From assembly GCA_005400705.1 (NCBI GenBank), contig GCA_005400705.1_4079.1: a DNA stretch of 64,000 bases; one strand, given 5' to 3'. A model generated the notes under the pieces. That model made no database searches. It was not told the DNA's origin and saw only the letters and a list, made by a program, of their open reading frames with translations. Positions 1-64,000 of the stretch are shown here, piece by piece (within the stretch, counting starts at the first letter, position 1; each line of letters begins with the position of its first letter). Both the position numbers and the translations under genes were made by a program. The DNA is from Escherichia coli (GTDB lineage: Bacteria; Pseudomonadota; Gammaproteobacteria; Enterobacterales; Enterobacteriaceae).

Positions 1-249
1 AGTAAAATTTCTGATTATGTTGAATCTACTGATGAAAAGATCAAACGTCTATCATCTGAGCACCAAGAATTAAGAACTGTAGCAATTAATGAGTTGAATA
101 ACATTAAGATGGCGATAGATCTTGAGGTAGCAACTGATTATGAAATAGAACTGTTTCCTAAGTTGAAAGCATATGTTCTTGAGCTATCATCTCTAACAAC
201 ATCTGAATTTAGTAAGAAGAAGTTTTCGTTCCCTGTTAAACCTGTTTAA
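1..249 (+). CDS. hypothetical protein, 3' end only (gene begins upstream of window)
   Basis: Open frame from window edge to TAA at 247-249; coiled-coil-like composition. Confidence 0.4.
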   Translation, partial: SKISDYVESTDEKIKRLSSEHQELRTVAINELNNIKMAIDLEVATDYEIELFPKLKAYVLELSSLTTSEFSKKKFSFPVKPV

Positions 250-277
250 AAGTTTTTTGGAACAAAATCGTAAGTAG

Positions 278-286
278 TGATACAAT
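278..286 (+). promoter_or_regulatory. extended -10 promoter (TGaTACAAT)
   Basis: TG at 278-279, TACAAT at 281-286; upstream of small ORF and DNA polymerase. Confidence 0.4.
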
Positions 287-293
287 GTAGTCA

Positions 294-324
294 TCTCACC
301 GATTGTGGTGAGGTGACATTTTTT
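294..324 (+). terminator. hairpin plus T-tract immediately downstream of promoter -10 (terminator/attenuator)
   Basis: tctcacc-gattgt-ggtgagg stem-loop followed by TTTTTTT. Confidence 0.4.
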
Positions 325-350
325 TGAAAACACACATGGAGAAATACAAA

Positions 351-653
351 ATGGCTAAATCTAAAAAAGAAGTTAAAGTTGAAATTCGTGATCTAAACGA
401 TGAACAACGTAAACGTCTCGGTGACGCACTTAACAACATTGTTGTACAACTAACTTTCATTGATGATACCAAAGCATCCTTATCTGATTTTGTTTCTAGT
501 GTTTCTGATGAACTTGGTATCGATGCATCTGATATCAAACAAGCTGCACAACGTATGTACAAAGGTGATTACTTTGACAAACAAAATAAACTCGATAATA
601 TCGAAACTATTCTTAGTGTTACTAATAATCTTCCACAAGCAGATGATTACTAA
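351..653 (+). CDS. hypothetical small protein
   Basis: ORF with GGAG about 9 nt upstream of ATG 351; followed by terminator. Confidence 0.5.
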   Translation: MAKSKKEVKVEIRDLNDEQRKRLGDALNNIVVQLTFIDDTKASLSDFVSSVSDELGIDASDIKQAAQRMYKGDYFDKQNKLDNIETILSVTNNLPQADDY

Positions 654-675
654 TTAGTACTAAAATATATTAAAT

Positions 676-703
676 AGCCTCCAATGACGGAGGCTTTCTT
701 TTT
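676..703. terminator. rho-independent terminator
   Basis: agcctcc-aatgac-ggaggct hairpin followed by T-rich tract. Confidence 0.55.
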
Positions 704-732
704 AACTTAATAAACGTAAGGGAATACAAACG

Positions 733-3700
733 ATGTATATCGATGCTTATATGGAACGTAAACGTACTGGTGATATTCTTCATGTAGTTGAACGTAAGAA
801 TGGTAAACGTATTCTACGCGAATTAGAACCAGTATATGAATATTATGTTGAATCCCCACAAGGAACACATAAAACTGTTTATGGTACAATGGCTAAACAT
901 TTTGAGTTTCAAACTCAAGCTCAAATGAATAAAAGTGTAGAGCAACACAAAAGTGAAGGTCTACGTATTTTTGAAAGTGATTGTAACATTACATTTAAAA
1001 CATTAGCTAAAGAATATATGGGAAAAGGTTCACCCGATTTGAACATCGTGTTCTTCGATATCGAGACTGATTTCCATAAGAAATTTGGTTATGCTCCACC
1101 ATCAGACCCGTTTAACCGAGTAACCGCTATTTCTCTATATCAATCATGGACTGGAAAGGATTATGTACTTACTTTACCACCTGCTGATATGGAAATTTAT
1201 GAAGCACAAGATATTGTTCGCCAACTAAATGAAGAAACAAACGATCCTAACAGTACTGTAATTTTATATACAGACGAAAAGGAAATGTTTATGGAATTCT
1301 TTAGTTTAATTGATGATTCTGATGTTATTTCAGGATGGAATAGTGAATTCTTTGATATTCCATATATGATCAATCGAACTAAAAAAATCTTCAATGAAGC
1401 AACAACTGCTCGTTGGTGTTTATGGAATAAAAAACCAAATTCACGTGAAGCAGACAACTTTGGTAAAACTGTTCAAACATATGATCTGGTAGGTCGCGTC
1501 CATCTTGATTATTTGGCTTTGTATAAGAAACATGCTGGTCAAGTTGAACAATCTTATAAACTAGATTATATTGCTGAAAAAGTAACTAAAGAAAATAAAG
1601 TATCATATGAAGGTTCATTGGATAAACTTTACAGAGAGGATTACATTACTTTCTTGCGTTATTCTAAACAGGATAGTATTCTTCTTAAAAAGATTGATGC
1701 TAAATGTGACTATATCAACCTACACAATCGACTTGCACACAAAGAATGTGTACTTATCAGTACAACAATGGGTTCAGTAGCACTAATCGACACTGCTATT
1801 ATCAACTTAGCACATACTCGTGGTGAAGTTGTTTTCAACAAAGCACCGAAAGATGATCTTGAGTTTGATCCAGAAATGGAATATTATGGTGAAGATGGTG
1901 AAGATGAAGATGAGAAAATTAGTGCAAAAGCAGCAGGTGCATGGGTACAAGATCCAGTACTAGGACTTGTAAGTGACCTTGGGTGTACTGACTTTAACTC
2001 TCTTTACCCTACTGTTCTACGTACTTTGGGTATGAGTACTGAATGTATTCTTGGTCAATTACGTCAAGATTACACCGATGCGTATCTTGCAGCTAAAATC
2101 CAAGAACAGAAGAACAAATCTAAATCTAAATCATTTGAACCAGATTGGACTGCGGCATGGCATGGTTTATTTGCTGCTGTTGAATTTACAATGGTTCATG
2201 AAAAGTCAGAAGAAACATTGATTGTTGATTTAGAAGATGGGAGTTCTTTTAAAGCAACGGGCAAAGAGCTATATGATATTATTTTTGCAGAAGATAGTAC
2301 TATTGTACTTAGTGCAAACGGAACACTTTTTGATAAGTCTAAGTCTGGTGTAATTCCTGACATTCTAACTCAATGGTATTCTGAACGTAAAGCACAGCAA
2401 AAAATGGTCATTGACTACAAACATATGTATACTGATGGTTGGGAGTTTAATGGCTATGAAAAAGTCGAACCACTACTATCAAACTATACCCCTGGTACAA
2501 TGTTTAGAACTAATATTCATGATAATGATCCTGTATACTTACTTCGTAAAGAAATTGGTAAAGGACAGTGGGATGAAGTTGCTAAGTTGATTGTAGAAAA
2601 CGGATTAGTACTAAAAGATGGTCGTATTTTCTGTCCTAAAGAAGAAAAAGATTACTTCAAACAACGTAGTGCTTTCTGGAAACAGAACCAACAGATTCGT
2701 AAGATTCTTCTAAACAGTCTATATGGTGCACTATTGAACAAAGGTTCTCGTTTTTTTGACAAACGTTTAGGTCAATCCGTAACATTAACTGGACGTTCTA
2801 TGACCAAACATATGGCAAGTCGTATCAATGAAATTACTACTGGTGTATATAACCACCAAGGTGGTTCAGTAATTTATGGTGATACTGACTCAGTTTACTT
2901 TAGTGTAACTCATTATCTGAAAGAACAAGGTATTCCATATAATCTATCTAAAGAAGAGATTGTTGATATGTATATTAAAATTGGTGAAGAAGTTGGTGAA
3001 TCTTTCCCATCATTTATGCATGAGATGTTCAACACTGGTATTGAAAAAGGTAAGATTGTTGGTGCAGACCTTGAGATGGTTGGTTCGCGTGGCCTATTCT
3101 TGAAGAAAAAACGTTATGCAATTCTGAAGTACTGGGAAGATGGGTTCCGTAAAGATATTGATGGTAAACCAGGTGAAATCAAAGCGATGGGTCTTGAAAT
3201 TAAACGCTCAGACACGCCAAAATACATCCAGAACTTCCTAGAAGAGACTCTAATCGCATTACTGGTAGGTGAGAGTGAACAACAGCTAAAACAGCGTGTA
3301 CGTGAGTTTAAGGACGTATTTAAGGATATGCCTGTACATGAAAAAGGTTCACCAAAAACTGTAAAAAACTACACTAATTTAGAGGCTGAATATCAGCTAA
3401 CTGGTAAGTGTAAAGTTGGTCACGTTCTTGCTGGTATCCAATGGAACCGTCTACGTGAAGTTTATGATGATAAATCTGTTCCAGAAGTAACAGATGGAAC
3501 AAAAGTAATTGTCTGTAACTTAAAAGATAATCCTATGGGAATTAAAGCAGTTGGTTATCCAATTGACTGTGTTGAGTATCTTCCAGAATGGTTCTTGGAA
3601 CTACCATTTGATACTGAAAAAATGGAAGAGATTGTTCTAACTAAAAAATTAGAGAATATTTTTGGTATTTTGGATATGGATATTGGTATTCATGAAAAAA

Positions 3701-3738
3701 GTACTGCGTCAGTAAACAATGGATTCTTCACTTGGTAA
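733..3738 (+). CDS. DNA polymerase, family B (T4 gp43-like) with 3'-5' exonuclease domain
   Basis: FFDIETD (Exo I), YSKQDS (Exo II), DFNSLYP (motif A), KILLNSLYG (motif B), YGDTDS (motif C) in 1001-aa ORF. Confidence 0.95.
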   Translation: MYIDAYMERKRTGDILHVVERKNGKRILRELEPVYEYYVESPQGTHKTVYGTMAKHFEFQTQAQMNKSVEQHKSEGLRIFESDCNITFKTLAKEYMGKGSPDLNIVFFDIETDFHKKFGYAPPSDPFNRVTAISLYQSWTGKDYVLTLPPADMEIYEAQDIVRQLNEETNDPNSTVILYTDEKEMFMEFFSLIDDSDVISGWNSEFFDIPYMINRTKKIFNEATTARWCLWNKKPNSREADNFGKTVQTYDLVGRVHLDYLALYKKHAGQVEQSYKLDYIAEKVTKENKVSYEGSLDKLYREDYITFLRYSKQDSILLKKIDAKCDYINLHNRLAHKECVLISTTMGSVALIDTAIINLAHTRGEVVFNKAPKDDLEFDPEMEYYGEDGEDEDEKISAKAAGAWVQDPVLGLVSDLGCTDFNSLYPTVLRTLGMSTECILGQLRQDYTDAYLAAKIQEQKNKSKSKSFEPDWTAAWHGLFAAVEFTMVHEKSEETLIVDLEDGSSFKATGKELYDIIFAEDSTIVLSANGTLFDKSKSGVIPDILTQWYSERKAQQKMVIDYKHMYTDGWEFNGYEKVEPLLSNYTPGTMFRTNIHDNDPVYLLRKEIGKGQWDEVAKLIVENGLVLKDGRIFCPKEEKDYFKQRSAFWKQNQQIRKILLNSLYGALLNKGSRFFDKRLGQSVTLTGRSMTKHMASRINEITTGVYNHQGGSVIYGDTDSVYFSVTHYLKEQGIPYNLSKEEIVDMYIKIGEEVGESFPSFMHEMFNTGIEKGKIVGADLEMVGSRGLFLKKKRYAILKYWEDGFRKDIDGKPGEIKAMGLEIKRSDTPKYIQNFLEETLIALLVGESEQQLKQRVREFKDVFKDMPVHEKGSPKTVKNYTNLEAEYQLTGKCKVGHVLAGIQWNRLREVYDDKSVPEVTDGTKVIVCNLKDNPMGIKAVGYPIDCVEYLPEWFLELPFDTEKMEEIVLTKKLENIFGILDMDIGIHEKSTASVNNGFFTW

Positions 3739-3749
3739 GGAGTAATAAT

Positions 3750-3899
3750 ATGGTTATTGTAAATGAAATTGAACTAAACTATGACGAAGTAAACGATACT
3801 TTCACTAATGAGATGTTGAATCTTACTGAAGAAAGTGTAAATGAGGCATGGGAAAAATATGTAGAATGGACTTCATTACAAGGTAAAAATGATGAGTAA
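3750..3899 (+). CDS. hypothetical small protein (49 aa, not in ORF track)
   Basis: AAGGAG-like RBS then ATG at 3750; stop overlaps next start. Confidence 0.3.
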   Translation: MVIVNEIELNYDEVNDTFTNEMLNLTEESVNEAWEKYVEWTSLQGKNDE

Positions 3900-4188
3900 T
3901 ATATATAAGCGTATTGGTGAAGTATTAGAAGGCAATGGTATCATTAATTCTGTACTAGCATATGATAATGATGAAGAAGTAGTTCTAATTGGTGCGGGTT
4001 TTACTCGCACTGGTTCAGTGGAAGTTGACGGAGAGATTGCTGATGTTTACACTCTTGTGAAAAAGCGTAAAGTTGTTTTTGTCGATGATGTACATACATT
4101 AAAAGACTTGAAAAAATTACGAGATAAAATTGGCATGAGTTCTACAATTGATAAGCCTTATCTTCAACGTTGGAATACAAAATACTGA
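3889..4188 (+). CDS. hypothetical protein
   Basis: 99-aa ORF, same strand, tightly packed. Confidence 0.45.
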   Translation: MMSNIYKRIGEVLEGNGIINSVLAYDNDEEVVLIGAGFTRTGSVEVDGEIADVYTLVKKRKVVFVDDVHTLKDLKKLRDKIGMSSTIDKPYLQRWNTKY

Positions 4189-4195
4189 TAAAAAA

Positions 4196-4225
4196 TTGAG
4201 ACAAGCATCATTTTTGAGATATAAT
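4196..4225 (+). promoter_or_regulatory. sigma70-like promoter (TTGAGA-18-TATAAT)
   Basis: TTGAGA 4196-4201, TATAAT 4220-4225, upstream of clamp gene. Confidence 0.4.
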
Positions 4226-4289
4226 GGTGCTTGTAGTAATCTTACATAAAAACATTTTTTGATTAACAAATAAAACGGAGAATTATATA

Positions 4290-5021
4290 ATGGATCTACG
4301 CAACGTACTACGTGACCTCGTAAACACAACCAGTGGTATTGACTTCTCTTGTATTGCAGTAAGCAGTGAAGACCGTGGTGAAGGACAACGTGTATATCTA
4401 GAAGCGTACACAGATGACCGAACTCTTGTAATGCGAGCATATACTAAAGAAGATGTTCCTGAAGTTCAGGGTCGTTTTGGCTTAGGTAATCTAGGTCTTC
4501 TTCAGGGTCTAATGTCTCTAAAAACATACAGTACCGAAGGAACCACAATCACATCAAATGTTAAAGATGGTTCAGTTAAAAGTCTGGCATTTAAATCTGA
4601 AGATGCAAGCACTACATTTATGGTACAAGCTGAAAAACTTATTCCAGTTCAACCACGTTTTCATGAACAACCATATGACGTACAGGTTATTCCTAGTGCA
4701 GCAAAAGTTCAGGAACTAAAGAGTTTTTCTGGTGTATTTAAATCTTTTAGTTCTCTTGTAACTCCGTATACTGAAGGCGACACCCTATACTTTCACGTTG
4801 GTGAGAAAAACAAAAGTAACCACGTTGGTTCTCTAGCTTTTTCTAAAACTGAAGGTGAATTAGGTCTTGGTTTTGGTTATAATATTGATCGCGTACTTCA
4901 AGCATTATCTCGCGTATCTAATGCCGAATCAGTATCACTTGGTATTACTAAAACTGGTATGCTAAATGTAACACTAGATACTGGAATTGCAGTATACAAA
5001 TTTTACGTAACAGGCTGCTAA
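4290..5021 (+). CDS. sliding clamp (T4 gp45-like)
   Basis: 243 aa; GLGNLGLLQGLMSL segment resembles the gp45 LNGFLGILSLV region as I recall it; sits near polymerase. Confidence 0.55.
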   Translation: MDLRNVLRDLVNTTSGIDFSCIAVSSEDRGEGQRVYLEAYTDDRTLVMRAYTKEDVPEVQGRFGLGNLGLLQGLMSLKTYSTEGTTITSNVKDGSVKSLAFKSEDASTTFMVQAEKLIPVQPRFHEQPYDVQVIPSAAKVQELKSFSGVFKSFSSLVTPYTEGDTLYFHVGEKNKSNHVGSLAFSKTEGELGLGFGYNIDRVLQALSRVSNAESVSLGITKTGMLNVTLDTGIAVYKFYVTGC

Positions 5022-5029
5022 TATAAATA
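5022..5029 (+). promoter_or_regulatory. TATAAATA late-promoter-like motif
   Basis: Exact TATAAATA followed by ggggaaca/tgttcccc hairpin (5032-5050). Confidence 0.3.
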
Positions 5030-5085
5030 ACGGGGAACACTATGTTCCCCAAATTAGTTTGATTTAAAAAGTAAAGGAATACAAA

Positions 5086-5292
5086 ATGCCATTATATACA
5101 TATCGTTGTGAAAAAGAAGAATGCAAACATAGCATGGAAAAAATTGTTAAAATTGCAAATCGTGATGAACCTCATGATTGTCCTAAATGTAATGGTGAAA
5201 AAACTATGAAGTTGGAAGTGTTCACTCCAGGTGATAAGGGTGCTAATCTTTATTTCCGTGGAAAATGGTTTGCAAATACTGGAGGTTACTGA
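5086..5292 (+). CDS. zinc-ribbon protein (FmdB-like)
   Basis: MPLYTYRCEKEEC...CPKCNG: two CxxC pairs in 68 aa. Confidence 0.5.
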   Translation: MPLYTYRCEKEECKHSMEKIVKIANRDEPHDCPKCNGEKTMKLEVFTPGDKGANLYFRGKWFANTGGY

Positions 5293-5293
5293 T

Positions 5294-5593
5294 ATGAAAA
5301 TTAAAATGATTAATGATTACGTTCTTGTTCGACAAATTGAAGCACAGAATAAAAGTACTGGTGGTATTATTCTAGGTAATGTTGAACCACCATGTATTGG
5401 GATGGTAATTTCCGTTGGTCCAGGTAAAATTCTTCCGAACGGACAACTTGCAGAACATAATATTAAAGAAGGTGATATGGTTGTGTTTGGTCGTTCATCT
5501 TTGAACACACCACTGACTGAAGATCTTGGTGGCGGTGAAGATACATATTATGTAATGAAAATCGAAGAGATTTTTGGTAAGAAAAATGGCTAA
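5294..5593 (+). CDS. GroES/Cpn10-like co-chaperonin
   Basis: KSTGGIILG mobile-loop-like motif, VISVGPGKILPNG, GDMVVF; GGAGG RBS 8 nt upstream. Confidence 0.75.
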   Translation: MKIKMINDYVLVRQIEAQNKSTGGIILGNVEPPCIGMVISVGPGKILPNGQLAEHNIKEGDMVVFGRSSLNTPLTEDLGGGEDTYYVMKIEEIFGKKNG

Positions 5594-6311
5594 AAAGAAA
5601 TTTATTCCATTTTGGATGGTCCCTGCTCACTGGGGACTTTCTGGAAAGGCAAAAGAGATAGCTAAAGCATACTACTACAATGATGATTATGAAGCTGATA
5701 TGAAAGTTGCTGAATTGACATATCTAACTCCATATGAAGTTGAAGTGGCCCAATTGGATATTAAAAAGAAATATAGCGTAATTGGAGATTTGGAATATCT
5801 AATTGCTGCACTTGATGTTGAACTAAAATATTCTAAAATTACTCGTGAACAGTATGATGTTAAAGTTCTTGATGCAAAACTAAGTATTGGAGTTATTACA
5901 GAAAAAGAATATGATATGGAAATCATTGAGTTAATGCCAGAAGGTGATGAAAAAAGGCTTAAGGCTATTGAATTTGCATATCGTTACGATGAAATCACAC
6001 AAAGTGAATATTCTAAGGAAATATACACACTTCGTAAAGAACCTTGGATTGATTTGGATGTTGTTCTTGATCCTGAAACTAATGAAGTTGAGTTTGTATT
6101 TGACTATAATGAATATTTCTGGAAAAAGTTGAAAGCTGAAGGTCATCCAGGAAATGATGAAGAAGAAATTATCGATAACTTTGTGAGAGACTTGGGGCGT
6201 AAACTTGCTACGGATGATTTCAGTGATGATTACGACACAAAGCTGGTGAGTGCGAACGAAGGATTAGACAAGCTACCTGGTTTGCCTGAAGGATTTCGTT
6301 CATATAGATAA
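5586..6311 (+). CDS. hypothetical protein with repeated ITxxEY (SHOCT-like) motifs
   Basis: KITREQYDVK / VITEKEYDME / EITQSEYSKE repeats; start overlaps GroES stop. Confidence 0.5.
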   Translation: MAKKKFIPFWMVPAHWGLSGKAKEIAKAYYYNDDYEADMKVAELTYLTPYEVEVAQLDIKKKYSVIGDLEYLIAALDVELKYSKITREQYDVKVLDAKLSIGVITEKEYDMEIIELMPEGDEKRLKAIEFAYRYDEITQSEYSKEIYTLRKEPWIDLDVVLDPETNEVEFVFDYNEYFWKKLKAEGHPGNDEEEIIDNFVRDLGRKLATDDFSDDYDTKLVSANEGLDKLPGLPEGFRSYR

Positions 6312-6323
6312 CATATAAAAAAA

Positions 6324-6350
6324 GGAGAGCAAATGCTCTCCTTTTCTTTT
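6324..6350. terminator. bidirectional rho-independent terminator between convergent genes
   Basis: ggagagc-aaat-gctctcc hairpin flanked by A-tract and T-tract. Confidence 0.6.
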
Positions 6351-6358
6351 GAAAAATA

Positions 6359-7048
6359 TTAAACCAATGCTGGGATGTATTGGAAAAGTTTAACACCGAA
6401 ATCACCTGCTGCATCAGCAGATTGGGAACGTAGGTAAACTTCGGTAACACCATCTTTAGCAAGTAGTGGAACACCAGTTAGATCATCAATTAGTAGACGG
6501 CCTTCTTCGGATTCAGTACTTGGTACACCTTGTGGTGATTTAAGATCTTTGTTAAAGACACCCGCACGTTCAACTAGGAAGGTAACAACAGAAGCATCAG
6601 CAATACTAACTGAACCTGCACTCAATACACCATCAGGTGCGTTGGTGAAACCAGTAACTGGAAATACTTCAAGACCATTACCTGCGATGTTAGAGGTAGC
6701 GATGATAACCGCACGTTGTTGAACAACATCGACAATACGTTTAACGTTAGTTTGTGCTGCATAAGATGCATTGTAATCAGCTTCTAGTGTGCCAAGAACA
6801 AATGCAGTTCCATCAATACGTTTGATACCTTTATCATTTAGATATGCTAGAATTTCTTCTGGAATATCAGTGTTTAGAAAACGTTGTAGACCAGCATAAG
6901 AAGAAACTGCACCAGTAACTAGAACGTTTACGTCTCCTAGCTTACTGATAGCAATGGATGCTAGGGCGTTAGTGCCACAAAAGTAACCTAGAATACGTTC
7001 AAAGGAATAACCATTGATACGTTCAAAAGAAGTATTAGTATATGACAT
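6359..7048 (-). CDS. hypothetical protein, paralog of 7063..7662 (possible late/structural)
   Basis: 229 aa, A/G/V/T-rich; AGGAGG RBS; shares QQRAV...VTFLVERAGVFNK block with neighbour. Confidence 0.6.
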   Translation of the reverse strand: MSYTNTSFERINGYSFERILGYFCGTNALASIAISKLGDVNVLVTGAVSSYAGLQRFLNTDIPEEILAYLNDKGIKRIDGTAFVLGTLEADYNASYAAQTNVKRIVDVVQQRAVIIATSNIAGNGLEVFPVTGFTNAPDGVLSAGSVSIADASVVTFLVERAGVFNKDLKSPQGVPSTESEEGRLLIDDLTGVPLLAKDGVTEVYLRSQSADAAGDFGVKLFQYIPALV

Positions 7049-7062
7049 AATCTATCCTCCTA

Positions 7063-7662
7063 TTATAGTTGAACAGGAAGAGCAGCACGTACTTTAATTG
7101 CTACAGCAGTAGATGCACCTGCATCACCAACACCATCAGTACCTTGACTTACGAAAGTTTTGGTACGGAAAACTTTAGCTTGAGCGATAGACTTAGCTAG
7201 GTCAACAGTTGGATCAACTGGAGCAGGACATGCTGAACCAGGACGAACTTCTTGCTTGTTAAATACGTCTTGACGTTCACAGATGAAAGTCAATGCAACA
7301 GAATTAGCACCACCTGCTACATCAGCACCACTAGTGCCGAACGCAACTACGTTTGGATTAGCATTTTTGAAATCAGCAGGAATAACAACTTCTGAATCAA
7401 GAGCTAGTAGAGAGGTAGTAACTAGAACTGCACGTTGTTGTAGTAGTTGGGTAACCATGAATAGGTTATATTGAGCATTACTTAGAGCAGTTTGATACGC
7501 TTCAGCTTGAACATCAGAACCGTCAGAAGTAACTTTGGTAGTACCTAGTTCAACATCAGTTGGTAGATCGATTACGATGGTAACGAAACCGTTATTACCA
7601 CCCCACCATTCGCGAGCAACGCTAGACATACCATAGTTACGGTTAAAAGAATTAAGACTCAT
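7063..7662 (-). CDS. hypothetical protein, paralog of 6359..7048 (possible late/structural)
   Basis: 199 aa; AAGGAG RBS; QQRAVLVTTS...LTFICERQDVFNK aligned with neighbour. Confidence 0.6.
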   Translation of the reverse strand: MSLNSFNRNYGMSSVAREWWGGNNGFVTIVIDLPTDVELGTTKVTSDGSDVQAEAYQTALSNAQYNLFMVTQLLQQRAVLVTTSLLALDSEVVIPADFKNANPNVVAFGTSGADVAGGANSVALTFICERQDVFNKQEVRPGSACPAPVDPTVDLAKSIAQAKVFRTKTFVSQGTDGVGDAGASTAVAIKVRAALPVQL

Positions 7663-7803
7663 GAAAATCTCCTTGTCAAATTTTGTGCAGGTATATCCTG
7701 CTTAAAGTTATTTATCAAAAAATATCACTAGCATTTAAATTTACTGAGATATTTAATGAATTTCTATGATATTATTTATCAAATCTGGGAAAGTGATTCA
7801 AGA

Positions 7804-7814
7804 TGTGCTATAAT
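7804..7814 (+). promoter_or_regulatory. extended -10 promoter (TGcTATAAT)
   Basis: gtgctataat; followed by caatga-aaa-tcattg palindrome at 7819-7833. Confidence 0.45.
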
Positions 7815-7823
7815 TATCAATGA

Positions 7824-13081
<5,258 letters not shown>

Positions 13082-13109
13082 TTAAAAAATATGGGACAGT
13101 ATAAAAACC

Positions 13110-13120
13110 TGTGCTATAAT
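13110..13120 (+). promoter_or_regulatory. extended -10 promoter (TGcTATAAT) for SSB gene
   Basis: gtgctataat about 88 nt upstream of ATG 13208. Confidence 0.45.
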
Positions 13121-13207
13121 GTAAAACGTTGAAGGAACAATGAAGTTTCTGAAACATTGAAGCCAATTAACAAATAACAAAGAAACCCAAAATCAAGGAA
13201 GATATAT

Positions 13208-14260
13208 ATGAAATCTCTAGCTGAAATTCGTGCACACCTAAAAGCAGAACAAGAAAAAGCAGAAGCTCAAAAGAATGGTACATTTACTGGCGAGCGTAAA
13301 GCTGATTCGTTCTTAGCTTTCTGGAACGTACCTTATAACGAACCACTAAACCTACGTTTTCTACCAGATGCAGATGAGTCTAACCCATTCTTCTGGCGTG
13401 AACGTGACATGATTAACCTAACTTTCAATGGTGTAGTCGGTATGCACACTGATAAAGTTACCGTTCAAGTACCTTGTAACGAAATGTGGGTTCCTAAATC
13501 CTGTCCGGTTCTGAAAGAAGTACGTCAATGGTTCCAAAGTGCGAATGAAACAGGGAACGAAGAACTAAAAGCAATGGCTGGTCGTTACTGGAAGAAGAAA
13601 ACCTATCTAATGCAATGTTTTATTGCTCCTGATAGCGTTGCAGTAAAAGACGACATTGCACCAGAAAATCCAATTCGTCGTATTCTGGCTAACAAAGATA
13701 TCTTTGATAAAGTTAAATCCATCCTGCTAAACCCAGGCATCAAAGAGTCTCCAACTCACTACGTTCAAGGTCGTGATTTTGGTATTGTTAAAACTAAGAA
13801 TGGTGGTGGTTATAATAGCTACGACATGTCTCAATTCTCCATGTCTGAGCGTCCACTAAACGAAGAAGAACTAGCAGCAATTGAAAAATATGGCCTATAC
13901 AATCTAAATGATTTTATGCCAAAACAACCAACTCCAGAAGAGTTGAAAGCAATTGAAGAAATGTTCGAAGCATCAGTAAATGGTGAAGCATATGATCCAG
14001 CACGTTGGGCATTTGCATATCGTCCAGCAGGTGTACCAAAACCTAACTCTGGAACTGTTACTGAATCAAAACCAACTCCTGCTCCAGTACAACAAGAGTC
14101 AGCACCTGCACCAGTAGCACCTACTGCTCCAGTTACACCAGCCCAACAAGCTGCTCCAGTAACTCCAGTCGCTACCCCAGCAGCAACCACTCCTGAAGCA
14201 CCAAAAGAACAACTATCTGCATCTGCACTAGTTGCTCGTTTGAAACAACAAGGTAAGTAA
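13208..14260 (+). CDS. single-stranded DNA-binding protein (T4 gp32-like)
   Basis: His/Cys cluster (MHTDKV...VPCNEMWVPKSCP) consistent with gp32 Zn site; Pro/Ala-rich C-terminal tail. Confidence 0.75.
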   Translation: MKSLAEIRAHLKAEQEKAEAQKNGTFTGERKADSFLAFWNVPYNEPLNLRFLPDADESNPFFWRERDMINLTFNGVVGMHTDKVTVQVPCNEMWVPKSCPVLKEVRQWFQSANETGNEELKAMAGRYWKKKTYLMQCFIAPDSVAVKDDIAPENPIRRILANKDIFDKVKSILLNPGIKESPTHYVQGRDFGIVKTKNGGGYNSYDMSQFSMSERPLNEEELAAIEKYGLYNLNDFMPKQPTPEELKAIEEMFEASVNGEAYDPARWAFAYRPAGVPKPNSGTVTESKPTPAPVQQESAPAPVAPTAPVTPAQQAAPVTPVATPAATTPEAPKEQLSASALVARLKQQGK

Positions 14261-14278
14261 TAGTTTTTGAAAAGTTAA

Positions 14279-14305
14279 GGGGCAACGGAGTTTGCCCCGT
14301 TTTAT
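14279..14305 (+). terminator. rho-independent terminator
   Basis: ggggcaa...ttgcccc hairpin followed by T-tract. Confidence 0.55.
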
Positions 14306-14329
14306 TTCATAAAATTCAAGGAGCGAATT

Positions 14330-15448
14330 ATGAAAATGACAAGTGGTTTTGCGAACATTCTTAAAAACAGTACTGGTAGTGTTAAAAAGAATACTGGTGT
14401 TAGTGTTGGTTTTCATGATCCAGATACATGGGTTAGTACTGGTAACTATGCACTAAATTATCGCATCAGTGGCTATTTTGACCGTGGTATCCCACTAGGC
14501 AAAGTAACGATGTTTGCTGGTGAATCAGGTAGTGGTAAATCTTTTATCGTATCTGGTAATATTGCACGTGAAGCTCAAAAACAAGGCATCTTTGTTGTTA
14601 TGATTGACTCAGAGAACGCATTGGATTCAGATTGGCTTCAAGCACTTGGTGTTGACACTTCTGAAGAAAAACTTTTGAAAGTCAATATGGGTATGATTGG
14701 TGACGTTGCAAAATTCACCTATGAGTTCATTGAAGGATATCGTAAAGAATACGAAAATACACCTAAAGATGAACGTCAAAAAGTATTGTTTATTATTGAT
14801 TCAATTGGTATGCTAAACACTGAAGTAGCCAATGATCAAATGAAAGCGGGTAACCTTAAAGGTGACATGGGTCATAAACCCAAACAGCTTAAAGCATATA
14901 TCACAAACTGTGTAAACTCTATTGGTTCATTGAACATTGGTATGGTTTGCGTTAACCACAGTTATGAATCTCAGGACATGTTTAACCCAGATCCTAAAGT
15001 TTCAGGTGGTAGTGGTTTGATTTATGCTTCATCTATGGTTATCGCAATGGGTAAATTAAAACTTAAAGAAGATGAAGACGGAAATAAAACTTCCGAAGTA
15101 AATGGTATTCGTGCTAAATGTAAAGTCATGAAGACTCGTTACAACAAGCCGTTTGAAGATGTAGAAATTAAAATTCCTTGGGATAAAGGTATGGACCCAC
15201 GTAGTGGTCTACTAGATATGTTTGAAAAATACGGTCTAATCACTAAATCAGGTAACCGTCTATTGTATGTTGATATTGTAACTGGCGAACAGATTCTAAA
15301 ATATCGCAAAGAGTGGATGCGTAATGAAGATTCATGTCTTGATTTGGTAATGCATCAATTTAAAAATCATCCTTTGATTGAAGAAGTTAAAGAAGAAGAA
15401 AAAGGTGATGAAACTTTTGGTACTGATGTGGATATTAGTGAGGAATAA
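14330..15448 (+). CDS. uvsX: UvsX recombinase (RecA/Rad51 family)
   Basis: Walker A GESGSGKSF; VCVNHSYESQDMF block; Walker B LFIIDS. Confidence 0.85.
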   Translation: MKMTSGFANILKNSTGSVKKNTGVSVGFHDPDTWVSTGNYALNYRISGYFDRGIPLGKVTMFAGESGSGKSFIVSGNIAREAQKQGIFVVMIDSENALDSDWLQALGVDTSEEKLLKVNMGMIGDVAKFTYEFIEGYRKEYENTPKDERQKVLFIIDSIGMLNTEVANDQMKAGNLKGDMGHKPKQLKAYITNCVNSIGSLNIGMVCVNHSYESQDMFNPDPKVSGGSGLIYASSMVIAMGKLKLKEDEDGNKTSEVNGIRAKCKVMKTRYNKPFEDVEIKIPWDKGMDPRSGLLDMFEKYGLITKSGNRLLYVDIVTGEQILKYRKEWMRNEDSCLDLVMHQFKNHPLIEEVKEEEKGDETFGTDVDISEE

Positions 15449-15909
15449 TGAAACCTTGGCATTGGATTATCAAAGATGATAAATCTAAAATTATTGAAAT
15501 GATTGAGTTCTTTAACAAAGAAGTTGAAGAAGCTCGTCGTGAAGTAAAGAAGATTGGCATCATTGAAAAAATTGCTCAAGAGATTCCTGGCTGGCATGAG
15601 ACGCGTCTAAGCCAGCTTCAAGAACTTGAAGCAGTATTGGAAATGTTAGAAATTGAAATGCGTCAGGTACAAGCCGAGAAGTTCAAATACTTTCTCGAAG
15701 GATACCGCCGTGCACTATCTTCATCTGACTGTAAAAAGTATGTTGAAGGTGATAAAGATGTTTGTGAGTTAGCAGAACTTATAAACGAGGTATCTTATAT
15801 AAGAAATACATATTCAAGTATTGTTAAATCCTTAGAGATGAAAGCTTTTCAGTTAAACAATATTGTGAGACTACGTGCCGCTGGTATTGAGGATGCACGT
15901 TTAGAATAA
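15448..15909 (+). CDS. UvsY-like recombination mediator
   Basis: 153 aa immediately after UvsX with TAATG overlap; C-terminal half resembles UvsY by pattern. Confidence 0.55.
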   Translation: MKPWHWIIKDDKSKIIEMIEFFNKEVEEARREVKKIGIIEKIAQEIPGWHETRLSQLQELEAVLEMLEIEMRQVQAEKFKYFLEGYRRALSSSDCKKYVEGDKDVCELAELINEVSYIRNTYSSIVKSLEMKAFQLNNIVRLRAAGIEDARLE

Positions 15910-15919
15910 TTATCATTAA

Positions 15920-15941
15920 GGACGCATATCGCGTCCTTTTT
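15920..15941 (+). terminator. rho-independent terminator
   Basis: ggacgc-atatc-gcgtcc hairpin + TTTTT. Confidence 0.55.
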
Positions 15942-15956
15942 CTATGCGAGAATAAA

Positions 15957-16775
15957 ATGACAAAATTAAATGAGTTTTTATCAAATGTAGCAGTTCTAGA
16001 TACTGAAACTACTGGGGTTGAGAGTGAAGATGATATTATTGAATTTAGTATCTCGTATCCACATACTTCACATGAAAACATTGATACTATTGATAACTAT
16101 ACATTGAGATACAAACCCTTGAAAGATATTCCACCAGAGGCATCTGCTGTGCACTTTATCAGTACTGAGGATGTAGCTAATTGTGTTGGGTATAAAGATG
16201 ATTTAGATAACATTGATGCACTTATGGGCTGCCGTAAGTATTTTGTTGGTCATAATGTACAATTTGACCGTAGAATGATGGTAGATAACGAATATAAATA
16301 TCGTAACTCAATTTCACAGTACTTACTTGATGAAAATAAATGGATTTGTACCCTTCGTCTTGCTAAGAAAATGTTCGCAGAAGATATTGAATTTAAAAAC
16401 TTAACTCTAAGTTATTTGTGGTATAAGTTTGGATGTTATCGTGATGTTCATCGACCTGTTAATGCACACGCAGCAAAAGACGATGTGTTTATGTGTTATC
16501 AGGTTCTAATCAAATTAGTTGAAATTGCAATCGAACGTGGATATATCGAACCTAATGGTGATATTGGTGAGCAAATTGTAACTTTCTGCAACACACCAAT
16601 GCGTTATCAATTCATGCCATTTGGTAAACACAAAGGTGAGCCAATGAGTACAGTTCCATTGAATTACATTGAATGGATGATTACTAATAGTGACATTTTA
16701 GATGCAAGTAACCCTAACTGTGATAAAGATTTAGTATATACATTTGAGTACGAATATAATACTCGAACTAATTAA
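15957..16775 (+). CDS. DEDDh 3'-5' exonuclease (DnaQ/ExoX-like) with C-terminal FGKHKG domain
   Basis: Exo I VLDTETTG, Exo II VGHNVQFD, Exo III HAAKDD; C-terminal FGKHKGEP...YIEWM. Confidence 0.7.
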   Translation: MTKLNEFLSNVAVLDTETTGVESEDDIIEFSISYPHTSHENIDTIDNYTLRYKPLKDIPPEASAVHFISTEDVANCVGYKDDLDNIDALMGCRKYFVGHNVQFDRRMMVDNEYKYRNSISQYLLDENKWICTLRLAKKMFAEDIEFKNLTLSYLWYKFGCYRDVHRPVNAHAAKDDVFMCYQVLIKLVEIAIERGYIEPNGDIGEQIVTFCNTPMRYQFMPFGKHKGEPMSTVPLNYIEWMITNSDILDASNPNCDKDLVYTFEYEYNTRTN

Positions 16776-16790
16776 TAAAGGTAATCATGG

Positions 16791-18275
16791 ATGAAAACTT
16801 GTAAGTTAACCTTATTGGATGAGGTGAATTGTAAATTTGAGGGACTTGATCCCTCAATTAGACAAAAGATGATTCGTGCAACTGAATATGTGTTACCATA
16901 TGCAAAGTTCACACCAGCAGGACGTATTGGACGTTGGGATGGTAAAGTTCAGTTTATGAATTTAGGCGGGACAACTTATTATCATATGTTAGATAAGTTA
17001 TTGCCTATTCTTGATGAAGCTAAGATTGACATTGAATTAGTAGATCATAGGGTAGATTATGGATTTAAATTTGACCCCATTGATGAAGATATTTTTAGTG
17101 ATGTTGTATTCGGTGCAGGACACCACATGGAAGGTAAATCCATAAAACTACGTGAACATCAAGTTAATGCGGTTAATGCATGTTTGGCTAATCCACACGG
17201 ACTACTATTGGCAGCTACTGGTGCAGGTAAAACTCTCATTACTGCTGCATTGTCAAAGAAAGTGCAAGAGTATGGACGTTCTGTTATAATAGTACCAAGT
17301 ACTGACTTAGTACAACAAACATATGATGACTACATTATGTGTGGGTTGGATACTGGCATGTTCTATGGTTCACAAAAAGATTTTGGTCACCAACATACTA
17401 TTACGACTTGGCAATCATTTAACTCTCTATGGAAGAAAACCAAGAAAGGTGAAATTGAATTAACTGAACAAGACGTGAATGATTTTATCGATGGAGTAGT
17501 TTGTGTTATCGTTGATGAGTGTCAAGGTGCAGGCGGTGACGCATTAGTTCAAGTACTTTCTAAAGTTATGAATAACGTACCATTACGTTGGGGTCTTACT
17601 GGAACAATTCCTAAAGATCCGGTAGTTGCCGCGAAAATCAAATGTAATGTTGGTGATGTTATATTTAAAATAACTGCAAAGGAATTACAAGATAAACAAA
17701 TACTAAGTACATGTAATGTGAATTGCATCAAACTAAAAAGTAGTATGAAGTTTGCATCATATGCTGAAGAGTTGAAATACTTAGTAACTGACAGAGATAG
17801 GATGGCATATGTAGCGTCATTGATATCTGCGTTATCTGAATCAGGAAACACTTTAGTTTTAGTAGATAGACTTGAAGCAGGTGAGTTGCTATGTGAATTT
17901 TTAGGCATTCCCAAATCAGAATTCGTTCGTGGAGAAACTAAAAAGAAAGATCGAGAATCATCTTATGGTGAAATTCGTTGGGCTGATAATAAAATACTTA
18001 TTGCGACATACGGCGTTGCCAGTACTGGTATTAGTATTTCAAGGTTATATAATGTAGTATTGATTGAGCCAGGAAAAAGTTTTGTAAGAACTATACAGTC
18101 AATTGGACGTGGATTACGCCGAGCAGAAGATAAAGACCACGTAGAAATATATGATATTAGTGGTTCTAATAAGTATAGTGCCAAGCATTTACGAGAACGT
18201 TTAGCTTACTATAAGGAAGCACAATATCCTCATAGTATAATAGATGTTAAAGATTGGGAAAACACAGCGGGATAA
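16791..18275 (+). CDS. SF2 helicase (UvsW-like)
   Basis: Walker A ATGAGKT, DExx box VDECQ, TGT motif, helicase C QSIGRGLR. Confidence 0.75.
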   Translation: MKTCKLTLLDEVNCKFEGLDPSIRQKMIRATEYVLPYAKFTPAGRIGRWDGKVQFMNLGGTTYYHMLDKLLPILDEAKIDIELVDHRVDYGFKFDPIDEDIFSDVVFGAGHHMEGKSIKLREHQVNAVNACLANPHGLLLAATGAGKTLITAALSKKVQEYGRSVIIVPSTDLVQQTYDDYIMCGLDTGMFYGSQKDFGHQHTITTWQSFNSLWKKTKKGEIELTEQDVNDFIDGVVCVIVDECQGAGGDALVQVLSKVMNNVPLRWGLTGTIPKDPVVAAKIKCNVGDVIFKITAKELQDKQILSTCNVNCIKLKSSMKFASYAEELKYLVTDRDRMAYVASLISALSESGNTLVLVDRLEAGELLCEFLGIPKSEFVRGETKKKDRESSYGEIRWADNKILIATYGVASTGISISRLYNVVLIEPGKSFVRTIQSIGRGLRRAEDKDHVEIYDISGSNKYSAKHLRERLAYYKEAQYPHSIIDVKDWENTAG

Positions 18276-18288
18276 ACCCGCTGTTTGT
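18264..18288 (+). terminator. terminator hairpin abutting next promoter
   Basis: acagcggg-ataaa-cccgctgt hairpin. Confidence 0.45.
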
Positions 18289-18296
18289 GATATAAT
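18288..18296 (+). promoter_or_regulatory. extended -10 promoter (TGaTATAAT)
   Basis: gtgatataat followed by perfect palindrome tgtcatatgaca. Confidence 0.45.
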
Positions 18297-18330
18297 GTGT
18301 CATATGACAACAACAAGGATGTAAAATAAA

Positions 18331-18759
18331 ATGGAATTGAGATCTAGTATTGCTTTTATTTGTGACCAAGAAACTTTAGAAGTTATGGATGTATTGTTGA
18401 ACGATGATGGTATTATGGATGACATGGTATCTTCTCTTGACTATATACCTGAGCTAGAAACGGATGATACTAACGTATGGAGATGTAATATTGATAGTGA
18501 TTCTTGGATTAATATCTATGAATTACAGACACGAATTGATTCTAAAGTAGAATCATTGAAATATGATATCATCTATGCAAGTACTGACACGAAAACTTTT
18601 ATTGATGTAGTAAGTCTAAGTGGTAATTTTGATTCATATCTGGATACTGATGTAGATAAAATTCAAGAGATGTGTGAAACTTATGGACTTGAATTTTATG
18701 GGGTAGAAGACCAAGATGATGAAGAATATTATGATGACGAAGAAGATTCGCAGTACTAA
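18331..18759 (+). CDS. hypothetical acidic protein
   Basis: 142 aa with highly acidic C-terminus (DQDDEEYYDDEEDSQY). Confidence 0.5.
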   Translation: MELRSSIAFICDQETLEVMDVLLNDDGIMDDMVSSLDYIPELETDDTNVWRCNIDSDSWINIYELQTRIDSKVESLKYDIIYASTDTKTFIDVVSLSGNFDSYLDTDVDKIQEMCETYGLEFYGVEDQDDEEYYDDEEDSQY

Positions 18760-18768
18760 GGAGATGAC

Positions 18769-19266
18769 ATGAACGTATTAACACCTGAAAATAATTCTTT
18801 TGACATGGATTTAGTAACAGAACATATCCCTGAAGAAATGTATTGTGTTTTGGATCTAAGCCCAAATGGTGAATCTGATTTTTATTTTAGACATATTCTA
18901 AACACCGTATCATTTAATAGTATTAGTGCTGATCTTCAAATTGGTGAAAAGATTATTCAAGTGCCTCTAGGATGGCAAATTATGTTAGGTGATGAAGAAA
19001 CTGGTATGGTTGAGATGTGTACAATTGAAAACATTCTTAACATGAAAGAACCAAAAGCTTTTGTTTACAATCCTATCCGTTCAATGTATCCTAAGTTTGA
19101 ACCAGTCAAAGTACTACGTGTATTTGCATTAACTACAAAGTGGCAGATACCAATGTTACCTAAAAAGAATTTACTATGCGTCCCACTACATAGTGGTGAA
19201 AATCCACCATGTGTGTACTTTGCAGATGAAAACGAAAAAATTCAAGATTTGTATCTAGGAGTATAA
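18769..19266 (+). CDS. hypothetical protein
   Basis: 165-aa ORF. Confidence 0.5.
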   Translation: MNVLTPENNSFDMDLVTEHIPEEMYCVLDLSPNGESDFYFRHILNTVSFNSISADLQIGEKIIQVPLGWQIMLGDEETGMVEMCTIENILNMKEPKAFVYNPIRSMYPKFEPVKVLRVFALTTKWQIPMLPKKNLLCVPLHSGENPPCVYFADENEKIQDLYLGV

Positions 19267-19270
19267 AATA

Positions 19271-20116
19271 GTGTTTGATTTCAGTGATATTAAAAATAAG
19301 TCGGTCGATGATGATGAAAAACCAACACAGCATTCTTTTTCTATTGCTGAATTTCTAAAACACATTGACCGTGCTGATTATAAGTACTATAATGACATGA
19401 CCGAAAAAGAACGAAAAGAGTTTACTCCATATACTGTTTTGCGATGGGTAAGCTCTTTAGATGATTCGTTACAAGTAACCTACCCTAGTAGTAAAGTTGA
19501 AAGTGTATTTGGAAAATGGAAATCTGGTGGTAAAGAAGCACTGACTGAACTAGTTACTGAATTAAAGTCTTCAGGGACAAATGTTTCATCAGTAACTAAG
19601 TACTGTCATAGTGATTATGATTGGCGTATTAAATTTGCAGTCCAATCAAAAGATGACGCACAAAAATTAATATCATCAATGGTCGAATTTGGTGTATCAG
19701 GTTCCGAAATTGTTTCATTGGTAGATACTGAAGTTGTCAAATACCAACTTATTATGCTAAATGATATGGTTAATGATGGATTTTGGGATATGAAAGAACA
19801 TCCAGAATTAGTATATCAGCTTATGTGTTCAGTGCATGATATGATTGGTGGACAAGAAATGCCACGTAACTGGTTAAACTTTTCTAAGAATTTCAAAAAA
19901 GCAAATAATGAATTATTTGAGTTAATTAAAAGCTCACAACCTGATACTATATCTACTCAAATGAATGAAGATGAGTACAAAATTGTTCTATTACAGTATG
20001 ATAAAAAAACATTTGAGACATTTCTTGACAATAATGGTTTTCAAGATAATGAAAAGAAATCTATGATGAAATTGTTTAAAGAAGAATGTAAAAAATATGG
20101 CAAAGAAATCAAGTAA
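19271..20116 (+). CDS. hypothetical protein (probable GTG start)
   Basis: GGAG 9 nt upstream of GTG 19271; first in-frame ATG is about 40 codons downstream. Confidence 0.45.
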   Translation: MFDFSDIKNKSVDDDEKPTQHSFSIAEFLKHIDRADYKYYNDMTEKERKEFTPYTVLRWVSSLDDSLQVTYPSSKVESVFGKWKSGGKEALTELVTELKSSGTNVSSVTKYCHSDYDWRIKFAVQSKDDAQKLISSMVEFGVSGSEIVSLVDTEVVKYQLIMLNDMVNDGFWDMKEHPELVYQLMCSVHDMIGGQEMPRNWLNFSKNFKKANNELFELIKSSQPDTISTQMNEDEYKIVLLQYDKKTFETFLDNNGFQDNEKKSMMKLFKEECKKYGKEIK

Positions 20117-20807
20117 CCAAGTATATACCTGTAGATTTTGTGATCGTGAATTTAAACGTGAAGAAACTGTAAACACACATAAATGTATAAAACGTGACCG
20201 ATACGAAGATCGCCAAAGCCGCCAGATGATGGAGGCTTTTCGTATATATATGCAATTTATGGAATTGAATAAGTTCCCATTTAAAAAAGGCGTAGAGCCT
20301 TTTATTGCTTTTATAAAGTCAAAGTACTTTAATGATTTTTATAATTTTGCCCAATACTATTTGAATAATAGAGATATTATTAATGTGGACGAGTTTGTAA
20401 AGTACTTGATTATCAATAACAAACCAATCACGGAATGGAGTACATATAAAGCAAAAGATGAATGGATATTAAAAACGATTCGTGCCGAGCACCCAAAAGA
20501 AGCAATTGCAAGAAGTGTTATCTCACTGGTTGAATGGGCTGAAAATTTGAATGTACAATGGAATACTTTCTTTGAAAATGTAAGTTCTGCTCGTGCAATT
20601 GCATGGATAGAGAGTGGTAAAATTTCACCTTGGATTATCTGGCTTGCTCCTAAAAAAAGTACTAATAAGTTTTTTAAAAAACTATCAAACTCAGAAATTG
20701 AATATATACTTAAATACATCGATCCAAGTTATTTTGAAATCAAAACTATAAAATACAAAAAGGATTGTGATGAAATTAAGATTATGCTATGTGAGGCAGG
20801 ATTATGA
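20097..20807 (+). CDS. hypothetical protein with N-terminal Cys/His zinc-finger-like motif
   Basis: YTCRFCDREFKREETVNTHKC. Confidence 0.45.
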   Translation: MAKKSSNQVYTCRFCDREFKREETVNTHKCIKRDRYEDRQSRQMMEAFRIYMQFMELNKFPFKKGVEPFIAFIKSKYFNDFYNFAQYYLNNRDIINVDEFVKYLIINNKPITEWSTYKAKDEWILKTIRAEHPKEAIARSVISLVEWAENLNVQWNTFFENVSSARAIAWIESGKISPWIIWLAPKKSTNKFFKKLSNSEIEYILKYIDPSYFEIKTIKYKKDCDEIKIMLCEAGL

Positions 20808-21133
20808 ATGGAAAAAGTATATATAATAAAATACCAGAAGGGTATGTACCTGTACCTAAAGAACAAAAATCAAAACAAATATCTCTACTTAGACAAGGAT
20901 CTATTACTGAAATAACTTTAGATGGTAAAACATTTCAAGTTCATGATCCTGCTCGTATTGAAAAAATTATTTCTTTGGTAGAAAGACACGAAGAACGATT
21001 TTTCAGTTTAAGTCAAGAGTTGGCAAAGACAAAACAAAATTGTAGACTATTAGAGAATCAAATATCAACTTTGACTAATACAGTTAAACAGTTACAGGAG
21101 CAAATAAAAAATGCAGGATTCGACCGATTCTAA
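20804..21133 (+). CDS. hypothetical coiled-coil protein
   Basis: 109 aa, heptad-like C-terminus. Confidence 0.4.
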   Translation: MNGKSIYNKIPEGYVPVPKEQKSKQISLLRQGSITEITLDGKTFQVHDPARIEKIISLVERHEERFFSLSQELAKTKQNCRLLENQISTLTNTVKQLQEQIKNAGFDRF

Positions 21134-21749
21134 ACATTATAGAAAAGCCCGAACTGATATTGACATTGACTTCAAGGATAGTAAAAGCGTAATTGCAAAA
21201 CTTCCTTGCGTGCGAAGTACTGAAAAAATTACGGAGGATGGTTTAATCCCCCATAATAGTGGTGTTCATTTTGATAATATACCAATTGATCCAATAACCG
21301 GATTGGCAAGTATACAATATAAAGAAGCTGAAAGTCTAGGATATCAAAAAGTTGATATTCTTTCACAGTCAGCTTACATGTATGTTCGTGATAGAGAGCA
21401 TTTAAAAGAACTAATGAATCAGGAACCAAATTGGGATCTATTATTAGAACCGGAAATTGTAGAACATCTTTCGCAAATTAAAAAACATGTAACTTTATTA
21501 AATGTATGGAAACCTAAATCCATAGACGAACTTGCAATGTTTATTGCAATGATACGCCCTGGAAAAAGGCAGTGCCAAAGTATGAACACATGGGACGAAG
21601 TTAAAGCCACCATATGGGATTATAGTACTATCGGCACTGACCAAGCAGGAAATAAATTACGATATTTCAAAAAGCCACATGCTTATGCATATAGCTTAAT
21701 GATTGTTGTACAACTAAATGCTTTAGTTGAACATCTTACTTCTTCTTAA
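21111..21749 (+). CDS. DnaE (Pol III alpha) core-like fragment, palm/fingers segment without catalytic Asp region
   Basis: GYQKVDILSQ (cf. GLVKFDFLGL), AMFIAMIRPGK (cf. IALVALFRPGP), FKKPHAYAYSL (cf. FNKSHSAAYAL), colinear. Confidence 0.5.
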   Translation: MQDSTDSKHYRKARTDIDIDFKDSKSVIAKLPCVRSTEKITEDGLIPHNSGVHFDNIPIDPITGLASIQYKEAESLGYQKVDILSQSAYMYVRDREHLKELMNQEPNWDLLLEPEIVEHLSQIKKHVTLLNVWKPKSIDELAMFIAMIRPGKRQCQSMNTWDEVKATIWDYSTIGTDQAGNKLRYFKKPHAYAYSLMIVVQLNALVEHLTSS

Positions 21750-22089
21750 GAGCCACATTACGACGCTTGATGCGTTTTTGTGGCAAATTGCTTAAAGAAA
21801 CTACTGGACCACATACGAAATTCACCGACGGTGTATCGAATCTCTGTGTGTACGGTTCAAATTTCTCCATCTCTTCTTGAAAGAATAGACAAACTGGAAT
21901 GGTTCTATTACTTTGCCACCACCAATCGTGTGCTATACCTAACAATTCGTCTTGCATTGAATCATCCATATCATCGAAACAGTAAAGAGTTGTATACTGT
22001 TTGCTTTTGATTTTGATGATACCAACAAACGTTTTACCATCATACTGGATTACAGTAATGAATGGTGGAATAGTGTTATATTGATTCAT
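21736..22089 (-). CDS. hypothetical protein (lone minus-strand gene)
   Basis: 117-aa ORF convergent with upstream gene; TATAAAT-like motif upstream on minus strand. Confidence 0.4.
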   Translation of the reverse strand: MNQYNTIPPFITVIQYDGKTFVGIIKIKSKQYTTLYCFDDMDDSMQDELLGIAHDWWWQSNRTIPVCLFFQEEMEKFEPYTQRFDTPSVNFVCGPVVSLSNLPQKRIKRRNVALKKK

Positions 22090-22146
22090 ATTAGTTCCAT
22101 AAATATTAGTATAAATTTATACCTATTATTTATGGAAGGAAAAACT

Positions 22147-23124
22147 ATGGCTCATCACGGCGTGTTTATGTACCCTTATAATCAGGAAGTATCATTGGGC
22201 AATTTTAATATGCCATATAGCAATGAAAAACTAACTATATATAGAGGGGCAAATAATAATTTATCTTTTACTGTTCACAACGCTGATGGAAAATATACTT
22301 TATTGAAAGATAATGAATATCTTACATTTATGATTTTTGATGCACGAAATAATACTAAACTATTTGATGTTGTATTAGAAAAACAAGAACCCAGTTGGTT
22401 ATCAGAAAGTGGACAAGCAAGACAAACATTAGGAAATAAAAAGAAAGTATATTATGGATGTATTGTTCCAGCAGGAGTTATTCAAGATACCAGTCCTGGT
22501 TCAAAATATAGATGGAGCATTACTAAAGTAACAATGGATGGTTCACTTATAGAACCAACACAATATCTATACACAGGGATGAACTTTGAGGCATCAGCAG
22601 AGCTAATAATTTCAGACCAAGCAGCACCTGTATTTGTCCCCAGTACTGAAATATCAGTTAATAAAAATCCAGCATGGACAACTATAAAGCGTTTATATCA
22701 TGAACCAATTGGAAATGGTATGATTGGTGAATATGATATTCTCGCATCAACTCCACTACCAGCACAAATGCAGTTTGGATTAGTAGATGGATTAAGTAGT
22801 ATTGCAATCTATTTTGATAAATTTATTGGTAGAATACAGCTACAAGGGTGCTTGTGTAACAACGTACCTAATGATAATGAAAACTATAAATGGTTTATTA
22901 TTAAATTAGATGGAAAGGATTATATTGAAAATGGAATTGATTCAGAAGGTTTTCCAAAAGAACTTGACGGAATACAAGCATTTAATTTTAAAGGAAATTA
23001 TATGTGGTTACGTTTGGTGGTTGCTATTCATCCCAAAATTGTTCCAGTACCATATGACTATGCTGCTGTCCGAAAAGTGTATGACCCTTTCCTAACAGTA
23101 CCTAAAATTTTGATACGTAGATGA
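22147..23124 (+). CDS. hypothetical protein (possibly structural)
   Basis: GGAAGGA RBS; N/G/T-rich beta-like composition. Confidence 0.5.
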   Translation: MAHHGVFMYPYNQEVSLGNFNMPYSNEKLTIYRGANNNLSFTVHNADGKYTLLKDNEYLTFMIFDARNNTKLFDVVLEKQEPSWLSESGQARQTLGNKKKVYYGCIVPAGVIQDTSPGSKYRWSITKVTMDGSLIEPTQYLYTGMNFEASAELIISDQAAPVFVPSTEISVNKNPAWTTIKRLYHEPIGNGMIGEYDILASTPLPAQMQFGLVDGLSSIAIYFDKFIGRIQLQGCLCNNVPNDNENYKWFIIKLDGKDYIENGIDSEGFPKELDGIQAFNFKGNYMWLRLVVAIHPKIVPVPYDYAAVRKVYDPFLTVPKILIRR

Positions 23125-23140
23125 GACAAAACTAGAAGGT

Positions 23141-23150
23141 GTGCTATAAT
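23141..23150 (+). promoter_or_regulatory. extended -10 promoter (TGcTATAAT)
   Basis: gtgctataat 30 nt upstream of primase ATG. Confidence 0.45.
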
Positions 23151-23179
23151 CATTTGTAAGAAAAGACAAGGATTAACTT

Positions 23180-24235
23180 ATGAACGCTGTACAAAACATA
23201 ATGGCACAAATTATGAATGATCCAGTACCTGCGATTGGTACATGGTCACGACACAACTGTCCAGCTTGTGTGTTCAGAGGACATTCAAGGCCGGATACAA
23301 AGCACCGTGGTAATCATATGTTCAATGCAGATGGTTCCGTTTCATATAACTGCTTTAACTGTAGTTTAAAAACTGGTTGGCAACCAGGAAAATATATGAG
23401 CAAAGATATGGAGTCTTTGCTCATTTCTTTTGGTGCACAAGATAAAGAAATAGAATTAGTTAAGTTTTATATTAAAGAAATGGTTGACAGCGGTGATTTT
23501 GCTGCACAAGAAACTGTTGCATCAAAATTGTATGACCGAGTAACAGTACGTGATTTGCCATCAAATGCAAAAACATTTTGGGAATGGGCTTCTTTACCTG
23601 AAGATAAAATTCCACAAGAATTTATAAGTGTTTTGCATAATGTCAATGAAAGAAACCCATATCTGTTAGACTTAGAATTATATTGGTCACCTAATAAAGA
23701 ACATAAAATGTATGACAGATTTATTATTCCATATTTCATGAATGGTAAAATTATTGGTTATACTGCACGACATAAATTAAAAGATCCTGGAAGTACATAC
23801 AGGTTCATAAATCAAGTAAGTACTAATATACTATATAACTATGATTTATTAAAAGATGAACGAATAAAAACAATTTTAGTATGTGAGGGTCCGTTAGACG
23901 CAGCATTAATGGGTGGTGTATCTGCTAATAACTTTAAATTATCAAACGTACAGATTGATGTATTAAAAGATGCACAGCAAAAAGGTAAAAAAATAGTTAT
24001 TGTTCCAGATAGAGATAAAGATGGATTAATAACTATAGATCAAGCACTTGAAAATGGATTCAGTGTTTCCTTCCCAGACTTTGGTGCTGTAAGAGAAGGT
24101 AGTACAATACGTCATATCAAGGACTTTGAAGAAGCTTGTGCACGATTTGGTAGGTTATTTTGTTTACAATTAATACATGATAGTATAGTAGATGAGCCAT
24201 TTTATATTAAAGCTCAAACGGATAAATGGATGTAA
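23180..24235 (+). CDS. DNA primase (T4 gp61-like; zinc ribbon + Toprim)
   Basis: CPACVF...CFNCS zinc ribbon; VCEGPLDA and IVIVPDRDKDG Toprim motifs. Confidence 0.8.
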   Translation: MNAVQNIMAQIMNDPVPAIGTWSRHNCPACVFRGHSRPDTKHRGNHMFNADGSVSYNCFNCSLKTGWQPGKYMSKDMESLLISFGAQDKEIELVKFYIKEMVDSGDFAAQETVASKLYDRVTVRDLPSNAKTFWEWASLPEDKIPQEFISVLHNVNERNPYLLDLELYWSPNKEHKMYDRFIIPYFMNGKIIGYTARHKLKDPGSTYRFINQVSTNILYNYDLLKDERIKTILVCEGPLDAALMGGVSANNFKLSNVQIDVLKDAQQKGKKIVIVPDRDKDGLITIDQALENGFSVSFPDFGAVREGSTIRHIKDFEEACARFGRLFCLQLIHDSIVDEPFYIKAQTDKWM

Positions 24236-24257
24236 TACATATAATGAGGGAACATAG

Positions 24258-25778
24258 ATGATTCAAAGCACAGTGGATGTGAAACAATATGGGATTAATG
24301 CACAACAATACTTATTATCTCAGATTTTCAGTAATCCTGATTTATATGTACGTTGTAAAAATATCCTTAAACCAGAATATTTTGATAAAACATTTCATGA
24401 AAGTATTCAATACGTGCATGATTATGCTGCAAAATATAGTTCATCACCTACTTTAAAAGATATTGAAGTTAAAGGTGGTTATCAATACGATCAATATGAA
24501 GTTCAAGAATTACATAAACAATCAGTACTTGATACATGTGGTGAATTTTGTCGCCATAAAGCATTAGCTTTAGCCGTTGAAAAAGGAATGGAACTTGTCC
24601 ATCAGAAAAAATATGGTGGAATCGAAGAACTAATCCGAGAAGCAATGTTGGTAACGGTACAGAATGAGTTAGGTTTGGATATTTTTGAAAACCCTGAAGA
24701 TACAATCCGCTCACTCAGTACAATGCAAGGGTCATTTAAGAGTGGTTGGGAAACTCTTGATTACAAACTTTTCGGTGGATTTGGGCGTAGAGAGTTAGAG
24801 ATCTTTGCTGCTGCATCAGGTGGTGGTAAATCAGTAGTACTGCAAAATTTAGCAGTTAACTTTGCGAAAGCTGGTATGAATGGTGCATACATTTCACTTG
24901 AACTAGCTGAAGAGTTGGTTGCTGTTCGTATCTATGGTATGATGACTGAATCAAAACTCAGTAACGTAAAAAATGAAGCTGAAAAGATTGGATTTGCTGT
25001 TAAAGTTGAAGGTAAAAACAGTGGTATGTTGCGTATTAAACGCTTACCTGAATCTGTAACAACCACTGACGATATTGAAAGTTATCTACGTGAATTACAA
25101 ATTAAGATGGAAATCAAACTTGATTATGTATGCGTGGACTATTTGGATCTATTAACTTCTAATCGTCTTGGACCAAATGATAAATCCAATACATTTACTA
25201 AAGATAAGTTTGTATCAGAAGAATTACGTGCACTTGCAACCAAAATGGATTTAACTGTTTTCACTGCATCTCAGTTTAACCGTAGTGGTATGGACGAAGA
25301 TAAGAAAAGTCAAAGTCAGATTGCTGGTGGTATTTCGAAAATTTATACTGCTGATAACGTAATTTATATTGAGGCACGAAAAGAAACTGGCGAACTATGG
25401 TTTGATTTCCAAAAAACACGTAACAGTAGTGCAGTAGGTTCCCGTTTGCGTATGTCATATGATATTGATTCATTGAGAGTTCTTGACCACGCAACTACAG
25501 TACAACAAATGGAAACCGAAGGTAATGGATTCCGTCACAGCGGTGTTTCTAAGATTGGTGGAGGGAATATGGCGTTACCACCCAGCACTATGCAAACATT
25601 ACGTCATACGCTTTCTGGTGCAGCTAAATCACCATCTGTGCAACCTGACAATACAGTAACACTAAATACTGATAGTGCTCCTAACTCTACGACACAAAAC
25701 GAAATACAGAATCCACAGACACATGCTGGTACTGATCGTGTTCATGCAATGAAGCAATGGTTAAATCAAAGGAAATGA
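24258..25778 (+). CDS. replicative DNA helicase (DnaB family, T4 gp41-like)
   Basis: Walker A AAASGGGKSV; Walker B DYVCVDYLD; SQFNRSG motif. Confidence 0.85.
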   Translation: MIQSTVDVKQYGINAQQYLLSQIFSNPDLYVRCKNILKPEYFDKTFHESIQYVHDYAAKYSSSPTLKDIEVKGGYQYDQYEVQELHKQSVLDTCGEFCRHKALALAVEKGMELVHQKKYGGIEELIREAMLVTVQNELGLDIFENPEDTIRSLSTMQGSFKSGWETLDYKLFGGFGRRELEIFAAASGGGKSVVLQNLAVNFAKAGMNGAYISLELAEELVAVRIYGMMTESKLSNVKNEAEKIGFAVKVEGKNSGMLRIKRLPESVTTTDDIESYLRELQIKMEIKLDYVCVDYLDLLTSNRLGPNDKSNTFTKDKFVSEELRALATKMDLTVFTASQFNRSGMDEDKKSQSQIAGGISKIYTADNVIYIEARKETGELWFDFQKTRNSSAVGSRLRMSYDIDSLRVLDHATTVQQMETEGNGFRHSGVSKIGGGNMALPPSTMQTLRHTLSGAAKSPSVQPDNTVTLNTDSAPNSTTQNEIQNPQTHAGTDRVHAMKQWLNQRK

Positions 25779-25781
25779 TAA

Positions 25782-26054
25782 ATGTCTAGTAAATCCAATA
25801 AAAAGAATCTACTTGATAGTATAGTTGACTATACGCCAGAGAAAGATACATTACAGAGTTTTAGTAATCGTGCAGACCACGCAATAAACTCTGTGATTCA
25901 TTTATTGGAGAGCATTGAAGATGAGTTTAACCAAACTGATGCTGAAGATTTAAAAAAACGCTTATTTCTAAGTATAAAAAACCGAGATTATAAAAAGTTT
26001 CAAAAAGGGTTAGAGAATATAGCACTTGATGAAAAACGTAATAAAGGAAATTAA
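25782..26054 (+). CDS. hypothetical protein
   Basis: 90-aa ORF. Confidence 0.45.
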   Translation: MSSKSNKKNLLDSIVDYTPEKDTLQSFSNRADHAINSVIHLLESIEDEFNQTDAEDLKKRLFLSIKNRDYKKFQKGLENIALDEKRNKGN

Positions 26055-26055
26055 T

Positions 26056-26220
26056 ATGAAGAAAAAGAATATCAAAGAAAATGCATCTTCTGGAGCTACT
26101 TCAGCAGGTGCTATTGCATCAGTCAGTACTGGTTTACATTATCCATTACATCGTAGATTGCCTCCTACTAACTTCTTTGGATACAAAGTCGTAGAGAAAA
26201 AAGATAAGGACAAAGAATGA
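26056..26220 (+). CDS. hypothetical small protein
   Basis: AAAGGAAA RBS before ATG 26056. Confidence 0.35.
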   Translation: MKKKNIKENASSGATSAGAIASVSTGLHYPLHRRLPPTNFFGYKVVEKKDKDKE

Positions 26221-26609
26221 AACCATATACATTCTACACAATTCACACTGTAGTAGATATTGGTGATGGTAAAACCCCAACAATCATAGATTCTAAGTTC
26301 ACTGGTGCTATGAACTTGTCTAGGTTGTTGGAAGCTATTATGGTATATGACTATCCAATGATGGTAAGCGTTGTTAAAAATGAAGTCGATTTATATAAAG
26401 ATAATAATTCATCTTTTTATAACATGCCAATTTCTTGGGGAAAATGTACCATAAGCACATTCAAATTCGCATTACCAATGGATGTCGAACTTCGTTTGAA
26501 TGGTATACCATTGGTTCTACCAACCGAATTAAATGGAAAACGAATAACAAAATTTATCACATCTGGTGATGATATTAACATTAGCATCAGCAAACAGACC
26601 TTTTCTTAA
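26217..26609 (+). CDS. hypothetical protein
   Basis: 130-aa ORF, ATGA start/stop overlap. Confidence 0.45.
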   Translation: MKPYTFYTIHTVVDIGDGKTPTIIDSKFTGAMNLSRLLEAIMVYDYPMMVSVVKNEVDLYKDNNSSFYNMPISWGKCTISTFKFALPMDVELRLNGIPLVLPTELNGKRITKFITSGDDINISISKQTFS

Positions 26610-26665
26610 TTGTGATAAATATCATAAAGCAAGACAGAGGTCTTTTTATTTTATATGGAGAAAAT

Positions 26666-27610
26666 ATGGATATAAACCAAACAGCAACTGAACTTCAAAA
26701 GTTCGCAGATGCACATAATTTGAATGTTGATGTTTCTGTTATTCTTGATAATATGGATGCAGGTGATTTTATCACTTTAAATTCTGCGATTGATAATTCT
26801 GACAATCGTGAAATATTCCAAATTTTACAAAAATACAAAGCACAGATGAGTGAATGTTATAATTATTTTAGTACTAAAAATGTTAACAAACATATTAATG
26901 AAAGTACTGAACTTCATAGTATTGTTGATTCAATGTCACTAAAGCAATTAGCAGAAGAGTATCATAAAAATTATACATATTCAGATATAACAAAACTAAC
27001 CACACAAGAATTAAAAGCAATTGTATTTGAAGATTTACAAAATCAAGCCACACAAATGCAAGCAAAACAAATTGCTAAAATGAATGTTTCTCAGGGTCAA
27101 CAACAAGTCAATCCACAAACTCAAGCTAAAATGAAACAAGCTGAGTTGCAAAGAAATGCTAATAATATGAAAGTTAGTGTTCCTGGTACACAAAGCGGGA
27201 CAGATTCGGTTGAACCTGTAGTTGGTGTTGACCCAGGTCAAACACCGGAGCAATCATTAGTTATTACTAAAAGCGGGACCAAGCCAAATGAGTTGAACGT
27301 TTTTCCTTTGAGTGATGTTAATCCTATTGATAATCAAAATAATCCAATTCGTGAAGAAAAATCTCCACAAGAAATTAACAGTGAACTTATGGCTAATTCC
27401 AGTTTAGAGCCTGATAGTAATCCTGATACACCATCACCATTGTCACATCATGCACCAGGTATGGGCGAAATGATACATGCAATTTCTGATATTGAAAAAG
27501 AAGATGATATCTATGGTGATGAAAGTGTTATGGCAAACACATCACAATCTGATAATGATGACATGGTAGACCAAATTATCGATTTCTGTCATCGTATGCG
27601 AGGTCGTTAA
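26666..27610 (+). CDS. hypothetical Gln-rich protein
   Basis: GGAG RBS at 26657; ATG 26666 preferred over track start 26612. Confidence 0.5.
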   Translation: MDINQTATELQKFADAHNLNVDVSVILDNMDAGDFITLNSAIDNSDNREIFQILQKYKAQMSECYNYFSTKNVNKHINESTELHSIVDSMSLKQLAEEYHKNYTYSDITKLTTQELKAIVFEDLQNQATQMQAKQIAKMNVSQGQQQVNPQTQAKMKQAELQRNANNMKVSVPGTQSGTDSVEPVVGVDPGQTPEQSLVITKSGTKPNELNVFPLSDVNPIDNQNNPIREEKSPQEINSELMANSSLEPDSNPDTPSPLSHHAPGMGEMIHAISDIEKEDDIYGDESVMANTSQSDNDDMVDQIIDFCHRMRGR

Positions 27611-27828
27611 TGAGAACAGTACTAAATGTGCATGGTCACAATACAATGGTTTCTAATGAAGAATATAAACTATTACAAAAGATAAAAGCACGCGGTACTG
27701 TTCCAGTTGAAAAGGTAAATGAATATTATCAGGAATTAGCTGATAAGATGGTATCACGTGGTGTTCTAAATAAAATAGAAAATGATGACGGTACTGAATC
27801 TTACCAAACAGTTAGGAGTAGTAAATGA
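27610..27828 (+). CDS. hypothetical small protein
   Basis: 72-aa ORF, TAATG overlap. Confidence 0.4.
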   Translation: MRTVLNVHGHNTMVSNEEYKLLQKIKARGTVPVEKVNEYYQELADKMVSRGVLNKIENDDGTESYQTVRSSK

Positions 27829-28496
27829 ATTACGAATATGATCAACAATCAGTTAATCAGATGGCTGATTTGTTAAGTGGATTGAATGACATTGAAGCTG
27901 GTGAAACACATAACGCATCGGGGGTTCCATATAAAACTGGTGGTGATATCGGTGCTATGGCTTCTATTTTAACTTCATTAAATGAAGCAGGTATGGATTA
28001 TGGTGAACCACAACATCCACATATGGTTCAATACAATTCTCCGTATAATGAACATTTATCAGGGAATTCACCAGTACCTTCGCCACGACCATCACAAGCA
28101 CCTATTAAACCAAAAACTAATTGGAGTTTAGTGGAAGAAAAAGTACAAGGTACTAAATCTACTAAAGTTTATAGCATTAAGTGTAATCATAGTTCACAAA
28201 TTATCATGAATAATATTATGATGTATGAAGCAGCACTTACATTAGTTAATCTTCTCAATGAAGGAAGAATGTTGACAGATGCAAAAGTACTTGGTATAAT
28301 CAGTTCGGGTCTTCAATACACGAATGTGATTAGTGAAGCATTGAAAGCAGCCCAGAAACGTCAACGCGTACTTAATGAATCGAAGTATGATGAAGCAAAA
28401 GATTTAGATATAATTATTGCAGAAAAGAAAGCTGAAGCGTATAAATTAAAAGAGCGTGTATTAAACTTTCTAAAAGGCGAAGGTTATATAAAGTAA
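27825..28496 (+). CDS. hypothetical protein
   Basis: 223-aa ORF. Confidence 0.45.
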   Translation: MNYEYDQQSVNQMADLLSGLNDIEAGETHNASGVPYKTGGDIGAMASILTSLNEAGMDYGEPQHPHMVQYNSPYNEHLSGNSPVPSPRPSQAPIKPKTNWSLVEEKVQGTKSTKVYSIKCNHSSQIIMNNIMMYEAALTLVNLLNEGRMLTDAKVLGIISSGLQYTNVISEALKAAQKRQRVLNESKYDEAKDLDIIIAEKKAEAYKLKERVLNFLKGEGYIK

Positions 28497-28528
28497 ATAA
28501 ATGAGTGATATTTTATAAGGAAATACAA

Positions 28529-29161
28529 ATGTCAAAATATAAAAAACTAATGGAAGCAGCTTCTCGTGCAGAAGCTATGAAGTTTATTCAACTAAATGAA
28601 TCTAATATTGAAAAAGCAGAAATTGTTCTTTCAGTAAAAGGTGAGATTGTTGATAAACTCCAACGTCAATCTGAGGTTATTAACAACATGGGTGTTGACG
28701 TACTAGGCCCACTACTTGACCGTATTAAAGCCGAGCAAGGTCTAGATGCTGCACAAAATTTTAGTGATAATGTTCGTCATCTACTACAACATGCAGTTAC
28801 TACCTTAATGGATGTAAAAGACAAAATCAGTACTGAAACACTTAAACTAACTGGTGATATCACTGATGGTCCAGATGTTTCTGATATTGGAAGTGAAGAT
28901 GTTGATATTGATATTGCAGCAGATACCCCAACTTTTGATATGGATGCAGACGCAGACTTTGAAGAAGACATTATCTCTGAGCCAGTACCAACTGAACGTG
29001 AAATGAAAGAATCTGTTAAACCAAGTAAAGTTGGTGTAAAAATGGAAAGTATTCGCGGAACTGTGGGTACTAAATACTTTAGTTCAAAAGAAGAAATGAA
29101 AACATGGCTTTCTGAGAATGAAAAGAAAGTTAAACGTGTTCTAGGATACGTTAAAAAATAA
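28529..29161 (+). CDS. hypothetical acidic protein
   Basis: AAGGAAATACAAATG initiation region; acidic central tract. Confidence 0.45.
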   Translation: MSKYKKLMEAASRAEAMKFIQLNESNIEKAEIVLSVKGEIVDKLQRQSEVINNMGVDVLGPLLDRIKAEQGLDAAQNFSDNVRHLLQHAVTTLMDVKDKISTETLKLTGDITDGPDVSDIGSEDVDIDIAADTPTFDMDADADFEEDIISEPVPTEREMKESVKPSKVGVKMESIRGTVGTKYFSSKEEMKTWLSENEKKVKRVLGYVKK

Positions 29162-29177
29162 TTAAGGACAATTCTAC

Positions 29178-29513
29178 ATGAGATTTCGTGATCTTACTGA
29201 AGAGGCTCCTGGTAAAGATATACGCAATATGATTACTACTATTGCGTTGTCTTTAGTGTCCACGGGTCGAGAAGAAGTAAATGTTCAATCTTTGATTTCT
29301 GAAATTAAAAAGAGAACCAACATCGATGTTCCATACAATGTAATGATGGACATTTTGAATTCCCTTCCTTTTGTACAGGATGCTAATTCTGATGTTGTAA
29401 CTTTTGCAGGAAATTCAGCAGAAGGTTCAGAAGAAGTCGAGCAAGATTCTGAAGAGCAAGTTGAAGATTGGGCCACAAAAGCTGCTGTGACAGCAAATAA
29501 ACAAAAAAACTGA
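29178..29513 (+). CDS. hypothetical protein
   Basis: 111-aa ORF. Confidence 0.45.
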   Translation: MRFRDLTEEAPGKDIRNMITTIALSLVSTGREEVNVQSLISEIKKRTNIDVPYNVMMDILNSLPFVQDANSDVVTFAGNSAEGSEEVEQDSEEQVEDWATKAAVTANKQKN

Positions 29514-29530
29514 GACAAATTAAAATATAA

Positions 29531-29539
29531 TGCTATAAT
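29531..29539 (+). promoter_or_regulatory. extended -10 promoter (TGcTATAAT)
   Basis: tgctataat followed by AGGAG RBS of nuclease gene. Confidence 0.4.
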
Positions 29540-29552
29540 TAGGAGTACACGG

Positions 29553-30272
29553 ATGTACACACCACCAATTGTTAGCAGATATACATATGTTGGTTACAAT
29601 AGAATTGAAGGCGGCCCAGAAGGTCGCCTTTATTCAACTCCAACAGGTAATCTGCCGTCAGTAACAACAATTCTAAGTGCGACCTCGAATGACGAAGGTT
29701 TAAAGAAATGGAGAGAATTTGTTGGTGAAGAAAAGGCTAATGAGATTACATTAGAAGCATGTACAGTTGGTACTTTTATGCATGAGAACTTGGAATTTAG
29801 ATTGGAAGGAAAGCCAGACCATGAAGGTGGTATGCCAATTCGAGTTCTTGCACGTAGAATGGCTGACAAAATTCAGCAAGAAGCATGGCCTAGAATTAAT
29901 GAAGTATGGGGACAGGAAGTCCCATTGTACTATGAAGGTTTATGGGCCGGAACAACTGATTTAGTAGGTGTTCATGATGGAATCCCAACCATTATGGATT
30001 ATAAAAATTCCCGTAAAGTTAAGAAGTGGGGACAAATAGAAAATTATCGTATGCAAATTGCAGCATATGCATTAGCCCATAATCAAATGTTTGGAACTAA
30101 TATAGAACGTGGTGTGATTTTCATCTGTGTAAGAAAAGATCCTAACAATCTACAATATCAAGAGTTTGTCATAGAAGGACAAGACTTCAAAGATGCAGTC
30201 AATATGTGGATTGAACGTGTAGAACAATACTATATTTTACGTGGAGAAATTGAATCAAATGGAGCAGCATAA
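29553..30272 (+). CDS. PD-(D/E)xK nuclease (RecB/Cas4-like fold)
   Basis: GTTDLVG (motif II), IMDYK (motif III), QIAAYAL (QxxxY). Confidence 0.6.
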   Translation: MYTPPIVSRYTYVGYNRIEGGPEGRLYSTPTGNLPSVTTILSATSNDEGLKKWREFVGEEKANEITLEACTVGTFMHENLEFRLEGKPDHEGGMPIRVLARRMADKIQQEAWPRINEVWGQEVPLYYEGLWAGTTDLVGVHDGIPTIMDYKNSRKVKKWGQIENYRMQIAAYALAHNQMFGTNIERGVIFICVRKDPNNLQYQEFVIEGQDFKDAVNMWIERVEQYYILRGEIESNGAA

Positions 30273-30813
30273 AAAAATGAAACAAGATCTATATACAATT
30301 CGTGCACTAGTAAGTAAAGGTTATGATTTAGAAGAAGTAATTAAACTTAGTGAAGAAGAGATTGATAAACTGGATTTGTCAAATAAGCTAATTCTAAATA
30401 TCAAAGATTATAAACAACGTGGTGCTAAACCTGTTGAAGAAATTAAAGAACAAATTGCACAAGATATTAGTGTTGATGAAGTATCACGCAATGTACCACC
30501 AGAAGTTATTCAAGAGTATGTTGTTGATAGTGAAGAACAAGTTAAAGTTTCTGAAGAAGTAGAAATTATTGCAGAAGAACTTGCTCCTGAATTGGAAGAA
30601 GATGAAGTTGTTATTGAGCGTGTTGTTTCATCTAAAGAAGATTTGGACATTATCAAAGAAGCATTGCAAACTAAAGAATTAAAAAGTGTTTCCAATTATG
30701 TTAAACATTTAAAATCTTTAGTACCAGAACAAATTCTATCTTCTGTAGATAGCTCAGTTGTATCTCAACTAATTAATGAGCGTATTGCGGAAGTTAAAGA
30801 AAAAGCTAAATAA
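30259..30813 (+). CDS. hypothetical acidic protein
   Basis: Glu-rich ORF; start uncertain (30241/30259/30277). Confidence 0.4.
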   Translation: MEQHKKMKQDLYTIRALVSKGYDLEEVIKLSEEEIDKLDLSNKLILNIKDYKQRGAKPVEEIKEQIAQDISVDEVSRNVPPEVIQEYVVDSEEQVKVSEEVEIIAEELAPELEEDEVVIERVVSSKEDLDIIKEALQTKELKSVSNYVKHLKSLVPEQILSSVDSSVVSQLINERIAEVKEKAK

Positions 30814-30841
30814 TCCTATAATACTATAGGAGATAGTTTTT

Positions 30842-31423
30842 ATGGCACAACAACAAATTGCTTTACAACAAGTAAGAACTGGTAAACAGAGAGACTTACC
30901 TGATGCATTAGAAAAAGGTCAGATAGGATTCAGTACTGATGTGGGTCGTGTTTTTATTGGCCTTCCATCATCATCTGACCCAGCCAGCTTAGTCGCTGGA
31001 AGAACTTGGACTACTGATCCAAATTCAGGTAAAGAAAACGTAGAAATAATTACAGAATTTTCACCGTGGAGAACGGTATCAAAAATAATTAATAGACCGT
31101 TTAAAGTTGATCTTCCACAAAATCAAGAAAGTATAGAAGTTATTCTTGAAAGTGAAAGTAGAGTATTCATCGATTATATTGCATATGATGATACAGAAAC
31201 GGTTTTAGAATCAGGAACTATTCAACTAGTAGCCGCTGGTTCAAACACAATGATTGCACAGTCTAATAACACAAATCGTACTGATGCAATTATATCTATC
31301 TCATTTGAAGATCCTGCATATGATTCAATAACTGGAAATATGCAATTTAACATAGTTAACTCGGATTATTTAAATTCAGGATATCATATAGAATTTGTAT
31401 ATCGTGGGTGGGACAAACCTTAA
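30842..31423 (+). CDS. hypothetical protein
   Basis: 193-aa ORF. Confidence 0.45.
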   Translation: MAQQQIALQQVRTGKQRDLPDALEKGQIGFSTDVGRVFIGLPSSSDPASLVAGRTWTTDPNSGKENVEIITEFSPWRTVSKIINRPFKVDLPQNQESIEVILESESRVFIDYIAYDDTETVLESGTIQLVAAGSNTMIAQSNNTNRTDAIISISFEDPAYDSITGNMQFNIVNSDYLNSGYHIEFVYRGWDKP

Positions 31424-31442
31424 AAGGCGTCCCGCCTTTTTC
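31422..31442. terminator. bidirectional terminator
   Basis: aaaaggcg-tcc-cgcctttt. Confidence 0.5.
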
Positions 31443-31486
31443 TTCCACTAAAAAAAGAAATTTATATCAATAAACAAGGATGACAC

Positions 31487-33805
31487 ATGATTAACGTAAC
31501 CAAGCGTAATGGAATGAAAGAGCCGTTATCATTGGATAAGATCCATCAAATTTTATTTTTCGCTGCTGAAGGGTTAAGTGGTATTTCCGTTTCTGAAATT
31601 GAAATCCGTGCACAGCTTCAGTTTTATGAAGGTATTGAAACCAGTACTATTCATGATATTCTAATAAAAGCAGCAGCAGAACTTATTTCTGAAGATACGC
31701 CTAACTATCAATACGTTGCTGGAAGATTATTAAACTATAGTATTCGTAAGCAAGTATATGGACAGTATGACCCAATTAAGTATACTGCTCATCTTCAAGA
31801 AATGGTAGATACTAAAATATATGATCCTGAAATTTTGGAGAAATATACTCTTCAAGAAATTGAAGAGCTTGGACGTTACATCAAACATAAACGTGATGAT
31901 AAATTCACTTATGTTGCTATGCGTCAGTGGGAAGGAAAGTATCTATATAAGAATCGCGTAACTAAGAAAATCTACGAAACTCCACAAATGGCATATATGA
32001 CCATTGCAGCAATCATCTTTATGGAGTATGATCGCTCTGTACGTATGTCTTATGTTAAGAAGTTTTATGATGCTGTTAGTAACTTTGATATCAGTCTCCC
32101 GACTCCTATCATGGCTGGTCTACGTACCAATACACGTCAGTTTAGTTCTTGTGTAGTACTAAACGTTGGAGATAGTCTAGATAGTATTGGTTCTTCTAAC
32201 CACGCTATACTACGTTATATTTCCCGTAAAGCTGGACTTGGTATCAATATGGGCCGCATTCGTGCTCTGGACTCCGAGATTCGTTCAGGTGATGCAGTAC
32301 ACACTGGTTTGATTCCTTTCATTGCATCAACTGCTAAGACCGTTAAAAGCTGCTCTCAAGGTGGTGTACGTGGTGGTGCAGCAACAGTCCACTTCCCATT
32401 GTGGCATTTGGAATTTGACAATCTTGTAGTACTGAAAAATAACAAAGGTACTGAGTTCAACCGTGTTCGACAACTTGACTATTGTTTCCAAGTGAACAAA
32501 ACACTATATCAACGTTTAGTGGATGGCAAGAATATTACATTCTTTAGTCCTAATGAAGTTCCTGGGCTATATGAAGCATTCTGTTCTAACCTAAAAGAAT
32601 TTGAAAAGCTGTACAAGAAGTATGAAGCTGATCCAAGCATTCGTAAAAAATCTGTATCTGCTGTTGAAGTATTCAGTACTCTAATGACTGAGCGTGCAGA
32701 AACTGGTCGTATCTATATTCAAAACATTGACCATGCAAACACACACTCAACCTTTATTGAATCAATTGCACCAATTGAACAATCCAACTTGTGTCAAGAA
32801 ATCGCACTACCATCTGTGCCATTTGATGATATTAATACTGGCGAAGGTTTGATTAGTCTATGTACTTTGAGTGCAATCAACTGGGGTAACTTTGACCGCC
32901 CAGAAGATATGGAAACTGCTTGTGATCTTTCTGTACGTGCTCTTGATTCTCTATTGGATTATCAAGACTACCCAGTAGTTCATGCTGACCGTGCAACTAA
33001 AATGTATCGCCCATTAGGTGTTGGTATCATTAACTTTGCATACTTCCTTGCTAAACGTGGTTTACGTTATAATGAAGCAGCATTAGAAACAGTTAACGAG
33101 TGGGCTGAAGCATGGTCTTACTATCTAATTAAATCTTCTGTACAGCTTGCTAAAGAGAAAGGTAAGTGTGAAGGTTTTGACACACTAAAATATGCTAAAG
33201 GTATTCTACCAATTGATACCTATAAAGAAGATATTGATGCGTTGGTATCTCCTGAACTAAAACAAGATTGGGAAACATTGCGTCAGGATATCAAACAATA
33301 TGGTATTCGTAACGCAACAACTATGGCACTGATGCCAGCAGAAACTAGTGCACAAATCAGTAACAGTACTAATGGTATTGAGAAACCTCGTTCACTTGTA
33401 ACTAAGAAACTATCTAAAGATGGTATTCTTAAACAAGTCGTTCCTGAAATCAATAAGTTGAAAAACAAATATGATTTACTATGGGATCAGAAAGATAACA
33501 TCGGTTATCTACAAATCTGTGGTGTTCTTCAGAAATACATTGACCAAAGTATTAGTGTGAATACCAGTTACAATCCAGCACACTTCCCTGATGGTAAGTT
33601 GCCAATGTCAACACTACTAACTGAACTAATGTATGCATACAAAGTTGGTTTGAAAAATCTGTATTATCATAATACTAATGATGGTTCTGATGAAGTGGAT
33701 GTTGAGAAAGTACTAAAAGAAGCTGCAAAACCAGAATCAGGACAGTTTGTGTTGCCTACACTACCTGACTTAGATGAAGGTGATTGTGATAGTTGTAAGA
33801 TCTAA
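31487..33805 (+). CDS. nrdA: ribonucleotide reductase class Ia large subunit
   Basis: N-terminal ATP-cone (VTKRNGMKEPLSLDKI), active-site CSQGGVRGG region, C-terminal CDSCKI. Confidence 0.9.
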   Translation: MINVTKRNGMKEPLSLDKIHQILFFAAEGLSGISVSEIEIRAQLQFYEGIETSTIHDILIKAAAELISEDTPNYQYVAGRLLNYSIRKQVYGQYDPIKYTAHLQEMVDTKIYDPEILEKYTLQEIEELGRYIKHKRDDKFTYVAMRQWEGKYLYKNRVTKKIYETPQMAYMTIAAIIFMEYDRSVRMSYVKKFYDAVSNFDISLPTPIMAGLRTNTRQFSSCVVLNVGDSLDSIGSSNHAILRYISRKAGLGINMGRIRALDSEIRSGDAVHTGLIPFIASTAKTVKSCSQGGVRGGAATVHFPLWHLEFDNLVVLKNNKGTEFNRVRQLDYCFQVNKTLYQRLVDGKNITFFSPNEVPGLYEAFCSNLKEFEKLYKKYEADPSIRKKSVSAVEVFSTLMTERAETGRIYIQNIDHANTHSTFIESIAPIEQSNLCQEIALPSVPFDDINTGEGLISLCTLSAINWGNFDRPEDMETACDLSVRALDSLLDYQDYPVVHADRATKMYRPLGVGIINFAYFLAKRGLRYNEAALETVNEWAEAWSYYLIKSSVQLAKEKGKCEGFDTLKYAKGILPIDTYKEDIDALVSPELKQDWETLRQDIKQYGIRNATTMALMPAETSAQISNSTNGIEKPRSLVTKKLSKDGILKQVVPEINKLKNKYDLLWDQKDNIGYLQICGVLQKYIDQSISVNTSYNPAHFPDGKLPMSTLLTELMYAYKVGLKNLYYHNTNDGSDEVDVEKVLKEAAKPESGQFVLPTLPDLDEGDCDSCKI

Positions 33806-33822
33806 TTAAAGATCCCGCTTCG

Positions 33823-33847
33823 GCGGGATTTATTTCATAGGAGTGAT
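33823..33847 (+). terminator. rho-independent terminator
   Basis: atcccgc-ttcg-gcgggat hairpin + T-rich tract. Confidence 0.55.
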
Positions 33848-33850
33848 ATA

Positions 33851-34624
33851 ATGAAAGTTGACTATCGTAGTCCAATAGATATTGGATTCATAGAAGAATT
33901 TTGGGATGATCTTGATATGGATATGATTGTTCGCTATCAAAAACTCCCACAAGACTTTATAAAAAAACATTTTGATAAAATGAACCCTAATATGTTAGTT
34001 CGATATCAAACAATGTCAACTGATTTTCTTAAAGAAAAGTGGGAGTGGTTTGATAAAAATGTTATTGCACAATATGTAGTCATGCCAATGGAATTGATTA
34101 TGGAAAAATGGAATGACTTCAAAGATAACTTTCTTGATACTGTTGCTAAGTATCAAAAACTAACACAAGATTTTATTCAAGACAAATGGAATGACTTTGT
34201 TGAATTTAGAGATGGTGTAATGTCGGAAATTTCCAGATATCAAAAACTAACACTTGATTTCATTAAAGATAAATGGGATTATATTGATAAGAACTATATT
34301 TCATATTACCAAACTTTAACGGTTGATTTTATCAAAGATAATATTACTGAATTAAATGTTGCAGCAGTATCAGCATTTCAAATACTATCGGATGATATAC
34401 GCTCATTGATGGGATTAGAAGCACCAGCAAAAACTATTACTGGTAATCAAATACTCGCGTTGGACCCATGTGCCGATGGTATGGCTCGATACAATGCTCA
34501 TACACCTGACAATAATAAAGTTTTGACATGGAATGAACTACTTACACTACACTTGGGTTCACAAGAAGGAATTAGTGATATCCATTGGCTATCATATAAA
34601 TTGGGTCATAAAATTAATACATAA
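33851..34624 (+). CDS. tandem-repeat protein (about seven 24-aa xRYQxLxxDFIKxKW units)
   Basis: Repeats IVRYQKLPQDFIKKHF / VRYQTMSTDFLKEKW / AKYQKLTQDFIQDKW / ISRYQKLTLDFIKDKW / YYQTLTVDFIKD. Confidence 0.55.
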   Translation: MKVDYRSPIDIGFIEEFWDDLDMDMIVRYQKLPQDFIKKHFDKMNPNMLVRYQTMSTDFLKEKWEWFDKNVIAQYVVMPMELIMEKWNDFKDNFLDTVAKYQKLTQDFIQDKWNDFVEFRDGVMSEISRYQKLTLDFIKDKWDYIDKNYISYYQTLTVDFIKDNITELNVAAVSAFQILSDDIRSLMGLEAPAKTITGNQILALDPCADGMARYNAHTPDNNKVLTWNELLTLHLGSQEGISDIHWLSYKLGHKINT

Positions 34625-34636
34625 AGGAATATATAT

Positions 34637-35761
34637 ATGTCAGTTTTCAAAATTAATGAGAAGTCTCACCTAGAAAAGAATATGTTTTTTGATGAAAGTG
34701 TTGATATCCAACGCTTTGAAAGTAACAAATACTCTACACTTGAAAAACTAACAGAACAACAGAAAAGTTTCTTCTGGACACCAGGTGAAGTTGACGTATC
34801 TAAAGATAAAATTGATTTTGCTAACCTCAATGATTCTGAGAAGCATATCTTTACATCAAACTTAAAACGTCAAATCCTTCTTGATTCAGTTCAAGGTCGT
34901 GGTCCTAACCTAATGCTACTACCATATGCATCTCTACCTGAACTTGAAAACTTTATTGAAACATGGGCGTTCTTTGAAGGTGCTATTCATAGTAAATCAT
35001 ATACACATATTATTCGTAACATTTATCCTAATCCATCTGAAGTTTTTGATACTATGTTGGACATTCCAGAAATCACTGATTGTGCTGCTGATGTTTCAAA
35101 ATACTATGATGACCTTGATGAACTCGGAACATTGTATCGTGCATTGGGTGAAGGCACTCATACTGTTAATGGTAAAACTATTGAAATTAATATGTATGAC
35201 CTAAAGAAAAAACTATGGTTATGTTTGAATAGTATTAACATTCTTGAAGGTGTTCGTTTCTATGCTAGTTTTGCTTGTTCATGGGCATTTGCAGAGAACA
35301 ACCTCATGGAAGGTAATGCAAAGATTATCCGTCTAATTTGTCGTGATGAAAACCTTCATCTAGCAGCAACACAAATGATTTTACGTCTTCTAAAGAAAGA
35401 AGATCCAGATATGGTAAAAATTGCCGAAGAGTGCTATGATGAAGTACTGGAAATGTTTATGTCTGCTATTCGACAAGAAGAAGCCTGGGCAGATTTCCTC
35501 TTTAAAGATGGTTCTATTATTGGATTGAACTCTGAAATTCTTAAACAGTATGTCCGCTGGATTGGTTCTAAGCGTATGACGGCACTTGGTATCAAATGTC
35601 CATATACTGTATCCAAGAGTAACCCACTACCGTGGACTGAACACTGGGTAAGTGGTAGTTCTGTACAGGTAGCACCACAAGAAACTGAAATCAGTTCTTA
35701 TATTATTGGTGGTATTGTGAATGATATCCAAGTAGATACATTCACACCATTCAAACTATAA
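34637..35761 (+). CDS. nrdB: ribonucleotide reductase small subunit
   Basis: Ferritin-like ExxH pairs (EGAIHSKSYTHII; RDENLHL); follows nrdA. Confidence 0.85.
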   Translation: MSVFKINEKSHLEKNMFFDESVDIQRFESNKYSTLEKLTEQQKSFFWTPGEVDVSKDKIDFANLNDSEKHIFTSNLKRQILLDSVQGRGPNLMLLPYASLPELENFIETWAFFEGAIHSKSYTHIIRNIYPNPSEVFDTMLDIPEITDCAADVSKYYDDLDELGTLYRALGEGTHTVNGKTIEINMYDLKKKLWLCLNSINILEGVRFYASFACSWAFAENNLMEGNAKIIRLICRDENLHLAATQMILRLLKKEDPDMVKIAEECYDEVLEMFMSAIRQEEAWADFLFKDGSIIGLNSEILKQYVRWIGSKRMTALGIKCPYTVSKSNPLPWTEHWVSGSSVQVAPQETEISSYIIGGIVNDIQVDTFTPFKL

Positions 35762-35773
35762 ATTCAAACTAAC

Positions 35774-35798
35774 AGGGATTCTATGAATCCCTTTTCTT
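35774..35798 (+). terminator. rho-independent terminator
   Basis: agggattc-tat-gaatccct + TTTTC. Confidence 0.55.
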
Positions 35799-35811
35799 AT
35801 GGGTATAATAT

Positions 35812-37412
<1,601 letters not shown>

Positions 37413-37419
37413 TAAAAAA

Positions 37420-37446
37420 GGAGCAACAAAATGTTGCTCCTTTTAT
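37420..37446. terminator. bidirectional terminator between convergent genes
   Basis: ggagcaaca-aaat-gttgctcc flanked by A- and T-tracts. Confidence 0.6.
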
Positions 37447-37447
37447 T

Positions 37448-38850
<1,403 letters not shown>

Positions 38851-38935
38851 TGTTAATCTCCAATCTTATTGTTATTTTTATAAAGTATTTACCCATTTTT
38901 ACGTTTTACATAGATTATATGGAGAAAGAAGTAAT

Positions 38936-40238
<1,303 letters not shown>

Positions 40239-40265
40239 CTTGAAATGTAAAAATCAGTCGAGGGA

Positions 40266-41609
40266 ATGATGAGTAAAATTAAGCTTACGGATAAGCAACA
40301 AGAAATCTTTGATGATTTTATAGATCGTGTTTACAACTATGCAGGTAAGACCATTTCGGTTTTGTCTGCCCCAGCAGGAACTGGAAAAACATTCACTACT
40401 GCTGAGATTGTAAAAGCACTATGTAAAAACTATAATATTGCAGTAACTTCACCTACACATAAAGCCAATGCTGTTATTCGTAATATGCTAATCAATAATG
40501 CTGGTCTTACTAAGGAAGATGCACAAGTTAGTACAATACACTCTTTTTTAGGACTAAAATTAGTATATGAAAAGAATCGTCAAGTACTGAAACATGATCC
40601 CCAAAGTAAAGTTAGTAATACTAACGTTGACATTCTTATTGTTGATGAGTGTAGTATGATTTCAGAAGAATTATTCCAACATATTCAGGATCAATTGTGG
40701 CGTGTCCGTCGAGCAGTTTTATTCATTGGTGATCGTTGTCAATTGCCCCCAGTTGAGTCCGAAGGTACAATGGGAGAGACTAAATTGTCTCCTACGTTTG
40801 ATGTACCTGTTCAATATGAGTTAACTGAGGTTTTACGTCAAGCATTGGATAATCCGATTTTGGCAGTTGCAACTGCTATTCGAGAGTGTATTGGGACTAG
40901 TAAAAATCCATTTGATATTATGCATCAGACATATGGTTTAAGCACTATTACACCTATTGATGATGAAGATTTATTTTTAGATGTTTATCGTGAATTTATT
41001 ATGGAAAACAAGGGTTCATCTAAAAAAATATTTGATTTCGTAAATGAAAATAAAATCTTAGCATATACTAACTATCGAGTTAATTTGGCTAATATTTACA
41101 TTAGAAGTCAACTATTTGAAGTACCAGATGAATTTACTAAAGGTGAACCAATTGTTTTTGAAAGCATAACTGAGAATAGTCCATATGTAGTACAACAAAT
41201 TATACAATGTCCTGAAGTGAAACGTGAAAGTTTTATGGGGATTGATTGTTGGCAATTCCGTTTACCTAATGGTAGTTATATTTTAGGCGTAGGACCAGAA
41301 ACAAGAATTGCAATGGACGAAAAACTAGATAAACTTGTTAAGGATATTGAGAAAAAAGAAATAAATCCATTGACAAAGAAACCATATATGTGGCAGGATT
41401 ACTATGTAATAAAGAATAAATTGCATATTATCAATTATCCTTACGCAACAACTGTTCATAAATCGCAAGGAAGTACTTTTGATAACATTTGGTTTGATAC
41501 TGATTTTATTGAACGTATTGGTACAAATGATACTAAGTGTAGAATTTTATACACTGCCATGACACGTCCACGTTATAGTGTTATGTTGAGACAAAATGCA
41601 CGATTCTAA
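40266..41609 (+). CDS. SF1 DNA helicase (Dda/RecD-like)
   Basis: Walker A APAGTGKTF; VDECSM; GDRCQLPPV; C-terminal TVHKSQGSTF. Confidence 0.75.
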   Translation: MMSKIKLTDKQQEIFDDFIDRVYNYAGKTISVLSAPAGTGKTFTTAEIVKALCKNYNIAVTSPTHKANAVIRNMLINNAGLTKEDAQVSTIHSFLGLKLVYEKNRQVLKHDPQSKVSNTNVDILIVDECSMISEELFQHIQDQLWRVRRAVLFIGDRCQLPPVESEGTMGETKLSPTFDVPVQYELTEVLRQALDNPILAVATAIRECIGTSKNPFDIMHQTYGLSTITPIDDEDLFLDVYREFIMENKGSSKKIFDFVNENKILAYTNYRVNLANIYIRSQLFEVPDEFTKGEPIVFESITENSPYVVQQIIQCPEVKRESFMGIDCWQFRLPNGSYILGVGPETRIAMDEKLDKLVKDIEKKEINPLTKKPYMWQDYYVIKNKLHIINYPYATTVHKSQGSTFDNIWFDTDFIERIGTNDTKCRILYTAMTRPRYSVMLRQNARF

Positions 41610-41692
41610 AAGACTAAATGTTATACGTAAATATTTTTGATTTTTAATAATAAATAATCAAAAGTGTTTTGTATTATGGAGAAGAATATACA

Positions 41693-42259
41693 ATGAACAA
41701 TTTACTACAAGTATTTAAAATTGAAGTTGCAGGGACGAACCTAGATAATATCCCATATTATATGTATGGTGATTATGATTCATCTTCCCCAACAACCGCA
41801 CCGACTGACCAGCAAACTATTGATAAGTCAATTGCACTTTTGCGTTACCTACAACTTTCTCGTTTGCTTTCAACTTATTCAGTACCAGTTTATAGCAATG
41901 TTGAATTTGCTACACCAGGAACTGCAAAAACGATCCCAACTGGTGCAACAATCACTGTTGGATATATTAGTTATCAACCTTTTCTTAGTACTTTGAGTGT
42001 TGCAGAGCAAGCAGCACTAACTAGTGAAGATATGAAAACAGCAAAAGCTGCTGAGATTATCCAAACACTAATCAATGATTCATTGAAAGGTAATGGCACT
42101 AATGCACTAGAAAATGAAGAAATTACTGTACAAAAAACCATACAACGTATCAAGAATGCTCTTACTACGAGTACTGTTGATTTCATTGAGTATGAGAACG
42201 TGTATCTTAATGTTCCTTCTGTTTCTGATGCATCTGTAGTATCTTACGTTAAATTATAA
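41693..42259 (+). CDS. hypothetical protein
   Basis: S/T/A-rich ORF with GGAG RBS. Confidence 0.45.
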   Translation: MNNLLQVFKIEVAGTNLDNIPYYMYGDYDSSSPTTAPTDQQTIDKSIALLRYLQLSRLLSTYSVPVYSNVEFATPGTAKTIPTGATITVGYISYQPFLSTLSVAEQAALTSEDMKTAKAAEIIQTLINDSLKGNGTNALENEEITVQKTIQRIKNALTTSTVDFIEYENVYLNVPSVSDASVVSYVKL

Positions 42260-42282
42260 TTTTATAACATGGAGTTCTTGAC

Positions 42283-42477
42283 ATGACTGACAAAACATTT
42301 TATGATCGTATTATTGAAGACAAGGGAGTTTTTGATAAGGTAGTTTATGACCTAGAACTTATGATCAAAGACGCACCGAACCCCCGTGTGCGAACCCAAG
42401 CAGAATTTGCAAAAACTTATCTTGTTCAAGTTCAAGCAATCTGTGAAGCAATTAAAAAACACAATGATAGTGCTTGA
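42283..42477 (+). CDS. hypothetical small protein
   Basis: 64-aa ORF; stop lies within -35 of next promoter. Confidence 0.4.
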   Translation: MTDKTFYDRIIEDKGVFDKVVYDLELMIKDAPNPRVRTQAEFAKTYLVQVQAICEAIKKHNDSA

Positions 42478-42502
42478 CAGAACTAATGTTCTATCCTATA
42501 AT
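42474..42502 (+). promoter_or_regulatory. consensus sigma70-type promoter (TTGACA-17-TATAAT)
   Basis: TTGACA 42474-42479, 17-nt spacer, TATAAT 42497-42502; drives IF3/ClpS-like genes. Confidence 0.55.
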
Positions 42503-42546
42503 TACTATCGAACAAAACATTAAAATCATATTGGAGCTTTTATTAC

Positions 42547-43609
<1,063 letters not shown>

Positions 43610-43620
43610 AATATAGACTT

Positions 43621-45786
<2,166 letters not shown>

Positions 45787-45787
<1 letters not shown>

Positions 45788-46578
45788 TGCCAAGTAAGAG
45801 TAAAAGTCAGGCTAAATTCTTCGCAGCCGCCGCACACAATCCAGAATTTGCAAAGAAAGCTGGAATTTCACAAAGTGCTGCTAAAGAATGGAATGCCGCT
45901 GATGAAAAGGAAGGAAATCTTAAAAAAAGTTCTAAACTTCCTAATAAAGTAAAAGAAGCAAGTATGCGTAGTTTAGTCGATATTGTACAAGATGCAGAAT
46001 TAGCTGATACAGACGACAGAACTTGTGATATAATGGATTCATGTGAAGACGACAAAGATAAGTTGGATGAAATGCCACAACGTTTCGATAGTTTTCAAGG
46101 TCAAGACCGAGACGAGTTTGTCGATAAAACTGCCGAAATGACAGGTAAGCACAACATGGTTAAGTTCGCAGAACATAAAGACTATGATGTATATATGAAC
46201 AAAAACGGTACTGGATTTATCGCTTACGATAAGTCTGGTAAACAGCTTGCTATAGTTAGTGGGCATTTATCCAATGATGCAGTACTTGGTGTTCAAAACG
46301 TTTTTGAAATTGCCGCAACTGCATCTAAAACTGGAACTAAAGGTATAATTTATAATATTTTTATGGATATGATATCACATGGTATTAAAGTTCTGAGTGA
46401 TAGTCTGCATACTGATGATGCAATTAAATTCTGGACCCGTTTAATTGGTTCCCATCAAGTTTATATTGTTGGTGGTGGTGAAGTACTTGCAAAGGCGAGT
46501 CCAGATAAGGTTCATAAGTACTGGAGTGATGATGAATCAAGTCCAAGTGCCGAACTTCAACTTATGTTAGTAAAATAA
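45787..46578 (+). CDS. hypothetical protein
   Basis: 263 aa; N-terminal SKSQAKFFAAAAHNPEFAKKAGISQSAAKEW motif. Confidence 0.45.
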
Positions 46579-46582
46579 TAAT

Positions 46583-46615
46583 ATATCGGGACAAATCGTT
46601 CCGATATTTTTTTTG
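46583..46615 (+). terminator. rho-independent terminator
   Basis: tatcgg...ccgata hairpin + TTTTTTTT. Confidence 0.5.
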
Positions 46616-46633
46616 AGACAAACAAAACATTGG

Positions 46634-46642
46634 TGATACAAT
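46634..46642 (+). promoter_or_regulatory. extended -10 promoter (TGaTACAAT)
   Basis: ggtgatacaat upstream of topoisomerase gene. Confidence 0.4.
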
Positions 46643-46676
46643 GTTTTATGACAAAGAGACATGATAAGGAATTCAA

Positions 46677-48641
46677 ATGGCTAAGAAAGAAAGTGCTGTT
46701 CTACAGGAACATGATGTTCAACGACTAAATGATTATCAACATGCTCGTTTGCGTACCGAGATGTATCTTGGTTCTCGTTCAGTGCATGAAAGTCAAGTAC
46801 TGATTTTTGGCGAATCAGGTTATGAGGTTAAGAACGTAGAATGGGTTCCTGCAATTCTTACTGCTACACGTGAAATTATTGATAACAGCTTAGATGAATT
46901 TAAAAAAGCTGGAACCAAAGAACCTGTTTTGAAAGTTGATTTCAATGAAGAAGAACTATCATTTGAAATTAGTGACAATGGACGTGGTATTCCAATTGAT
47001 TATGTTCCAGAGTATCAGAAAAACTTGTGTACTATGGTAATGACTGAAACAAAAACAGGCCGTAACTTTGACGATTCAAAACGTGATGAAACGATTGGTC
47101 AGAATGGTTTAGGTGGTTCTGTTGCAATGATTGTCAGTTCTAAGGCAGAGTTAGAAATTCATCGCCAAGGTCGTCCGTATAAAACACAAAGTAGTAATGA
47201 TGGTTATGATGGGTTTTATAAGTTCAATCAGAAGTTTGAGGAAGGAACTATTATGTTCCCTGAGCTTCATGTACACGAACCTACTATTAGAAAGGTACAA
47301 ACCGATAAAACTGGAACAACAATTCGTTTTACTTTGAGTAAAGAAGTTTTTCCAAACAGAAAACTACCAACCGAATTACTTTATAGTATTCTTAAAGAAA
47401 TGGCAGCAGCTAACCCAACTTATAAAATCTTTCTGAACGGGAAACGTATTGCTATTAAAGGAAACACTGAAAAAGCACTCTTCAATGCATCTAAATTAAT
47501 GCAGTTGAATGTTAAAGATGATTCATTCAATTTTAACAGTACTTTTTATATTGTTCCTAATGCAGTAGCTGGCATGAACACGAATTTCCATATGCATGGG
47601 TTGGTTAACAATGCTCCTGCATTTGATGGTGGTACACATCTTGATACATTCAAGAAATTCTTCTCACTCGGTGTAGGAACTGCACTAGAGAAAGAATCTA
47701 AGAAACGTAGGATGAAACCTAATCGTTCTGATATTGAAGAAGGTTTGTTGATTTATAATGTCACAACTATGAAAGCACCTTCATTCAACTCACAGATTAA
47801 ATCTAAACTAACTAATGAAAACGTAATCCGTCCAATTCAACAAGCTATGAGTACCGAATGGTTTGATGAATTAGTTAAGAAGAACAAAGAATGGGTTGAT
47901 GAAATCTTCGAACGTTGTGCTGCCCGTACAAATAAGAAAGATGCAGAAGAAGATCGTCGCCTAGCAAAGAAACTTCTAAAAGGTAAAGTTGCAAAACTAT
48001 TGGATAGTACTGGAACAGACCGTTCACAGTGTATTCTATTGATTGCAGAAGGTGACTCTGCAATTTCCAACATGGCTAGTGCTCGTATACCAAGTATTCA
48101 TGGTATTCTACCATTGCGTGGGAAAATTATGAACGTCAGTGGTACTGAGAAAACCAAAGAATTAATGGATTCAATGGCTTTACATGATATAATGGCTAGT
48201 ATCAACTTAGTTCCAGGTGTTAAAGCAGAACGTTCTGAACTAAACTATGGTAAGCTTTACATCTGTGCTGATGAAGATGAAGATGGGAAGAACATTGGTG
48301 CTCTAGTGTGTAACTTCTTATTTAAATTCTGGCCTGAATTGTTTCAAGACCCAGAAAATCCATTTGTGTATGTATTCAAAACACCATTTATCATTCTTGA
48401 GAAAGGTAAAGAATCAAAATACTACTATGGTCATAATGTGCATGAATATAACCCAGATGATTGGAAAGGCTGGAAAGCAACGCGTGCAAAAGGTTTAGGA
48501 ACTTTAGAAAAAGCAAACTTCCGTGATGCATTCACTAATAGTGTTGCAGTAGCGATCACCGATGATGGACGTCTTGGAGAAACTCTTGATTTGATTTTCA
48601 ACAAGAAACGTGCAGATGATCGTAAGAACTGGATGGAATAA
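46677..48641 (+). CDS. DNA topoisomerase II large subunit (GyrB-like ATPase + Toprim; T4 gp39-like)
   Basis: GHKL N-box EIIDNSLDE; GLGG; Toprim LIAEGDSA and ICADEDEDG. Confidence 0.85.
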   Translation: MAKKESAVLQEHDVQRLNDYQHARLRTEMYLGSRSVHESQVLIFGESGYEVKNVEWVPAILTATREIIDNSLDEFKKAGTKEPVLKVDFNEEELSFEISDNGRGIPIDYVPEYQKNLCTMVMTETKTGRNFDDSKRDETIGQNGLGGSVAMIVSSKAELEIHRQGRPYKTQSSNDGYDGFYKFNQKFEEGTIMFPELHVHEPTIRKVQTDKTGTTIRFTLSKEVFPNRKLPTELLYSILKEMAAANPTYKIFLNGKRIAIKGNTEKALFNASKLMQLNVKDDSFNFNSTFYIVPNAVAGMNTNFHMHGLVNNAPAFDGGTHLDTFKKFFSLGVGTALEKESKKRRMKPNRSDIEEGLLIYNVTTMKAPSFNSQIKSKLTNENVIRPIQQAMSTEWFDELVKKNKEWVDEIFERCAARTNKKDAEEDRRLAKKLLKGKVAKLLDSTGTDRSQCILLIAEGDSAISNMASARIPSIHGILPLRGKIMNVSGTEKTKELMDSMALHDIMASINLVPGVKAERSELNYGKLYICADEDEDGKNIGALVCNFLFKFWPELFQDPENPFVYVFKTPFIILEKGKESKYYYGHNVHEYNPDDWKGWKATRAKGLGTLEKANFRDAFTNSVAVAITDDGRLGETLDLIFNKKRADDRKNWME

Positions 48642-48652
48642 TATAGACTAAT

Positions 48653-48675
48653 GGGGAACATGGTGTTCCCCTTTT
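48653..48675 (+). terminator. rho-independent terminator
   Basis: ggggaaca-tgg-tgttcccc + TTTT (same hairpin type as 5032-5050). Confidence 0.55.
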
Positions 48676-48691
48676 ACCAAGAGACAATGGA

Positions 48692-50104
48692 ATGGCTAAA
48701 AGTAAAAAAACAGAAAATCATAATATCGATAACCAAACACTAACTCTACTAGATTATAACAGTTCTGATTATGTGAATACAACATCACTAGAATATTCGA
48801 TGTATACACTAGACCGTGCTATTCCTGGAATTGATGGTCTAAAGAGTTCACAACGTAAAGCAATCTTCACATTATCTAAAATTAGTGGGGAAATTAAAAC
48901 AGTATCATGTGCTGGAAAAATGATTAGTGATGGTATCTATCTTCATGGGGACATGTCAGCATCAGGAACACTTCAAAATCTAGCATCTCCAGTAGCTAAC
49001 AACTATCCTCTTATTGGAAAACGTGGTGGTTTTGGTACACAAGTAAACAGTACACCAGCATCTGCTCGTTACACTTATGTTAAAAAGAATAAGAGTACTG
49101 AGATGCTTGTTTTGCGTGATGCTGATATTATACCAATGAAAGAGAACTATGACGGGACAACATATGAACCTGTTCATTTCTTGCCTATTATTCCATTATC
49201 ATTGTTTGGTAATGATAGTATGTCAGTTGGTTATAAGAGTACAATTCTACCACATAAAATTGAAGATATTATTGATAATTGCATTCGTGCTATTGATAAA
49301 AAACCACTAAAAGAAATGACCCCATATTATGTTTCATGTGGTGCAAGTGATGTTGTGACTAAGCTTGATGAAAATAAGTATGAATTCTATGGTAAAGCTG
49401 AGGTTATTGATGCAAGCACTGTTAAAGTAACAGGCTTACCACCTAATTACAGTATTGAGAAATTCATCGAAAAACTAATCAAAATGAGTGATGATGGTGA
49501 GATTCGTGATTATGACAATGATAGTACTGATGTAATTGATATTACCATTAAACTTCCACGTGGAACGTCAGCTAAATGGACAGAGATGGATGTTATTGAG
49601 TATTTTGGCATTAACAAAAAAATGACTCAACATTTAACTGTTCTAGGTGAAAATGGCAAAGTGAAAGTTTACGATACTACGATGGATTTGATTAAAGACT
49701 TCGTTGATTTCCGTTTCAAATATTACATCAAGCGTTATGAAAAGAAACTTGATGATTGTGCTGCTGAAGTTCGTTATAAAATTCTAATTAAAGAATGTTT
49801 CGATAATGATATGATTGCTAAGGTAAAAGGATTTGCAAACCGTGCTGAAATGGTTGAATTCGTTAAATCGTTAAATACCGAAATTGAAGCAACGGAAGAG
49901 AATATTCAAAGCATTGTAAACTTCCCTTCATATCGCTGGACGCAAGATAATTATCAATCAGTACTACAAGATATTCAAGATAATCTTGATTTGATGGATA
50001 AGTACAATGAACTGTTATCTAATCATGACTTAATTTGGGACATTTATAAATCTGAACTAAAAGAACTAAGAAAGATTGACTTTACTCCTAAATCAGACAA
50101 TTGA
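48692..50104 (+). CDS. DNA topoisomerase II medium subunit (GyrA-like; T4 gp52-like)
   Basis: AIPGIDGLKSSQRKAIF (cf. GyrA DGLKPVHRR); follows large subunit. Confidence 0.8.
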   Translation: MAKSKKTENHNIDNQTLTLLDYNSSDYVNTTSLEYSMYTLDRAIPGIDGLKSSQRKAIFTLSKISGEIKTVSCAGKMISDGIYLHGDMSASGTLQNLASPVANNYPLIGKRGGFGTQVNSTPASARYTYVKKNKSTEMLVLRDADIIPMKENYDGTTYEPVHFLPIIPLSLFGNDSMSVGYKSTILPHKIEDIIDNCIRAIDKKPLKEMTPYYVSCGASDVVTKLDENKYEFYGKAEVIDASTVKVTGLPPNYSIEKFIEKLIKMSDDGEIRDYDNDSTDVIDITIKLPRGTSAKWTEMDVIEYFGINKKMTQHLTVLGENGKVKVYDTTMDLIKDFVDFRFKYYIKRYEKKLDDCAAEVRYKILIKECFDNDMIAKVKGFANRAEMVEFVKSLNTEIEATEENIQSIVNFPSYRWTQDNYQSVLQDIQDNLDLMDKYNELLSNHDLIWDIYKSELKELRKIDFTPKSDN

Positions 50105-50114
50105 TATATTTAAT

Positions 50115-50140
50115 GGAAGACCTTATGGGTCTTCCTTGTC
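50115..50140 (+). terminator. terminator hairpin
   Basis: ggaagacc-ttat-gggtcttcc. Confidence 0.45.
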
Positions 50141-50145
50141 CTTTA

Positions 50146-50153
50146 TATAAATA
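50146..50153 (+). promoter_or_regulatory. T4-type late promoter motif TATAAATA
   Basis: Exact TATAAATA about 40 nt upstream of ATG 50192. Confidence 0.4.
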
Positions 50154-50191
50154 ATCTATAGATAATGGCAGCTTGGCTATGGAGAATTATA

Positions 50192-52585
50192 ATGACAACT
50201 TTTACCCCACGATGGGATATAAAAGCCGATGCTCGATATATACAAGAAGGACAAGACATTCTTGTGCGTTTGAGTATCAATAAAGAAAGCACAACGGATG
50301 ATAGCTATGTATTAAATGAAGATGAATACTTAGAAATGATTCTTAACATACAATGCTTGGATAGTTCAGGTGCTGTATTTGATCCAGAACCACATTATAC
50401 TTTTTATGTTGGTAATGACGAAAATACTTTTGTTCCTATTTCAGATGGTACAACTGGTAATAAATTAGTAAATGGTAAGCATAAGTGTAAAATCAGCAAA
50501 AATGAATTTAACTTATCTGCAAGTACTAATAGTGAAGATGTTTATTTTATAAAAATTCATTGTAAAAATGATGGAACCTATAATAATACAGAAATTATAA
50601 ATTTTTATTTACAAGCAGTAAATGTTATGTATTTTGGAAATATTTCACCAAGTGGTGTTCTAGGATTAACTGATACATCAATAACATATGATAGTCAAGA
50701 AGTTTGGGTTACACCCGGAGTTGAGATTGGTGATGACAAAAAGCTTTATTGTATTGGTGATGTTGAGTATGGCTCCAACAGTACATTGTTCGTTCAAGGA
50801 TTTGGAAGAAGACGACCTTTCATTTTGGGTACTGACATGACTACTGATATTACACCTCGTGTCTTTTTTCCAGCATATCGTTTGATTGACATGGATATTT
50901 CTGAAGTTCCAGATAAACATATTACGAATGATTTCGCAGTATTCAAGCCAGCACAATCAACATGGCCTATTTCTGGTATAAACAAAGAAGTAAAAGTTAA
51001 TATTCAAAATAGAAATGGTAATTTAATTGACACTGGAATGGTGTTCAACCCAAATGGGCAATTATTGCAAACATTTTTATATGACTCAGATGCTTGTGAT
51101 GCATATTTTAAAGTTGAGATTGTTGATATATTAAGTACATACACCGAAGAAAGTGAAAGGTTTGCTATCAATCAACGATATAAAGCATATCAAATGTGGG
51201 TTTGTCCTGAAGACATAGATACTATATATTCTATTTCAGAAAAACCACTACCCAATCATTTATATCAATTAAAAGATAATGTTGTGTATCCATACGTAAT
51301 TAGTGGTGAATACGATAATGGAACAATTAAGCCCGTTTATGATAGTAGTGATTGGATTGATTTAGGATATTATGACTCTACTCTTGGTGATAATATCATT
51401 GGTATGCAAAAAATGTTCAGGGTTTTGATAAACGCAGAAGAAGGTAATAATATAAACTTTATTACTGATAGTGATTTAGGAACCATACATGTTGGTGAAT
51501 ATTTTGGAGACAGTATATATCCTAAAATTGAAACTGATAGCTCTAATCAAGTTTCGTATGTTTTAGATGGTGGTGATGACATTAGAAAGTATGGGATAGA
51601 TTTGACACCAGATGGATATCTTGTAGGAACTGCATATGCCAAAAGTATTGATTTTAGTAAAAATGATGATATTAAATTATCGTTTTATGTTAAAGCATTT
51701 AGTACTGAAGGTGGTGAAGCAAGAAAAATATTTAACCTTAAGATTGTAAGAGGATTCGGACAGAATTATTTGAGTGCACATGTATTACCTTCGGTTGCAT
51801 TTGAGAGAGAATGGTTTAAATGTATAAGTACTTCATCATTCACTAATCAACTATTTTTCCGACAATCTGACAATAGATATGGTCTTCAGAAAATACCGAA
51901 GATGTTATTGAAAGAAAACTTCCTAAGTCAAACGTATCCATATACTAACCTTTCTGATATCAAGAAAGTATTGAGAAATAGTATAATTAACCCAAATGGA
52001 ACTACTATTCCAAATGGAAAATTTAAAATGGTAATGGGTAATTATAAAATAATATCAGCACTTGACAATCAAGGTAACTTACAATATGATCTATTATATA
52101 GAGAGGTTTTACCTGAAGGATCTTTAGTATCTGTATCCAAAAATCCACGTCAATATACTCAAATCGACAACGGTCAGCTTGGTGAATTATTTGGTTTACG
52201 ACAAAATATTTTTCAGGCTATTGGTGAAGACACAACCAACTTAGTAAAAGACCCAACCGATTTACAAAATCGTGGTCTATACGTTGATGCGATACCAAGT
52301 ATCAGTGATGAAATGCTTGATACGGTTCCAAGATTTATGAATCACCCATACATTGAAGATGGTATACAGAAAAAATTCATGCCTATCATTCCAGTTGCAT
52401 ATTGTCAACCAGGGAAAGGTGAAGCATTTTTCAACACTTTACTTCAGAACAATGAACATGGTACAATGGTAGGTGTAGAGTTCGAAATCACATCGGTTGA
52501 ATTCGGATACTTTTCGCATGAATCAGTGAATTATGTTTCAGATACATTTTTGATTACATTGCAAAACAATAACATAGGAGGTTAA
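50192..52585 (+). CDS. large beta-rich hypothetical protein (possible virion/tail-associated)
   Basis: 798 aa, N/G/T/S/Y-rich; GGAG RBS; late-type promoter; AT-rich codons. Confidence 0.55.
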   Translation: MTTFTPRWDIKADARYIQEGQDILVRLSINKESTTDDSYVLNEDEYLEMILNIQCLDSSGAVFDPEPHYTFYVGNDENTFVPISDGTTGNKLVNGKHKCKISKNEFNLSASTNSEDVYFIKIHCKNDGTYNNTEIINFYLQAVNVMYFGNISPSGVLGLTDTSITYDSQEVWVTPGVEIGDDKKLYCIGDVEYGSNSTLFVQGFGRRRPFILGTDMTTDITPRVFFPAYRLIDMDISEVPDKHITNDFAVFKPAQSTWPISGINKEVKVNIQNRNGNLIDTGMVFNPNGQLLQTFLYDSDACDAYFKVEIVDILSTYTEESERFAINQRYKAYQMWVCPEDIDTIYSISEKPLPNHLYQLKDNVVYPYVISGEYDNGTIKPVYDSSDWIDLGYYDSTLGDNIIGMQKMFRVLINAEEGNNINFITDSDLGTIHVGEYFGDSIYPKIETDSSNQVSYVLDGGDDIRKYGIDLTPDGYLVGTAYAKSIDFSKNDDIKLSFYVKAFSTEGGEARKIFNLKIVRGFGQNYLSAHVLPSVAFEREWFKCISTSSFTNQLFFRQSDNRYGLQKIPKMLLKENFLSQTYPYTNLSDIKKVLRNSIINPNGTTIPNGKFKMVMGNYKIISALDNQGNLQYDLLYREVLPEGSLVSVSKNPRQYTQIDNGQLGELFGLRQNIFQAIGEDTTNLVKDPTDLQNRGLYVDAIPSISDEMLDTVPRFMNHPYIEDGIQKKFMPIIPVAYCQPGKGEAFFNTLLQNNEHGTMVGVEFEITSVEFGYFSHESVNYVSDTFLITLQNNNIGG

Positions 52586-52586
52586 T

Positions 52587-52898
52587 ATGTTTAATCCGTT
52601 TTTTGACCCGTCTGGAATGACGGAAAAAGAACTACAGTTAAAAATTAATGAACAGTCTATGCGTTTAACTTCTGCTCGTGCTGCTGGCCTAAGCGACATG
52701 ATTATTGGTAATATGCAAACTGTCTTAAATCAATGTTATGCTGAACTAGAACTTCGCCAAGGACAAAAAGAAAAAACTGTTTATGACGAAGAAGACCCAT
52801 GTATCTTCGATATGGATTCATATCTAACTGACAACGAAGAGGCCCAGAAGAAGAAAAATGAAAGTACAAGGAAACAGATTTATAAGTCCCAATGGTGA
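52587..52898 (+). CDS. hypothetical protein
   Basis: 103-aa ORF overlapping next ORF by 41 nt. Confidence 0.35.
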   Translation: MFNPFFDPSGMTEKELQLKINEQSMRLTSARAAGLSDMIIGNMQTVLNQCYAELELRQGQKEKTVYDEEDPCIFDMDSYLTDNEEAQKKKNESTRKQIYKSQW

Positions 52899-53376
52899 TG
52901 TGAAATGTAATCTTAACGCAGTTGTTTATGCAATCAATTGCGGTGCAGATATCCAGTACTTACAATTGCAGGAAATTGATGAACCTGAAAGGTTGAAATT
53001 CAATGATAACTGTAAAAAATTTGGCTTAGAACAACGTATGCTGGATTATACAATTGAGCATGATAAAAATCATGAACTGTGGCGATATGATCCAGTATAC
53101 GACAAAATAAATCTGCGTGACTTTTTCTTACAAAAATGCACATCCGATGAAGCACGAAAACGTGTTGAGTATGAACTTGATTTATATGAATATTATAATA
53201 TGACAAAGCTACTAAGATGTATGATATGGCTTGTTGATTATATGGAAGAAAATGAGATCTTTTGGGGTCTAGGTCGTGGAAGCTCTGTTGCATCATACTG
53301 TTTGTTTTTGATTGGACTACATATGGTAGATTCATTGAAGTACGAACTTGATGTTAACGAATTTTTGAAATGGTAG
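52858..53376 (+). CDS. DnaE (Pol III alpha) core-like fragment ending just before catalytic-Asp region
   Basis: RVEYELDLYEYYNMTKLLRCMIWLVDYMEENEIFWGLGRGSSVASYCLFLIGL colinear with DnaE ...GPGRGSxAGSLVAY... palm segment. Confidence 0.5.
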   Translation: MKVQGNRFISPNGDVKCNLNAVVYAINCGADIQYLQLQEIDEPERLKFNDNCKKFGLEQRMLDYTIEHDKNHELWRYDPVYDKINLRDFFLQKCTSDEARKRVEYELDLYEYYNMTKLLRCMIWLVDYMEENEIFWGLGRGSSVASYCLFLIGLHMVDSLKYELDVNEFLKW

Positions 53377-53385
53377 AAAAACATG

Positions 53386-53394
53386 TGATATAAT
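53386..53394 (+). promoter_or_regulatory. extended -10 promoter (TGaTATAAT) inside inverted repeat
   Basis: tgtgatataa ... ttatatcaca inverted repeat (53384-53418). Confidence 0.45.
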
Positions 53395-53439
53395 GTTTAT
53401 TGTAGGCTTATATCACACATACAATAAAAGGATTTTGAT

Positions 53440-53784
53440 ATGTCTAAACATACAACTTATCGTGGTACAACAATTGACATGGATATGCTCAAGTACCAAA
53501 ATCAACATCAGGTAGCATTGGGTAATGCTAATCTAAACGCACGTGGTGATAAAATCGGTTCCGGTGGAACAATTATTAAAACTCGTGAAGAGTTGATTCA
53601 AGAAAAAGAACGAGAAATGCAAATTCCTGATTATATCCCTGAACATCAACTTCATAGTACTGAACATGGTACGGATGAAGTATGGGATGATGAGAGTTTT
53701 GAAGTTAAGCCCGAAGAACAAGAAGCTGAGGTTTCTGAAGAGAAGAAAGCACCACGTCGAGCTAGAACCAAAGATCAGGAGTAA
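53440..53784 (+). CDS. hypothetical protein
   Basis: 114 aa, acidic C-terminus. Confidence 0.45.
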   Translation: MSKHTTYRGTTIDMDMLKYQNQHQVALGNANLNARGDKIGSGGTIIKTREELIQEKEREMQIPDYIPEHQLHSTEHGTDEVWDDESFEVKPEEQEAEVSEEKKAPRRARTKDQE

Positions 53785-53792
53785 TATATTAA

Positions 53793-54119
53793 ATGACTAA
53801 TAAAGTAATGACTGCATGTAAAGGTAAAGTACTGGTAACTGAACTGGAACATGGTGAACGCAAAACAGCAGGTGGTATCGTTTTAACAAACGATGACGGT
53901 AAAATTAGAGGTATTCGTTCTCGCTGGGCAAAAGTTTATTCTGTAGGCGAAGACATTACTGATATTAAAGAAGGTCAATGGATTTTAATTGATCATGGTC
54001 GATGGTCAAGAACTATTGAAGTTGATGGTATTGAATTAAACTTGGTTGATTATCCAGCCGCAGTTAGTTTAGTTTCAGATGAAGATCCACGAACTAAAAT
54101 GCTAACCTTTGGTCGTTAA
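53793..54119 (+). CDS. second GroES/gp31-like co-chaperonin
   Basis: GKVLVTELEHGERKTAGGIVLT mobile-loop-like motif. Confidence 0.6.
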   Translation: MTNKVMTACKGKVLVTELEHGERKTAGGIVLTNDDGKIRGIRSRWAKVYSVGEDITDIKEGQWILIDHGRWSRTIEVDGIELNLVDYPAAVSLVSDEDPRTKMLTFGR

Positions 54120-54133
54120 TAAAATATAATTAA

Positions 54134-54160
54134 AGCTCGGATGAATATCTGGGCTTTTTA
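54134..54160 (+). terminator. terminator hairpin
   Basis: agctcgg-atgaatat-ctgggct + TTTTTATTT. Confidence 0.45.
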
Positions 54161-54175
54161 TTTGGACAGATTTTG

Positions 54176-54445
54176 ATGATAACTGATGATGGAAAATTTA
54201 GTTTCAAGGATGTAACATTAGTATCTAAAAACGGAAGATTCATGTTTGAAGATAGAAAAAATACCAAATATGTATATGAAGTTTCACATGATATGTTTAA
54301 AGTTTTATTAGTTGCATCAGCCCAAGCTGAAAGTACTGGGATTAAAAATAAGGCAAATTCTTTTAATTTTTTATTAAATCAATTGGAAATGACAGAAGAA
54401 CTTTTCACGGCTTTATTATATAATTCAGCCGATTGGATTCTATAA
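54176..54445 (+). CDS. hypothetical small protein
   Basis: about 89-aa ORF. Confidence 0.35.
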   Translation: MITDDGKFSFKDVTLVSKNGRFMFEDRKNTKYVYEVSHDMFKVLLVASAQAESTGIKNKANSFNFLLNQLEMTEELFTALLYNSADWIL

Positions 54446-54468
54446 CACGTACACATAAGGAAATACAA

Positions 54469-55422
54469 ATGACCACACTATGGACTGAAAAATATCGCCC
54501 ACAATCAATGGAAGATTATGTATCAAAAAACGATGCACTACGCCAGAAAATGGAAGAATGGATTAAGACTGGTGACATTCCACATATTGGGTTTTTTGGC
54601 CCAGCAGGAACTGGTAAAACATCTGCGATCAAAGTACTAATTAATGGACTAGTTCAAAATGGACACCTTGATCCAAGTGATGTGACCACGCTTAACATGT
54701 CCGATGAAGGCATTGATGCTGTTCGTGACAAAATCGATGCCGCAGCAAAGCTATCATGTTTTGGTAGATATCGTATTTTTGTTCTTGAAGAAATGGAGCA
54801 GATGAACCACAAAGCACAAGGTAGTTTGAAACGTGTAATGGAAGACTATCATGAAAATGCTCGCTTTATTTTAACAAGTAACGAACCACATAAAATTCAA
54901 AAACCTATCATTTCTCGTGTTCAAGTTATTACAATCGAAAAGCATGATATGGAACAATTCATGACTCGAATTTATAATATTCTTCTAGCAGAAGGTGTTG
55001 ATTTGAGTAGTGATGATAGTGTTGAACAAGTTCAAAAGTACATCAATGCTTCCTATCCTGATTTCCGTAAAACACTAAACGTATTGCAAAGTTCAGTTGT
55101 TGATGGTAAGCTAGTAAAACTTGAAGATAGTATTGAAAATTCAGCAGGGTATCGTACTGCAATTGTTGAAGCATTAAAGGCAGGCAACATTCGCCAAATG
55201 CGTGAACAAATTGTACAAAATATCCCTGATGATGAGATGGATGCATTTTTCTCTTACTTGTACAGAAATGCTGAAATGTTCAGTACTGATGAAATCACAC
55301 TGATGAAGATTAAAGTTAAAATTCGTGATGCAGTTGTTAAGCAAGCAACAGTATCAGACCGTGAAATGAATCTTAGTGCTTTACTGTGTGAGATTGACCT
55401 AATTTGTTCGGGGAACATGTAA
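54469..55422 (+). CDS. clamp loader ATPase subunit (RFC-like; T4 gp44-like)
   Basis: LWTEKYRP, Walker A GPAGTGKTS, Walker B FVLEEME, SRV sensor. Confidence 0.8.
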   Translation: MTTLWTEKYRPQSMEDYVSKNDALRQKMEEWIKTGDIPHIGFFGPAGTGKTSAIKVLINGLVQNGHLDPSDVTTLNMSDEGIDAVRDKIDAAAKLSCFGRYRIFVLEEMEQMNHKAQGSLKRVMEDYHENARFILTSNEPHKIQKPIISRVQVITIEKHDMEQFMTRIYNILLAEGVDLSSDDSVEQVQKYINASYPDFRKTLNVLQSSVVDGKLVKLEDSIENSAGYRTAIVEALKAGNIRQMREQIVQNIPDDEMDAFFSYLYRNAEMFSTDEITLMKIKVKIRDAVVKQATVSDREMNLSALLCEIDLICSGNM

Positions 55423-56048
55423 TGAAACCACGTTGTATAGTTTTTGATTGTGATGAAGTTCTATTGGACCATATGGGTATGCTTTCTGAGTTTGTAAAAC
55501 AAACTTATAATATCACACCATCAACACCATACCCATTAGAATATGATTTATCAGACTGGTTGGGTGTTCCTCAACCTGAAGTTAAAAAGATTCTTGAACA
55601 GTTCAACCAACAATCATATTTGTTTGGGTTGTTAAAGCCAGTCGAACCAAATACAGTTGATATTGTACAAGAGCTACGTGATCGTTTTCATAAAGAAAAA
55701 TTCGTAGTACTCACAAAATGTGGTAAAAAAGGCTATGGTGAAGTTTTACGAAATGTAAATCTAATGCGTGAATTTGGTGAAAACTGCTTTGATGAGATTA
55801 TTATCATAGAAATGAATGAATCAAAGAAAGAAGCATTAGAGGATTTACAAACACGATATGATGTAAAACTAATGATTGATGATTATATCAATAATATTGA
55901 AACTGCTATGGGTCTTGGTATTCCATCAGTTATGATGGGATGTTCTCATAATACTATGTATAAGAATCATAGTGGTTTTGAATATATCGAAAACTGGACA
56001 GAACTTAGACTGAAAATTTATTCAGTACTAGGTAAATATTACAAATAA
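55422..56048 (+). CDS. HAD-superfamily hydrolase, 5'(3')-deoxyribonucleotidase-like
   Basis: Motif I IVFDCDEVLLD; later KLMIDDY. Confidence 0.55.
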   Translation: MKPRCIVFDCDEVLLDHMGMLSEFVKQTYNITPSTPYPLEYDLSDWLGVPQPEVKKILEQFNQQSYLFGLLKPVEPNTVDIVQELRDRFHKEKFVVLTKCGKKGYGEVLRNVNLMREFGENCFDEIIIIEMNESKKEALEDLQTRYDVKLMIDDYINNIETAMGLGIPSVMMGCSHNTMYKNHSGFEYIENWTELRLKIYSVLGKYYK

Positions 56049-56060
56049 AACTTTTAAATT

Positions 56061-56084
56061 GGGGTTTGATTCAAACCCCTTTTG
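56061..56084. terminator. rho-independent terminator
   Basis: ggggtttga-ttcaaacccc + TTTT. Confidence 0.55.
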
Positions 56085-56144
56085 ATGTATTTTAAAAGTA
56101 GTAAATAGTATTATATGTGCTAGTTTTTAAGGATAATATAAAAT

Positions 56145-56708
56145 ATGGACGATTTAGATTATACAGATAATGCTATTCAGCAGTTGTATGATAACAGTGG
56201 TATGTTAGATATACTTCTTGCTGTAGAGAAATATTTCGATGATAATGATTTATATGCGTATAAAGGAATTATTGAGGGTGAGTTGGTAGAGGGGCCAATT
56301 GTAAGTAAGTATTGGTGTACTGTTACATTTAAATACTATCGTGAAAATTTTCCCGATCCTACCGCATTCTCTATTTTAGAGAAACATGGAACTAAAGTAT
56401 ATGTTAAAGCTGATTATGAAATAACTCCTATTAAAGAACCAAATCGTCAAGCTGACATGAAAAGTGTAGCGACACAATCTGGCTCTGTACGTATACCAAA
56501 AAATGAAAGAATCCCAGTACTATTGGTTAGAGTGCAGATTCCACGAAACTTGATTAATCCAGAAAGTTTTGATGAATATAAACTAATGGCAGCAGAATTC
56601 AATAGTAATCCAATGAATTCTCCTGAGAATATTGAAGAACCTGTAACTGGTGATGATGTGGATTTAGATGTAGAAGTAACGGATGAGACACAAGAAGGTG
56701 GAATGTAA
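56145..56708 (+). CDS. hypothetical protein
   Basis: 187-aa ORF. Confidence 0.45.
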   Translation: MDDLDYTDNAIQQLYDNSGMLDILLAVEKYFDDNDLYAYKGIIEGELVEGPIVSKYWCTVTFKYYRENFPDPTAFSILEKHGTKVYVKADYEITPIKEPNRQADMKSVATQSGSVRIPKNERIPVLLVRVQIPRNLINPESFDEYKLMAAEFNSNPMNSPENIEEPVTGDDVDLDVEVTDETQEGGM

Positions 56709-57388
56709 TGAAAAAGAAATTAAATGAACAAGGCTTACGTCCGCAAGTTCTCAAAGATTTGATTCATCCTATCATTAGTGTTGATGAATATACTCCTAAA
56801 ATTGAAGATAGTAATATTGTTATTATGTTTCAGGTACTTAACAATTTTGATGCAGCATATGATTTATCTTCTTTTATTGAAAAATTACCTATTGATGTAG
56901 CTGATACAGAAGCAGCAGAAACACCAAATTTAGATGGTCGATATCAAGTTTATGTTGAAATGGAACGAAATGCCGAATTCCCTGAAAAACTTTTACGTTT
57001 AATTAAAACTATTGAAAATATTTGTCCAGACCCAGGTTGGAAAATACAACTATATGGTGTTAATGACCCAATCGATGTTGATTTTGAAGAAATACAGCAG
57101 AGAATTGATTTGGGTATTCCTAGTTCAATTAGTGAGTTCCTTGATTATGCTGGTGTTTCAGTAATCAAAGAAGGAAACATGTTGACATTAAAAACAGCAT
57201 ATGGTAAATTACATTACAGTACTGGAAGCGGTTTTGTTTCAGAAACATATGTGAAAAAGTTATTAAAGAATGATACACAATTAGACACTTCGCGTCTTAG
57301 TTCCATACTAGGGGAAAGCTATACAGTACTACGAAGTGGTGATCAATATGTAATTGGAAGAAACGGGAAATATTTGGTGTTGCGATGA
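56708..57388 (+). CDS. hypothetical protein
   Basis: 226-aa ORF, overlapping start/stop. Confidence 0.45.
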   Translation: MKKKLNEQGLRPQVLKDLIHPIISVDEYTPKIEDSNIVIMFQVLNNFDAAYDLSSFIEKLPIDVADTEAAETPNLDGRYQVYVEMERNAEFPEKLLRLIKTIENICPDPGWKIQLYGVNDPIDVDFEEIQQRIDLGIPSSISEFLDYAGVSVIKEGNMLTLKTAYGKLHYSTGSGFVSETYVKKLLKNDTQLDTSRLSSILGESYTVLRSGDQYVIGRNGKYLVLR

Positions 57389-58203
57389 GAATTTTAAATA
57401 TGCTTAAATCTCTTCACGAAACAACCAAATTACATCAGGATGAAAAGTATCGTCGCAGCCTTACTAAAGATTTAGCATGTCGTATGTATATGCGTAGATT
57501 TGAAATTTCAAGAATTGGTAAAGGCTGGGATGATGTAAATCGTGAAGACATTGATCCAGATGCAATTTTTAAAGCATACATGGCTAGAAAAGTTTTCATA
57601 AATGAAAAAACTTTTTATATTGATAGTGATAGAGAATTAGAAAATAAATTTACAAAAGGTTTATGGAAGATATGGTGTGTTGAAGTATTCGGTGAAGTAT
57701 TACCTGAGCCACCTGTTCCAGAAACTTATAAAGATTTAAAAAGTATTTTTGATAATGAACATATACATTCAAATTTCTCATTATATGATACTGTGTCAGA
57801 AGCTGTATTTTATGGTGAGTTACATGGTCATAACAAATACTTTGATAGTATGGTTAGTTTTGATTTGTTTTGTCACTTGCCTGGTGTATCAAGTTGGACA
57901 TGTGACCAACACAGAGCAAGTAAGATTGATAAGCGAAAATTCTCGGCCCAAAGATTTATGCAAGTTGCTATGAGTATGTATAAACTTGATTATCTTGGTT
58001 GTCCAGAACCATATAAACATTTTTGGAAAGAAAGAGCACAAAAATGTTTAAACTATTGTATAATCCGTTTAATGGACACATACATTCTTAAGTTTAGAAA
58101 TGCAACTGTATACGACATGCCTGAACCACCAAAGAATGAAAAATATCCACCTGTCAAGACATTTGTATGGTACAAGGATAAAAGTAACAAAAGGATGCAC
58201 TAA
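57385..58203 (+). CDS. hypothetical Cys/His-rich protein
   Basis: 272-aa ORF. Confidence 0.45.
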   Translation: MRILNMLKSLHETTKLHQDEKYRRSLTKDLACRMYMRRFEISRIGKGWDDVNREDIDPDAIFKAYMARKVFINEKTFYIDSDRELENKFTKGLWKIWCVEVFGEVLPEPPVPETYKDLKSIFDNEHIHSNFSLYDTVSEAVFYGELHGHNKYFDSMVSFDLFCHLPGVSSWTCDQHRASKIDKRKFSAQRFMQVAMSMYKLDYLGCPEPYKHFWKERAQKCLNYCIIRLMDTYILKFRNATVYDMPEPPKNEKYPPVKTFVWYKDKSNKRMH

Positions 58204-58218
58204 GGTGCGTCCTTTTTT
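58192..58218 (+). terminator. rho-independent terminator
   Basis: ggatgcac-taag-gtgcgtcc + TTTTTT. Confidence 0.5.
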
Positions 58219-58229
58219 CTTTTCAGGTG

Positions 58230-58258
58230 TTGACATGTGTAGTCGAAGTATGTACAAT
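58230..58258 (+). promoter_or_regulatory. sigma70-type promoter (TTGACA-17-TACAAT)
   Basis: TTGACA 58230-58235, TACAAT 58253-58258. Confidence 0.5.
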
Positions 58259-58299
58259 ATCACCATAGCGTAAATTTTAATTGATTATGAGGTTTTATA

Positions 58300-59427
58300 A
58301 TGAAAGGTAAATATTTTTTCATTGAAAATGGCAAAGAAGTTGAGATTCAAGAATTTAACTATAATTATGTACTGAACTCTTTATTGAAACAATATGACCG
58401 TTCATCAAACAAAAAATACATTTACAATGTAATTGTACGTCGCACCTATGACTCGCTGGGTAATCCGTTATTTGATGTAAAAACTCTGTCATTAGATGAA
58501 ATCTATTTTGATAATAAACGTCTGAAAGTTCTTGATTTAATGAAGGATAAAATTCATTTTAGTAATATTAGAATTGATCCTAACATGCCAGTACCGCCAT
58601 TAGAGCGTGAATATCGTGAATGGAAAGAAGGTCGTGCCAAACCACGTTTAGACTTGGTACAAACATCACCAGATGTACCTGCACCTATTGTTCTTAAGAA
58701 AAAACCTATCAACCCAGACGATAGCAGAATTGATGACATTGAAAGATGGGTTGAATTCCCTAGTACTATTGAAAAGAATTCAGTAAAAGTACTAGACTGG
58801 TTTGTAAACTTACCAGTTTGTGCACAAGAAATTGGAACTAAGATTCAACAAATTTCAGAACGTCAATTGGATCTTAACTCAGCATTACAACAGCATAGTG
58901 ATTATATTAGAATGCTTATGAATAACCTTACTGTTGCGTTGGAGACGTTGTTCCCATTGAAGCCGACCTTTACACAGAAATTGTTTGGTAAAACTGATAT
59001 CAAAGTGCAACCATCAGATTTGCCAAAAGTGATGAAAGCACTAAATGAAGCAGTTAAGTATGACACTAATAAGTTTAGTGGTCTTGGTACGATGTTTTCA
59101 GAACTTAGAAACGAAGTTAATGAAATCAAAAATGAACTTGAATATGGTAAGTTGGGTTGTGAATACGCACTACGTTGTGTGGATGATGCGTTTGAATATG
59201 AATTAACATTAGAACGTATTATGAAAATGGGAATCACCACCTCCATGACTGAAACGAGCATTATTGCAACAAGTAAGCAATATCAAGTTGATATGAATCG
59301 TATGGTAGATATTCAAACTATTACTATTCCTTTGATTATCAATCGTTTACAATCACAGACAGGTAAAGCTGTGGATGAGAGTACTGTAGAAATTATTCGT
59401 AATCTGGCATATGGTAACAAAGAGTAA
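58300..59427 (+). CDS. hypothetical protein
   Basis: 375-aa ORF. Confidence 0.5.
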   Translation: MKGKYFFIENGKEVEIQEFNYNYVLNSLLKQYDRSSNKKYIYNVIVRRTYDSLGNPLFDVKTLSLDEIYFDNKRLKVLDLMKDKIHFSNIRIDPNMPVPPLEREYREWKEGRAKPRLDLVQTSPDVPAPIVLKKKPINPDDSRIDDIERWVEFPSTIEKNSVKVLDWFVNLPVCAQEIGTKIQQISERQLDLNSALQQHSDYIRMLMNNLTVALETLFPLKPTFTQKLFGKTDIKVQPSDLPKVMKALNEAVKYDTNKFSGLGTMFSELRNEVNEIKNELEYGKLGCEYALRCVDDAFEYELTLERIMKMGITTSMTETSIIATSKQYQVDMNRMVDIQTITIPLIINRLQSQTGKAVDESTVEIIRNLAYGNKE

Positions 59428-59436
59428 AAAAAATAC

Positions 59437-59465
59437 TTGACTATCATACGTGCTGCCCGTATAAT
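59437..59465 (+). promoter_or_regulatory. sigma70-type promoter (TTGACT-17-TATAAT)
   Basis: TTGACT 59437-59442, TATAAT 59460-59465. Confidence 0.5.
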
Positions 59466-59513
59466 GTTTATCACAGAGCAGCACATCATATTAAATTAAA
59501 CGAGGAATACTAA

Positions 59514-60650
59514 ATGTCCGAGAAAGAAATCAATCCTAAAAAAGCATCCACCGCAGCTAAATCAGCAAAACGCACTACTAAAACTGCGTCTAAAGGTCAT
59601 ACAATTGATGCAAGTGATATTTTTAACCAAACTACAAAATCACTACCAGTACTGAAAGATGTTAAGGGAAATACTATGTCTCTAACAGTTCAAAACATCA
59701 ATACTGTTGGTACAACTGCTGGTGCTGCTGTTGGGCGTTTGGCTGATGAAATTATGTCTAAAGTTAATGTAACGGATGACAATACCGAGTTTGGTAAATC
59801 AATCACCACAATTCTTACGTTGACTCGTGCAGTTGATATTGACAGTCTTCAAGAAGATAAATCAATTGTTGGTCGTATTAAGAAATTCTTTGTTAATGCT
59901 CAACAGAAAGTAGGTGATCAGTACAAAAACAGTAAAGAGCAAATTGACGAAATTATGAAAACTCTTCAAACTGGTATTAATCGCCAGCACGGAGAATGTG
60001 AATGGCTTGATAAAGCATATAATGAAAACAAAGAATATTTGTTTGAATTACGTGATACATTAGTTGGTTTAGAAGAAGTAACTAAAACACAAGATGCATT
60101 ATTATTAGAAATGCAAGCAGACAAAAATGTAGACTCTTTTGCTATTCAAGAGCAAAAGATGATTTGTGAAGCACTTTCTAAACAAGAAGATAAGATTCGT
60201 CGTCTTATCATGATGTGCGAGCTAAGTGGTCCACGTTTGATGAGTATGAAAAAAGTAAACTTGAACACTGTTTCTAAGTTTGAAGATTTAAAATCTGTTG
60301 TTATTCCAGCATGGAAGTCTCAATTGGCTGAACAGTTAATTTCCGAGCGTCAACGTAAGGATAATGAACTAGGCAATCTAATTGATAATGAGACAAACCG
60401 TCTTTTGGAAACTAACTCTAAAATGGTTGCAGCAAATATGTTGGACGCAGCAAAGGCAAACAACCGTGGTATTGTGGATATTAAAACCTTGCGTAATGTA
60501 CATAAAACGATGATTGACAGTATTGAAGCAGTTATTGAAGAAGAGAAAAAAGGTAAATTGGAACGTGAACGTGCTAAACAGGAAATTGCACAACTTTCCT
60601 ATGAACTGGAAGACACTCTTCGTGAAATTGCCGAAAAAGCTAACAAGTAA
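59514..60650 (+). CDS. hypothetical coiled-coil protein
   Basis: 378 aa, Lys-rich N-terminus, long helical heptad regions. Confidence 0.5.
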   Translation: MSEKEINPKKASTAAKSAKRTTKTASKGHTIDASDIFNQTTKSLPVLKDVKGNTMSLTVQNINTVGTTAGAAVGRLADEIMSKVNVTDDNTEFGKSITTILTLTRAVDIDSLQEDKSIVGRIKKFFVNAQQKVGDQYKNSKEQIDEIMKTLQTGINRQHGECEWLDKAYNENKEYLFELRDTLVGLEEVTKTQDALLLEMQADKNVDSFAIQEQKMICEALSKQEDKIRRLIMMCELSGPRLMSMKKVNLNTVSKFEDLKSVVIPAWKSQLAEQLISERQRKDNELGNLIDNETNRLLETNSKMVAANMLDAAKANNRGIVDIKTLRNVHKTMIDSIEAVIEEEKKGKLERERAKQEIAQLSYELEDTLREIAEKANK

Positions 60651-60653
60651 TAG

Positions 60654-60682
60654 TTGACATATGAGTGCGTTTTTAATATAAT
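60654..60682 (+). promoter_or_regulatory. sigma70-type promoter (TTGACA-17-TATAAT) embedded in hairpin
   Basis: TTGACA 60654-60659, TATAAT 60677-60682 in loop of hairpin 60664-60705. Confidence 0.5.
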
Positions 60683-60705
60683 CTTATTGAAAACGCACTC
60701 TTTTT
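60664..60705 (+). terminator. hairpin + T-tract enclosing promoter -10
   Basis: gagtgcgtttt ... aaaacgcactc arms, TTTTT after. Confidence 0.4.
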
Positions 60706-60729
60706 AATGTACAGATAAGGAACTAACTT

Positions 60730-61419
60730 ATGAAACGTCGTCATATTAGTGTTGATATCGAAGCTCTTGGAACACCTGAACTTTCCGGTTATGATATTAT
60801 TATCCCAAATTACGCAGCAGTAGTAGTTCCAAGTAAACCTGAAAATGACATTCGTCAGTTCTTATATATTAAATTACCATACCAGGATCAAGTTGCTGCT
60901 GGTTTAAAATCAGACGCAGGTGCAATGGATTTTTGGATGAATACATGTCAGAAAGAATACCCTAATGCATATTCTGAAGTTGCCAGTACTATGAAACTCA
61001 AAGCACCTGAACTGTATGGACCGAATGGTCAATCACGACGATTTTTTGCATACAGTAGTATTGTTGATTTCTGGAAAGAATTACGTTACAATGATTATGG
61101 TGAAGAAGTTCCTCATTCAGTCTGGGGCAACGGATGTAACTTCGATTGTAGTATTTTACAAGCAAACCATTTAAAACTAATGAACGCTGGTGAGTTGTGG
61201 AAGTATGATGCACCTGAAAATGCACGCACATTGAAACGTTTATTGAATGAAGAAGCTCGTATTGAAATGGATGAAATCGTTTCGGTACAGTTGGATAAAT
61301 TTATCACATATGCAAATACGTGTGGGATTAATGGGTTGGAGTTACATCACCCACTGTTTGATGCAGCACGTGAAGCAATCCAGATTTCATTCTGTCTAAA
61401 CAAGCTTAAAATGGATTAA
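60730..61419 (+). CDS. DEDD-family 3'-5' exonuclease (DexA-like)
   Basis: ISVDIEALGT (DxE), WGNGCNFDCSIL, HHPLFDAAREA (H-x4-D). Confidence 0.6.
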   Translation: MKRRHISVDIEALGTPELSGYDIIIPNYAAVVVPSKPENDIRQFLYIKLPYQDQVAAGLKSDAGAMDFWMNTCQKEYPNAYSEVASTMKLKAPELYGPNGQSRRFFAYSSIVDFWKELRYNDYGEEVPHSVWGNGCNFDCSILQANHLKLMNAGELWKYDAPENARTLKRLLNEEARIEMDEIVSVQLDKFITYANTCGINGLELHHPLFDAAREAIQISFCLNKLKMD

Positions 61420-61422
61420 TAC

Positions 61423-62517
61423 ATGAATTTCATTATTCTGTTAATACCTGCTCTTATCGTTGTATTCGTTATGAAATACATGTACGATAAGCATATCAGT
61501 ACTAAAGAACTATTGATTCATATTGGTTGTTGTCTGGTTGGTGCGGCTCTTGTTCTTGGTATTTCATACGCAATCAACTATAGCCAGCTTTATGATGTTG
61601 AGATTCTGAATGGTCAAGTAACTTCAAAATACAGCCACAAAGAATATTGCACACAATCTAGTTCATGTAAGCACTATACATGGCATGAGAAGTGCCATAC
61701 GCGATATGATAGTAAAGGTAAATCACATCGTGAGTGTGAATCATATAAGGTTTTTGATTACTCATATGAAGTTGATTGGTATGTGAAAAGTACAGTAGGT
61801 GAGTTTGAGATTGAACGTGTGAACCGTCAAGGTACAATGACACCACCACGTTGGCAGCAAGTTATGATTGGTGACTATGCCGCCGCAGAGAGTTCATATA
61901 TCAACTATCTATTTGCTGATAAGAACTCATTGTTTAGTCCTGAAGAACTACACAACATGTATGATGAAAAGTATCTTAGTACTATTCCAGAATACCCAAG
62001 TGTAGTTGATTATTACAAAACACATCACGTAATTAACACTACAAATTACAACGTTGATGGTTACGATGAATACCTTCGTAATGAGCTAAAAACGATGGGT
62101 GCACGAAAGCAGGTAAACATCCAAGTACTAGTTTATGATTACAAAGATGTGGATTTTGTTGATGCTACCCTTGCATCGTGGCGTGGTGGTAAGAAGAATG
62201 ATGTTATTATGTTCTTTGGTATTGACAATGATGGTAACGTTGTCAAATTTTACAGTACATCATTTGCACAAGGAATGAAGAATGAAGAGTTACATGCAAA
62301 GATGCGTATTGATGCATTAAATGAAAAATTAACTCTTGACTTACTAGTTAAAGAAGTACATAATATTGACACACAGTTTGAGAGACTCTCTAATAAAGAG
62401 TTTGAGTACTTGTCAGTAAAAATGGAACCTAGAAAAGATGTTCTTATCGGTGCTTCCATTGTGTTGTTGATTCTGTCTATTTTCATTGGCCTTTATATGA
62501 GGGATAACGATTTATGA
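61423..62517 (+). CDS. membrane protein (N- and C-terminal TM helices, Cys/His-rich central domain)
   Basis: N-terminal IILLIPALIVVFV and C-terminal LIGASIVLLILSIFIGL hydrophobic segments. Confidence 0.5.
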   Translation: MNFIILLIPALIVVFVMKYMYDKHISTKELLIHIGCCLVGAALVLGISYAINYSQLYDVEILNGQVTSKYSHKEYCTQSSSCKHYTWHEKCHTRYDSKGKSHRECESYKVFDYSYEVDWYVKSTVGEFEIERVNRQGTMTPPRWQQVMIGDYAAAESSYINYLFADKNSLFSPEELHNMYDEKYLSTIPEYPSVVDYYKTHHVINTTNYNVDGYDEYLRNELKTMGARKQVNIQVLVYDYKDVDFVDATLASWRGGKKNDVIMFFGIDNDGNVVKFYSTSFAQGMKNEELHAKMRIDALNEKLTLDLLVKEVHNIDTQFERLSNKEFEYLSVKMEPRKDVLIGASIVLLILSIFIGLYMRDNDL

Positions 62518-63068
62518 ATGGTAAACTCCTTGCGTTAATTGGTATTTTGGTAGTTATCGTACTAATGGTGTTTGGTTCTATTAGTATGTATGTTGGTGCA
62601 CATGATCGTGCAGTTGAGTTTGAAGGAAACATTAAAAAGTACTATGATGCATCTGAAAGTCAACTTAGCAATTATACTCTTACTATTCAAGATAAGGTTC
62701 AAGTAGCAGATAAGTACAAAAATGCGTTGAAAGAAACGATTGAGTCATACTTTAAAGGGCGTGAAGGTGTTGACCAGAAGTTTGTAATGTCACAGATTCA
62801 ACAACAGGTTCCAAATCTTGATCCTAAAATTTATCAGGAATTGATGGTGACAATTGAAGCAGGACGTACAAAGTTCAACAATCTTCAGAAAATGAAAATT
62901 GACCAGTGTACTGATTATGCTAAGTTCCGCAAAGGCTTCTGGAATTCCAAAATTCTTGATTCGAATACGTTTCCAAGTGAAAATATTGAACACCTTTGTA
63001 CAGTAGTATCTGATACACGTACCAAGAAAGCAATGGATACTGGTATTCAAGAATCAATTAAACTATAA
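62514..63068 (+). CDS. N-terminally membrane-anchored protein (LemA-like topology, tentative)
   Basis: LLALIGILVVIVLMVF TM then helical domain; ATGA overlap with upstream membrane protein. Confidence 0.45.
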   Translation: MNGKLLALIGILVVIVLMVFGSISMYVGAHDRAVEFEGNIKKYYDASESQLSNYTLTIQDKVQVADKYKNALKETIESYFKGREGVDQKFVMSQIQQQVPNLDPKIYQELMVTIEAGRTKFNNLQKMKIDQCTDYAKFRKGFWNSKILDSNTFPSENIEHLCTVVSDTRTKKAMDTGIQESIKL

Positions 63069-63077
63069 TTAAATGTT

Positions 63078-63102
63078 GGGAGTACTTTGTACTCCCCTTT
63101 TC
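63078..63102 (+). terminator. rho-independent terminator
   Basis: gggagtac-ttt-gtactccc + TTTT. Confidence 0.55.
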
Positions 63103-63115
63103 TATGGGGTGTACT

Positions 63116-63703
63116 ATGTTTTTAAAAAATACTTATGAATTAATTAAAATGCTTCAAAATATGAATTCCGGTGGCTTGTTTCCCTATTACTCTGAGGATG
63201 AAACTCATCGTTTAGTCCTTAAATTGGATGAAACTGGACGTATTATATCACTAAGAACAACAGTCCCCAGTGTAGAACCAGTAATTACCAAATCAACTCA
63301 AAATTCAGGAACTGCTGTTAAAACACCACAAACATACAACTCTAATTACCAACAACCACAAATGTACACGATTAGCACTCCACCTATTAAACGAGTTGCT
63401 TGTATTGTGAATATAAAAGTATCTAAGGACTATCGCGACTTAATATCAGTTGAATGGTCAGAACTAACATCATCATTAGCAACAAATGGATTTGTAGTAA
63501 CAAATACAGGTCTAGCACAAAATGTGAAAGAAGGACAACAGATCATGAGTGCATTGTATCTTAGTAATGGTTGTGTTATCATCAATGGTAAGTTGTATAG
63601 CGATGCCGACCCCACTGCATTCACTGAAGATTTGATTGGTGATAAAGAATACAGCATTCTAGAAATTATGAATTTGAAAAAGGTATATGAAAAAGGTATA
63701 TGA
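63116..63703 (+). CDS. hypothetical protein
   Basis: about 195-aa ORF. Confidence 0.45.
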   Translation: MFLKNTYELIKMLQNMNSGGLFPYYSEDETHRLVLKLDETGRIISLRTTVPSVEPVITKSTQNSGTAVKTPQTYNSNYQQPQMYTISTPPIKRVACIVNIKVSKDYRDLISVEWSELTSSLATNGFVVTNTGLAQNVKEGQQIMSALYLSNGCVIINGKLYSDADPTAFTEDLIGDKEYSILEIMNLKKVYEKGI

Positions 63704-63708
63704 AAACC

Positions 63709-64000
63709 ATGACTAGATTTCATCAGGATGATTTGCCATTTATCCAAGAACTAGAAGAACTGGTGATAAGTATTATGGATGAAATTAGTACTTGGGATAT
63801 AACAGTTTTTCGAAATGTATATGATAAAGTTGTGAATTTTAAAAATGTTAATATTGAAGTAAAACATAATAATTTTTACTTAACAAAACAATTCATTCTA
63901 ACTCGACCAGGATCAAAGCCAGTTAAACGTAATTTATCATTCGGACACCTGATTGGTGCAGAAAATGTACATGATGAATGGGTTGATTCAATCTATTCGT
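63709..64000 (+). CDS. hypothetical protein, 5' portion (continues past window)
   Basis: ATG 63709, open to window end. Confidence 0.4.
   Translation, partial: MTRFHQDDLPFIQELEELVISIMDEISTWDITVFRNVYDKVVNFKNVNIEVKHNNFYLTKQFILTRPGSKPVKRNLSFGHLIGAENVHDEWVDSIYS

Follow-up and report, generated by a model that had tools for sequence, protein, structure and literature searches.

Genes and features of the locus

Two adjacent genes on the minus strand were analysed within a 64-kb window, by which we mean the whole stretch of DNA under study (Table 1). Both open reading frames had been reported in a first-pass annotation made from the sequence, and their coordinates were confirmed by the ORF list. 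Nucleotide comparison of a 1.7-kb stretch of the locus gave 100% identity to Escherichia phage vB_EcoM_phAPEC6 (genus Asteriusvirus) and at least 98.9% identity in ~20 further records, including 121Q, PBECO4 and SP27. The protein of the upstream gene is 100% identical in phAPEC6 and 121Q, and that of the downstream gene is 100% identical in phAPEC6; the phAPEC6 names gp210 and gp211 are used below. In GAP32 the counterparts of gp211 and gp210 are 264 and 265, members of the RaK2 gp106/gp107 family. Since the full window is not collinear with phAPEC6 owing to indels, motif statistics were computed on the phAPEC6 record.

Table 1. Coordinates of the paralogous pair and of the features around it in the 64-kb window.
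Feature	Position	Strand	Remarks
Bidirectional intrinsic terminator	6317..6348	both	between convergent gp211 and gp212c; 14-bp stem, T run on minus strand
Downstream paralogue, 229 aa	6359..7048	minus	ORF list; phAPEC6 gp211, RaK2 gp106, CBB_270, 121Q 617
Shine-Dalgarno AGGAGG of gp211	7056..7061	minus	7-nt spacer; overlaps second gp210 stop codon
Upstream paralogue, 199 aa	7063..7662	minus	ORF list; phAPEC6 gp210, RaK2 gp107, CBB_271, 121Q 618
Shine-Dalgarno AAGGAG of gp210	7669..7674	minus	6-nt spacer; AGGAGA invariant across relatives
Leader stem-loop GCAGG-AUAUA-CCUGC	7687..7701	minus	begins ~7 nt after the box; conserved pairing
Proximal late-promoter-like box GATAAATA	7709..7716	minus	46 nt upstream of gp210 ATG; T4 consensus TATAAATA
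Distal GATAAATA box	7773..7780	minus	motif match; possible second late start

The gp210 gene closes with tandem stop codons, TAA and then TAG, and is separated from gp211 by 14 nt. This short gap, with the AGGAGG site lying over the stop, is consistent with a bicistronic transcript. The near-perfect ribosome-binding sites attributed to both genes are present, with spacers of 6 and 7 nt, and a perfect 6/6 hexamer was found in just 8 of the 80 genes of the equivalent phAPEC6 stretch, gp210 and gp211 included.

Nearly all other long ORFs of the window lie on the plus strand. The pair had been described as inserted into a plus-strand early cluster, of which the strand was correct and the word early loose, the flanking genes being better described as those of replication, recombination and packaging. 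Some of the products of these flanking genes were also detected in virions.

Folding bore out the bidirectional terminator proposed at the downstream end of the pair: the hairpin forms on either strand, at -16.6 and -19.7 kcal/mol (z -5.4 and -6.4), and a U tract comes next in each direction. The records of Munch, G17 and UE-S1 carry an annotated terminator at this position, and an Rfam search over positions 5500-8500 returned sub-threshold matches only, on the terminator hairpin. The element would end the operon and insulate the pair from the convergent plus-strand genes.

Family, paralogy and distribution

The pair had been assigned to an unknown family, which is not the case. It has been in print since 2013, when RaK2 gp106 and gp107 were described as two distantly related, abundant and uncleaved virion proteins (PMC3622015), and the family is catalogued as PHROG 9326. 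HMM search, which had been suggested as a check, matched both proteins to phrog_9326 "virion structural protein" over the full length of the profile (positions 1-195 of 195), with E-values of 1.3e-86 for gp210 and 3.4e-86 for gp211. The genes of the window are thus members of the RaK2 gp106/gp107 family, with which they share tandem order, opposite-strand placement and detection in virions. To this record the present analysis adds the conserved late-type leader with its covarying 5' hairpin, the capsid-like codon ranking and the downstream bidirectional terminator, as well as a formal full-length test of paralogy, the rejection of a tail-tube identity and the absence of solved fold relatives.

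Alanine, glycine, valine and threonine together make up 41% of the residues of gp210 and 37% of those of gp211, in agreement with the richness noted earlier. Neither protein contains histidine, and both are net acidic.

BLASTP of gp210 against gp211 gave 35% identity over 89 aa (E 8e-9), spanning the QQRAV and TF..ER..VFNK blocks by which the two had been recognised as paralogues. When profiles of the two subfamilies were compared with hhalign, the match ran from N- to C-terminus over 176 columns (probability 98.4%, E 4.7e-15), so that formal alignment extended the paralogy from the shared blocks to the full length. A joint alignment of 63 family members contains 12 columns that are invariant across both subfamilies. 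The main difference is a helical insertion of ~30 aa in gp211, seen in the alignment and in the AF2 model.

Using either protein as query, tblastn retrieved the same 74 phage records, and both copies are adjacent in all 74. These records comprise RaK2-like jumbo phages of enterobacteria and Xanthomonas and one Vibrio phage, in which a third tandem paralogue is present. The gene order, with RNaseH diverging from the pair, a convergent gp212-like gene and GroES, is kept in CBB, RaK2, Munch, XbC2, EJP2 and the Vibrio phage, and the divergent RNaseH/pair arrangement is also retained in a distant metagenomic relative. With a distant member as query, tblastn again recovered these 74 records; PA5oct and other jumbo clades for which transcriptomes exist were not linked to the family.

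When 1.84 billion representative proteins were searched exhaustively with the profile, only 42 clusters were returned. One of these, a repeat protein of 1054 aa, was regarded as spurious; the others all belong to the family or are fragments. Pfam gave no match for the longer environmental relatives (290-300 aa). By these sequence comparisons the duplication is real and ancient and predates the clade, and the family is narrow. Because both copies are retained everywhere, distinct or joint roles are suggested, possibly in a hetero-oligomer.

Late-promoter-like box, leader hairpin and predicted transcript

Motifs resembling T4 late promoters had been noted upstream of the pair, and two copies of GATAAATA are indeed present there. 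The proximal copy agrees with T4 TATAAATA at 7 of 8 bases. The 8-mer is not over-represented in the whole window (5 found, ~7 expected). The region upstream of gp210 was aligned with that of six divergent relatives, and the proximal ATAAATA proved invariant in both position and sequence in RaK2, Munch, XbC2, EJP2, CBB and Vibrio phage 2.275.O. The distal box is kept as (G/A/C)ATAAATA in the enterobacterial relatives and is absent from the Vibrio phage.

Similar boxes occur elsewhere. A box of the TAAATA type is found 35-56 nt ahead of the genes for capsid, scaffold, gp228c, sheath, tube, neck and gp205c, and in the phAPEC6 stretch equivalent to the window ATAAATA stands before 5 of the 16 genes whose products were detected in virions, against 4 of 64 others (Fisher p 0.0135). 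The motif was also predicted as a late motif by the authors of the CBB and GAP32 studies (PMC5259590). A gp55-like late sigma factor is annotated in both phAPEC6 (gp237c) and CBB (CBB_244). Literature searches found no transcriptome of any RaK2-like phage.

From 5' to 3' the leader consists of ATAAATA, a stem-loop ~7 nt further on, an A-rich spacer and the invariant AGGAGA ribosome-binding site. The stem differs in sequence between clades while remaining paired (GCAGG/CCUGC, GUAAG/CUUAC, GCCAG/CUGGC and GCAGC/GCUGC). In a 16-sequence alignment 86% of cells pair, compared to 26-39% with slid partners; three of the five pairs change on both sides, and the covariation score was reached by 0 of 500 shuffles.

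These elements suggest how the pair may be expressed. Host RNA polymerase carrying the annotated gp55-like sigma factor of the phage would read GATAAATA and start a few bases downstream. At T4 late promoters the start site lies ~6 nt after the box, and a start at that distance would place the hairpin at or very near the 5' end of the predicted late transcript. The transcript would then open with a conserved stem-loop that may protect it: 5' hairpins of the ompA type are the classic protection against 5'-end-dependent decay, and by analogy the leader hairpin would shield the mRNA in the same way. Both cistrons of the proposed bicistronic late operon would be served by near-perfect ribosome-binding sites and capsid-like codon usage. 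The leader, with its late box, 5' hairpin and ribosome-binding site, offers a compact and testable example of the strongest late-gene drive in these phages.

The leader resembles T4 late units in that its box, GATAAATA, is close to TATAAATA and lies where such a box is expected; the same type of box stands before other structural genes, and a gp55-like sigma factor is annotated. It differs in that the first base of the box departs from the T4 consensus, distant relatives have CTAAATA, and a conserved 5' hairpin follows. Homologues of gp33 and gp45 were not found in this clade by the authors of the CBB paper (PMC5259590).

Codon usage and presence in virions

The codon usage of the pair is strongly biased. 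Among leucine codons 70% are CTA, compared to 22% in the background; arginine is encoded by CGT in 94% of cases and glycine by GGT in 83%, and ATA, AGA, GAG and CAG are never used. As a fraction of leucine, CTA reaches 0.73 and 0.68 in gp210 and gp211, compared to 0.83 in the capsid gene and 0.55 in the sheath gene, with values near background in the tube genes (0.19-0.33) and the portal gene (0.17). No tRNA genes able to explain the CTA preference were found in the window.

To rank genes by codon usage, 141 ORFs in 134 kb of phAPEC6 were scored against the usage of the major capsid gene. The second, third and fourth ranks were taken by gp210, gp228c and gp211, respectively, and the sheath gene ranked 10, the tube gene gp275c 19 and the portal gene 82.

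Published mass spectrometry of phAPEC6 virions covered 69.8% of gp210 and 69.9% of gp211, compared to 74.9% of the major capsid protein and 68.0% of the sheath; other small, well-covered proteins in that proteome are gp347 (14 kDa, 75%) and gp253 (PMC7247149). In CBB virions the coverage reached 91.3% for CBB_270, the upper limit of the values tabulated there, and 56.4% for CBB_271 (PMC5259590). RaK2 gp106 and gp107 were detected in virions, were abundant on SDS-PAGE and migrated at their predicted mass (PMC3622015), and are for this last reason taken to be unprocessed. Sequence coverage, as summarised over the virion proteomes of RaK2, CBB and phAPEC6, ranges over 56-91%.

On this published evidence the pair are abundant core virion proteins of RaK2/121Q-type jumbo phages. 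The first-pass annotation had proposed a highly expressed late or structural duplication. Its structural part is upheld by the detection of the identical phAPEC6 proteins in purified virions, and its late, high expression is favoured by the box, the ribosome-binding sites and the codon usage. Late timing and high expression of the pair are likewise what the box, its enrichment before virion genes, the annotated sigma factor and the codon usage would together predict. Codon ranking together with mass-spectrometry coverage places the pair in the expression class of the capsid protein and above the sheath (~150 copies), with coverage and codon bias serving as proxies for copy number.

Predicted fold

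AF2 models were obtained for gp210 (pLDDT 85.2, pTM 0.80) and gp211 (pLDDT 79.0, pTM 0.75). Each protein is modelled as one compact domain of the alpha/beta type, which has a ferredoxin-like core and a single long helix of 26 residues. In the alignment and the models, the N-terminal arm of each protein is conserved yet disordered, with invariant R and G residues.

Pfam gave no match for gp210 or gp211 and no support for the 'hemagglutinin repeat' label carried by gp211 in MK817115, which was discarded. Neither protein matched the PDB by sequence, Foldseek returned nothing from the PDB at E <= 0.001, and Foldseek against BFVD returned family members and uncharacterised proteins only. The alpha/beta fold, as modelled, thus appears to be one without a solved relative. 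Literature searches found no high-resolution capsid structure for the clade; the phiKp24 capsid paper concerns an unrelated T=27 phage.

Place in the particle

Cryo-EM maps of phAPEC6 and 121Q at ~10 A show an elongated decoration protein in a hexagonal lattice, at a copy number equal to the 1620 capsid subunits, and a further protein at each hexamer centre, neither density being assigned to a gene (PMC7247149; PMC5646251). Within the heads of both phages, bubblegram imaging showed a large phiKZ-like inner body of ~91 x 18 nm, the proteins of which are unassigned (PMC7247149; PMC5646251). RaK2/121Q-type capsids are among the largest known with an HK97 fold (T=28, ~135 nm), and a gene assignment for accessory density would help to explain how very large shells are stabilised. 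As a capsid-level accessory component, the pair is the candidate with the best support, on account of its capsid-like codon usage, its place among the best-covered proteins of three proteomes and its clade-wide conservation.

The reading that we prefer, to which as a whole we would give an even chance, is that the locus is a bicistronic late operon for two abundant, unprocessed core virion proteins that are most likely capsid-level accessory components and probably decoration or cement proteins. A capsid-level component fits because the pair is abundant, unprocessed, clade-wide and small, with capsid-like expression signals. External decoration or cement is favoured because of the apparent lack of proteolytic processing, the acidic composition and the conserved disordered N-terminal arm; decoration proteins latch onto shells with arms of this kind. 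We infer the capsid location, the hetero-oligomerisation and the copy number of the pair from these observations, and gp210 and gp211 would probably form a hetero-oligomeric decoration or cement layer on the T=28 shell. A more specific model, which we offer tentatively and hold somewhat short of an even chance, is that they are the outer lattice itself, a heterodimeric cement bridging capsomers at the local two-fold axes, with the N-terminal arms clamping the gp23-type shell. If this is true, gp210 and gp211 would constitute a structural class of decoration proteins that is new and restricted to RaK2-like jumbo phages.

Like T4 Soc and Hoc, lambda gpD and phage L Dec, gp210 and gp211 are small, abundant, unprocessed products of genes (predicted to be late for the pair) away from the main head block, and by analogy with Soc/Hoc-type proteins we propose that they attach in many copies to the outer face of a gp23-type shell with the HK97 fold. 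They have no sequence or fold similarity to these proteins. In contrast to decoration proteins of a single species, two paralogues are here retained together, which suggests a hetero-oligomer. If external, the pair would give a therapeutic-phage chassis a site for display in many copies.

Several considerations weigh against a decoration role: a relationship to any known decoration protein was sought by sequence and by fold and none was found, gp347 and gp253 could equally be the lattice protein, and the inner body would likewise need hundreds of copies of a small protein. The last of these leads to a serious rival, in which the pair are internal head proteins, major components of the inner body that would be packaged alongside the DNA and might be delivered into the host. 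Such a body exists in 121Q and phAPEC6 without assigned proteins, its demand for hundreds of copies is in keeping with the high coverage and with a codon bias like that of the capsid gene, and the conserved disordered arm could be a targeting signal. The inner-body proteins of phiKZ moreover form paralogous families, so that the likeness extends to small, many-copy, paralogous head proteins of a jumbo phage that has an inner body. However, the inner-body proteins of phiKZ and the internal proteins of T4 undergo processing, and the pair is acidic and without histidine where T4 internal proteins are basic. RaK2 gp106 and gp107 run at full size and are thus apparently uncut by the prohead protease (PMC3622015). 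There is also no detectable homology, in sequence or fold, to known internal proteins, and the pair is clade-wide whereas demonstrations of an inner body come from 121Q and phAPEC6 only; an internal location is, on balance, rather unlikely. Very improbable is the suggestion that the two are non-structural proteins made late and in abundance, such as assembly factors, which co-purify with virions. Non-structural proteins (SSB, a RecA-like protein and topoisomerase) do occur in these virion proteomes, but such contaminants reach 7-17% coverage against ~70% for the pair, which was moreover recovered in three independent proteomes from different purifications and was cited by the RaK2 authors for its abundance among SDS-PAGE-separated virion proteins (PMC3622015). 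Given the ~70% coverage and the three proteomes, this idea was dropped.

A place in the tail, neck or fibre apparatus, as sheath-decorating rings or as anchors of the 'hairy' fibres of phAPEC6, 121Q and CBB, would agree with the presence of the proteins in virions, with unassigned decoration density at two tail levels and with fibre bases on sheath and capsid. It would call for tens of copies rather than hundreds, a poor fit to the capsid-like codon bias and coverage; the pair occurs in all clade members and in the distant Vibrio phage, whereas whiskers are reported for some members only, and the predicted fold is globular and not fibrous. We consider such a place distinctly improbable. Scarcely credible now is the tentative 2013 proposal of the RaK2 authors that one of the two is the tail tube protein, made from size (21-24 kDa), virion abundance and predicted beta content when RaK2 had no recognised tube gene (PMC3622015). 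The AF2 models are alpha/beta, and a tube-type beta-sandwich was looked for in the pair and not found. Both proteins match phrog_9326 only, and their codon bias exceeds that of the sheath. A tube identity was rejected on the grounds that the tube genes sit beside the sheath gene and that the profile, fold and position of the pair differ. In phAPEC6 the pair lies ~80 kb from the sheath (129.6-130.9 kb and 211.7-214.4 kb, respectively), and it is gp275c, gp274c and gp273c, directly downstream of the sheath gene, that match the tail-tube PHROGs 4542 and 13438 (E 5e-86 to 8.5e-227), with weaker matches to PHROG 45.

Promoter motif and neighbours of the gp210/gp211 pair

The extended -10 promoter motif TGCTATAAT was found in five copies in the window, where about one is expected, and all five lie on the plus strand; at least five copies were reached in 1 of 100 shuffles of the window. 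Plus-strand ORF starts follow closely downstream of at least four of the copies (7806, 13112, 23142 and 29531), and the RNaseH and SSB genes are among the ORFs with the motif shortly upstream. The motif is probably the promoter class of the replication genes, and a divergent RpoD-like promoter of similar kind has been described in phage CBB (PMC5259590). At 7803-7814 the motif and the late boxes of the paralogous virion-protein genes gp210 and gp211 are arranged back to back, and its complement there, ATTATAGCACAT, is kept in relatives in the aligned gp210 upstream region.

Within the pair, gp210 ends in two tandem in-frame stops, the second of which (TAG) is overlapped by the AGGAGG ribosome-binding site of gp211. 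The start of the neighbouring RNaseH/5'-3' exonuclease gene differs among annotations: the mechanical ORF begins at TTG 7830, the 987-nt gene of SHEFM2K, RaK2 and CBB matches ATG 7881, and the phAPEC6 record holds a shorter CDS of 846 nt labelled 'DNA polymerase'. Several relatives list the product of the convergent neighbour gp212c as 'virion structural protein' (phrog_13349), and CBB as 'structural protein'; gp212c has no entry in the phAPEC6 virion proteome table.

Coordinates of the features described (L004, L009, L029 and L034 are sequences outside the window; P0130, P0131 and P0133 are environmental proteins)
Feature	Location	Strand	Remark
gp212c	window 5586-6311	+	convergent neighbour of pair
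gp210/gp211 pair	window 6359-7662	-	compared for CTA
Tandem in-frame stops TAA TAG	window 7060-7065	-	gp210 end
TGCTATAAT	window 7806-7814	+	motif search
TGCTATAAT	window 13112-13120	+	motif search
TGCTATAAT	window 23142-23150	+	motif search
TGCTATAAT	window 29531-29539	+	motif search
TGCTATAAT	window 36005-36013	+	motif search
RNaseH/5'-3' exonuclease	window 7830/7881/8022-8867	+	alternative starts
SSB	window 13208-14260		compared for CTA
phAPEC6 capsid gene	L034:3877-5052		compared for CTA
phAPEC6 gp228c	L034:6970-7818		31-kDa virion protein; adjoins prohead protease gene
phAPEC6 gp273c-gp275c	L009:23644-26307		downstream of sheath gene
NVP2275O_488, Vibrio phage 2.275.O	L004:1135-1818		third tandem paralogue; hhalign 98.1%, E 1.1e-13
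P0130, P0131, P0133	L029:10001-10903		distant environmental members, 290-300 aa

Further members of the family

The third tandem paralogue of Vibrio phage 2.275.O, preceded by a separate ATAAATA box, hairpin and ribosome-binding site, indicates that the PHROG 9326 family is able to expand to three copies. In the distant environmental members the last strand is preceded by an additional segment of ~70 aa that contains two GG(S/T)G(Y/F) motifs; a Pfam search of this segment gave no match, and the segment may represent an extra module at the protein surface.

Codon usage and other virion genes

CTA, a rare codon in E. coli, accounts for 0.68-0.83 of leucine codons in the most strongly biased genes (capsid, gp210/gp211 pair and SSB), and a search of the 64 kb window found no tRNA genes. 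Elsewhere in phAPEC6, gp228c ranked 3rd of 141 ORFs for capsid-like codon usage and has a CTAAATA box of its own, and is a further candidate for an abundant head component. The successive genes gp273c, gp274c and gp275c, labelled 'hypothetical' in the phAPEC6 record, each match tail-tube PHROGs, and the tube-like genes are thus triplicated.

Relation to the deposited phAPEC6 sequence

Anchor comparison with the phAPEC6 record (MK817115) showed that collinearity is broken between ~16000 and 40000 of the window, the offset being +1 from ~16 kb and -775 to -779 from ~40 kb, so that the source of the window is a close relative or variant and not the deposited sequence. Several 40-mers at 24-36 kb were without exact match in the same record.

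Follow-up and report, generated by a model that had tools for sequence, protein, structure and literature searches.

Two separate genes of a 121Q-type jumbo phage, gp56 and gp16, probably code for one minimal C-family (Pol III alpha/DnaE-like) nucleotidyltransferase made of two subunits, with accessory DNA polymerase as its likely function. C-family polymerases are the main replicases of bacteria and have no relationship to those of archaea and eukaryotes. The window, by which we mean the whole stretch of 64,000 nucleotides that was analysed, derives from an Escherichia phage (Asteriusvirus, Rak2-like) and shows 99.7% identity to phage 121Q, in which gp16 and gp56 are both annotated as 'DNA polymerase'. 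The split polymerase is intact and conserved and probably functional. The positions of the two genes, of their motifs and of the surrounding replication genes are given in Table 1.

Table 1 Features of the split polymerase and of its genomic context in the window
Feature	Position	Strand	Evidence or remark
Family B DNA polymerase (PolB), full-length, 1001 aa, exonuclease and polymerase domains	733..3738	+	PF03104 E 4e-23, PF00136 E 1e-21, phrog_262 E 7e-220
Stand-alone DnaQ/epsilon-like 3'-5' exonuclease, 121Q gp9	15957..16775	+	PF00929 RNase_T E 7e-15; phrog_192 'DNA polymerase exonuclease subunit' E 3e-61
C-terminal (catalytic) half of split minimal Pol III alpha-like polymerase, 212 aa, 121Q gp16, phrog_11778	21111..21749	+	ATG-to-TAA ORF
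Codons D16-I-D18-I-D20, within TDIDIDF (aa 15-21)	21156..21170	+	Invariant in family alignment; aligned to DnaE PDFDVDF / PDIDxDF
Codons K80-V-D82, inside GYQKVDILSQ	21348..21356	+	Invariant; aligned to cellular Pol III alpha
Fingers-type motifs IRPGK (R149, P150, K152) and KKPHAYAY (K187, H190, Y194)	21534..21698	+	Invariant columns; collinear with DnaE FRPGP, FNKSHSAAY
Convergent 117-aa ORF gp17, phrog_11637	21736..22089	-	Conserved neighbour; 14-nt overlap with the C-half 3' end
DNA primase, downstream of the C-half	23180..24235	+	Conserved neighbour
gp41-like helicase, downstream of the C-half	24258..25778	+	Conserved neighbour
N-terminal half of split polymerase, 172 aa, 121Q gp56, phrog_11127 (E 4e-87)	52858..53376	+	PF07733 DNA_pol3_alpha E 2e-9
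GLGRGSS motif, aa 137-143 of gp56	53266..53286	+	Aligns with GPGRGSxAGS loop of DnaE
GroES-like gene, downstream of the N-half	53793..54119	+	Conserved neighbour
gp44/RFC-like clamp loader, downstream of the N-half	54433..55422	+	Conserved neighbour

Catalytic residues and fold of the two halves

The gp56 protein corresponds to the initial segment of the palm and includes the GRGS NTP-binding loop. Its match to PF07733 reached 38 bits for a gathering score of 23.9, in agreement with the DnaE-like nature proposed for this ORF in the first-pass annotation, while no Pfam family matched the leading 90 residues or so. In the family alignment the residues G139-R-G-S-S143 are invariant and the C-terminus is fixed, the terminal ...NEFLKW being equivalent to ...FERFLN of DnaE. 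In DnaE, the GRGS loop contacts the incoming dNTP. AF2 structures were made for each half separately, and the gp56 model (pLDDT 87) gave only DnaE and PolC among its best 14 fold hits.

The gp16 ORF was found exactly where it had been annotated, from ATG to TAA. Three DnaE-like blocks had been noticed in it, GYQKVDILSQ (aa 77-86, nt 21339..21368), AMFIAMIRPGK (aa 142-152, nt 21534..21566) and FKKPHAYAYSL (aa 186-196, nt 21666..21698), the protein stopping 16 residues beyond the last one. HMMER and hhalign both placed them collinear with LVKFDFLG, ALFRPGP and FNKSHSAAY of the E. coli, M. tuberculosis and Taq Pol III alpha. Their order is thus the canonical one, but the spacing, which had also been called correct, is far shorter than in cellular DnaE: 64 residues separate D18 from D82 (152 in E. 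coli, 153 in Taq), 67 separate D82 from R149 (about 85 in E. coli) and 39 separate R149 from K188 (about 118 in E. coli). Between the RPG and KSH motifs, the phage protein lacks some 80 residues that the cellular fingers possess.

The first-pass annotation had also stated that no catalytic Asp triad is present in gp16, and this proved wrong. D16 and D18 correspond to D401 and D403 of E. coli DnaE (hhalign, PDFDVDF 400-406) and to D463 and D465 of Taq, and the TDIDIDF stretch aligns with PDIDxDF of the Taq and M. tuberculosis enzymes. D401 and D403 are the two metal-binding aspartates of E. coli DnaE. The third catalytic aspartate is D82 (E. coli D555, Taq D618), and K80 corresponds to K553. 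D16, D18, D20, K80 and D82 are invariant among the 22 gp16 family members, at identities down to 43%. The gp16 protein is the metal-binding part of the palm with a reduced fingers region; its earlier description as a palm/fingers fragment was accurate in this respect but not in treating it as catalytically empty, since all three catalytic aspartates lie there.

On its own, gp16 stays below every Pfam gathering score, the fingers family PF17657 giving 13.5 bits over 34 residues for a cut-off of 22. Its fold matches have modest TM-scores, up to 0.51, with DnaE and PolC as the only structural neighbours. Scores this low point to a highly derived enzyme, but the fold of palm and fingers taken as a whole agrees with that of solved C-family polymerases. 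Most of the thumb insert is missing between the DxD strand and the strand of the third aspartate, and the gp16 model shows a beta-hairpin (strands 34-41 and 44-53) at the place where the cellular thumb inserts. When the C-half family alone was compared by hhalign with the single E. coli DnaE sequence, the match was weak (probability 3%, E 0.013) and served only for residue mapping, which agreed with HMMER. A dynein chain obtained with gp16 in a single-sequence PDB search (E 0.16) was rejected as noise, a family profile being required for such a search.

Sequence comparison identifies gp56 and gp16 as consecutive pieces of one polymerase module, broken just before the PDxDxDF metal-binding strand. 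In the gp56-gp16 concatenation the PF07733 match spans the junction (residues 92-197, profile 16-112, 45 bits), but not in the reverse order. In the PDB, a profile built from 12 same-genome pairs gave no match other than Pol III alpha (Taq 3e0d/2hpi, E 4e-9), and one alignment ran over the junction; these two results agree with the earlier suggestion that gp16 is DnaE-like and belongs with gp56. Comparison of the split polymerase with E. coli DnaE by hhalign gave a probability of 93% (E 3e-7, residues 323-406). An alignment of the concatenated query with unpaired half-homologues misplaced the C-halves and was discarded. The PHP domain (PF02811) gave no match in either half, and no further DnaE-like ORF with the beta-clamp-binding/HhH region, the OB fold or the tau-binding C-terminal domain was found among the ORFs scanned in the window.

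Conservation of the break point, natural fusions and gene neighbourhoods

Both halves are under strong purifying selection, the dN/dS values relative to phage TH47 being 0.043 (C-half) and 0.014 (N-half). Homologs form at least 340 representative clusters at E<=1e-10, diverged and of like length. About 95 phage genomes carry both halves, the number of phage records per host genus is the same for each half, and the two occupy different genes in every genome where both positions were determined (6 mapped in detail). The distance from gp56 to gp16, about 31.7 kb in the window, ranges from 4 to 182 kb in other phages, and the break point is the same in Rak2-like phages, PA5oct, RsoM2USA, CM1 and Xoo-sp13. 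The two ORFs might be taken for decaying remnants of an acquired dnaE, non-functional fragments kept by chance, as their total of 384 aa compared with 1160 aa for E. coli DnaE, the name 'truncated' given to the 172-aa piece in the CBB genome paper and the failure of the C-half alone to reach Pfam thresholds would suggest. The dN/dS values of 0.04 and 0.01, the catalytic and substrate-binding residues that stay invariant down to about 32-43% identity, the many diverged clusters of equal length, and the break point and neighbours kept in very distant jumbo phages effectively refute this reading. The wording 'fragmented and dispersed' used earlier thus describes the gene layout well, but not a decay.

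The junction itself leaves little space for additional sequence. The homology to DnaE ...EFLK ends 0-3 residues before the N-half stop in nearly all of the 24 members, two of them having longer tails, and the C-half start codon lies 0-15 residues ahead of DIDID. In cyanobacteria, the split halves of DnaE are ligated by a split intein, and the PolB of the relative MIJ3 also contains a split intein; both are precedents for gp56 and gp16 being joined into one chain by a split intein or by RNA trans-splicing. However, an N-intein of about 100 aa or a C-intein of about 35 aa would not fit into the short N-half tail and C-half lead, the junction is not flanked by any conserved Cys, Ser or Thr nucleophile, and each ORF is equipped with a start codon, a stop codon and a purine-rich RBS region of its own. 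The natural fusions described below, with a linker of only about 4-10 residues, speak against it too, and we regard such a joining as extremely improbable.

Scanning the surroundings of both genes for sigma-70 promoters and for terminators returned sites no more numerous than in shuffled sequence, and the T4-late-like TATAAATA motif was absent near both genes, its closest copy being at 50146. In the PA5oct record, neither half is flagged as detected by ESI-MS/MS, most of these flags sitting on proteins annotated as structural. A literature search for transcript, proteome or biochemical data on the gp16 and gp56 proteins gave nothing usable.

Rare metagenomic sequences carry the two halves in a single chain, in the order N-half, linker, C-half. 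They comprise P0306, P0390 and P0391 and, separately, P0382. The fused protein matched the window halves with E values of 2e-21 and 6e-32, and the fused gene occupies the syntenic slot of the C-half. The fusions fall in two distant parts of the C-half NJ tree, a tree without support values that gives only an indication as to fusion versus fission. In L009 and L010 the fused form adjoins a DNA methylase gene, and in the second fused lineage there is an overlap with a Rep/primase-type 'Replicase' gene.

Around each half a distinct set of neighbours is conserved in phages ranging from the Rak2-like to the PA5oct-like and XacN1-like ones, which gives no support to an origin of the two halves from different donors. 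On the N-half side, the order N-half, GroES-like gene, clamp loader is kept in PA5oct, RsoM2USA, CM1 and Xoo-sp13 (region 53793..55422: phrog_168 E 1e-78, Pfam DNA_pol3_delta2/AAA). On the C-half side, the order C-half, primase, helicase is kept in PA5oct (region 23180..25778: phrog_47 E 1e-31 and the 121Q annotation), and the convergent gp17-type partner is present in PA5oct (E 5e-20), in CM1 (E 3e-4) and beside the fused gene in L008 (E 3e-8).

The distance of 31 kb and the separate conserved neighbourhoods would also fit two independent proteins, for example a nucleotide-binding regulator acting with the clamp loader for the N-half and a DNA-binding factor near the primase for the C-half. 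The active site is however incomplete in either half, with GRGS on gp56 and the Asp triad on gp16; the two halves go together from genome to genome, in the same genera and numbers; the fusions arose in canonical order at two widely separated places of the C-half tree; and invariant catalytic aspartates are unexpected in a non-catalytic protein. Independent functions, and with them the two independently retained domains that had been offered as an option, are therefore quite improbable.

Proposed mechanism and role beside PolB

In the mechanism that we propose, the polymerase is divided into two genes immediately before the beta-strand bearing the two metal-binding aspartates. The N-half would provide the first part of a Pol-beta-like palm and the GRGS loop, and the C-half the catalytic triad D16, D18 and D82 together with K80 and cut-down fingers (RPGK, KxHAxAY). 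The two halves, presumably translated separately from their own start codons, would associate non-covalently, inteins being dispensed with, and rebuild a single active site. The most likely role of the resulting enzyme would be that of a second, accessory polymerase of the phage replisome, acting on one strand, in gap filling or in repair, and its proofreading may possibly be carried out by the stand-alone DnaQ-like exonuclease.

The accessory role is favoured because a complete PolB replicase co-exists with the split enzyme. PolB is the conventional phage replicase, reported here for context only; its homologue in CBB is gp43-like in the description of that genome. A gp32-type SSB is encoded in the window as well, alongside PolB and the RFC-like clamp loader. 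That PolB is complete and includes an exonuclease domain counts against a need for a second polymerase. The exonuclease gp9 has an orthologue in PA5oct (E 7e-34), and epsilon-like genes are annotated in Xoo-sp13 and RsoM2USA too; it is possibly the proofreading partner of the split polymerase. In E. coli, epsilon binds the PHP domain. With the thumb, the clamp-binding region and the PHP domain missing, both processive synthesis and a partnership with the exonuclease would need new interfaces.

The same missing parts leave room for an active nucleotidyltransferase that is not a replicative or repair polymerase and that would serve in template-independent tailing, primer processing, DNA modification or the countering of host defence. 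Many members of the Pol-beta-like superfamily are nucleotidyltransferases other than polymerases, the domains that processive replication requires (thumb, clamp-binding, OB) are missing, a PolB is encoded by the phage, and the fused form of L009 and L010 stands beside a DNA methylase gene. Against this, the C-family-specific fingers motifs RPG and KxHAxAY are invariant, DnaE and PolC are the sole structural neighbours, and the genes nearby are replication genes (clamp loader, primase, helicase), as is the 'Replicase' gene overlapped by the second fused lineage. A non-polymerase function is on balance unlikely, though less so than independent functions of the halves, and we retain a templated accessory polymerase as the preferred reading.

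A more specific proposal, which we put forward only tentatively as a rather doubtful one, is that the split mini-alpha, the DnaQ-like exonuclease and the clamp loader constitute a dedicated second polymerase assembly beside PolB, in a two-polymerase replisome. If this were true, such a replisome would use one enzyme per strand or hold a dedicated gap-filling or repair polymerase, and the separate synthesis of the subunits would be part of building or regulating the assembly. The rare re-fused forms (P0306 clade, P0382) would in that case provide a minimal C-family polymerase in one tractable chain, useful for studying the origin of the family. The conservation data in any case prompt one to ask why strong selection maintains a second, bacterial-type polymerase in a phage that has a complete PolB.

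Comparison with known polymerases

The split enzyme shares with E. coli DnaE, Taq Pol III alpha (2hpi/3e0d), M. tuberculosis DnaE1 (5lew/7pu7) and PolC (3f2b) the Pol-beta-like palm and the GRGS loop, and it matches in order the D401/D403/D555 triad, K553, FRPGP and FNKSHSAAY of cellular Pol III alpha. It differs from cellular DnaE, a single chain of about 1160 aa, in consisting of two polypeptides with 384 aa together. Cellular DnaE has PHP, full thumb, clamp-binding/HhH, OB and tau-binding regions, whereas the split enzyme has no PHP, clamp-binding/HhH, OB or tau region and most of the thumb is missing. With a catalytic core only, this two-subunit enzyme of 384 residues would represent the smallest natural C-family form known.

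The Ssp and Npu DnaE of cyanobacteria are likewise encoded by two distant genes, but there the halves carry a split intein and are ligated, while the phage proteins have no room for inteins. The phage split lies inside the palm, before the DxD strand, and its product is expected to stay a heterodimer. The split gp43 PolB of some T4-like phages and the intein-split PolB of MIJ3 and PA5oct are also polymerases in separate ORFs, but of another family (B). Most other phage polymerase splits concern adjacent genes, unlike gp56 and gp16, which lie far apart in the window as elsewhere. The phiKZ-like jumbo phages possess split multisubunit RNA polymerases (PMC7598289), which belong to the double-psi beta-barrel family. 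Essential polymerases that have to be assembled from separately encoded pieces are common in large phages. The 'DNA polymerase III' mentions in the PaBG paper refer to the beta and gamma subunits and are irrelevant to a split alpha.

The split polymerase is already known, and RefSeq and PHROGs label both ORFs 'DNA polymerase'; gp16-type ORFs are nevertheless often labelled 'hypothetical' or even 'putative membrane protein' in spite of their catalytic triad. The passages of Iyer et al. (2021, Viruses 13:63, PMC7824862) that deal with this system describe, from sequence analysis, a minimal form of Pol III alpha that is particular to phages and consists of two proteins, an N-terminal one that binds NTP and a C-terminal one that binds Mg and the template. 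According to the same passages, the halves are in distant genes of the T4-related 'group 2.2' jumbo phages, with PolB alongside and the other Pol III domains missing, and the split mini Pol III is proposed as a model of the ancestral enzyme. The window contains the same system, with both halves, PolB, a gp32-type SSB and an RFC-like clamp loader. Those passages make no mention of natural fusions, of a break point fixed at residue level, of the convergent gp17-like ORF, of the N-half/GroES-like/clamp-loader order or of a possible link with the DnaQ-like exonuclease. The natural fusions and conserved neighbours may be small additions to this known system.

Catalytic residues and fold of gp16

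The 6 kb around 21111..21749 showed 99.7% identity to Escherichia phage 121Q, a Rak2-like jumbo phage (Asteriusvirus; about 350 kb). About 20 further records of near-related phages matched it at about 99% identity. The ORF is gp16 in 121Q numbering and its partner fragment at 52858..53376 is gp56. RefSeq labels both 'DNA polymerase', as PHROGs does for their families, phrog_11778 for gp16 (E 5e-108) and phrog_11127 for gp56 (E 4e-87).

The first-pass annotation had described gp16 as a DnaE-like fragment with three hallmark motifs in the correct order and spacing, devoid of the catalytic Asp triad. The ORF and its motifs were found where that annotation had placed them, and the blocks align collinearly with those of DnaE; their spacing is far tighter in gp16 than in cellular DnaE. 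The triad had been overlooked. The N-terminus of gp16 reads KARTDIDIDFKDSK, and hhalign against E. coli K-12 DnaE placed T15-D16-I-D18-I-D20-F on P400-D401-F-D403-V-D405-F, while in the C-half alignment K80 corresponds to K553 and D82 to D555. HMMER put the same gp16 residues on P462-D463-I-D465 of the Taq enzyme, with D82 on D618. D16, D18 and D82 thus map onto the triad of E. coli and Taq Pol III alpha, which marks gp16, as judged from sequence, as the catalytic half. A 22-member family alignment reaching down to 43% identity showed D16, D18, D20, K80, D82, R149, P150, K152, K187, H190 and Y194 to be invariant. In many records (among them GAP32, CBB GenBank, pEa_SNUABM_50, Muenster and 7t3) gp16 homologues are mislabelled 'hypothetical protein' or 'putative membrane protein', and such a label on the triad-bearing half is an annotation error that is still spreading.

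The AlphaFold2 model of gp16 was confident (pLDDT 92) and its top 13 Foldseek matches were all Pol III alpha; the DnaE relationship proposed for the ORF was right. For gp56 (pLDDT 87) the top 14 fold matches were DnaE/PolC only, with weak E-values as half a domain would give.

Features of the window and of related contigs
Feature	Location	Strand	Details
gp16, C-half	21111..21749	+	212 aa; 100% identical to 121Q gp16
gp56, N-half	52858..53376	+	172 aa; 99.4% identical to 121Q gp56
gp17	21736..22089	-	117 aa; phrog_11637; convergent, 14-nt overlap with C-half 3' end
PolB	733..3738		complete; exonuclease and polymerase domains
gp32-type SSB	13208..14260
DnaQ-like exonuclease	15957..16775		stand-alone
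Primase	23180..24235
gp41-like helicase	24258..25778		from 121Q annotation
Clamp loader	54433..55422
257-aa ORF	33851..34624	+	phrog_3532; between nrdA (31487..33805) and nrdB (34637..35761)
Fused N-half + C-half genes	L008 519..1649; L009 1827..2957; L010 1292..2422		375-376 aa; low-GC (26-27%) metagenomic contigs
P0382, divergent fused form	L011 1516..4181 (region including Replicase gene)		336 aa; JGI metagenome 3300080032, 7992-bp contig
PA5oct C-half	L003 2939..3541

Two genes for one module, and natural single-chain forms

When gp56 and gp16 were concatenated in this order, a Pfam PF07733 match crossed the junction (residues 92-197, profile 16-112, 45 bits), and no such match across the junction was seen with the order reversed. 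A profile of 12 same-genome pairs matched Pol III alpha alone in the PDB, best Taq 3e0d/2hpi (E 4e-9), in a single run through the junction, ...GPGRGSAAGS...FERFLN | PERVSMPDIDTDF..., and hhalign of the pair profile against E. coli DnaE gave 93% probability (E 3e-7, residues 323-406). These matches point to gp56 and gp16 as consecutive pieces of one module. Of a C-family catalytic module they show the fold, the Asp triad and the GRGS/PF07733 segment. N-half proteins end in ...EF[LF][KR] plus 0-3 residues in nearly all 24 family members (two have longer C-terminal tails) and C-halves start 0-15 residues ahead of DIDID, a pattern also seen in the phages PA5oct, RsoM2USA, CM1 and Xoo-sp13, so that the break falls immediately before the metal-binding strand. 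Since the GRGS nucleotide-binding loop lies on gp56 and the triad on gp16, the active site would be composite.

When 1.84 billion representatives were searched exhaustively by profile, 550 C-half relatives were returned, including 340 at E<=1e-10. Two long proteins, P0306 and P0382, were conspicuous in this search. P0306 (375 aa; ...GVGRGSSSAS...KLNIKEFIK-DNKEGIYNIA-DFDIDTKNRE...) consists of an N-half, a ten-residue linker and a C-half, in the order that DnaE predicts, and gave a stronger PF07733 match spanning the junction (E 5e-16). Further fused proteins from other samples, P0390 and P0391, are 78-81% identical to it; P0391, encoded in contig L008 and 78% identical, matched the window halves over residues 10-180 (E 2e-21) and 179-375 (E 6e-32). 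Downstream of the L008 gene lie a convergent 119-aa ORF and then a 315-aa ORF, homologues of window gp17 and gp18, which puts the fused gene in the slot of the C-half. In L009 and L010 a PF00145 cytosine DNA methylase gene lies directly upstream of the fused gene and overlaps it. P0382 has DYDIE in place of DIDID, and at its start it overlaps the stop of a gene whose 552-aa product carries an HTH and a PF03090 'Replicase' domain; this context resembles the replication module of a plasmid or small phage more than it does a jumbo phage. A rough NJ tree, built without support values, set the two fused types at different places, each amid stand-alone C-halves, which favours secondary fusion.

Selection, co-occurrence and conserved neighbours

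The suggestion that gp16 and gp56 belong together held in that they form one dnaE-type module in two genes; the readings of decayed fragments or independent domains did not survive selection, co-occurrence and the fusions. A decaying relic was rejected because dN/dS against phage TH47 was low for both halves, 0.043 for gp16 (dS 0.77) and 0.014 for gp56 (dS near saturation), and because the hundreds of relatives are of near-constant length, almost all complete C-halves having about 185-215 aa. Independent domains were rejected because both halves occur in the same genera with the same record counts in the phage collection (Escherichia 34, Pseudomonas 11, Salmonella 8, Erwinia 8, Xanthomonas 4, Yersinia 4); one extra Klebsiella record matches the C-half, an excess for which the 85.7-kb partial record phiKp_21 would account. 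Joining by a split intein was also rejected, the junction flanks leaving no space for intein halves on either side. Start and stop codons and a purine-rich upstream region are present for each gene separately, and each starts within the preceding ORF (overlaps of 23 nt and 41 nt), so that co-transcription with the respective upstream gene is probable.

The halves are separate genes in all phage records in which both were located. Rak2-like phages have them 31-34 kb apart and PA5oct-like phages about 44 kb; the distance is about 182 kb in Atu_ph07, about 14 kb in both CM1 and Xoo-sp13, and 4.2 kb in RsoM2USA. A GroES-like gene and then a gp44-like clamp loader come after the N-half in the window (52858..55422) and likewise in PA5oct, RsoM2USA, CM1 and Xoo-sp13, with the C-half anywhere between 4 and 44 kb away; only in the window and PA5oct was a small gp57-homologue ORF detected between the N-half and the GroES-like gene. 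In the Xoo-sp13 record the N-half has no annotation and lies in a gap at about 144113..144337. On the other side, the convergent C-half/gp17 pair recurs in three places, PA5oct (E 5e-20), CM1 (E 3e-4) and contig L008, where the partner is the fused gene (E 3e-8); a functional tie to the polymerase is possible for gp17, which had no match in a Pfam search. Beyond the gp17-like ORF, the window and PA5oct both carry a structural protein, primase and helicase. The C-half tails of PA5oct (...EPDPFKLFS) and of protein P0107 (...QTPLFEL...) presumably resemble short clamp-binding peptides; window gp16 ends in ...VEHLTSS, without such a tail.

The replication gene set and comparison with known polymerases

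Since the window encodes a complete PolB, the split minimal alpha-like enzyme would be a second polymerase and not the sole one. PA5oct has an orthologue of the DnaQ-like gene, and the annotations of Xoo-sp13 and RsoM2USA include epsilon-like genes. Position 1 of the window precedes the start of the 121Q GenBank record by about 7.8 kb, the stretch 1..7829 including the PolB gene, so the window crosses that record's arbitrary start or terminal region. The 257-aa ORF, in which neither a Pfam domain nor a nuclease domain was identified, is replaced in 121Q by a 55-bp nrdA-nrdB spacer; it is carried by 8 of 34 related phage records and shares about 98.8% identity with its copies in phages that elsewhere match the window at only about 83%, behaving, by these comparisons, as a putative mobile, homing-endonuclease-like element.

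The 2017 CBB paper noticed only the 172-aa piece and termed it a truncated alpha subunit, and a literature search found no experimental work on gp16 or gp56. Possible small additions made here are the residue-level break-point map and the selection test, together with the natural single-chain forms and the conserved gene neighbours; the last two go unmentioned in text passages from Iyer et al. 2021 (PMC7824862). Those passages describe exactly this split minimal Pol III alpha and suggest, as possible roles, cooperation with PolB on one strand or a part in repair. The split polymerase is real, already known and annotated, and a specialist would recognise the system. Compared with full-length DnaE it has no PHP, thumb, clamp-binding or OB parts: where cellular Pol III alpha carries its thumb, between the equivalents of D18 and D82, the gp16 model predicts a helix and a beta-hairpin.

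Follow-up and report, generated by a model that had tools for sequence, protein, structure and literature searches.

A tryptophan-repeat gene with a predicted alpha-solenoid fold at the nrdA-nrdB junction of a Rak2-like jumbo coliphage

Genes and expression signals at the nrdA-nrdB junction

The window, a stretch of 64,000 nucleotides analyzed here, carries a tryptophan-repeat gene between the two subunit genes of a ribonucleotide reductase (RNR). The repeat gene (33851 to 34624, plus strand) is an ATG-initiated open reading frame (ORF) encoding a protein of 257 amino acids (30.5 kDa; pI 4.9) with one invariant cysteine. Its upstream neighbor is nrdA, for the large subunit of the class Ia enzyme (31487 to 33805, plus strand; 772-amino-acid ORF), and its downstream neighbor is nrdB, for the small subunit (34637 to 35761, plus strand; 374-amino-acid ORF). 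The 257-amino-acid ORF fills the interval from the nrdA stop (33805) to the nrdB start (34637).

The NrdA and NrdB proteins of the window were each 97 to 99% identical to the annotated NrdA and NrdB of phages 121Q and vB_Ec-M-J. On metagenome contigs, Pfam placed the ATP-cone, Ribonuc_red_lgN, and lgC domains on the NrdA ortholog (contig L010) and Ribonuc_red_sm on an NrdB ortholog. At the DNA level, the 4.4-kb region was 97.4 to 97.7% identical to the Escherichia phages BF17, EC.P1, fEgEco12, Ecwhy_1, WPEC3, Turkey3, and WPEC5, and most of these records annotate the flanking genes as the large and small subunits of an aerobic ribonucleotide reductase. On this degree of identity, the window is assigned to an Asteriusvirus-like (Rak2-like) jumbo coliphage.

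A G+C-rich hairpin (ATCCCGC-TTCG-GCGGGAT, 33812 to 33829, plus strand) separates nrdA from the repeat gene. It is followed by TTATTTC, with a T-rich run to 33836, and resembles a terminator or attenuator; a terminator scan detected the stem downstream of nrdA but called it on the minus strand. An equivalent hairpin stands directly 3' of nrdA in every relative, whether the repeat gene is present or not, and in the record of phage UE-S1 it is annotated as a terminator. The putative ribosome-binding site of the repeat gene, AGGAG (33839 to 33843, plus strand), was read from the sequence 7 nt before the ATG, and a ribosome-binding site is annotated at the same place in UE-S1 and fHe-Yen9-04. That of nrdB, AAGGAA (34624 to 34629, plus strand), overlaps the last base of the repeat-gene TAA stop codon (34622 to 34624). 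The spacer between this stop codon and the nrdB ATG is 12 nt, and it measures 9 to 19 nt across all orthologous loci. Since the repeat gene follows the nrdA hairpin and ends 12 nt before nrdB, it is probably transcribed together with nrdB in an early or middle nucleotide-metabolism unit.

A scan for sigma-70-like promoters returned 15 sites, compared with 21.3 expected from shuffled sequence, and none was convincing. One site upstream of nrdB with 9 of 12 matching positions (34585 to 34614) was discounted because the scan as a whole was poorer than that of shuffled sequence. The window contained no Rfam family or tRNA. A six-frame motif scan found no paralog of the repeat protein in the window, so the gene is single-copy there.

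Repeat array, C-terminal domain, and family membership

The repeat array spans residues 10 to 197 (33878 to 34441, plus strand) and would form the body of an alpha-solenoid. The first-pass annotation had described about seven consecutive repeats of 24 residues in this ORF. The number was accurate, with one partial unit (R0, residues 10 to 27) and seven full ones: R1 (28 to 50), R2 (51 to 73), R3 (74 to 99; 26 amino acids), R4 (100 to 128; 29 amino acids), R5 (129 to 151), R6 (152 to 174), and a degenerate R7 (175 to 197). Tandem periodicity was likewise evident, since BLOSUM62 self-similarity reached its maximum at an offset of 23 (z = 8.55), with harmonics at 46 and 69, whereas the best z values of 500 shuffled sequences had a 99th percentile of 3.97. 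The length of 24 had to be revised, as the canonical unit is 23 residues. Among 285 family members, retrieved from the HMMER matches described below, a core-motif spacing of 23 was the commonest, with 1,184 spacings against 118 for the next.

The two halves of the array (residues 10 to 99 and 100 to 197) were compared as profiles built from ten orthologs. They proved to be related (hhalign probability of 99.3%, E = 3e-20), and a second, shifted register in the same comparison reached 96.3%. The ortholog alignment gave the consensus [RK]-Y-Q-x-L-[TSP]-x-D-F-I-x-[DE]-K-W-x-x-[FI]-D-K-N-x-I-[SA], which reproduces the motif first noted by eye, x-RYQ-x-L-x-x-DFIK-x-KW-x-x-F/I-D-x-N. Tandem Repeats Finder detected no repeat in the DNA of the gene; thus, the repeats are old and visible in the protein only. 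Repeat number varies among relatives. On a 76-kb contig, one relative carries a 169-amino-acid version with an in-frame deletion of four units, running from FIKEKW to FIKEKW.

The remaining residues, 198 to 257 (34442 to 34621, plus strand), form a nonrepeat C-terminal domain that was unrelated to the repeats in the profile comparison. It is the best-conserved part of the protein among the orthologs, with a mean conservation of 0.85, compared with 0.78 for the repeats. Its motif, P206-C207-x-x-G210..R213..W227-N228..H234..D243-x-x-W246-L247, comprises ten invariant or nearly invariant positions; H234 is replaced by tyrosine in two distant homologs. Six short metagenomic proteins (P0068, P0106, P0107, P0144, P0146, and P0254) carry this PCxxG domain behind canonical repeats, and it also ends BF_0522 of a Serratia phage, a very divergent second paralog (BLASTP E = 8e-8). 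The C terminus also gave a weaker PHROGs match, to phrog_27418. No Pfam match was obtained for the domain. The family name and the repeat are already known, and the PCxxG domain appears to be undescribed. With its invariant cysteine and conserved histidine, aspartate, arginine, and asparagine, it could conceivably hold a small catalytic or metal site.

Searches with the whole protein placed it in a large family. PHROGs returned phrog_3532 (E = 3e-37), annotated as of unknown function. Sequence searches of Pfam, NCBIfam, and the PDB with the repeat protein gave nothing significant, and Pfam has no model for the repeat itself. The name "tryptophan repeat gene family" originated in entomopoxvirus genome annotation. 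In tblastn against phage records, the protein matched gp045 of Bacillus phage BpSp (E = 1e-11), which carries the annotation "tryptophan repeat gene family protein." Distant matches in this search were found in Listeria phage LPJP1 (nine places), Bacillus phage G (five places), and BpSp, at E values of 4e-12 to 5e-6. In phage G, gp556 and gp560 carry the tryptophan repeat family name, with function given as unknown (PMC12484599). HMMER against 1.84 billion representative proteins yielded at least 1,467 clusters at 50% identity with E ≤ 1e-3. The canonical members read ...W-x-x-I-S-x-Y-Q-K-L-S-E-D-F-I-R-E-F-x-D-K-V-D-W..., and their terminal domains vary, DUF7666 being the most frequent. A literature search with repeat motif strings (LSEEFI and similar) retrieved unrelated papers only, and the CBB genome paper contains no discussion of CBB_304.

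The fold was predicted with AlphaFold2. A first model, from six close orthologs, reached a pLDDT of only 62.6, and the fold search made from it was disregarded. With an alignment of 60 rows, the pLDDT was 96.3 and the pTM was 0.87, and all five models exceeded a pLDDT of 93. This alignment combined the database orthologs, C-terminal fragments of the six short proteins, and 46 envelope-trimmed repeat arrays. The fragments were started 28 residues before the PC motif so that MAFFT aligned them correctly, as the whole short PCxxG proteins were misplaced. In the model, each unit consists of two short helices, x-D-F-I-x-x-K-W and x-N-x-I-S-x-Y, joined by a Q-x-L-S/T loop, with Y-Q-x-L, D-F-I, K-W, and I-S buried. 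Successive units stack as an alpha-solenoid, and residues 198 to 257 form four helices and a two-residue bridge, with Cys207 at the N terminus of the helix at 208 to 217. The protein is thus predicted to be an alpha-solenoid closed by a small, all-helical C-terminal domain, in agreement with the helical solenoid proposed in the first-pass annotation. Other short-period alpha-solenoids, the leucine-rich repeat variant (LRV; 1LRV, 24-residue unit) and the HEAT/ARM and importin-beta repeats, served as comparisons. No structural analog was found for the C-terminal domain, which is about 60 residues long and almost entirely helical.

A Foldseek search of the predicted viral structures in BFVD gave matches at a probability of 1.0 to the entomopoxvirus proteins AMV029 (E = 1.1e-10), MSV027 (E = 6.2e-10), MSV205 (E = 7e-9), and MSV029 and to other entomopoxvirus tryptophan repeat proteins. 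Matches of equal probability included proteins of Pithovirus, Orpheovirus, and Marseillevirus; gp558, gp560, gp562, and gp563 of phage G; and the second paralogs of CBB, GAP32, and fHe-Yen9-04. The window protein therefore combines a tandem array of about 23 residues per unit, bearing a conserved aromatic residue or tryptophan and a Q-x-L-S/T-x-[DE]-F-I core, with significant similarity to annotated tryptophan repeat proteins (BpSp gp045 and the phage G paralogs) and with the fold of the founding entomopoxvirus members, the latter in a comparison of predicted with predicted structures. Together, the tblastn and Foldseek matches place the 257-amino-acid product, by sequence and predicted fold, in the viral tryptophan repeat gene family.

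The entomopoxvirus proteins MSV027, MSV029, MSV205, AMV029, and AMV254 share the 23-residue tandem repeat and the predicted fold (Foldseek E = 1e-10 to 2e-4, about 25% identity, TM of about 0.6), as well as multiple repeats with variable terminal domains, such as the F-box of AMV254 (PMC7728225). They differ in belonging to eukaryotic viruses, in usually occurring in several copies per genome, and in having no PCxxG domain, whereas the window gene is single-copy in the window and fixed at the nrd locus. Phage G gp556 to gp563, BpSp gp045, the LPJP1 paralogs, and phrog_3532 are similar in sequence, and those of phage G also in fold, and all are uncharacterized; however, the phage G, BpSp, and LPJP1 members lie in tandem paralog clusters or beside replication genes and carry other terminal domains. 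The second paralogs of Mimasvirus and Eneladusvirus (BF_0522, GAP32 K4FBA1, and CBB A0A1L2CVN3), which are close to phrog_27418, have degenerate repeats and the PCxxG..WN..H..D.WL domain. Their identity to the window protein is about 30%, they lie near HNH endonuclease genes toward the genome end, and they are absent from Asteriusvirus.

Inheritance and loss of the repeat gene

Full-length orthologs with 64 to 84% identity were found by tblastn in UE-S1, JNE01, and EJP2 (Asteriusvirus), CBB and XbC2 (Mimasvirus), fHe-Yen9-03 and fHe-Yen9-04 (Eneladusvirus), and XaC1 and Kaldavass. In every phage that bears the ortholog, it lies between nrdA and nrdB, and this site is shared by at least three genera, with NrdA identities of only 72 to 77%. 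The gene is nevertheless missing from very close relatives. It is absent from vB_Ec-M-J and TH47, the flanks of which are 97.4 to 97.5% identical to those of the window; the NrdA of vB_Ec-M-J is 99.1% identical to that of the window. Turkey5 also lacks it, although JNE01, which bears the gene, has an NrdA 99.5% identical to that of Turkey5. The gene was likewise absent from 121Q, PBECO4, and about 20 other Asteriusvirus phages and from Serratia BF and the pEa_SNUABM phages. Since so many sister phages have no homolog at all, the gene is dispensable for growth on laboratory hosts.

Where it is retained, the gene is genuine and under purifying selection. Its dN/dS was 0.04 to 0.06 in six ortholog pairs, in the same range as for NrdA and NrdB, which indicates a working gene in each phage that retains it; 109 of the 257 residues were invariant in nine phages. 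The identity matrix of the repeat-protein orthologs followed that of NrdA (Pearson r = 0.90) and grouped the phages in the same way. The empty sites bear scars. In 121Q, vB_Ec-M-J, and Turkey5, the last codons and the stop of the ORF (AATAYATAA) remain directly before the nrdB ribosome-binding site, and in Turkey5 the ribosome-binding region and first codons of the ORF are also kept, with the start mutated (GATATAATAAATTTTG, compared with GATATAATGAAAATTG in JNE01). The distance from nrdA to nrdB at the empty sites is 52, 54, 60, or 94 nt, and the junctions differ by lineage.

The correlation with NrdA, the low dN/dS, and the scarred empty sites together favor ancestry followed by repeated loss. 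On this reading of the sequences, the gene already stood between nrdA and nrdB in the ancestor that Asteriusvirus, Mimasvirus, and Eneladusvirus share, was inherited with the locus, and was lost independently by deletion in several sublineages. The comparison of this interval among relatives, which had been proposed as a check of the first description, thus pointed to an ancestral gene that was repeatedly deleted rather than inserted.

Between the window and UE-S1, the synonymous divergence (dS) of the repeat ORF was about 2.4, which is near saturation, versus 0.65 for nrdA and 0.98 for nrdB. This excess over the flanks suggests that the locus has been made mosaic by recombination. Recombination is plausible here because endonuclease-like genes split nrdA and nrdB in relatives and because mobE drives co-conversion in T4-like phages.

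The first-pass annotation had pointed to the nrdA-nrdB gap of T4-type phages as a classical site of mobile or homing-endonuclease genes, a view borne out by T4 and by the relatives. In T4, mobE occupies the gap and brings about co-conversion of the markers beside it (PMC2988022). In GAP32, the same site holds a 245-amino-acid gene (GAP32_299) with DUF723 and MUG113 matches that RefSeq annotates as an endonuclease; it has no similarity to the repeat ORF. In relatives, HNH_3/NUMOD4 and DUF723 genes interrupt nrdA and nrdB themselves. The repeat gene resembles mobE, Hef in U5, and GAP32_299 in lying between RNR subunit genes in only some relatives and resembles mobE-type genes (PMC2988022) in its probable dependence on upstream transcription. 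These parallels, together with presence/absence polymorphism among near-identical phages and the elevated dS of the ORF as a hint of recombination, would fit a homing endonuclease that is degenerate or novel, or cargo that such an enzyme brought to the nrdA-nrdB hot spot.

The protein itself and its history argue otherwise. T4 mobE encodes an HNH nuclease and spreads by cleaving nrdB (PMC2988022), whereas neither a nuclease motif nor a nuclease fold is present in the repeat protein, and its gene follows the phylogeny of the locus and has been lost by deletion. The lack of a GIY-YIG or HNH motif, first noted by inspection, held in profile searches: no HNH, GIY-YIG, LAGLIDADG, or PD-(D/E)XK match was obtained in Pfam (E ≤ 10), PHROGs, NCBIfam, or PADLOC, and the predicted fold is all-helical. 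The distribution is patchy, but the sequence identities track those of NrdA, and remnants of the ORF ends persist at the empty sites, which marks them as deletions and not as virgin targets. Strong purifying selection is also unlike the behavior of decaying homing-endonuclease genes. The gene does not encode a homing endonuclease, and the mobile-element reading as a whole is largely refuted; we give it very little credence.

Candidate functions and meaning for the family

Solenoid repeats in general bind proteins, and other viral proteins that join repeats to a terminal domain, such as the poxvirus ANK/F-box proteins and the AmEPV tryptophan-repeat/F-box protein AMV254, work as adaptors. In the tryptophan repeat family, the repeats are fused to a variety of terminal domains, namely DUF7666, the PCxxG domain, and, in AMV254, an F-box (PMC7728225). 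The family forms paralog clusters in huge-phage contigs and in phage G, and tends to do so in giant viruses as well, and two sampled clusters, on two contigs, lie near Tad3 or Acb2/Tad1-type anti-defense genes. Profile searches recognized no nuclease or other catalytic module in the repeat protein. From the behavior of solenoids, the modular terminal domains, the paralog clusters, and the two Tad3/Acb2 neighborhoods, we infer, with moderate confidence, that the protein is most likely a dispensable, nonenzymatic protein-protein adaptor. The solenoid surface would bind a single specific partner, a conserved protein of the host or of the phage, and the C-terminal domain would cap the solenoid or couple it to a second partner. 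A dN/dS of about 0.05, with no arms-race signature, favors a conserved partner over a rapidly coevolving host target.

The gene keeps strictly to its place between the two subunit genes and is tightly spaced to nrdB, which could instead reflect a link to RNR. The solenoid would then bind NrdA, NrdB, or the dNTP-synthesis complex, for example to act as a scaffold, to aid assembly, or to regulate subunit stoichiometry, which would explain its retention between the two subunit genes. Consistent with such a role, the gene keeps its position in three or more genera despite the divergence of NrdA, the nrdB spacer stays within 9 to 19 nt everywhere, and the gene is constrained by purifying selection to the same degree as NrdA and NrdB, as expected of a conserved phage-encoded partner. 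However, the gene was deleted repeatedly while nrdA and nrdB remained intact (121Q, vB_Ec-M-J, Turkey5, and Serratia BF), and family members elsewhere are not beside nrd genes, as in the phage G cluster, BpSp gp045 next to a helicase, and the metagenome contigs. In addition, the same gap takes an unrelated endonuclease-like gene in GAP32. Pfam and NCBIfam gave no match to the RNR helpers NrdI, NrdH, and YfaE, and in place of the flavodoxin, thioredoxin/glutaredoxin, or 2Fe-2S ferredoxin domain of an RNR accessory protein, the predicted fold is an alpha-solenoid. A role tied to RNR is therefore unlikely in our view.

The C-terminal domain and the neighborhoods of family members also bear on a possible effector of anti-defense or host takeover, in which the solenoid would target a host immunity or housekeeping protein and the Cys/His/Asp domain would modify or inactivate it. 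The gene is accessory and patchy in distribution, and the family has expanded into paralog clusters in huge phages, with Tad3 and Acb2/Tad1-type neighbors on the two sampled contigs. Cys207 is invariant at the N terminus of a helix, and H234 (tyrosine in two distant homologs), D243, R213, and N228 are conserved. On the other hand, neither PADLOC nor Pfam gave an enzymatic match or a match to a known defense or anti-defense model. Diversifying selection was not seen at a dN/dS of about 0.05, the almost entirely helical domain of about 60 residues is without a structural analog, and the support from neighborhoods comes from two contigs only. We regard an effector of this kind as improbable. A PADLOC match to HEC-01B (13 bits, E = 0.012) was treated as noise, as canonical family members did not reproduce it.

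The acidity of the protein (pI 4.9, net charge of about -12) and its elongated repeat architecture brought up DNA mimicry, in which an acidic solenoid would imitate DNA and block restriction or DNA-binding proteins, as do Ocr, ArdA, and the pentapeptide proteins. The charge is modest beside that of true DNA mimics, though, and acidity is not a family trait, the median pI of the family being 5.6 with a 10th-to-90th percentile range that extends up to 8.7. No similarity to known mimics was found. The idea was dropped on charge and is, in our judgment, hardly credible.

Beyond the adaptor role that we prefer, the solenoid and its PCxxG..R..WN..H..D.WL module might, although we think it unlikely, be a regulator of RNR or a dNTP complex or a targeting solenoid that disables a conserved protein of the host by means of a minimal Cys-His-Asp active or metal site. 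If true, either would be the first function for a phage and giant-virus repeat family of more than 1,400 clusters.

For the phage of the window, a suspected mobile element is removed from the list, and the gene that separates nrdA from nrdB is a long-standing passenger of its locus that the phage can do without. The gene itself is ordinary accessory cargo and a previously unremarked member of a named family. Like its counterpart in T4-like phages, the Rak2-like nrd region is a hot spot where deletions and invasions by endonucleases occur.

Natural, nearly isogenic pairs with and without the gene are available, namely BF17 and the window phage versus vB_Ec-M-J and TH47, and JNE01 versus Turkey5. 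All of them grow on E. coli, which makes them convenient for a phenotype search. The tryptophan repeat family is large, and its members occur in jumbo phages, in entomopoxviruses and pithoviruses, and in further giant viruses; Pfam has no entry and no structure has been solved for it, yet its 23-residue unit can now be modeled with confidence as a two-helix solenoid.

The tryptophan repeat gene family outside the nrd locus

In huge-phage contigs and phage G, tryptophan-repeat genes were clustered, with 2 to 7 paralogues in each cluster. Such clusters were located at 287-3498 of a Logan contig (SRR19753085; locus L019), at 6001-12497 of a JGI 322-kb contig (L017), and at 836-5393 of the phage G locus (L025). 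An Acb2/Tad1-hairpin-family gene was found 2 kb away from the cluster in L019, and at another locus (L018), a Tad3 gene was found 4 kb away from a family member.

Among the metagenome proteins, the commonest architecture had a DUF7666-like domain, with the motif FQYQY...C.C....SFG, on the C-terminal side of the canonical repeats. This arrangement was found in the homologues P0009, P0014, P0018, P0019, P0194, P0200, and many others, and P0021 carried the DUF7666 domain at the N-terminal side instead. A 330-aa family member (P0249) was also present in a spider assembly (NCBI, Argiope bruennichi, 137-Mb scaffold), with seven near-perfect canonical units (QKLSEDFIREFQDKVNW...). Its presence there may reflect a viral insertion or a contaminant.

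A divergent second paralogue, BF_0522, was located near the genome end of Serratia phage BF (1949-2749 of locus L004). One annotated HNH endonuclease gene lay directly downstream of it, and a second was found ~2 kb further downstream. The BF_0522 paralogue family was absent from Asteriusvirus phages.

Genes and hairpin at the nrdA-nrdB site

GAP32 and CBB are close relatives, with NrdA 96.8% identical. The site between nrdA and nrdB that holds the repeat gene in CBB was occupied, at exactly the same position, by a MUG113/DUF723 gene of 245 aa with an endonuclease annotation in Cronobacter phage GAP32 (2710-3447 of locus L005). At this hot spot, one gene has apparently replaced another.

The RNR genes themselves were interrupted in other relatives. 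In a 76-kb Logan contig (SRR21707705; L009), the interrupted region spanned 1041-7020, with a NUMOD4/HNH_3 gene interrupting nrdA and a DUF723 gene interrupting nrdB. In Yersinia phage fHe-Yen9-04 (3784-5951 of locus L013), nrdB was split by g299, a 245-aa gene. These splits resemble invasions of the Rak2-like phage nrd locus by homing endonucleases or introns.

A hairpin followed by a T-run was located directly 3' of nrdA (33812-33836 in the window), and it was kept in all related loci, with or without the repeat gene downstream. This hairpin may attenuate read-through into nrdB, as has been proposed for the T4 mobE terminator (PMC2988022).

Repeat number and divergence of the repeat gene

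An in-frame FIKEKW-to-FIKEKW deletion had removed four units from a short natural allele of the repeat gene (P0005, 169 aa; 4001-4510 of L009), which shows that intragenic recombination alters the repeat number. When the window was compared with UE-S1 (L011), the repeat gene had a dS of ~2.4, far above those of nrdA (0.65) and nrdB (0.98), with the estimates near saturation. This synonymous divergence suggests mosaic recombination within the nrdA-repeat gene-nrdB locus.

Follow-up and report, generated by a model that had tools for sequence, protein, structure and literature searches.

Gene identity and neighbourhood

The window, a 64,000-nucleotide stretch of DNA from an Escherichia coli assembly (GCA_005400705.1), derives from an Asteriusvirus, a jumbo myovirus (coliphage) of the PBECO4/121Q/phAPEC6 type, also referred to as 'Rak2-like'. 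The gene under study occupies positions 50192..52585 of the plus strand (stop codon included) and encodes a protein of 797 aa with a mass of 90.3 kDa and a pI of 4.7. The mechanical open reading frame is slightly longer (50165-52585, 806 aa). However, ATG 50192 is the true start, because it is preceded by a Shine-Dalgarno sequence (GGAG, 50181..50184, plus strand, 7 nt before the ATG), is the annotated start in PBECO4, 121Q and phAPEC6, and opens a protein whose residues M1, P6 and W8 are invariant in 48 homologues. The GGAG itself is conserved in all orthologous leaders.

The product corresponds to PBECO4 gp451, 121Q gp54, phAPEC6 gp158c, RaK2 gp160 and GAP32_321, and it matches PHROG 13911 ('virion structural protein') over its full length (E=0, residues 1-796 against positions 1-788 of the 789-position profile). 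The gene is thus already catalogued as a virion structural protein and largely known. Approximately 20 Asteriusvirus records, phAPEC6 gp158c included, show 99.9% identity. Compared with the other proteins of the window, N, F, G and Y are enriched 1.3- to 1.4-fold, whereas T (1.13-fold) and S (1.05-fold) are not, and the combined N+G+T+S+Y fraction ranks 53rd among the 56 window proteins. The description as N/G/T/S/Y-rich in the first-pass annotation therefore holds for N, G and Y but not for T and S. The AT-rich codon usage, which had also been pointed out, is simply the genome norm, with a GC3 of 20% against a median of 22% at a window GC content of 34%.

Directly upstream lie the genes for the large (46677-48641) and the medium subunit (48692-50104) of topoisomerase II. 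They are preceded by a middle-type promoter on the plus strand (TGAGACA ... TGaTACAAT, 46613..46642), which follows a terminator at 46583-46607 and is equivalent to the published 'Porf_324' of phage CBB (TGAAAC..TGCTATAAT). As noted in the first-pass annotation, the gene comes immediately after the topoisomerase genes; a terminator hairpin lies between the end of the medium-subunit gene at 50104 and ATG 50192. Downstream, a 103-aa ORF and a gene for a 172-aa fragment of the Pol III alpha subunit (DnaE) together cover 52587..53376 on the plus strand and overlap by 41 nt. The next promoter-like site with an extended -10 is found at 53365..53394 (plus strand, TTGAAA-18-TATAAT with TG); it is of the middle type, starts the unit of a 114-aa gene and a GroES-like gene, and is known from CBB as 'Porf_329'.

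The position of the gene between the topoisomerase II and DnaE-fragment genes is shared by PBECO4, 121Q, phAPEC6, RaK2, GAP32, CBB, XaC1, Hallingskeid, PHA46 and Vibrio phage 2.275.O, and the complete order (large subunit, medium subunit, virion gene, small ORF, DnaE fragment, GroES-like gene) holds in phages ranging from coliphages to those of Xanthomonas and Vibrio. This order contradicts the earlier idea of a gene inserted among early genes. A foreign origin or recent insertion is rejected in view of the normal GC and GC3 values and the conserved gene order, and the arrangement reflects late and middle transcription units that have been interleaved since ancient times.

Terminator-like hairpin and probable late promoter

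An intrinsic-terminator-like hairpin with a T-rich tail (GGAAGACC-TTA-TGGGTCTTCC, 50115..50145, plus strand, 9-bp stem with 5 GC pairs) starts 11 nt past the stop codon of the topoisomerase medium subunit. An equivalent hairpin with a T-run was found at all orthologous loci, and for CBB it has been published as Torf325. It is followed at 50146..50153 (plus strand) by an exact match to the T4-type late promoter (-10-like) element, TATAAATA, which ends 38 nt before ATG 50192 and confirms the motif that had been placed about 40 nt upstream of an ORF of roughly 800 aa. The DNA 17-35 nt upstream of the element is occupied by the GC-rich terminator hairpin, and the promoter scan listed no sigma-70-type hexamer pair making use of the element. 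From its position, transcription of the virion gene is predicted to start at approximately 50159-50161. Literature searches on transcription turned up neither RNA-seq data nor mapped transcript starts for Rak2-like phages.

By itself, the number of TATAAATA occurrences is not above chance: the window holds 4 copies where 10.5 are expected, and its intergenic DNA holds 2 where 1.35 are expected. Since the intergenic count is insignificant in spacers with an AT content of 71%, coding-depletion and conservation tests were used instead, and the significance of the site rests on its conservation and on the avoidance of the motif inside genes. Within the coding sequence of the window, ATAAATA occurs 3 times compared with 35 expected from codon shuffles, a roughly tenfold depletion; no other of the 21 permutations of A5T2 is depleted as strongly. 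With regards to conservation, ten lineages with otherwise diverged spacers all retain a TAAATA core, placed 21-38 nt ahead of the start codon. The complete TATAAATA is retained at this position before the orthologous ATG in 121Q, XaC1, Hallingskeid and PHA46, while variants are present in GAP32 and CBB (CATAAATA), RaK2 (AGTAAATA), Vibrio phage 2.275.O (GATAAATA) and Atu_ph07 (GGTAAATA).

The same motif precedes head and baseplate genes elsewhere in the phage. In the head/baseplate cluster of PBECO4 (293-343 kb), all six copies of TATAAATA are intergenic and lie 24-55 nt upstream of gene starts, namely those of the major head, scaffold, baseplate hub, wedge-operon, hub/lysozyme and endonuclease VII genes, so that five of the six precede structural genes; for the shorter ATAAATA, 14 of 17 occurrences in this cluster are intergenic. 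A gp55-like sigma factor is encoded outside the window (PBECO4 gp530; phrog_12791, E=3e-154; phrog_234 'late sigma transcription factor', E=8e-18), and the motif was also proposed as the late promoter of CBB and GAP32. The published late-promoter list of CBB omits the orthologue of the gene discussed here. The CBB authors detected no gp33 or gp45 homologues, and for this reason the activation mechanism may differ from that of T4. Taken together, the conserved position, the avoidance in genes, the association with head and baseplate genes and the gp55-like sigma factor make the reading of 50146..50153 as a late promoter driving the gene, as had been suggested initially, well supported.

Domain architecture and presence in virions

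The AlphaFold model of the protein consists of four beta-sandwich domains and a C-terminal alpha/beta domain, which agrees with the previous description as beta-rich. The beta-sandwich domains (residues 1-522, approximately 1-168, 169-325, 326-420 and 421-522; 50192..51757, plus strand) gave structural matches to Ig, cadherin, cohesin and Calx-beta domains, and the first two of them form the most variable stretch of the protein. The conserved C-terminal domain (residues 523-797; 51758..52582, plus strand) is predicted to adopt a two-lobed alpha/beta fold resembling that of 2H phosphoesterases. A separate AlphaFold model of this domain alone, based on 21 sequences, was poor (pLDDT 58.6) and was left out of the fold search. 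Of the Ig-like, fibre or baseplate domains for which a structure prediction and fold search had been suggested, Ig-like domains were recovered, while fibre and tailspike folds were absent from the top matches.

Remote relatives have only the fourth domain (D4) and the C-terminal domain in common with the virion protein, and their N-termini differ (He_PIG, CBM5/12, Big_9 or protease); the C-terminal module is the hallmark shared by all of them. Pfam scans with the full-length protein and with each half returned sub-threshold noise only at up to E=10 (DUF6656, TRAPPC13_C). A profile search of all PDB sequences yielded nothing but a chance match of 18 residues to a WD-40 repeat protein, and consequently no relative has a solved structure.

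Published proteomes provide evidence on the presence of the protein in the particle. In CsCl-purified phAPEC6 virions, gp158c was identified by mass spectrometry with 9 unique peptides and 17.1% coverage. RaK2 gp160 was found in virions with 6 peptides (8.1% coverage), and GAP32_321 was likewise detected in virions by mass spectrometry, whereas CBB_326 was not detected in CBB virions. Atu_ph07 gp329, a remote homologue, was found in virions as well. The proposal of a late structural protein was to fall if the protein were absent from virions or matched an enzyme family; instead, it was detected in the virions of three related phages, and no enzyme-family match by sequence was obtained. However, the virion proteome of phAPEC6 also includes clearly non-structural proteins (a topoisomerase subunit, a RecA-like protein, SSB and thymidylate synthase), and mass-spectrometric detection is therefore no proof of a structural role. 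The coverage of 8-17% and the absence from the CBB proteome suggest a low copy number. Matching window ORFs to entries of the phAPEC6 proteome by molecular weight works for several genes; for the DnaE-fragment ORF, the match to '20.66 kDa gp167c' was ambiguous and was treated as a coincidence.

A probable late unit between replication operons and its known counterparts

We consider it likely that the locus is a self-contained late unit placed between middle-class replication operons and encoding a conserved, apparently low-copy virion component. The terminator hairpin at 50115..50145 would end the topoisomerase transcript and insulate the virion gene from upstream middle transcription, and TATAAATA would restart transcription late in infection, presumably read by the host RNA polymerase together with the phage gp55-like sigma factor. 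The late transcript would span the virion gene and probably also the 103-aa ORF and the DnaE-fragment gene, because no terminator-like site that would separate them was seen on the plus strand between 50135 and 54043. In the protein, the four Ig/cadherin-resembling domains would form the more variable N-terminal part, and a conserved C-terminal He_PIG-like domain combined with the 2H-fold-like domain the invariant core of the family. This core may dock the protein onto the particle with the N-terminal domains presented outward. Both the docking role and the location on the virion are inferred from the logic of domain conservation.

The opposite reading is very improbable: TATAAATA would match by chance in AT-rich DNA, expression of the gene would go along with that of the replication genes, and the virion detections would reflect contamination or non-specific packaging as for the topoisomerase subunit. 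It could draw on the unremarkable intergenic motif count, the non-structural proteins in the phAPEC6 preparation, the low peptide coverage in phAPEC6 and RaK2 and the missing detection in CBB, but it would leave unexplained a motif position conserved in ten lineages, the terminator directly upstream, the specific avoidance of ATAAATA in coding sequence and the same motif in front of major head and baseplate genes. Moreover, independent detections of the protein come from three genera, and its multi-Ig architecture is typical of virion-exposed proteins. Such an architecture would also suit a receptor-binding adhesin, whose Ig-like array binds a host surface structure and decides which strains are infected. 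Variability is highest in the N-terminal domains, which in remote relatives give way to carbohydrate-binding CBM5/12 modules or a subtilisin-like protease, and the gene of the Atu_ph07 homologue adjoins a tail-fibre gene. Nevertheless, a length of 775-804 aa and a full-length identity of 40-54% are kept among phages of Escherichia, Klebsiella, Cronobacter, Erwinia, Yersinia, Salmonella and Xanthomonas. Even the N-terminal domain remains 33-40% identical across these seven host genera, and approximately 20 coliphage and Salmonella-phage isolates are 99.7-99.9% identical. RaK2 and GAP32/CBB do differ in tail-fibre and tailspike genes, but these are located elsewhere, and the top fold matches (cadherin/Ig arrays, cohesin, Calx-beta and the 2H fold) include no fibre, beta-helix or tailspike; fibre-annotated viral matches were weak (TM ~0.1) and had Ig arrays in common. 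The role as host-range determinant that the first-pass annotation had considered is thus unlikely.

A third possibility concerns the C-terminal domain, which might be an active 2H phosphoesterase carried by the virion and delivered at infection, either breaking down cyclic-nucleotide immune signals in the manner of Acb1 or processing RNA ends. Apart from the predicted fold, the evidence makes this very improbable. The protein lacks both superfamily-defining H-x-T/S-x tetrapeptides, and no conserved H-x-T/S motif was found in residues 515-797 of the 48 homologues. The only conserved histidines in this region are H718 (NHPY), H756 (EHxx) and H640 (HPxG), none of which is kept in remote relatives. 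Pfam gave no 2H match even at E<=10, an alignment of the C-terminal profile with E. coli ThpR by hhalign reached a probability of 0.1 and was uninformative for mapping catalytic motifs, and the residues conserved throughout the family (G, P, Y, N, A and D) are of fold-holding kinds. A tentative and doubtful reading is that the He_PIG-like domain and a catalytically degenerate 2H-fold module constitute an undescribed virion-docking adaptor. The adaptor would define a small family of modular jumbo-phage appendage proteins that exchange their N-termini, with Ig arrays in the present phage, CBM5/12 carbohydrate binders in others and a serine protease in Atu_ph07. If this were true, an RNA/nucleotide-processing fold would have taken on a new use on the particle, either as a structural anchor or as a pocket that binds a ligand.

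For the phage group, the late unit confirms that Rak2-like jumbo phages interleave T4-style late units with replication operons, and the roughly tenfold avoidance of ATAAATA inside genes is a signature that could aid late-gene annotation in this group. For phage-therapy engineering, the gene no longer counts among the candidate determinants of host range. The only novelty is a 2H-like fold that lacks the catalytic motifs, in a module also present in relatives bearing a protease or a carbohydrate-binding module; it offers a concrete starting point for locating a virion protein conserved throughout the group, and the practical value is modest.

For comparison with known systems, the closest counterparts are the Asteriusvirus orthologues (PBECO4 gp451, 121Q gp54, phAPEC6 gp158c), which represent the same gene at 96.9-99.9% identity, followed by RaK2 gp160 and the K64-1 orthologue (54%) and by GAP32_321 and the CBB orthologue (44-45%), all with equal length and neighbours. 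The published records of phAPEC6, PBECO4, 121Q, RaK2 and GAP32 give no domain architecture, function or promoter for this gene. More distant is Atu_ph07 gp329 ('extracellular serine proteinase', 1251 aa), which shares the He_PIG-like domain and the C-terminal module at 25% identity. It, too, occurs in virions, and a TAAATA motif lies 21 nt upstream of its gene. In place of the beta-sandwich domains, its annotation gives an N-terminal serine protease, which in the related phage Phosso is assigned to the S8 family, and its gene adjoins a tail-fibre gene instead of topoisomerase genes. Members of the 2H superfamily (LigT/ThpR, Usb1, CPDase, the AKAP18 central domain and phage Acb1) differ by the catalytic H-x-T/S motifs that are missing here, no profile match links them to the protein, and the 2H proteins that were matched are approximately 100 residues shorter than the C-terminal domain.

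Examples of virion decoration proteins with Ig-like domains are T4 Hoc and Ig-bearing tail proteins. The protein resembles Hoc-like decoration proteins in its tandem Ig-like beta-sandwiches, its acidic nature as a putative late virion protein and its non-fibre fold, but it shows no sequence relationship to them, is much larger and carries an extra C-terminal alpha/beta domain of 275 residues. The low peptide coverage speaks against a capsid decoration present in many copies. Finally, T4 late promoters consist of the identical 8-bp element (TATAAATA) without a -35 region, a few tens of nt before structural genes, and are recognised by gp55 together with gp33 and the gp45 clamp. The phage studied here encodes a gp55-family sigma factor as well, whereas the consensus in the Rak2-like group is looser than in T4 (N-ATAAATA or TAAATA).

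The virion protein gene and its setting

A tblastn search with the virion protein returned 73 phage records, every one a Rak2-like jumbo myovirus. Approximately 20 records (PBECO4, phAPEC6, SP27, G17, Sharanji and others) were 99.7-99.9% identical, followed by 121Q (96.9%), RaK2 and K64-1 (54%), GAP32, CBB and the Yersinia, Erwinia and Serratia phages (44-45%) and Xanthomonas phage XaC1 (40%), while Vibrio phage 2.275.O matched only part of the protein (24%). Judged by these identities, the window is a segment of an Asteriusvirus genome. The gene corresponds to PBECO4 gp451, 121Q gp54 and phAPEC6 gp158c, carries the RefSeq label 'virion structural protein' and matches the PHROG 13911 profile over the full length of its product (E=0). 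Only 49 relatives at E≤0.001 came out of a profile search run exhaustively over 1.8 billion representative proteins.

Downstream of the topoisomerase II large (654 aa) and medium (470 aa) subunit genes, the sequence reads, all on the + strand, as a GC-rich 9-bp hairpin with a T-rich tail (50115-50145), an exact T4-type late promoter motif, TATAAATA (50146-50153), a 38-nt leader with GGAG at 50181-50184, and the ATG at 50192. The product has 797 aa, with a computed mass of 90.298 kDa and a pI of 4.7. A mechanical ORF call opens at an earlier ATG (50165, 806 aa); this start was rejected, having no ribosome-binding site and lying only 11 nt from the motif. ATG 50192 is the annotated start in PBECO4, 121Q and phAPEC6, and is backed by the invariant M1, P6 and W8 across 48 aligned homologues. 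With the sequence reading, the start-codon evidence and the upstream topoisomerase genes in place, the first-pass annotation of a motif and a roughly 800-aa ORF directly after the topoisomerase genes was correct. Its description of the protein as rich in N, G, T, S and Y holds for N, G and Y, which together with F are enriched 1.3-1.4-fold over the other window proteins, and fails for T and S, which show no enrichment in that comparison. GC3 is 20%, where the window median is 22% (whole window, 34% GC), and the AT-rich codons are therefore the usual usage of this genome rather than a special mark. Nothing in the composition suggests a foreign origin of the gene.

Chance or function of the late promoter motif

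By count alone, TATAAATA does not exceed chance in the window, with four copies against 10.5 expected and two against 1.35 in the 3.05 kb of intergenic DNA (71% AT); the shorter ATAAATA occurs eight times in intergenic DNA against 4.0 expected (p about 0.05). What show the site to be functional are its conservation, its use at late genes, its avoidance in genes and a matching sigma factor. The spacers between the topoisomerase and virion protein genes of PBECO4, 121Q, RaK2, GAP32, CBB, XaC1, Hallingskeid and PHA46 have diverged, and the plan of a hairpin with T-run, N-N-TAAATA, GGAG and ATG is constant in all eight. 121Q, XaC1, Hallingskeid and PHA46 carry TATAAATA, GAP32 and CBB CATAAATA and RaK2 AGTAAATA, and the motif ends 27-38 nt before the ATG among these orthologues. 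The distant Vibrio phage has GATAAATA 28 nt before the ATG, and the remote Atu_ph07 homologue GGTAAATA at 21 nt.

For late-gene use, the head/baseplate cluster of PBECO4 (50 kb, 95% coding) served as the comparison region. All six copies of TATAAATA there are intergenic, 24-55 nt 5' of the major head protein, scaffold, baseplate hub, wedge-operon, hub/lysozyme and endonuclease VII genes, as are 14 of the 17 copies of ATAAATA; the genes for the gp55-like sigma factor and a protease carry TGnTATAAT promoters rather than the late motif. Codon shuffling indicated that ATAAATA is depleted about tenfold in the coding sequence of the window (3 observed over the two strands together against 35 expected; sense 3 against 12.9, antisense 0 against 22), more than any other of the 21 permutations of five A and two T; TATAAATA was found twice against 9.7 expected. 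This avoidance could act as a signature of late-promoter usage in the Rak2-like group. PBECO4 gp530 matches the T4 gp55 family (phrog_234, E=8e-18). The CBB paper had earlier proposed that CBB and GAP32 use ATAAATA as their late promoter, noting a gp55-like sigma factor and no gp33 or gp45 homologues. The proposal of a T4-type late promoter was thus borne out, and late timing of the gene is what we would infer from it; the transcription literature searched yielded no transcriptome or 5'-end map for Rak2-like phages.

The only two exact copies of TATAAATA within coding sequence lie at 16293-16300 (+; ORF 15957-16775) and 38594-38601 (-; ORF 38125-38802); in view of how strongly other coding sequence avoids the motif, they may serve as late promoters inside genes. 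The fourth copy (region 5022-5085) begins directly after the stop of a 243-aa virion protein gene (4290-5021), whose product equals phAPEC6 gp215c in mass; it is followed at once by the GC-rich hairpin ggggaacactatgttcccc without a T-run and stands 56 nt before a 68-aa ORF. At 43610-43680, a perfect 14-bp hairpin (aaaactccaagatt / aatcttggagtttt) with a T-run behind it has the late-promoter-like GATAAATA in its loop of approximately 25 nt, and the GGAG of the following gene (43681) is part of the 3' arm. Read-through transcripts might either terminate here or have the ribosome-binding site masked, and transcripts begun within the loop could not form the hairpin.

Architecture and presence in virions

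The AlphaFold model (48 sequences, mean pLDDT 85.4, pTM 0.49) has four beta-sandwich domains, D1 to D4 (approximately residues 1-168, 169-325, 326-420 and 421-522), followed by an alpha/beta C-terminal domain of 275 residues, D5. Foldseek against the PDB found tandem cadherin and protocadherin ectodomains with E-values down to 1e-9 and low TM-scores, as the match extends to the repeated domains alone and not to the way they are arranged; the viral structure library gave orthologues, Atu_ph07 gp329 and generic Ig-array phage proteins. The beta-rich character noted at first pass is thereby confirmed, with Ig/cadherin-like matches. A 2H-phosphoesterase-like match would fall on residues 523-797, a placement resting on this being the sole alpha/beta region of the model and on the order of its secondary-structure elements. 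The 2H superfamily is defined by two H-x-T/S-x motifs. Histidine conservation within residues 515-797 is limited to H718 (N-H-P-Y), H756 (E-H-x-x) and H640 (H-P-x-G); none of the three is kept among the remote relatives, whose common residues are G, P, Y, N, A and D. Pfam, a PDB profile search and hhalign against ThpR gave no 2H support for this domain, which is probably not an enzyme, at least not a canonical one.

Remote relatives have just D4 and the C-terminal domain in common with the protein. Their N-termini carry He_PIG Ig domains (Pfam), CBM5/12 carbohydrate-binding modules, Big_9 and cadherin-like domains or a sedolisin pro-domain, and the annotation reads serine protease for the Atu_ph07 homologue and S8 peptidase for that of Phosso. 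Atu_ph07 gp329 adjoins a tail-fibre gene and is reported in virions. Mean identity among orthologues is lowest in the first two domains (40-43%) and highest in D4 and D5 (55-64%). The simplest reading by domain logic, which we hold only tentatively, is that the C-terminal module may be the constant particle-attachment part and the N-terminal domains the exposed, exchangeable one.

The virion proteomics that the first-pass annotation proposed as a check is already published. In purified phAPEC6 particles, gp158c was found with nine unique peptides (17.1% coverage), and its published mass of 90.30 kDa matches the computed one; RaK2 gp160 was detected with six peptides (8.1% coverage), and in the comparative table for CBB, detection is recorded for GAP32_321 and RaK2 ORF160 while CBB_326 is entered as undetected. 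Such low coverage of a 90-kDa protein points to a low-copy virion component. The phAPEC6 particle list also includes a topoisomerase subunit, SSB, a RecA-like protein and thymidylate synthase, and detection alone is therefore no proof of a structural role. The medium topoisomerase II subunit, encoded just upstream (48692-50104), was itself found (two peptides, 8.1% coverage) and discussed by the phAPEC6 authors as a non-structural protein carried in the head. Considering the three independent detections together with the late promoter and the architecture, a virion role is the best reading.

Gene order and transcription units

Neither an insertion among early genes nor a host-range determinant, both suggested at first, finds support. 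The order of topoisomerase large and medium subunits, virion gene, approximately 100-aa ORF, DnaE fragment, hypothetical and GroES-like gene is identical in ten genomes, and GC3 is normal; the next gene, a clamp loader present in enterobacterial phages, has no annotation in XaC1 and the Vibrio phage. The homologues keep their length (775-804 aa) and align end to end with at least 40% identity, and relatives are few, which fits a core particle component rather than a receptor-binding protein. The receptor-binding proteins of RaK2 are the tail-fibre/tailspike proteins gp526-534, mostly absent from GAP32 and CBB. In Vibrio phage 2.275.O (locus 4180-6917), the gene is split into ORF 052 (273 aa), a separate N-terminal part, and ORF 053 (638 aa), which holds profile positions 172 onward; GATAAATA precedes the first ORF only.

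RaK2 has a homing endonuclease gene between its topoisomerase subunit genes (RaK2 locus 796-2505), where the window (48642-48691) and other relatives have just a 50-nt hairpin-bearing spacer. Downstream (52587-53376), a 103-aa ORF (52587-52898) shares 41 nt with a 172-aa ORF in another frame. The latter holds no more than a fragment of DNA polymerase III alpha (PF07733, positions 16-95 of 260), and a truncated DnaE was earlier noted in the CBB paper. The identical overlap is annotated in RaK2, GAP32, CBB, XaC1 and PHA46, phAPEC6 using a later start; it could reflect a wrongly called start or programmed frameshifting.

In the supplementary tables for CBB, the topoisomerase gene is followed by a terminator (Torf325), and 'TGAAAC...TGnTATAAT' promoters are entered ahead of the topoisomerase operon (Porf_324) and of the gene following the DnaE fragment (Porf_329); CBB_326 has no late promoter there. 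Equivalents of both promoters are seen in the window at 46613-46642 and 53365-53394 (both +). From the map of promoters and terminators, the region is therefore a chain of co-oriented units: a late unit of two virion proteins (44198-46578) with a terminator; a middle promoter, both topoisomerase genes and a terminator; the late promoter with the virion protein gene, the 103-aa ORF and the DnaE fragment; a middle promoter, a 114-aa gene, the GroES-like gene and a terminator; and the clamp loader with later genes, a terminator, GTAAATA and two further virion proteins (56145-57388). Extended -10 promoters (TGnTATAAT), often with a TGAAAC-like element upstream, recur intergenically (e.g. 7663-7880, 18276-18330, 23125-23179 and 35762-36011) before replication and metabolism genes, and match the published 'divergent RpoD-like' class of CBB and GAP32.

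Overall, the late promoter and the beta-rich, Ig-like virion protein of the first-pass annotation stand, and the inserted, compositionally unusual host-range determinant does not. What is left as new is the degenerate 2H-like C-terminal module, common to relatives with a protease or a carbohydrate-binding module. Since the virion association of the gene and the late-promoter motif of the Rak2-like group were both already published, the feature itself is known and ordinary for these phages.

Follow-up and report, generated by a model that had tools for sequence, protein, structure and literature searches.

What is a DnaE-like protein of 172 residues doing in a phage that encodes a family-B DNA polymerase, and can it belong to a working enzyme? 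The question is raised by the ORF at 52858..53376 (+) of the window, a stretch of 64,000 nucleotides filed under Escherichia coli (GCA_005400705.1). An earlier note on this DNA read the ORF as a captured or repurposed polymerase fragment, listed a second fragment at 21111..21749 and spoke of a missing middle segment. The window phage is an Asteriusvirus (PBECO4/121Q-like). Positions 52000-54500 are 99.5-100% identical to Rak2-like jumbo coliphages and Salmonella phages of Asteriusvirus (SD-1_S14, PBECO4, 121Q, phAPEC6). The B-family polymerase expected by the note is present at 733..3738 (+; 1001 aa; PF03104 E 3.8e-23, PF00136 E 1.3e-21). It is the presumed main replicase and is labelled 'DNA polymerase' (gp512) in PBECO4. 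Both DnaE-like ORFs, here called the N-half and the C-half of a split minimal Pol III alpha, already carry the label 'DNA polymerase' in the PBECO4 RefSeq record (gp449, gp488).

The N-half (52858..53376, +; 172 aa, ATG start) has a match to PF07733 DNA_pol3_alpha in Pfam that clears the curated threshold of 23.9 with 38 bits (E 1.8e-9) and places residues 92-171 on profile positions 16-95 of 260. It also matches phrog_11127 'DNA polymerase' end to end (PHROGs, E 3.7e-87). BLASTP aligns residues 98-170 with residues 320-392 of E. coli DnaE, taken from NC_000913. When a profile of 111 homologues is compared with a four-sequence DnaE alignment in hhalign, residues 17-172 correspond to DnaE 207-394 (probability 96%, E 2.7e-9). 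The GRGSS motif at residues 139-143 (53272..53286, +; translation checked) aligns with E. coli GPGRGS 359-364 and is equivalent to the G361-R362-G363-S364 loop. Besides this nucleotide-triphosphate-binding loop, the N-half carries helices of the palm. The segment quoted in the earlier note is residues 102-154, and its description as a DnaE palm-like fragment colinear with the GRGS region is confirmed.

The similarity is not confined to a low-complexity stretch, since 15 columns are unvaried in the 111 homologues, which reach down to approximately 33% identity. The unvaried positions include GxGRGSS (the GRGSS loop in 111 of 111), R102, E106 and H155. Judged from sequence, the match to DnaE is far above chance or low complexity. 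The AF2 model of the N-half has a pLDDT of 88. In a Foldseek search of the PDB with this model, the top 12 hits are all Pol III alpha or PolC, and these hits are weak (best E 0.12). The N-half ends in EFLKW* at about DnaE 394, approximately 6 residues short of PDFDVDF (DnaE 400-406). The ORF does stop just before the catalytic aspartates, as the note had it. The N-half by itself is without the three catalytic aspartates, which are found in its partner ORF.

The second fragment is also real. The C-half (21111..21749, +; 212 aa) matches phrog_11778 'DNA polymerase' (PHROGs, E 4.7e-108) and provides all three catalytic aspartates together with the remainder of the palm and pared-down fingers. Its N-terminus is MQDSTDSKHYRKARTDIDIDF. 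A 15-residue lead is followed by DIDID at residues 16-20 (21156..21170, +; translation checked), the equivalent of E. coli D401-F-D403-V-D405. This motif includes the first two catalytic aspartates (D16 and D18, equivalent to D401 and D403), and D16, D18 and D20 are unvaried in 117 of 117 homologues. The third catalytic aspartate, D82, lies in KVD at residues 80-82 (21348..21356, +), which hhalign pairs with E. coli K553-F-D555. D82 is unvaried in the 117 homologues and K80 is at least 90% conserved. The hhalign pairing places QKVDIL opposite VKFDFL of DnaE (K553, D555). PHNSGV lies opposite KHAGGV (H511), IRPGK opposite FRPGP (639-642) and FKKPHA opposite FNKSHS (756-761). The remaining unvaried positions listed are H48, G51, R149, P150, K152, H190 and Y194.

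By sequence alone, the C-half is barely recognisable. Pfam gives PF17657 (fingers) at E 0.045, a simple HMM made from four full-length DnaE proteins misses it (E 4.3), and a profile search of the PDB gives E 0.0095 in four colinear segments on M. tuberculosis DnaE1. The predicted fold has a pLDDT of 93. The structural neighbours of the model are replicative C-family polymerases only, with no other nucleotidyltransferases among them. The assignment of the C-half is based on the predicted fold and the colinearity of the motifs, and the sequence-only evidence for it is weak.

The C-half begins almost exactly at the DnaE position where the N-half stops. When the two proteins are concatenated, BLASTP aligns them across the junction to DnaE 320-406 with DIDIDF opposite DFDVDF. 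The PF07733 match grows from profile positions 16-95 at 38 bits for the N-half alone to 16-112 at 45 bits. The missing middle segment of the note does not exist: the C-half opens with the DxDxD motif after 15 residues, the PF07733 match runs through the junction, and natural fusions of the two halves (336-376 aa) hold nothing extra.

Together, the halves comprise 384 aa of palm and reduced fingers. The thumb, which in E. coli is inserted in the palm at approximately 433-510, is gone; there are approximately 27 residues between DIDID and H48 (equivalent to E. coli H511) versus approximately 105 in E. coli, and the hhalign alignment splits at this gap. The pair also seems to lack approximately 80 residues from the middle of the DnaE fingers. 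Everything past about E. coli residue 780 is absent, including the duplex-binding, clamp-binding, OB and tau-binding parts. Neither half has a match to PHP (PF02811) or another Pol III domain at E<=1. A four-sequence DnaE HMM finds no further DnaE-like segment among the 533 reading-frame segments of the window. The split pair is an intrinsically minimal family, in which the absent DnaE parts are lacking family-wide and are not hidden elsewhere in the window.

In an exhaustive search with the C-half, there are two long matches, P0309 (375 aa) and P0374 (336 aa), each of which contains an N part and a C part. The linker between the fused halves is 10 residues or none. At the P0309 junction the sequence is ...GVGRGSS...EFIKDNKEGIYNIADFDIDTKN..., and the protein matches PF07733 at 59.6 bits over both the GRGSS and the DFDID motifs. 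Two relatives, P0390 and P0391 (375-376 aa), are 78-81% identical to P0309. Because at least four independent metagenome contigs carry this lineage, an assembly error is excluded for P0309. P0309 and P0374 are 29% identical to one another and each is nearer to the standalone proteins (C-part identities of 59% and 38%, respectively), which argues that fusion or fission has occurred at least twice. These fusions are the strongest evidence here that both window ORFs would make one enzyme.

The single-chain genes of 375-376 aa lie at L004 1066..2193, L006 519..1649, L007 1827..2957 and L008 1292..2422. In L007 and L008, a PF00145 cytosine DNA methylase gene is directly upstream of the fused gene. 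The P0374 gene overlaps an upstream gene for a 552-aa PF03090 'Replicase' by 4 nt (L005 1516..4181, a JGI metagenome contig of 7992 bp). The P0374 pair suggests a small element that joins a replication initiator or primase with a minimal polymerase, and the overlap fits a DNA-synthesis role. Two further candidates for related architectures are rejected. P0403 and P0404 (540-551 aa, PHP plus palm) are not intermediates; they are truncated ordinary DnaE, and their 90% cluster has a member of 1140 aa. L009 and L011 have the standalone C-halves most closely related to the fused form, and an N-half directly upstream of them would have marked a recent fission; the upstream ORF there is a C2H2 zinc-finger protein.

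A Pol III alpha made from two distant genes is also found in the cyanobacterial split DnaE (Ssp/Npu). There, the halves bear intein pieces and are spliced to the full-length enzyme. In the cyanobacterial protein the split point lies far downstream, and the phage split, which has no intein, is inside the palm active site. The possibility that the phage halves are joined covalently, by split-intein trans-splicing or as one chain through recoding, has precedent both in split DnaE, the classic case of joining by a split intein (PMC2664965), and in the relatives MIJ3 and PA5oct, which have an intein in the family-B polymerase (PMC6892783). Against this, the N-half ends 0-2 residues past the last DnaE-homologous residue and only 15 residues precede DIDID in the C-half, which leaves no room at either broken end for intein pieces of approximately 100 aa or 35 aa. 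The junction is equal in length to that of the fused homologues, EFIKDNKEGIYNIADFDID. Recoding is excluded by the 31.7 kb and dozens of genes between the halves. The probability of covalent joining is close to negligible, and at the sequence level the split-intein reading is already refuted.

Both halves are widely distributed. At E<=1e-3, a protein database search gives 177 relatives for the N-half and 796 for the C-half. In the best 120 of the 177 and the best 120 of the 796, nearly all are standalone proteins of approximately 170-187 aa (N-half) and 190-220 aa (C-half); shorter sequences among these are partial. The 111 aligned N-half homologues span 165-190 aa, and the 117 aligned C-half sequences reach down to approximately 41% identity. 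The exhaustive profile search with the C-half gives 522 clusters at 50% identity. The C-half is found in 96 phage records and the N-half in 120, 25 of which are Bacillus or Streptomyces phages; among the N-half matches listed, these phages carry full-length DnaE. Approximately 95 phage genomes contain both halves. By host genus, the C-half and N-half records number 34 and 34 for Escherichia, 11 and 10 for Klebsiella, 11 and 11 for Pseudomonas, 8 and 8 for Salmonella and 8 and 8 for Erwinia, so that only Klebsiella differs.

In the window phage, the gene starts at 52858 and 21111 are 31.7 kb apart on the same strand. The halves are never adjacent in the other phages, where 11-182 kb lie between the genes (30 kb in 121Q, 33 kb in RaK2, 43 kb in PA5oct, 182 kb in Atu_ph07, 14 kb in Stenotrophomonas phage CM1 and 10.8 kb in the Alishewanella phage Slickus01). 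The C-half is upstream of the N-half in the Rak2-like, PA5oct-like, Atu_ph07 and Stenotrophomonas phages. This order is not a rule, and in Slickus01 the N-half is 10.8 kb upstream. The Slickus01 genome (141,644 bp; L017 18347..30309) places a split mini polymerase well below the usual jumbo size of 200 kb. Its order is N-half, then further on RFC, a small ORF, a zinc-finger-like ORF, a small ORF and the C-half, with primase/helicase beyond, and it may lie nearer to an ancestral state in which the replication genes formed a single cluster.

The small sizes of the ORFs (172 and 212 aa, versus 1160 aa for E. coli DnaE) would fit decaying, functionless pieces left from a dnaE gene, of phage or host, that was once complete, and the 172-aa DnaE-like protein is called 'truncated' in earlier genome papers, including the CBB genome paper (PMC5259590). 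This is very unlikely. Lengths are fixed and active-site residues unvaried over hundreds of clusters down to approximately 33-41% identity, both predicted folds are confident, the halves are kept together in several divergent phage lineages, and the fused forms have the same minimal size. The G+C of both genes is 0.34, the same as that of the window, and an AG-rich, Shine-Dalgarno-like sequence is upstream of both starts. Conservation, distribution, G+C and the Shine-Dalgarno-like sequences rule out decaying remnants or a recent capture, and the conservation pattern alone already effectively refutes decay. The captured or repurposed fragment of the earlier note is replaced by a subunit of a conserved two-gene enzyme that is spread over a broad clade of phages. 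On the sequence evidence, the two ORFs probably encode a two-subunit minimal C-family (Pol III alpha-type) nucleotidyltransferase that is likely accessory to the family-B replicase.

In the window, the family-B polymerase is accompanied by a gp32-like SSB, a DnaB-like helicase, a primase and an RFC-like clamp loader. The N-half gene lies between topoisomerase II genes and the gene for an RFC/gp44-like clamp-loader ATPase (54433..55422, +; PF13177, PF00004, PF21328), which is 1 kb downstream and is labelled 'clamp loader of DNA polymerase' in PBECO4. A Cpn10/GroES-like gene (53793..54119, +; PF00166 E 2.2e-5) is found between the N-half and the clamp loader, and a 5'(3')-deoxyribonucleotidase-like gene (55404..56048, +; PF06941 E 1e-8) is immediately downstream of the clamp loader. 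The primase gene (23180..24235, +; 'DNA primase subunit' in PBECO4) is 1.4 kb downstream of the C-half and is followed by the DnaB-like helicase gene (24258..25778, +; PF03796 DnaB_C E 3.3e-17). The full array around the C-half consists of a C2H2 zinc-finger gene, a small ORF, the C-half, a reverse-strand ORF, a 'structural' protein, the primase and the helicase. This array, including the order from C-half to primase/helicase, recurs in PA5oct, Atu_ph07 and Slickus01, and in Slickus01 the same cluster has clamp-loader genes. Promoter and terminator scans around both genes give counts at shuffle expectation (41 vs 37 and 39 vs 38), and no inference on timing is drawn from them.

The split minimal Pol III alpha in this window is already known, having been described in 2021 by comparative genomics. 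Sections 3.4.1 and 3.5 of Iyer, Anantharaman, Krishnan, Burroughs and Aravind (2021, Viruses 13:63, PMC7824862) report a 'split minimal Pol III alpha' in the group 2.2 jumbo phages. In these sections, the N-terminal unit, which binds NTP, and the C-terminal unit, which binds Mg2+ and template, are standalone, are encoded by distant genes and are without other Pol III domains. The split enzyme is found beside a family-B polymerase, with which cooperation in strand synthesis or repair is suggested, and the minimal enzyme is proposed as a picture of the ancestral enzyme. Compared with that description, the window system is the same and nothing essential differs. The window phage belongs to the same family as the group 2.2 phages named in those sections, such as Atu_ph07, and contains the two standalone, distant genes together with a family-B polymerase and a set of T4-like replication genes. 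These sections do not mention the two unrelated fusion types, the zinc-finger neighbour, the placement near clamp-loader and primase-helicase genes, or the 141-kb Slickus01. Experimental work on the split enzyme was not found in the searchable literature, where later genome papers merely list 'DNA polymerase III'.

The split pair shares with DnaE and PolC a homologous palm, the GRGS loop, the aspartate triad (E. coli D401, D403, D555) and the fingers motifs RPG and FNKSH. DnaE and PolC are single chains of approximately 1100-1450 aa, whereas the phage enzyme has 384 aa in two chains, with a chain break that separates the GS loop from the DxD strand. It is without PHP, thumb, duplex-binding/HhH, clamp-binding motif, OB and tau-binding domain. 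Phage-encoded C-family polymerases are also present as full-length DnaE in the Bacillus and Streptomyces phages and in the group 3.2 jumbo phages, and the N-half detects full-length phage DnaE by tblastn at E of about 1e-4. In contrast to the split pair, the full-length phage DnaE is a single chain of approximately 1120-1160 aa and the main replicase of the phage. Among the matches listed, DnaE of Bacillus phage PK-3 is the only domain-annotated one, and its annotation is a PHP domain.

The two-piece enzyme could also be an active nucleotidyltransferase that is not a templated DNA polymerase. As such, it would make use of a bare Pol-beta-like palm from which the DNA-holding domains have been lost, and it might be a template-independent terminal transferase, a primer or oligonucleotide synthase, or the maker of a nucleotide signal or modification in phage-host conflict. 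[quoted passage not shown] Templated synthesis is not assured because the thumb and duplex-binding domains, which hold the primer-template in Pol III alpha and PolC, are absent. The palm has a Pol-beta-like nucleotidyltransferase fold, to which many non-polymerase enzymes belong according to the sections of Iyer et al. (2021, PMC7824862) cited above. However, the non-palm parts that are kept are DnaE fingers motifs (RPG 639-641, FNKSH 756-760), unvaried or nearly so, the structural neighbours are replicative C-family polymerases only, and the genes lie amid replication genes with no defence or counter-defence genes. Non-templated activity is possible but rather unlikely, and template-directed DNA synthesis is favoured because the DnaE-specific fingers motifs are kept in a replication-gene context.

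In a templated, two-subunit C-family enzyme, the palm sheet and the active site would be shared by two polypeptides, and non-covalent association without an intein would be required for activity. The N subunit would provide the strand and helix that come first in the Pol-beta-like palm, including the GRGSS loop, in which the incoming nucleotide's triphosphate would be held. The other palm strands, on which the metal-binding aspartates D16, D18 and D82 lie, would come from the C subunit, which would also retain the fingers remnants RPGK and FKKPHAxAY. The assembled palm is predicted to bind two metals and a (d)NTP and to transfer nucleotides. A weak grip on DNA and low processivity are predicted because the thumb and duplex-binding domains are lost. 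If DNA is polymerised, synthesis would be distributive and without proofreading of its own. The enzyme may perform short primer extension, gap filling or recombination-linked synthesis in the phage replisome, beside the family-B replicase. An accessory role is most likely because an intact family-B polymerase with its own exonuclease domain is present.

The PHP domain, absent from both halves, is the usual docking site of epsilon. A standalone DnaQ/RNase T-type 3'-5' exonuclease is encoded at 15957..16775 (+; PF00929 E 7e-15, with a C-terminal QSregVF_b-like segment), and PBECO4 labels it 'DNA polymerase exonuclease subunit'. Proofreading for the mini polymerase, which has no exonuclease, could come from this protein, although the PHP domain is absent.

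The zinc-finger gene upstream of the C-half (20097..20807, +) encodes a candidate partner of 236 aa (phrog_11058, function unknown). Homologues directly or closely upstream of the C-half are found in PA5oct (E 1.8e-38), Atu_ph07 (E 3.8e-30), L011 (E 1e-25) and L009 (E 1e-10). The gene's place near and upstream of the C-half is conserved across Rak2-like phages, PA5oct, Atu_ph07, Phosso and two metagenomic phages (L009 and L011). The protein is found in 94 phage records and its genus distribution is the same as that of the C-half. This pattern suggests that the zinc-finger protein may be a partner of the mini polymerase, and shared ancestry alone could explain it. A more specific proposal, that the protein is a third subunit replacing the thumb and duplex-binding domains in a three-part, dedicated primer-extension polymerase of the primase-helicase module, an analogue of eukaryotic Pol alpha that passes short pieces of DNA on to the family-B replicase, is speculative and improbable. 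If it were true, the independent fusions or fissions would show the assembly of a minimal C-family polymerase from parts.

A 281-aa ORF (19271..20116, +) lies upstream of the zinc-finger gene. By eye, the C-terminal part of its product is like small proteins encoded ahead of the zinc-finger gene in PA5oct and Slickus01 (L013 1805..2272; L016 1461..1889). The Slickus01 small protein directly follows the RFC gene. Proteins of this type may be a clamp-loader small subunit.

If active, the two-gene enzyme would be by far the smallest C-family polymerase, with approximately 384 residues in two chains and an active site split without an intein. The split enzyme is a natural minimal model for the working and evolution of the bacterial replicase core. 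Single chains of the P0309 and P0374 types are ready-made constructs for a first biochemical test. For the phages themselves, the finding raises the question of why a genome with a complete T4-type family-B replisome keeps a second, bacterial-type polymerase.

Follow-up and report, generated by a model that had tools for sequence, protein, structure and literature searches.

Predicted promoters interleaved with terminator-like hairpins between the replication genes of an Asteriusvirus jumbo coliphage

The stretch of DNA considered here (64,000 nucleotides from the Escherichia coli assembly GCA_005400705.1, hereafter the window) derives from an Asteriusvirus jumbo coliphage of the 121Q/PBECO4 group; indeed, it is 99.6-99.7% identical to the Escherichia phages IA-38, slurp01, PBECO4 and G17, Asteriusvirus jumbo myoviruses with genomes of about 350 kb. 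The G+C content of the window is 34%, its genes lie nearly all on the + strand and the gaps between them are short; according to annotated relatives, the window contains the replication module, comprising the DNA polymerase, the sliding clamp, the single-stranded DNA-binding protein (SSB), RecA/UvsX, UvsY, a helicase, a topoisomerase and the clamp loader (see Table 1). Several of the gaps contain a predicted promoter that overlaps or abuts a hairpin. Five such sites, referred to below by the positions 60654, 278, 13018, 18264 and 53384, had been listed in an initial annotation of the sequence and compared there with the promoter/stem-loop cassettes (PeSLs) of T4-type phages.

Orthologous regions were drawn from GenBank phage records, namely those of UE-S1 (94% identity), ph0011 (86%), TH47 and Turkey3 (81%), Turkey5 and JNE01 (75%) and A4 (74%), together with phages of other genera (the Klebsiella phages Muenster and RaK2 and the Erwinia phage Hallingskeid); an IMG/VR search with the TelA-like protein returned 121Q as the sole relative, and a search of the window against Rfam gave no match. 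Genome-wide counts refer to ECO103 4-12-1, a near-identical phage without annotation, of which 350 kb were concatenated. Start and stop positions of transcription are predictions from consensus spacing only, +1 being placed, as is usual, at the seventh base after the -10 hexamer. Two proteins of ph0011 are longer than their counterparts in the window, the helicase (16461-19040 in ph0011) having 860 aa versus 494 aa and the large terminase (9010-11355 in ph0011; 10057-11697 in the window) 781 aa versus 546 aa, which suggests inserted elements such as inteins; moreover, 13 nt of the window (63675-63687) do not align to ECO103, G17 or 121Q.

Two kinds of promoter are mixed among the five sites: the host sigma-70 consensus, represented in the window by the predicted promoters at 60654, 59437, 58230 and 42474, and a phage-specific kind, here called class B, which follows the formula GGGACAAA-N12-TGnTATAATG, that is, a box G(G/A)(G/A)ACAAA, then about 12 nt, then TG(A/C)TATAATG; expressed in the usual terms, class B combines a box ending in ACA at the -35 position, a 16-nt spacing and an extended -10. 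Class-B-type elements are used at all of the five sites but 60654. The features of sigma-70-type promoters are present, the hexamers being 16-18 nt apart, on the coding strand, upstream of a gene and conserved; across lineages that are 74-94% identical the hexamers are invariant and the spacers vary. The strand bias is pronounced: in the 350 kb of ECO103, all 20 class-B matches lie on the coding strand, where about 0.5 would be expected (0 on the opposite strand), and the window accounts for nine of them, which sit ahead of replication genes (278, 13018, 13093, 18264 and others); the perfect sigma-70 consensus is on the coding strand in 30 cases out of 30 (about 0.5 expected per strand), and matches to at least 11 of its 12 positions number 96 on the coding strand versus 11 on the other. 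The sigma-70 consensus sites cluster outside the window, in regions of ORFs of about 90 aa. A loose scan (at least 9 of 12 matches) gave no enrichment over shuffles; only strict matches and strand bias are informative. In the window, class B was the sole dispersed repeat between genes that an unbiased repeat finder detected, in the form of four families (D3, D4, D7 and D16) of 34-43 nt and 67-76% identity; since these repeats stop at the -10, the hairpins lie outside the repeated unit. A TTTGTC consensus in the start region of class-B promoters, considered as a candidate cause of the repeats at 4196 and 13018, was not found, and TGATATAATG at 33844 was rejected as a promoter, because it separates the ribosome-binding site from the start codon in a gene that is missing in both ECO103 and TH47.

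Table 1. Genes, predicted promoters and hairpins of the window, with their positions.
Feature	Position	Strand	Remarks
Predicted class-B promoter	259-286	+	GGAACAAAA-N-TGATACAAT; GGAACA 259-264, 16-nt spacer, TG-A-TACAAT 278-286; followed by a 100-aa gene and that of the DNA polymerase
Terminator-like hairpin + T7	290-325	+	stem-loop 290-317, 11-12 pairs, 3 nt past the -10
DNA polymerase gene	733-3738
Predicted (TT)GAGACA...TATAAT unit	4196-4234	+	arms ACAAGCATCA 4201-4210 / TGGTGCTTGT 4225-4234 around the -10; sliding-clamp gene downstream
Predicted class-B promoter	13018-13045	+	GGGACAAACA-N-TGATATAAT; first of two before the SSB gene
Conserved hairpin	13048-13080	+	TGTTTGTCGAGG/CCTTGACAAACA; no T-tract; -22.3 kcal/mol, z = -5.7
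Predicted class-B promoter	13093-13120	+	GGGACAGTA-N-TGCTATAAT; second before the SSB gene
SSB gene	13208-14260
Helicase gene	16791-18275
Hairpin at end of helicase gene	18264-18284	+	ACAGCGGG-ATAAA-CCCGCTGT; stop codon 18273-18275 in loop
Extended -10, class-B-type	18288-18296	+	TGATATAAT; invariant in all relatives; repeat family D3
Palindrome, 12 nt	18298-18309		TGTCATATGACA
Predicted TTGACA-17-TATAAT unit	42466-42509	+	promoter 42474-42502 within arms GATAGTG/ACTATC; z = -3.9
Predicted terminator, then class-B promoter	46583-46647	+	terminator 46583-46607 + T8, then GAGACAAAC-N-TGATACAAT; kept in TH47
Predicted promoter TTGAAA-18-TATAAT	53365-53394	+	extended -10 TGTGATATAAT
10-bp inverted repeat	53384-53417	+	TGTGATATAA/TTATATCACA; 5' arm = extended -10; no T-tract; z = -2.4
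Predicted terminator, then TTGACA-17-TACAAT	58189-58258	+	ordinary tandem; terminator 58189-58216, promoter 58230-58258
Predicted TTGACT-17-TATAAT, -10 in hairpin loop	59437-59484	+	arms GTGCTGC 59450-59456 / GCAGCAC 59478-59484; no T-tract; z = -2.7
TelA-like gene	59514-60650
Predicted sigma-70 consensus promoter	60654-60682	+	12/12 match; -35 TTGACA 60654-60659, 17-nt spacer, -10 TATAAT 60677-60682; upstream of the exoribonuclease-like gene
Predicted terminator hairpin of TelA-like gene	60663-60705	+	stem-loop 60663-60700, then T5
3'-5' exoribonuclease-like gene	60730-61419		protein matches Pfam PF16473
Class-B -10 elements	281, 13040, 13115, 18291, 23145, 29534, 36008, 39923, 46637		variants at 7809 and 53389

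At 60654, a consensus promoter with its -10 inside a hairpin followed by a T-tract had been reported in the initial annotation, and this is what the sequence contains. The hairpin, already annotated as a terminator in the G17 record, has 16 pairs, a loop of 6 nt and a TTTTT tail; it holds the -10 in its upper stem and loop and folds with -22.1 kcal/mol (z = -7.9). Both hexamers are invariant in six Asteriusvirus lineages, the spacer varying between 17 and 18 nt, and the stem changes around them: in Turkey5 GAGTGCG/CGCACTC becomes AGGTGCG/CGCACCT, with pairing preserved, in TH47 one base is lost from both arms, and in A4 the stem is unrelated, ATGTGCCCA/TGGGCACAT, yet the -10 remains enclosed in it and a T-rich tail comes next. 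In the other genera the locus carries a plain terminator without a promoter. The predicted start, 60689, falls within the 3' arm of the hairpin; RNA beginning there is predicted to form no hairpin (-2.6 kcal/mol), and RNA reading through from upstream to form one of -22.7 kcal/mol, flush against U5.

The promoter motif at 278 is kept in ECO103 (as GAGACAACA), Turkey5 and A4 despite divergent flanks, and the hairpin that follows it (z = -2.6) exists in three unrelated types, all starting 2-3 nt after the -10 and ending in a T-tract: one shared by the window and ECO103, of which TH47 has a compensated version, a second in Turkey5 (AGACAACC/GGTTGTCT) and a third in A4 (AGACATTCCAC/GTGGAGTGTCT). 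Here transcription is predicted to begin on the fourth base of the 5' arm (293), and RNA begun at this position keeps 8 pairs, ending 4 nt short of the U-tract; with such a hairpin left near the U-tract, some self-attenuation is possible. Among the five sites, a stem-loop, a U-tract and a location downstream of a stop codon are found together only at 60663-60705 and 290-325, and the T-tracts of both are conserved in relatives.

The initial annotation regarded 278, 13018, 18264 and 53384 as recurrences of the arrangement seen at 60654; all four exist, though as a heterogeneous set in which a T7 tract is found only at 278. With two promoter classes and a hairpin placed differently at each of the five sites, a convincing T-tract is present at two of the five. 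At 13018 the promoter is GGGACA-16-TATAAT with a TG, and the -10 lies between the arms of an 8-bp repeat, GACAAACA/TGTTTGTC (-7.5 kcal/mol, z = -2.5, T-tract absent); however, the hairpin 13018-13059 was set aside because that at 13048-13080 overlaps and competes with it, folds more strongly and covaries, with compensatory changes in Turkey5 and A4. The 5' arm of the latter is also what the -35 box pairs with in the repeat 13020-13057. The hairpin at 18264 (site z = -4.5) also contains GGGATA, the -35-like box of the next promoter; its stem is invariant in five lineages, its 5' arm being coding sequence. As to the neighbouring palindrome 18298-18309, it is broken in TH47 and ph0011 and absent from Turkey5 and A4; it was rejected as an operator or conserved element and is probably incidental. 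At 53384 the -10 is invariant in relatives, Muenster having GAACAAAA-N-TGATATAAT at this place, and the inverted repeat shrinks with phylogenetic distance (10, 10, 10, 9, 7 and 5 bp), being absent in Muenster. In UE-S1, ph0011 and TH47 its 3' arm (53408-53417) is a perfect TGATATAAT on the minus strand, possibly an antisense promoter that would face the gene 52858-53376.

Comparable units, absent from the initial listing, occur at 4196, 42466, 46613-46647 and 59437. The hairpin at 59437, whose promoter matches 11 of the 12 consensus positions, has 98% of its cells paired among relatives, versus 8-61% in slid registers, and displays a single double change, from CG to UA; a shifted form of it is retained in Muenster and RaK2, and the hairpin embedded at this place in Hallingskeid is a different one. 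At 4196 (-14.8 kcal/mol, z = -4.1, T-tract absent) five lineages share conserved arms and differ in the loop, a U.G to C-G change keeping the pairing, and at 46613-46647 the class-B -10 serves as 3' arm in a 9-bp hairpin (z = -2.6). In the tandem at 58189, where the promoter is an 11/12 match, the terminator and the hexamers are conserved but a predicted hairpin between -35 and -10 is not. Altogether, fold z-scores of the sites range from -2.4 to -7.9.

The generality of the association was assessed by folding a 71-nt window around each of 70 promoters against dinucleotide shuffles. The mean z is -1.06 for consensus and -1.38 for class-B promoters, versus -0.30 to -0.35 for coding controls, which include windows centred on TATAAT; values below -2 are reached by 26-40% of the promoter windows versus 7-10% of the controls (p = 0.02 and 2e-4). 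In the genome-wide motif and fold scan, put forward in the initial annotation as a check, promoter windows are more structured than controls, and perfect consensus and class-B sites are found on the coding strand only. The association of promoters with hairpins is therefore real, and limited to about a third of the promoters, about two thirds genome-wide being without a strong overlapping hairpin. Persistence of the hairpins in relatives, on which the same annotation had made its proposal depend, was found for 60654, 278 and 59437. Covariation statistics are weak (32 of 500 and 56 of 500 shuffles reach the observed score), as only 6-7 sequences are available; replacement of a whole stem with its geometry retained is stronger evidence than covariation, and the compensation and the A4 stem swap at 60654, together with the three stems at 278, point to an architecture under selection.

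With their G+C-containing stems of 11-16 pairs, directly followed by T5-T7 and placed just past a stop codon, 60654 and 278 resemble intrinsic terminators, from which the units of the window differ in having a promoter built into or against the hairpin and, in part, in the U-tract, which is absent at 13018, 53384, 59437 and 4196 and weak and not conserved at 18264. We consider it likely that the units are composite terminator/promoter junctions, in which the hairpin of the upstream transcript is interleaved with the promoter of the next gene and transcription starts inside the hairpin. The RNA hairpin would end or cap the upstream transcript: incoming polymerases would transcribe the whole hairpin and the U-tract and then terminate, and RNAs begun at the embedded promoter would miss the whole stem or its base and read on. 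A start inside the hairpin would thus make upstream transcripts stop and let the promoter's own transcripts escape, which is the simple prediction offered by this geometry. The fold data are consistent with units that spare their own transcripts, as does the placement of the T-tracts, which genome-wide are carried by none of the 14 hairpins lying wholly after the predicted start versus 5-6 of the 17 overlapping the promoter. Hairpins without a U-tract (59437, 4196, 13048-13080, 53384 and, its tract being weak, 18264) would more likely be attenuators, 3'-end protectors or 5'-leader structures.

PeSLs, known from the T4-like phages RB49/phi1, PST/T4 and nt-1/KVP40 (PMC2839356; PMC4122927), consist of a repeated composite of about 100 bp, in which an early promoter of the sigma-70 consensus type, preceded by an AT-rich region, is combined with a stem-loop that can take any of five positions, and both promoter and terminator activity have been demonstrated for them (PMC2839356); they concentrate in plastic regions, flank ORFans and mediate indels (PMC2839356; PMC4122927). 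The formation of mini-circles is another PeSL trait. The units of the window are like PeSLs in several respects, namely the intergenic combination of a predicted sigma-70-type promoter with a stem-loop predicted to stop upstream transcription, the location of the stem-loop between -35 and -10, over either box or just past the -10, the Shine-Dalgarno sequence and start codon that come next and, at 278, one recombination junction inside the unit; composites of this kind are found at the five sites and at 4196, 59437 and 46613. As to the promoter, the strong sigma-70 consensus of PeSLs is present at 60654, 59437 and 58230, while 278, 13018, 18264 and 53384 combine a non-consensus -35 box with an extended -10. 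The repeat search of the window found no repeated motif of about 100 bp, only the 34-43-nt families; the five sites were rejected as copies of one cassette, since only a promoter part of about 35-43 nt recurs, with about 70% identity, and the hairpins are unique. The units are inherited as orthologous elements and are not located in a plastic region rich in ORFans: their neighbours are conserved genes of the replication module (those for the DNA polymerase, clamp, SSB, helicase, TelA-like protein and exoribonuclease), in a gene order maintained in ph0011, Turkey5 and A4. Some small genes adjacent to the sites have no Pfam match. The PeSL reading of the initial annotation thus holds as far as composite promoter/stem-loop units with a variable stem position are concerned, and fails as regards repetition, plastic context and, mostly, promoter class; it is partly supported, the units probably working like T4-type PeSLs without being members of the PeSL family.

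The extent to which the units serve recombination bears on a rival explanation, according to which they are mobile cassettes of the PeSL type, whose repeated promoter and stem-loop sequences act as sites of homologous recombination and shuffle the flanked genes between phages. Such a breakpoint is indeed present at 278: the window is 100% identical to TH47 from position 1 to about 296 and about 85% identical beyond, and its identity to ECO103 is about 60% before 277 and rises to 100% from about 290, which places the crossover in GTCATCT (290-296), at the foot of the hairpin, and hints that the units also mark exchange points between jumbo-phage lineages. A second mosaic patch (about 31883-35790) shares 98-100% identity with TH47 (otherwise about 85%) and about 90% with ECO103 (otherwise about 99-100%); its right junction (35784-35803) is in the terminator 35774-35792 and its left end within a gene. 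Further examples come from outside the window, where several other replacements begin just past a promoter -10. In ECO103 (reverse complement 332654-332976) two promoters sharing TATAATGTTTATATCAAA enclose a small-ORF cassette of 322 bp where TH47 has one chimeric promoter, a clear case of a deletion or insertion of the PeSL type. The early region (ECO103 reverse complement 28-48 kb and 316-348 kb) contains 14 near-identical TTGACA-N10-AGTACTGTATAAT promoter cassettes; in eight of these the -10 is followed, after about 13 nt, by a GGGGAGAA..TTCTCCCC hairpin that lacks a T-tract. The cassettes are the closest to true PeSL repeats in this phage. Within the window, however, only the promoter consensus recurs, the hairpins being unique to their sites between conserved genes, and the two indels adjoin single terminators and do not lie between two units. 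One is the gene 33838-34615 (257 aa), directly after the terminator 33812-33829 and missing from ECO103 and TH47; the other is an insertion of about 760 bp in TH47 at window position of about 15910, between uvsY and an exonuclease gene. The 257-aa protein has tandem repeats of about 23 aa ('RYQKLxxDFI') and no Pfam match; the TH47 insertion (reverse complement 23400-24163) encodes a 250-aa ORF with its own upstream terminator, which looks like a free-standing endonuclease. The differences between G17 and ECO103 just past the window, tried as unit events, proved to be an in-gene tandem duplication and a divergent allele, not located at units; moreover, intergenic junctions are to be expected in any case, recombinants with a breakpoint inside a gene being lost. 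The notion that the sites are boundaries of shuffled modules agrees with the breakpoint at 278 but not with the indels, neither of which is flanked by two units; PeSL-like shuffling probably exists in the Asteriusvirus group, with the window sites as poor examples of it, and mobile cassettes are unlikely as an account of them.

Still less probable is the view that the overlaps are incidental, independent signals having been squeezed into gaps of 50-100 nt with no function in their relative position. The shortness of the gaps, the variation of hairpin position from site to site, the ordinary terminator-then-promoter tandems at 46583 and 58189, the incidental look of the 18298 palindrome and of the 13018 repeat, and the lack of a strong overlapping hairpin at most promoters all agree with it; what it leaves unexplained is that the geometry is kept through replacement of the stem by unrelated sequence at 278 and 60654, that T-tract hairpins never lie wholly after the predicted start, and that promoter windows exceed sequence-matched controls in structure. 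The inverted repeats could also be DNA operators for dimeric regulators of the embedded promoters, as mentioned in the initial annotation, and the three copies of GACAAACA in alternating orientation at 13020-13078, the inverted copy of the extended -10 at 53384 (perfect in three relatives, as described above) and the invariant arms at 4196 would suit such a function; but the repeat sequence is different at every site, stems change with pairing kept or are wholly replaced between relatives, several of them need G.U pairs, which are possible in RNA only, the strongest are followed by T-tracts, and the one perfect palindrome is lost in ph0011, Turkey5 and A4, which makes operators very improbable. 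It is known from single-molecule work that the E. coli polymerase can slide after termination and re-initiate. The overlap could accordingly be imagined as a regulatory device, in which polymerase is handed from the terminator to a promoter less than about 20 bp away, or in which the hairpin or a cruciform gates the opening of the -10; firing of the downstream promoter would then be linked to the activity of the gene before it or to the topology of the DNA, and to this we assign the lowest probability of all. Composite terminator/promoter junctions remain the reading that we prefer.

These data provide a first working map, with two or three promoter classes and terminators, of the transcription signals in a group of 350-kb phages, and indicate that a promoter-in-terminator unit can be maintained among core replication genes as a conserved, orthologous element, its stem turning over while the geometry is fixed; as the design principle is known already from T4-like phages, the advance is incremental. 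In the Asteriusvirus literature searched, no promoters, and no class-B-like promoter set, are described. By analogy, the middle promoters of T4 have a comparable organisation, with an upstream MotA box unlike the class-B box. Class B is probably read by the host polymerase via the extended -10, with a phage sigma factor or activator; a sigma factor is encoded by Asteriusviruses (PMC7247149). In the related phage CBB, a phage sigma factor, RpoD-like promoters and, ahead of DNA-synthesis genes, 'divergent RpoD-like' promoters have been described (PMC5259590), and the divergent promoters of the Rak2-like phages CBB and GAP32 share with class B a canonical -10, an alternative upstream box, the location ahead of replication genes and a phage-encoded sigma factor (PMC5259590). 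The organisation is thus alike and the motif different, the upstream consensus being TGAAACG in CBB (PMC5259590) versus G(G/A)(G/A)ACAAA with a TGn extended -10 in the class-B promoters of the window.
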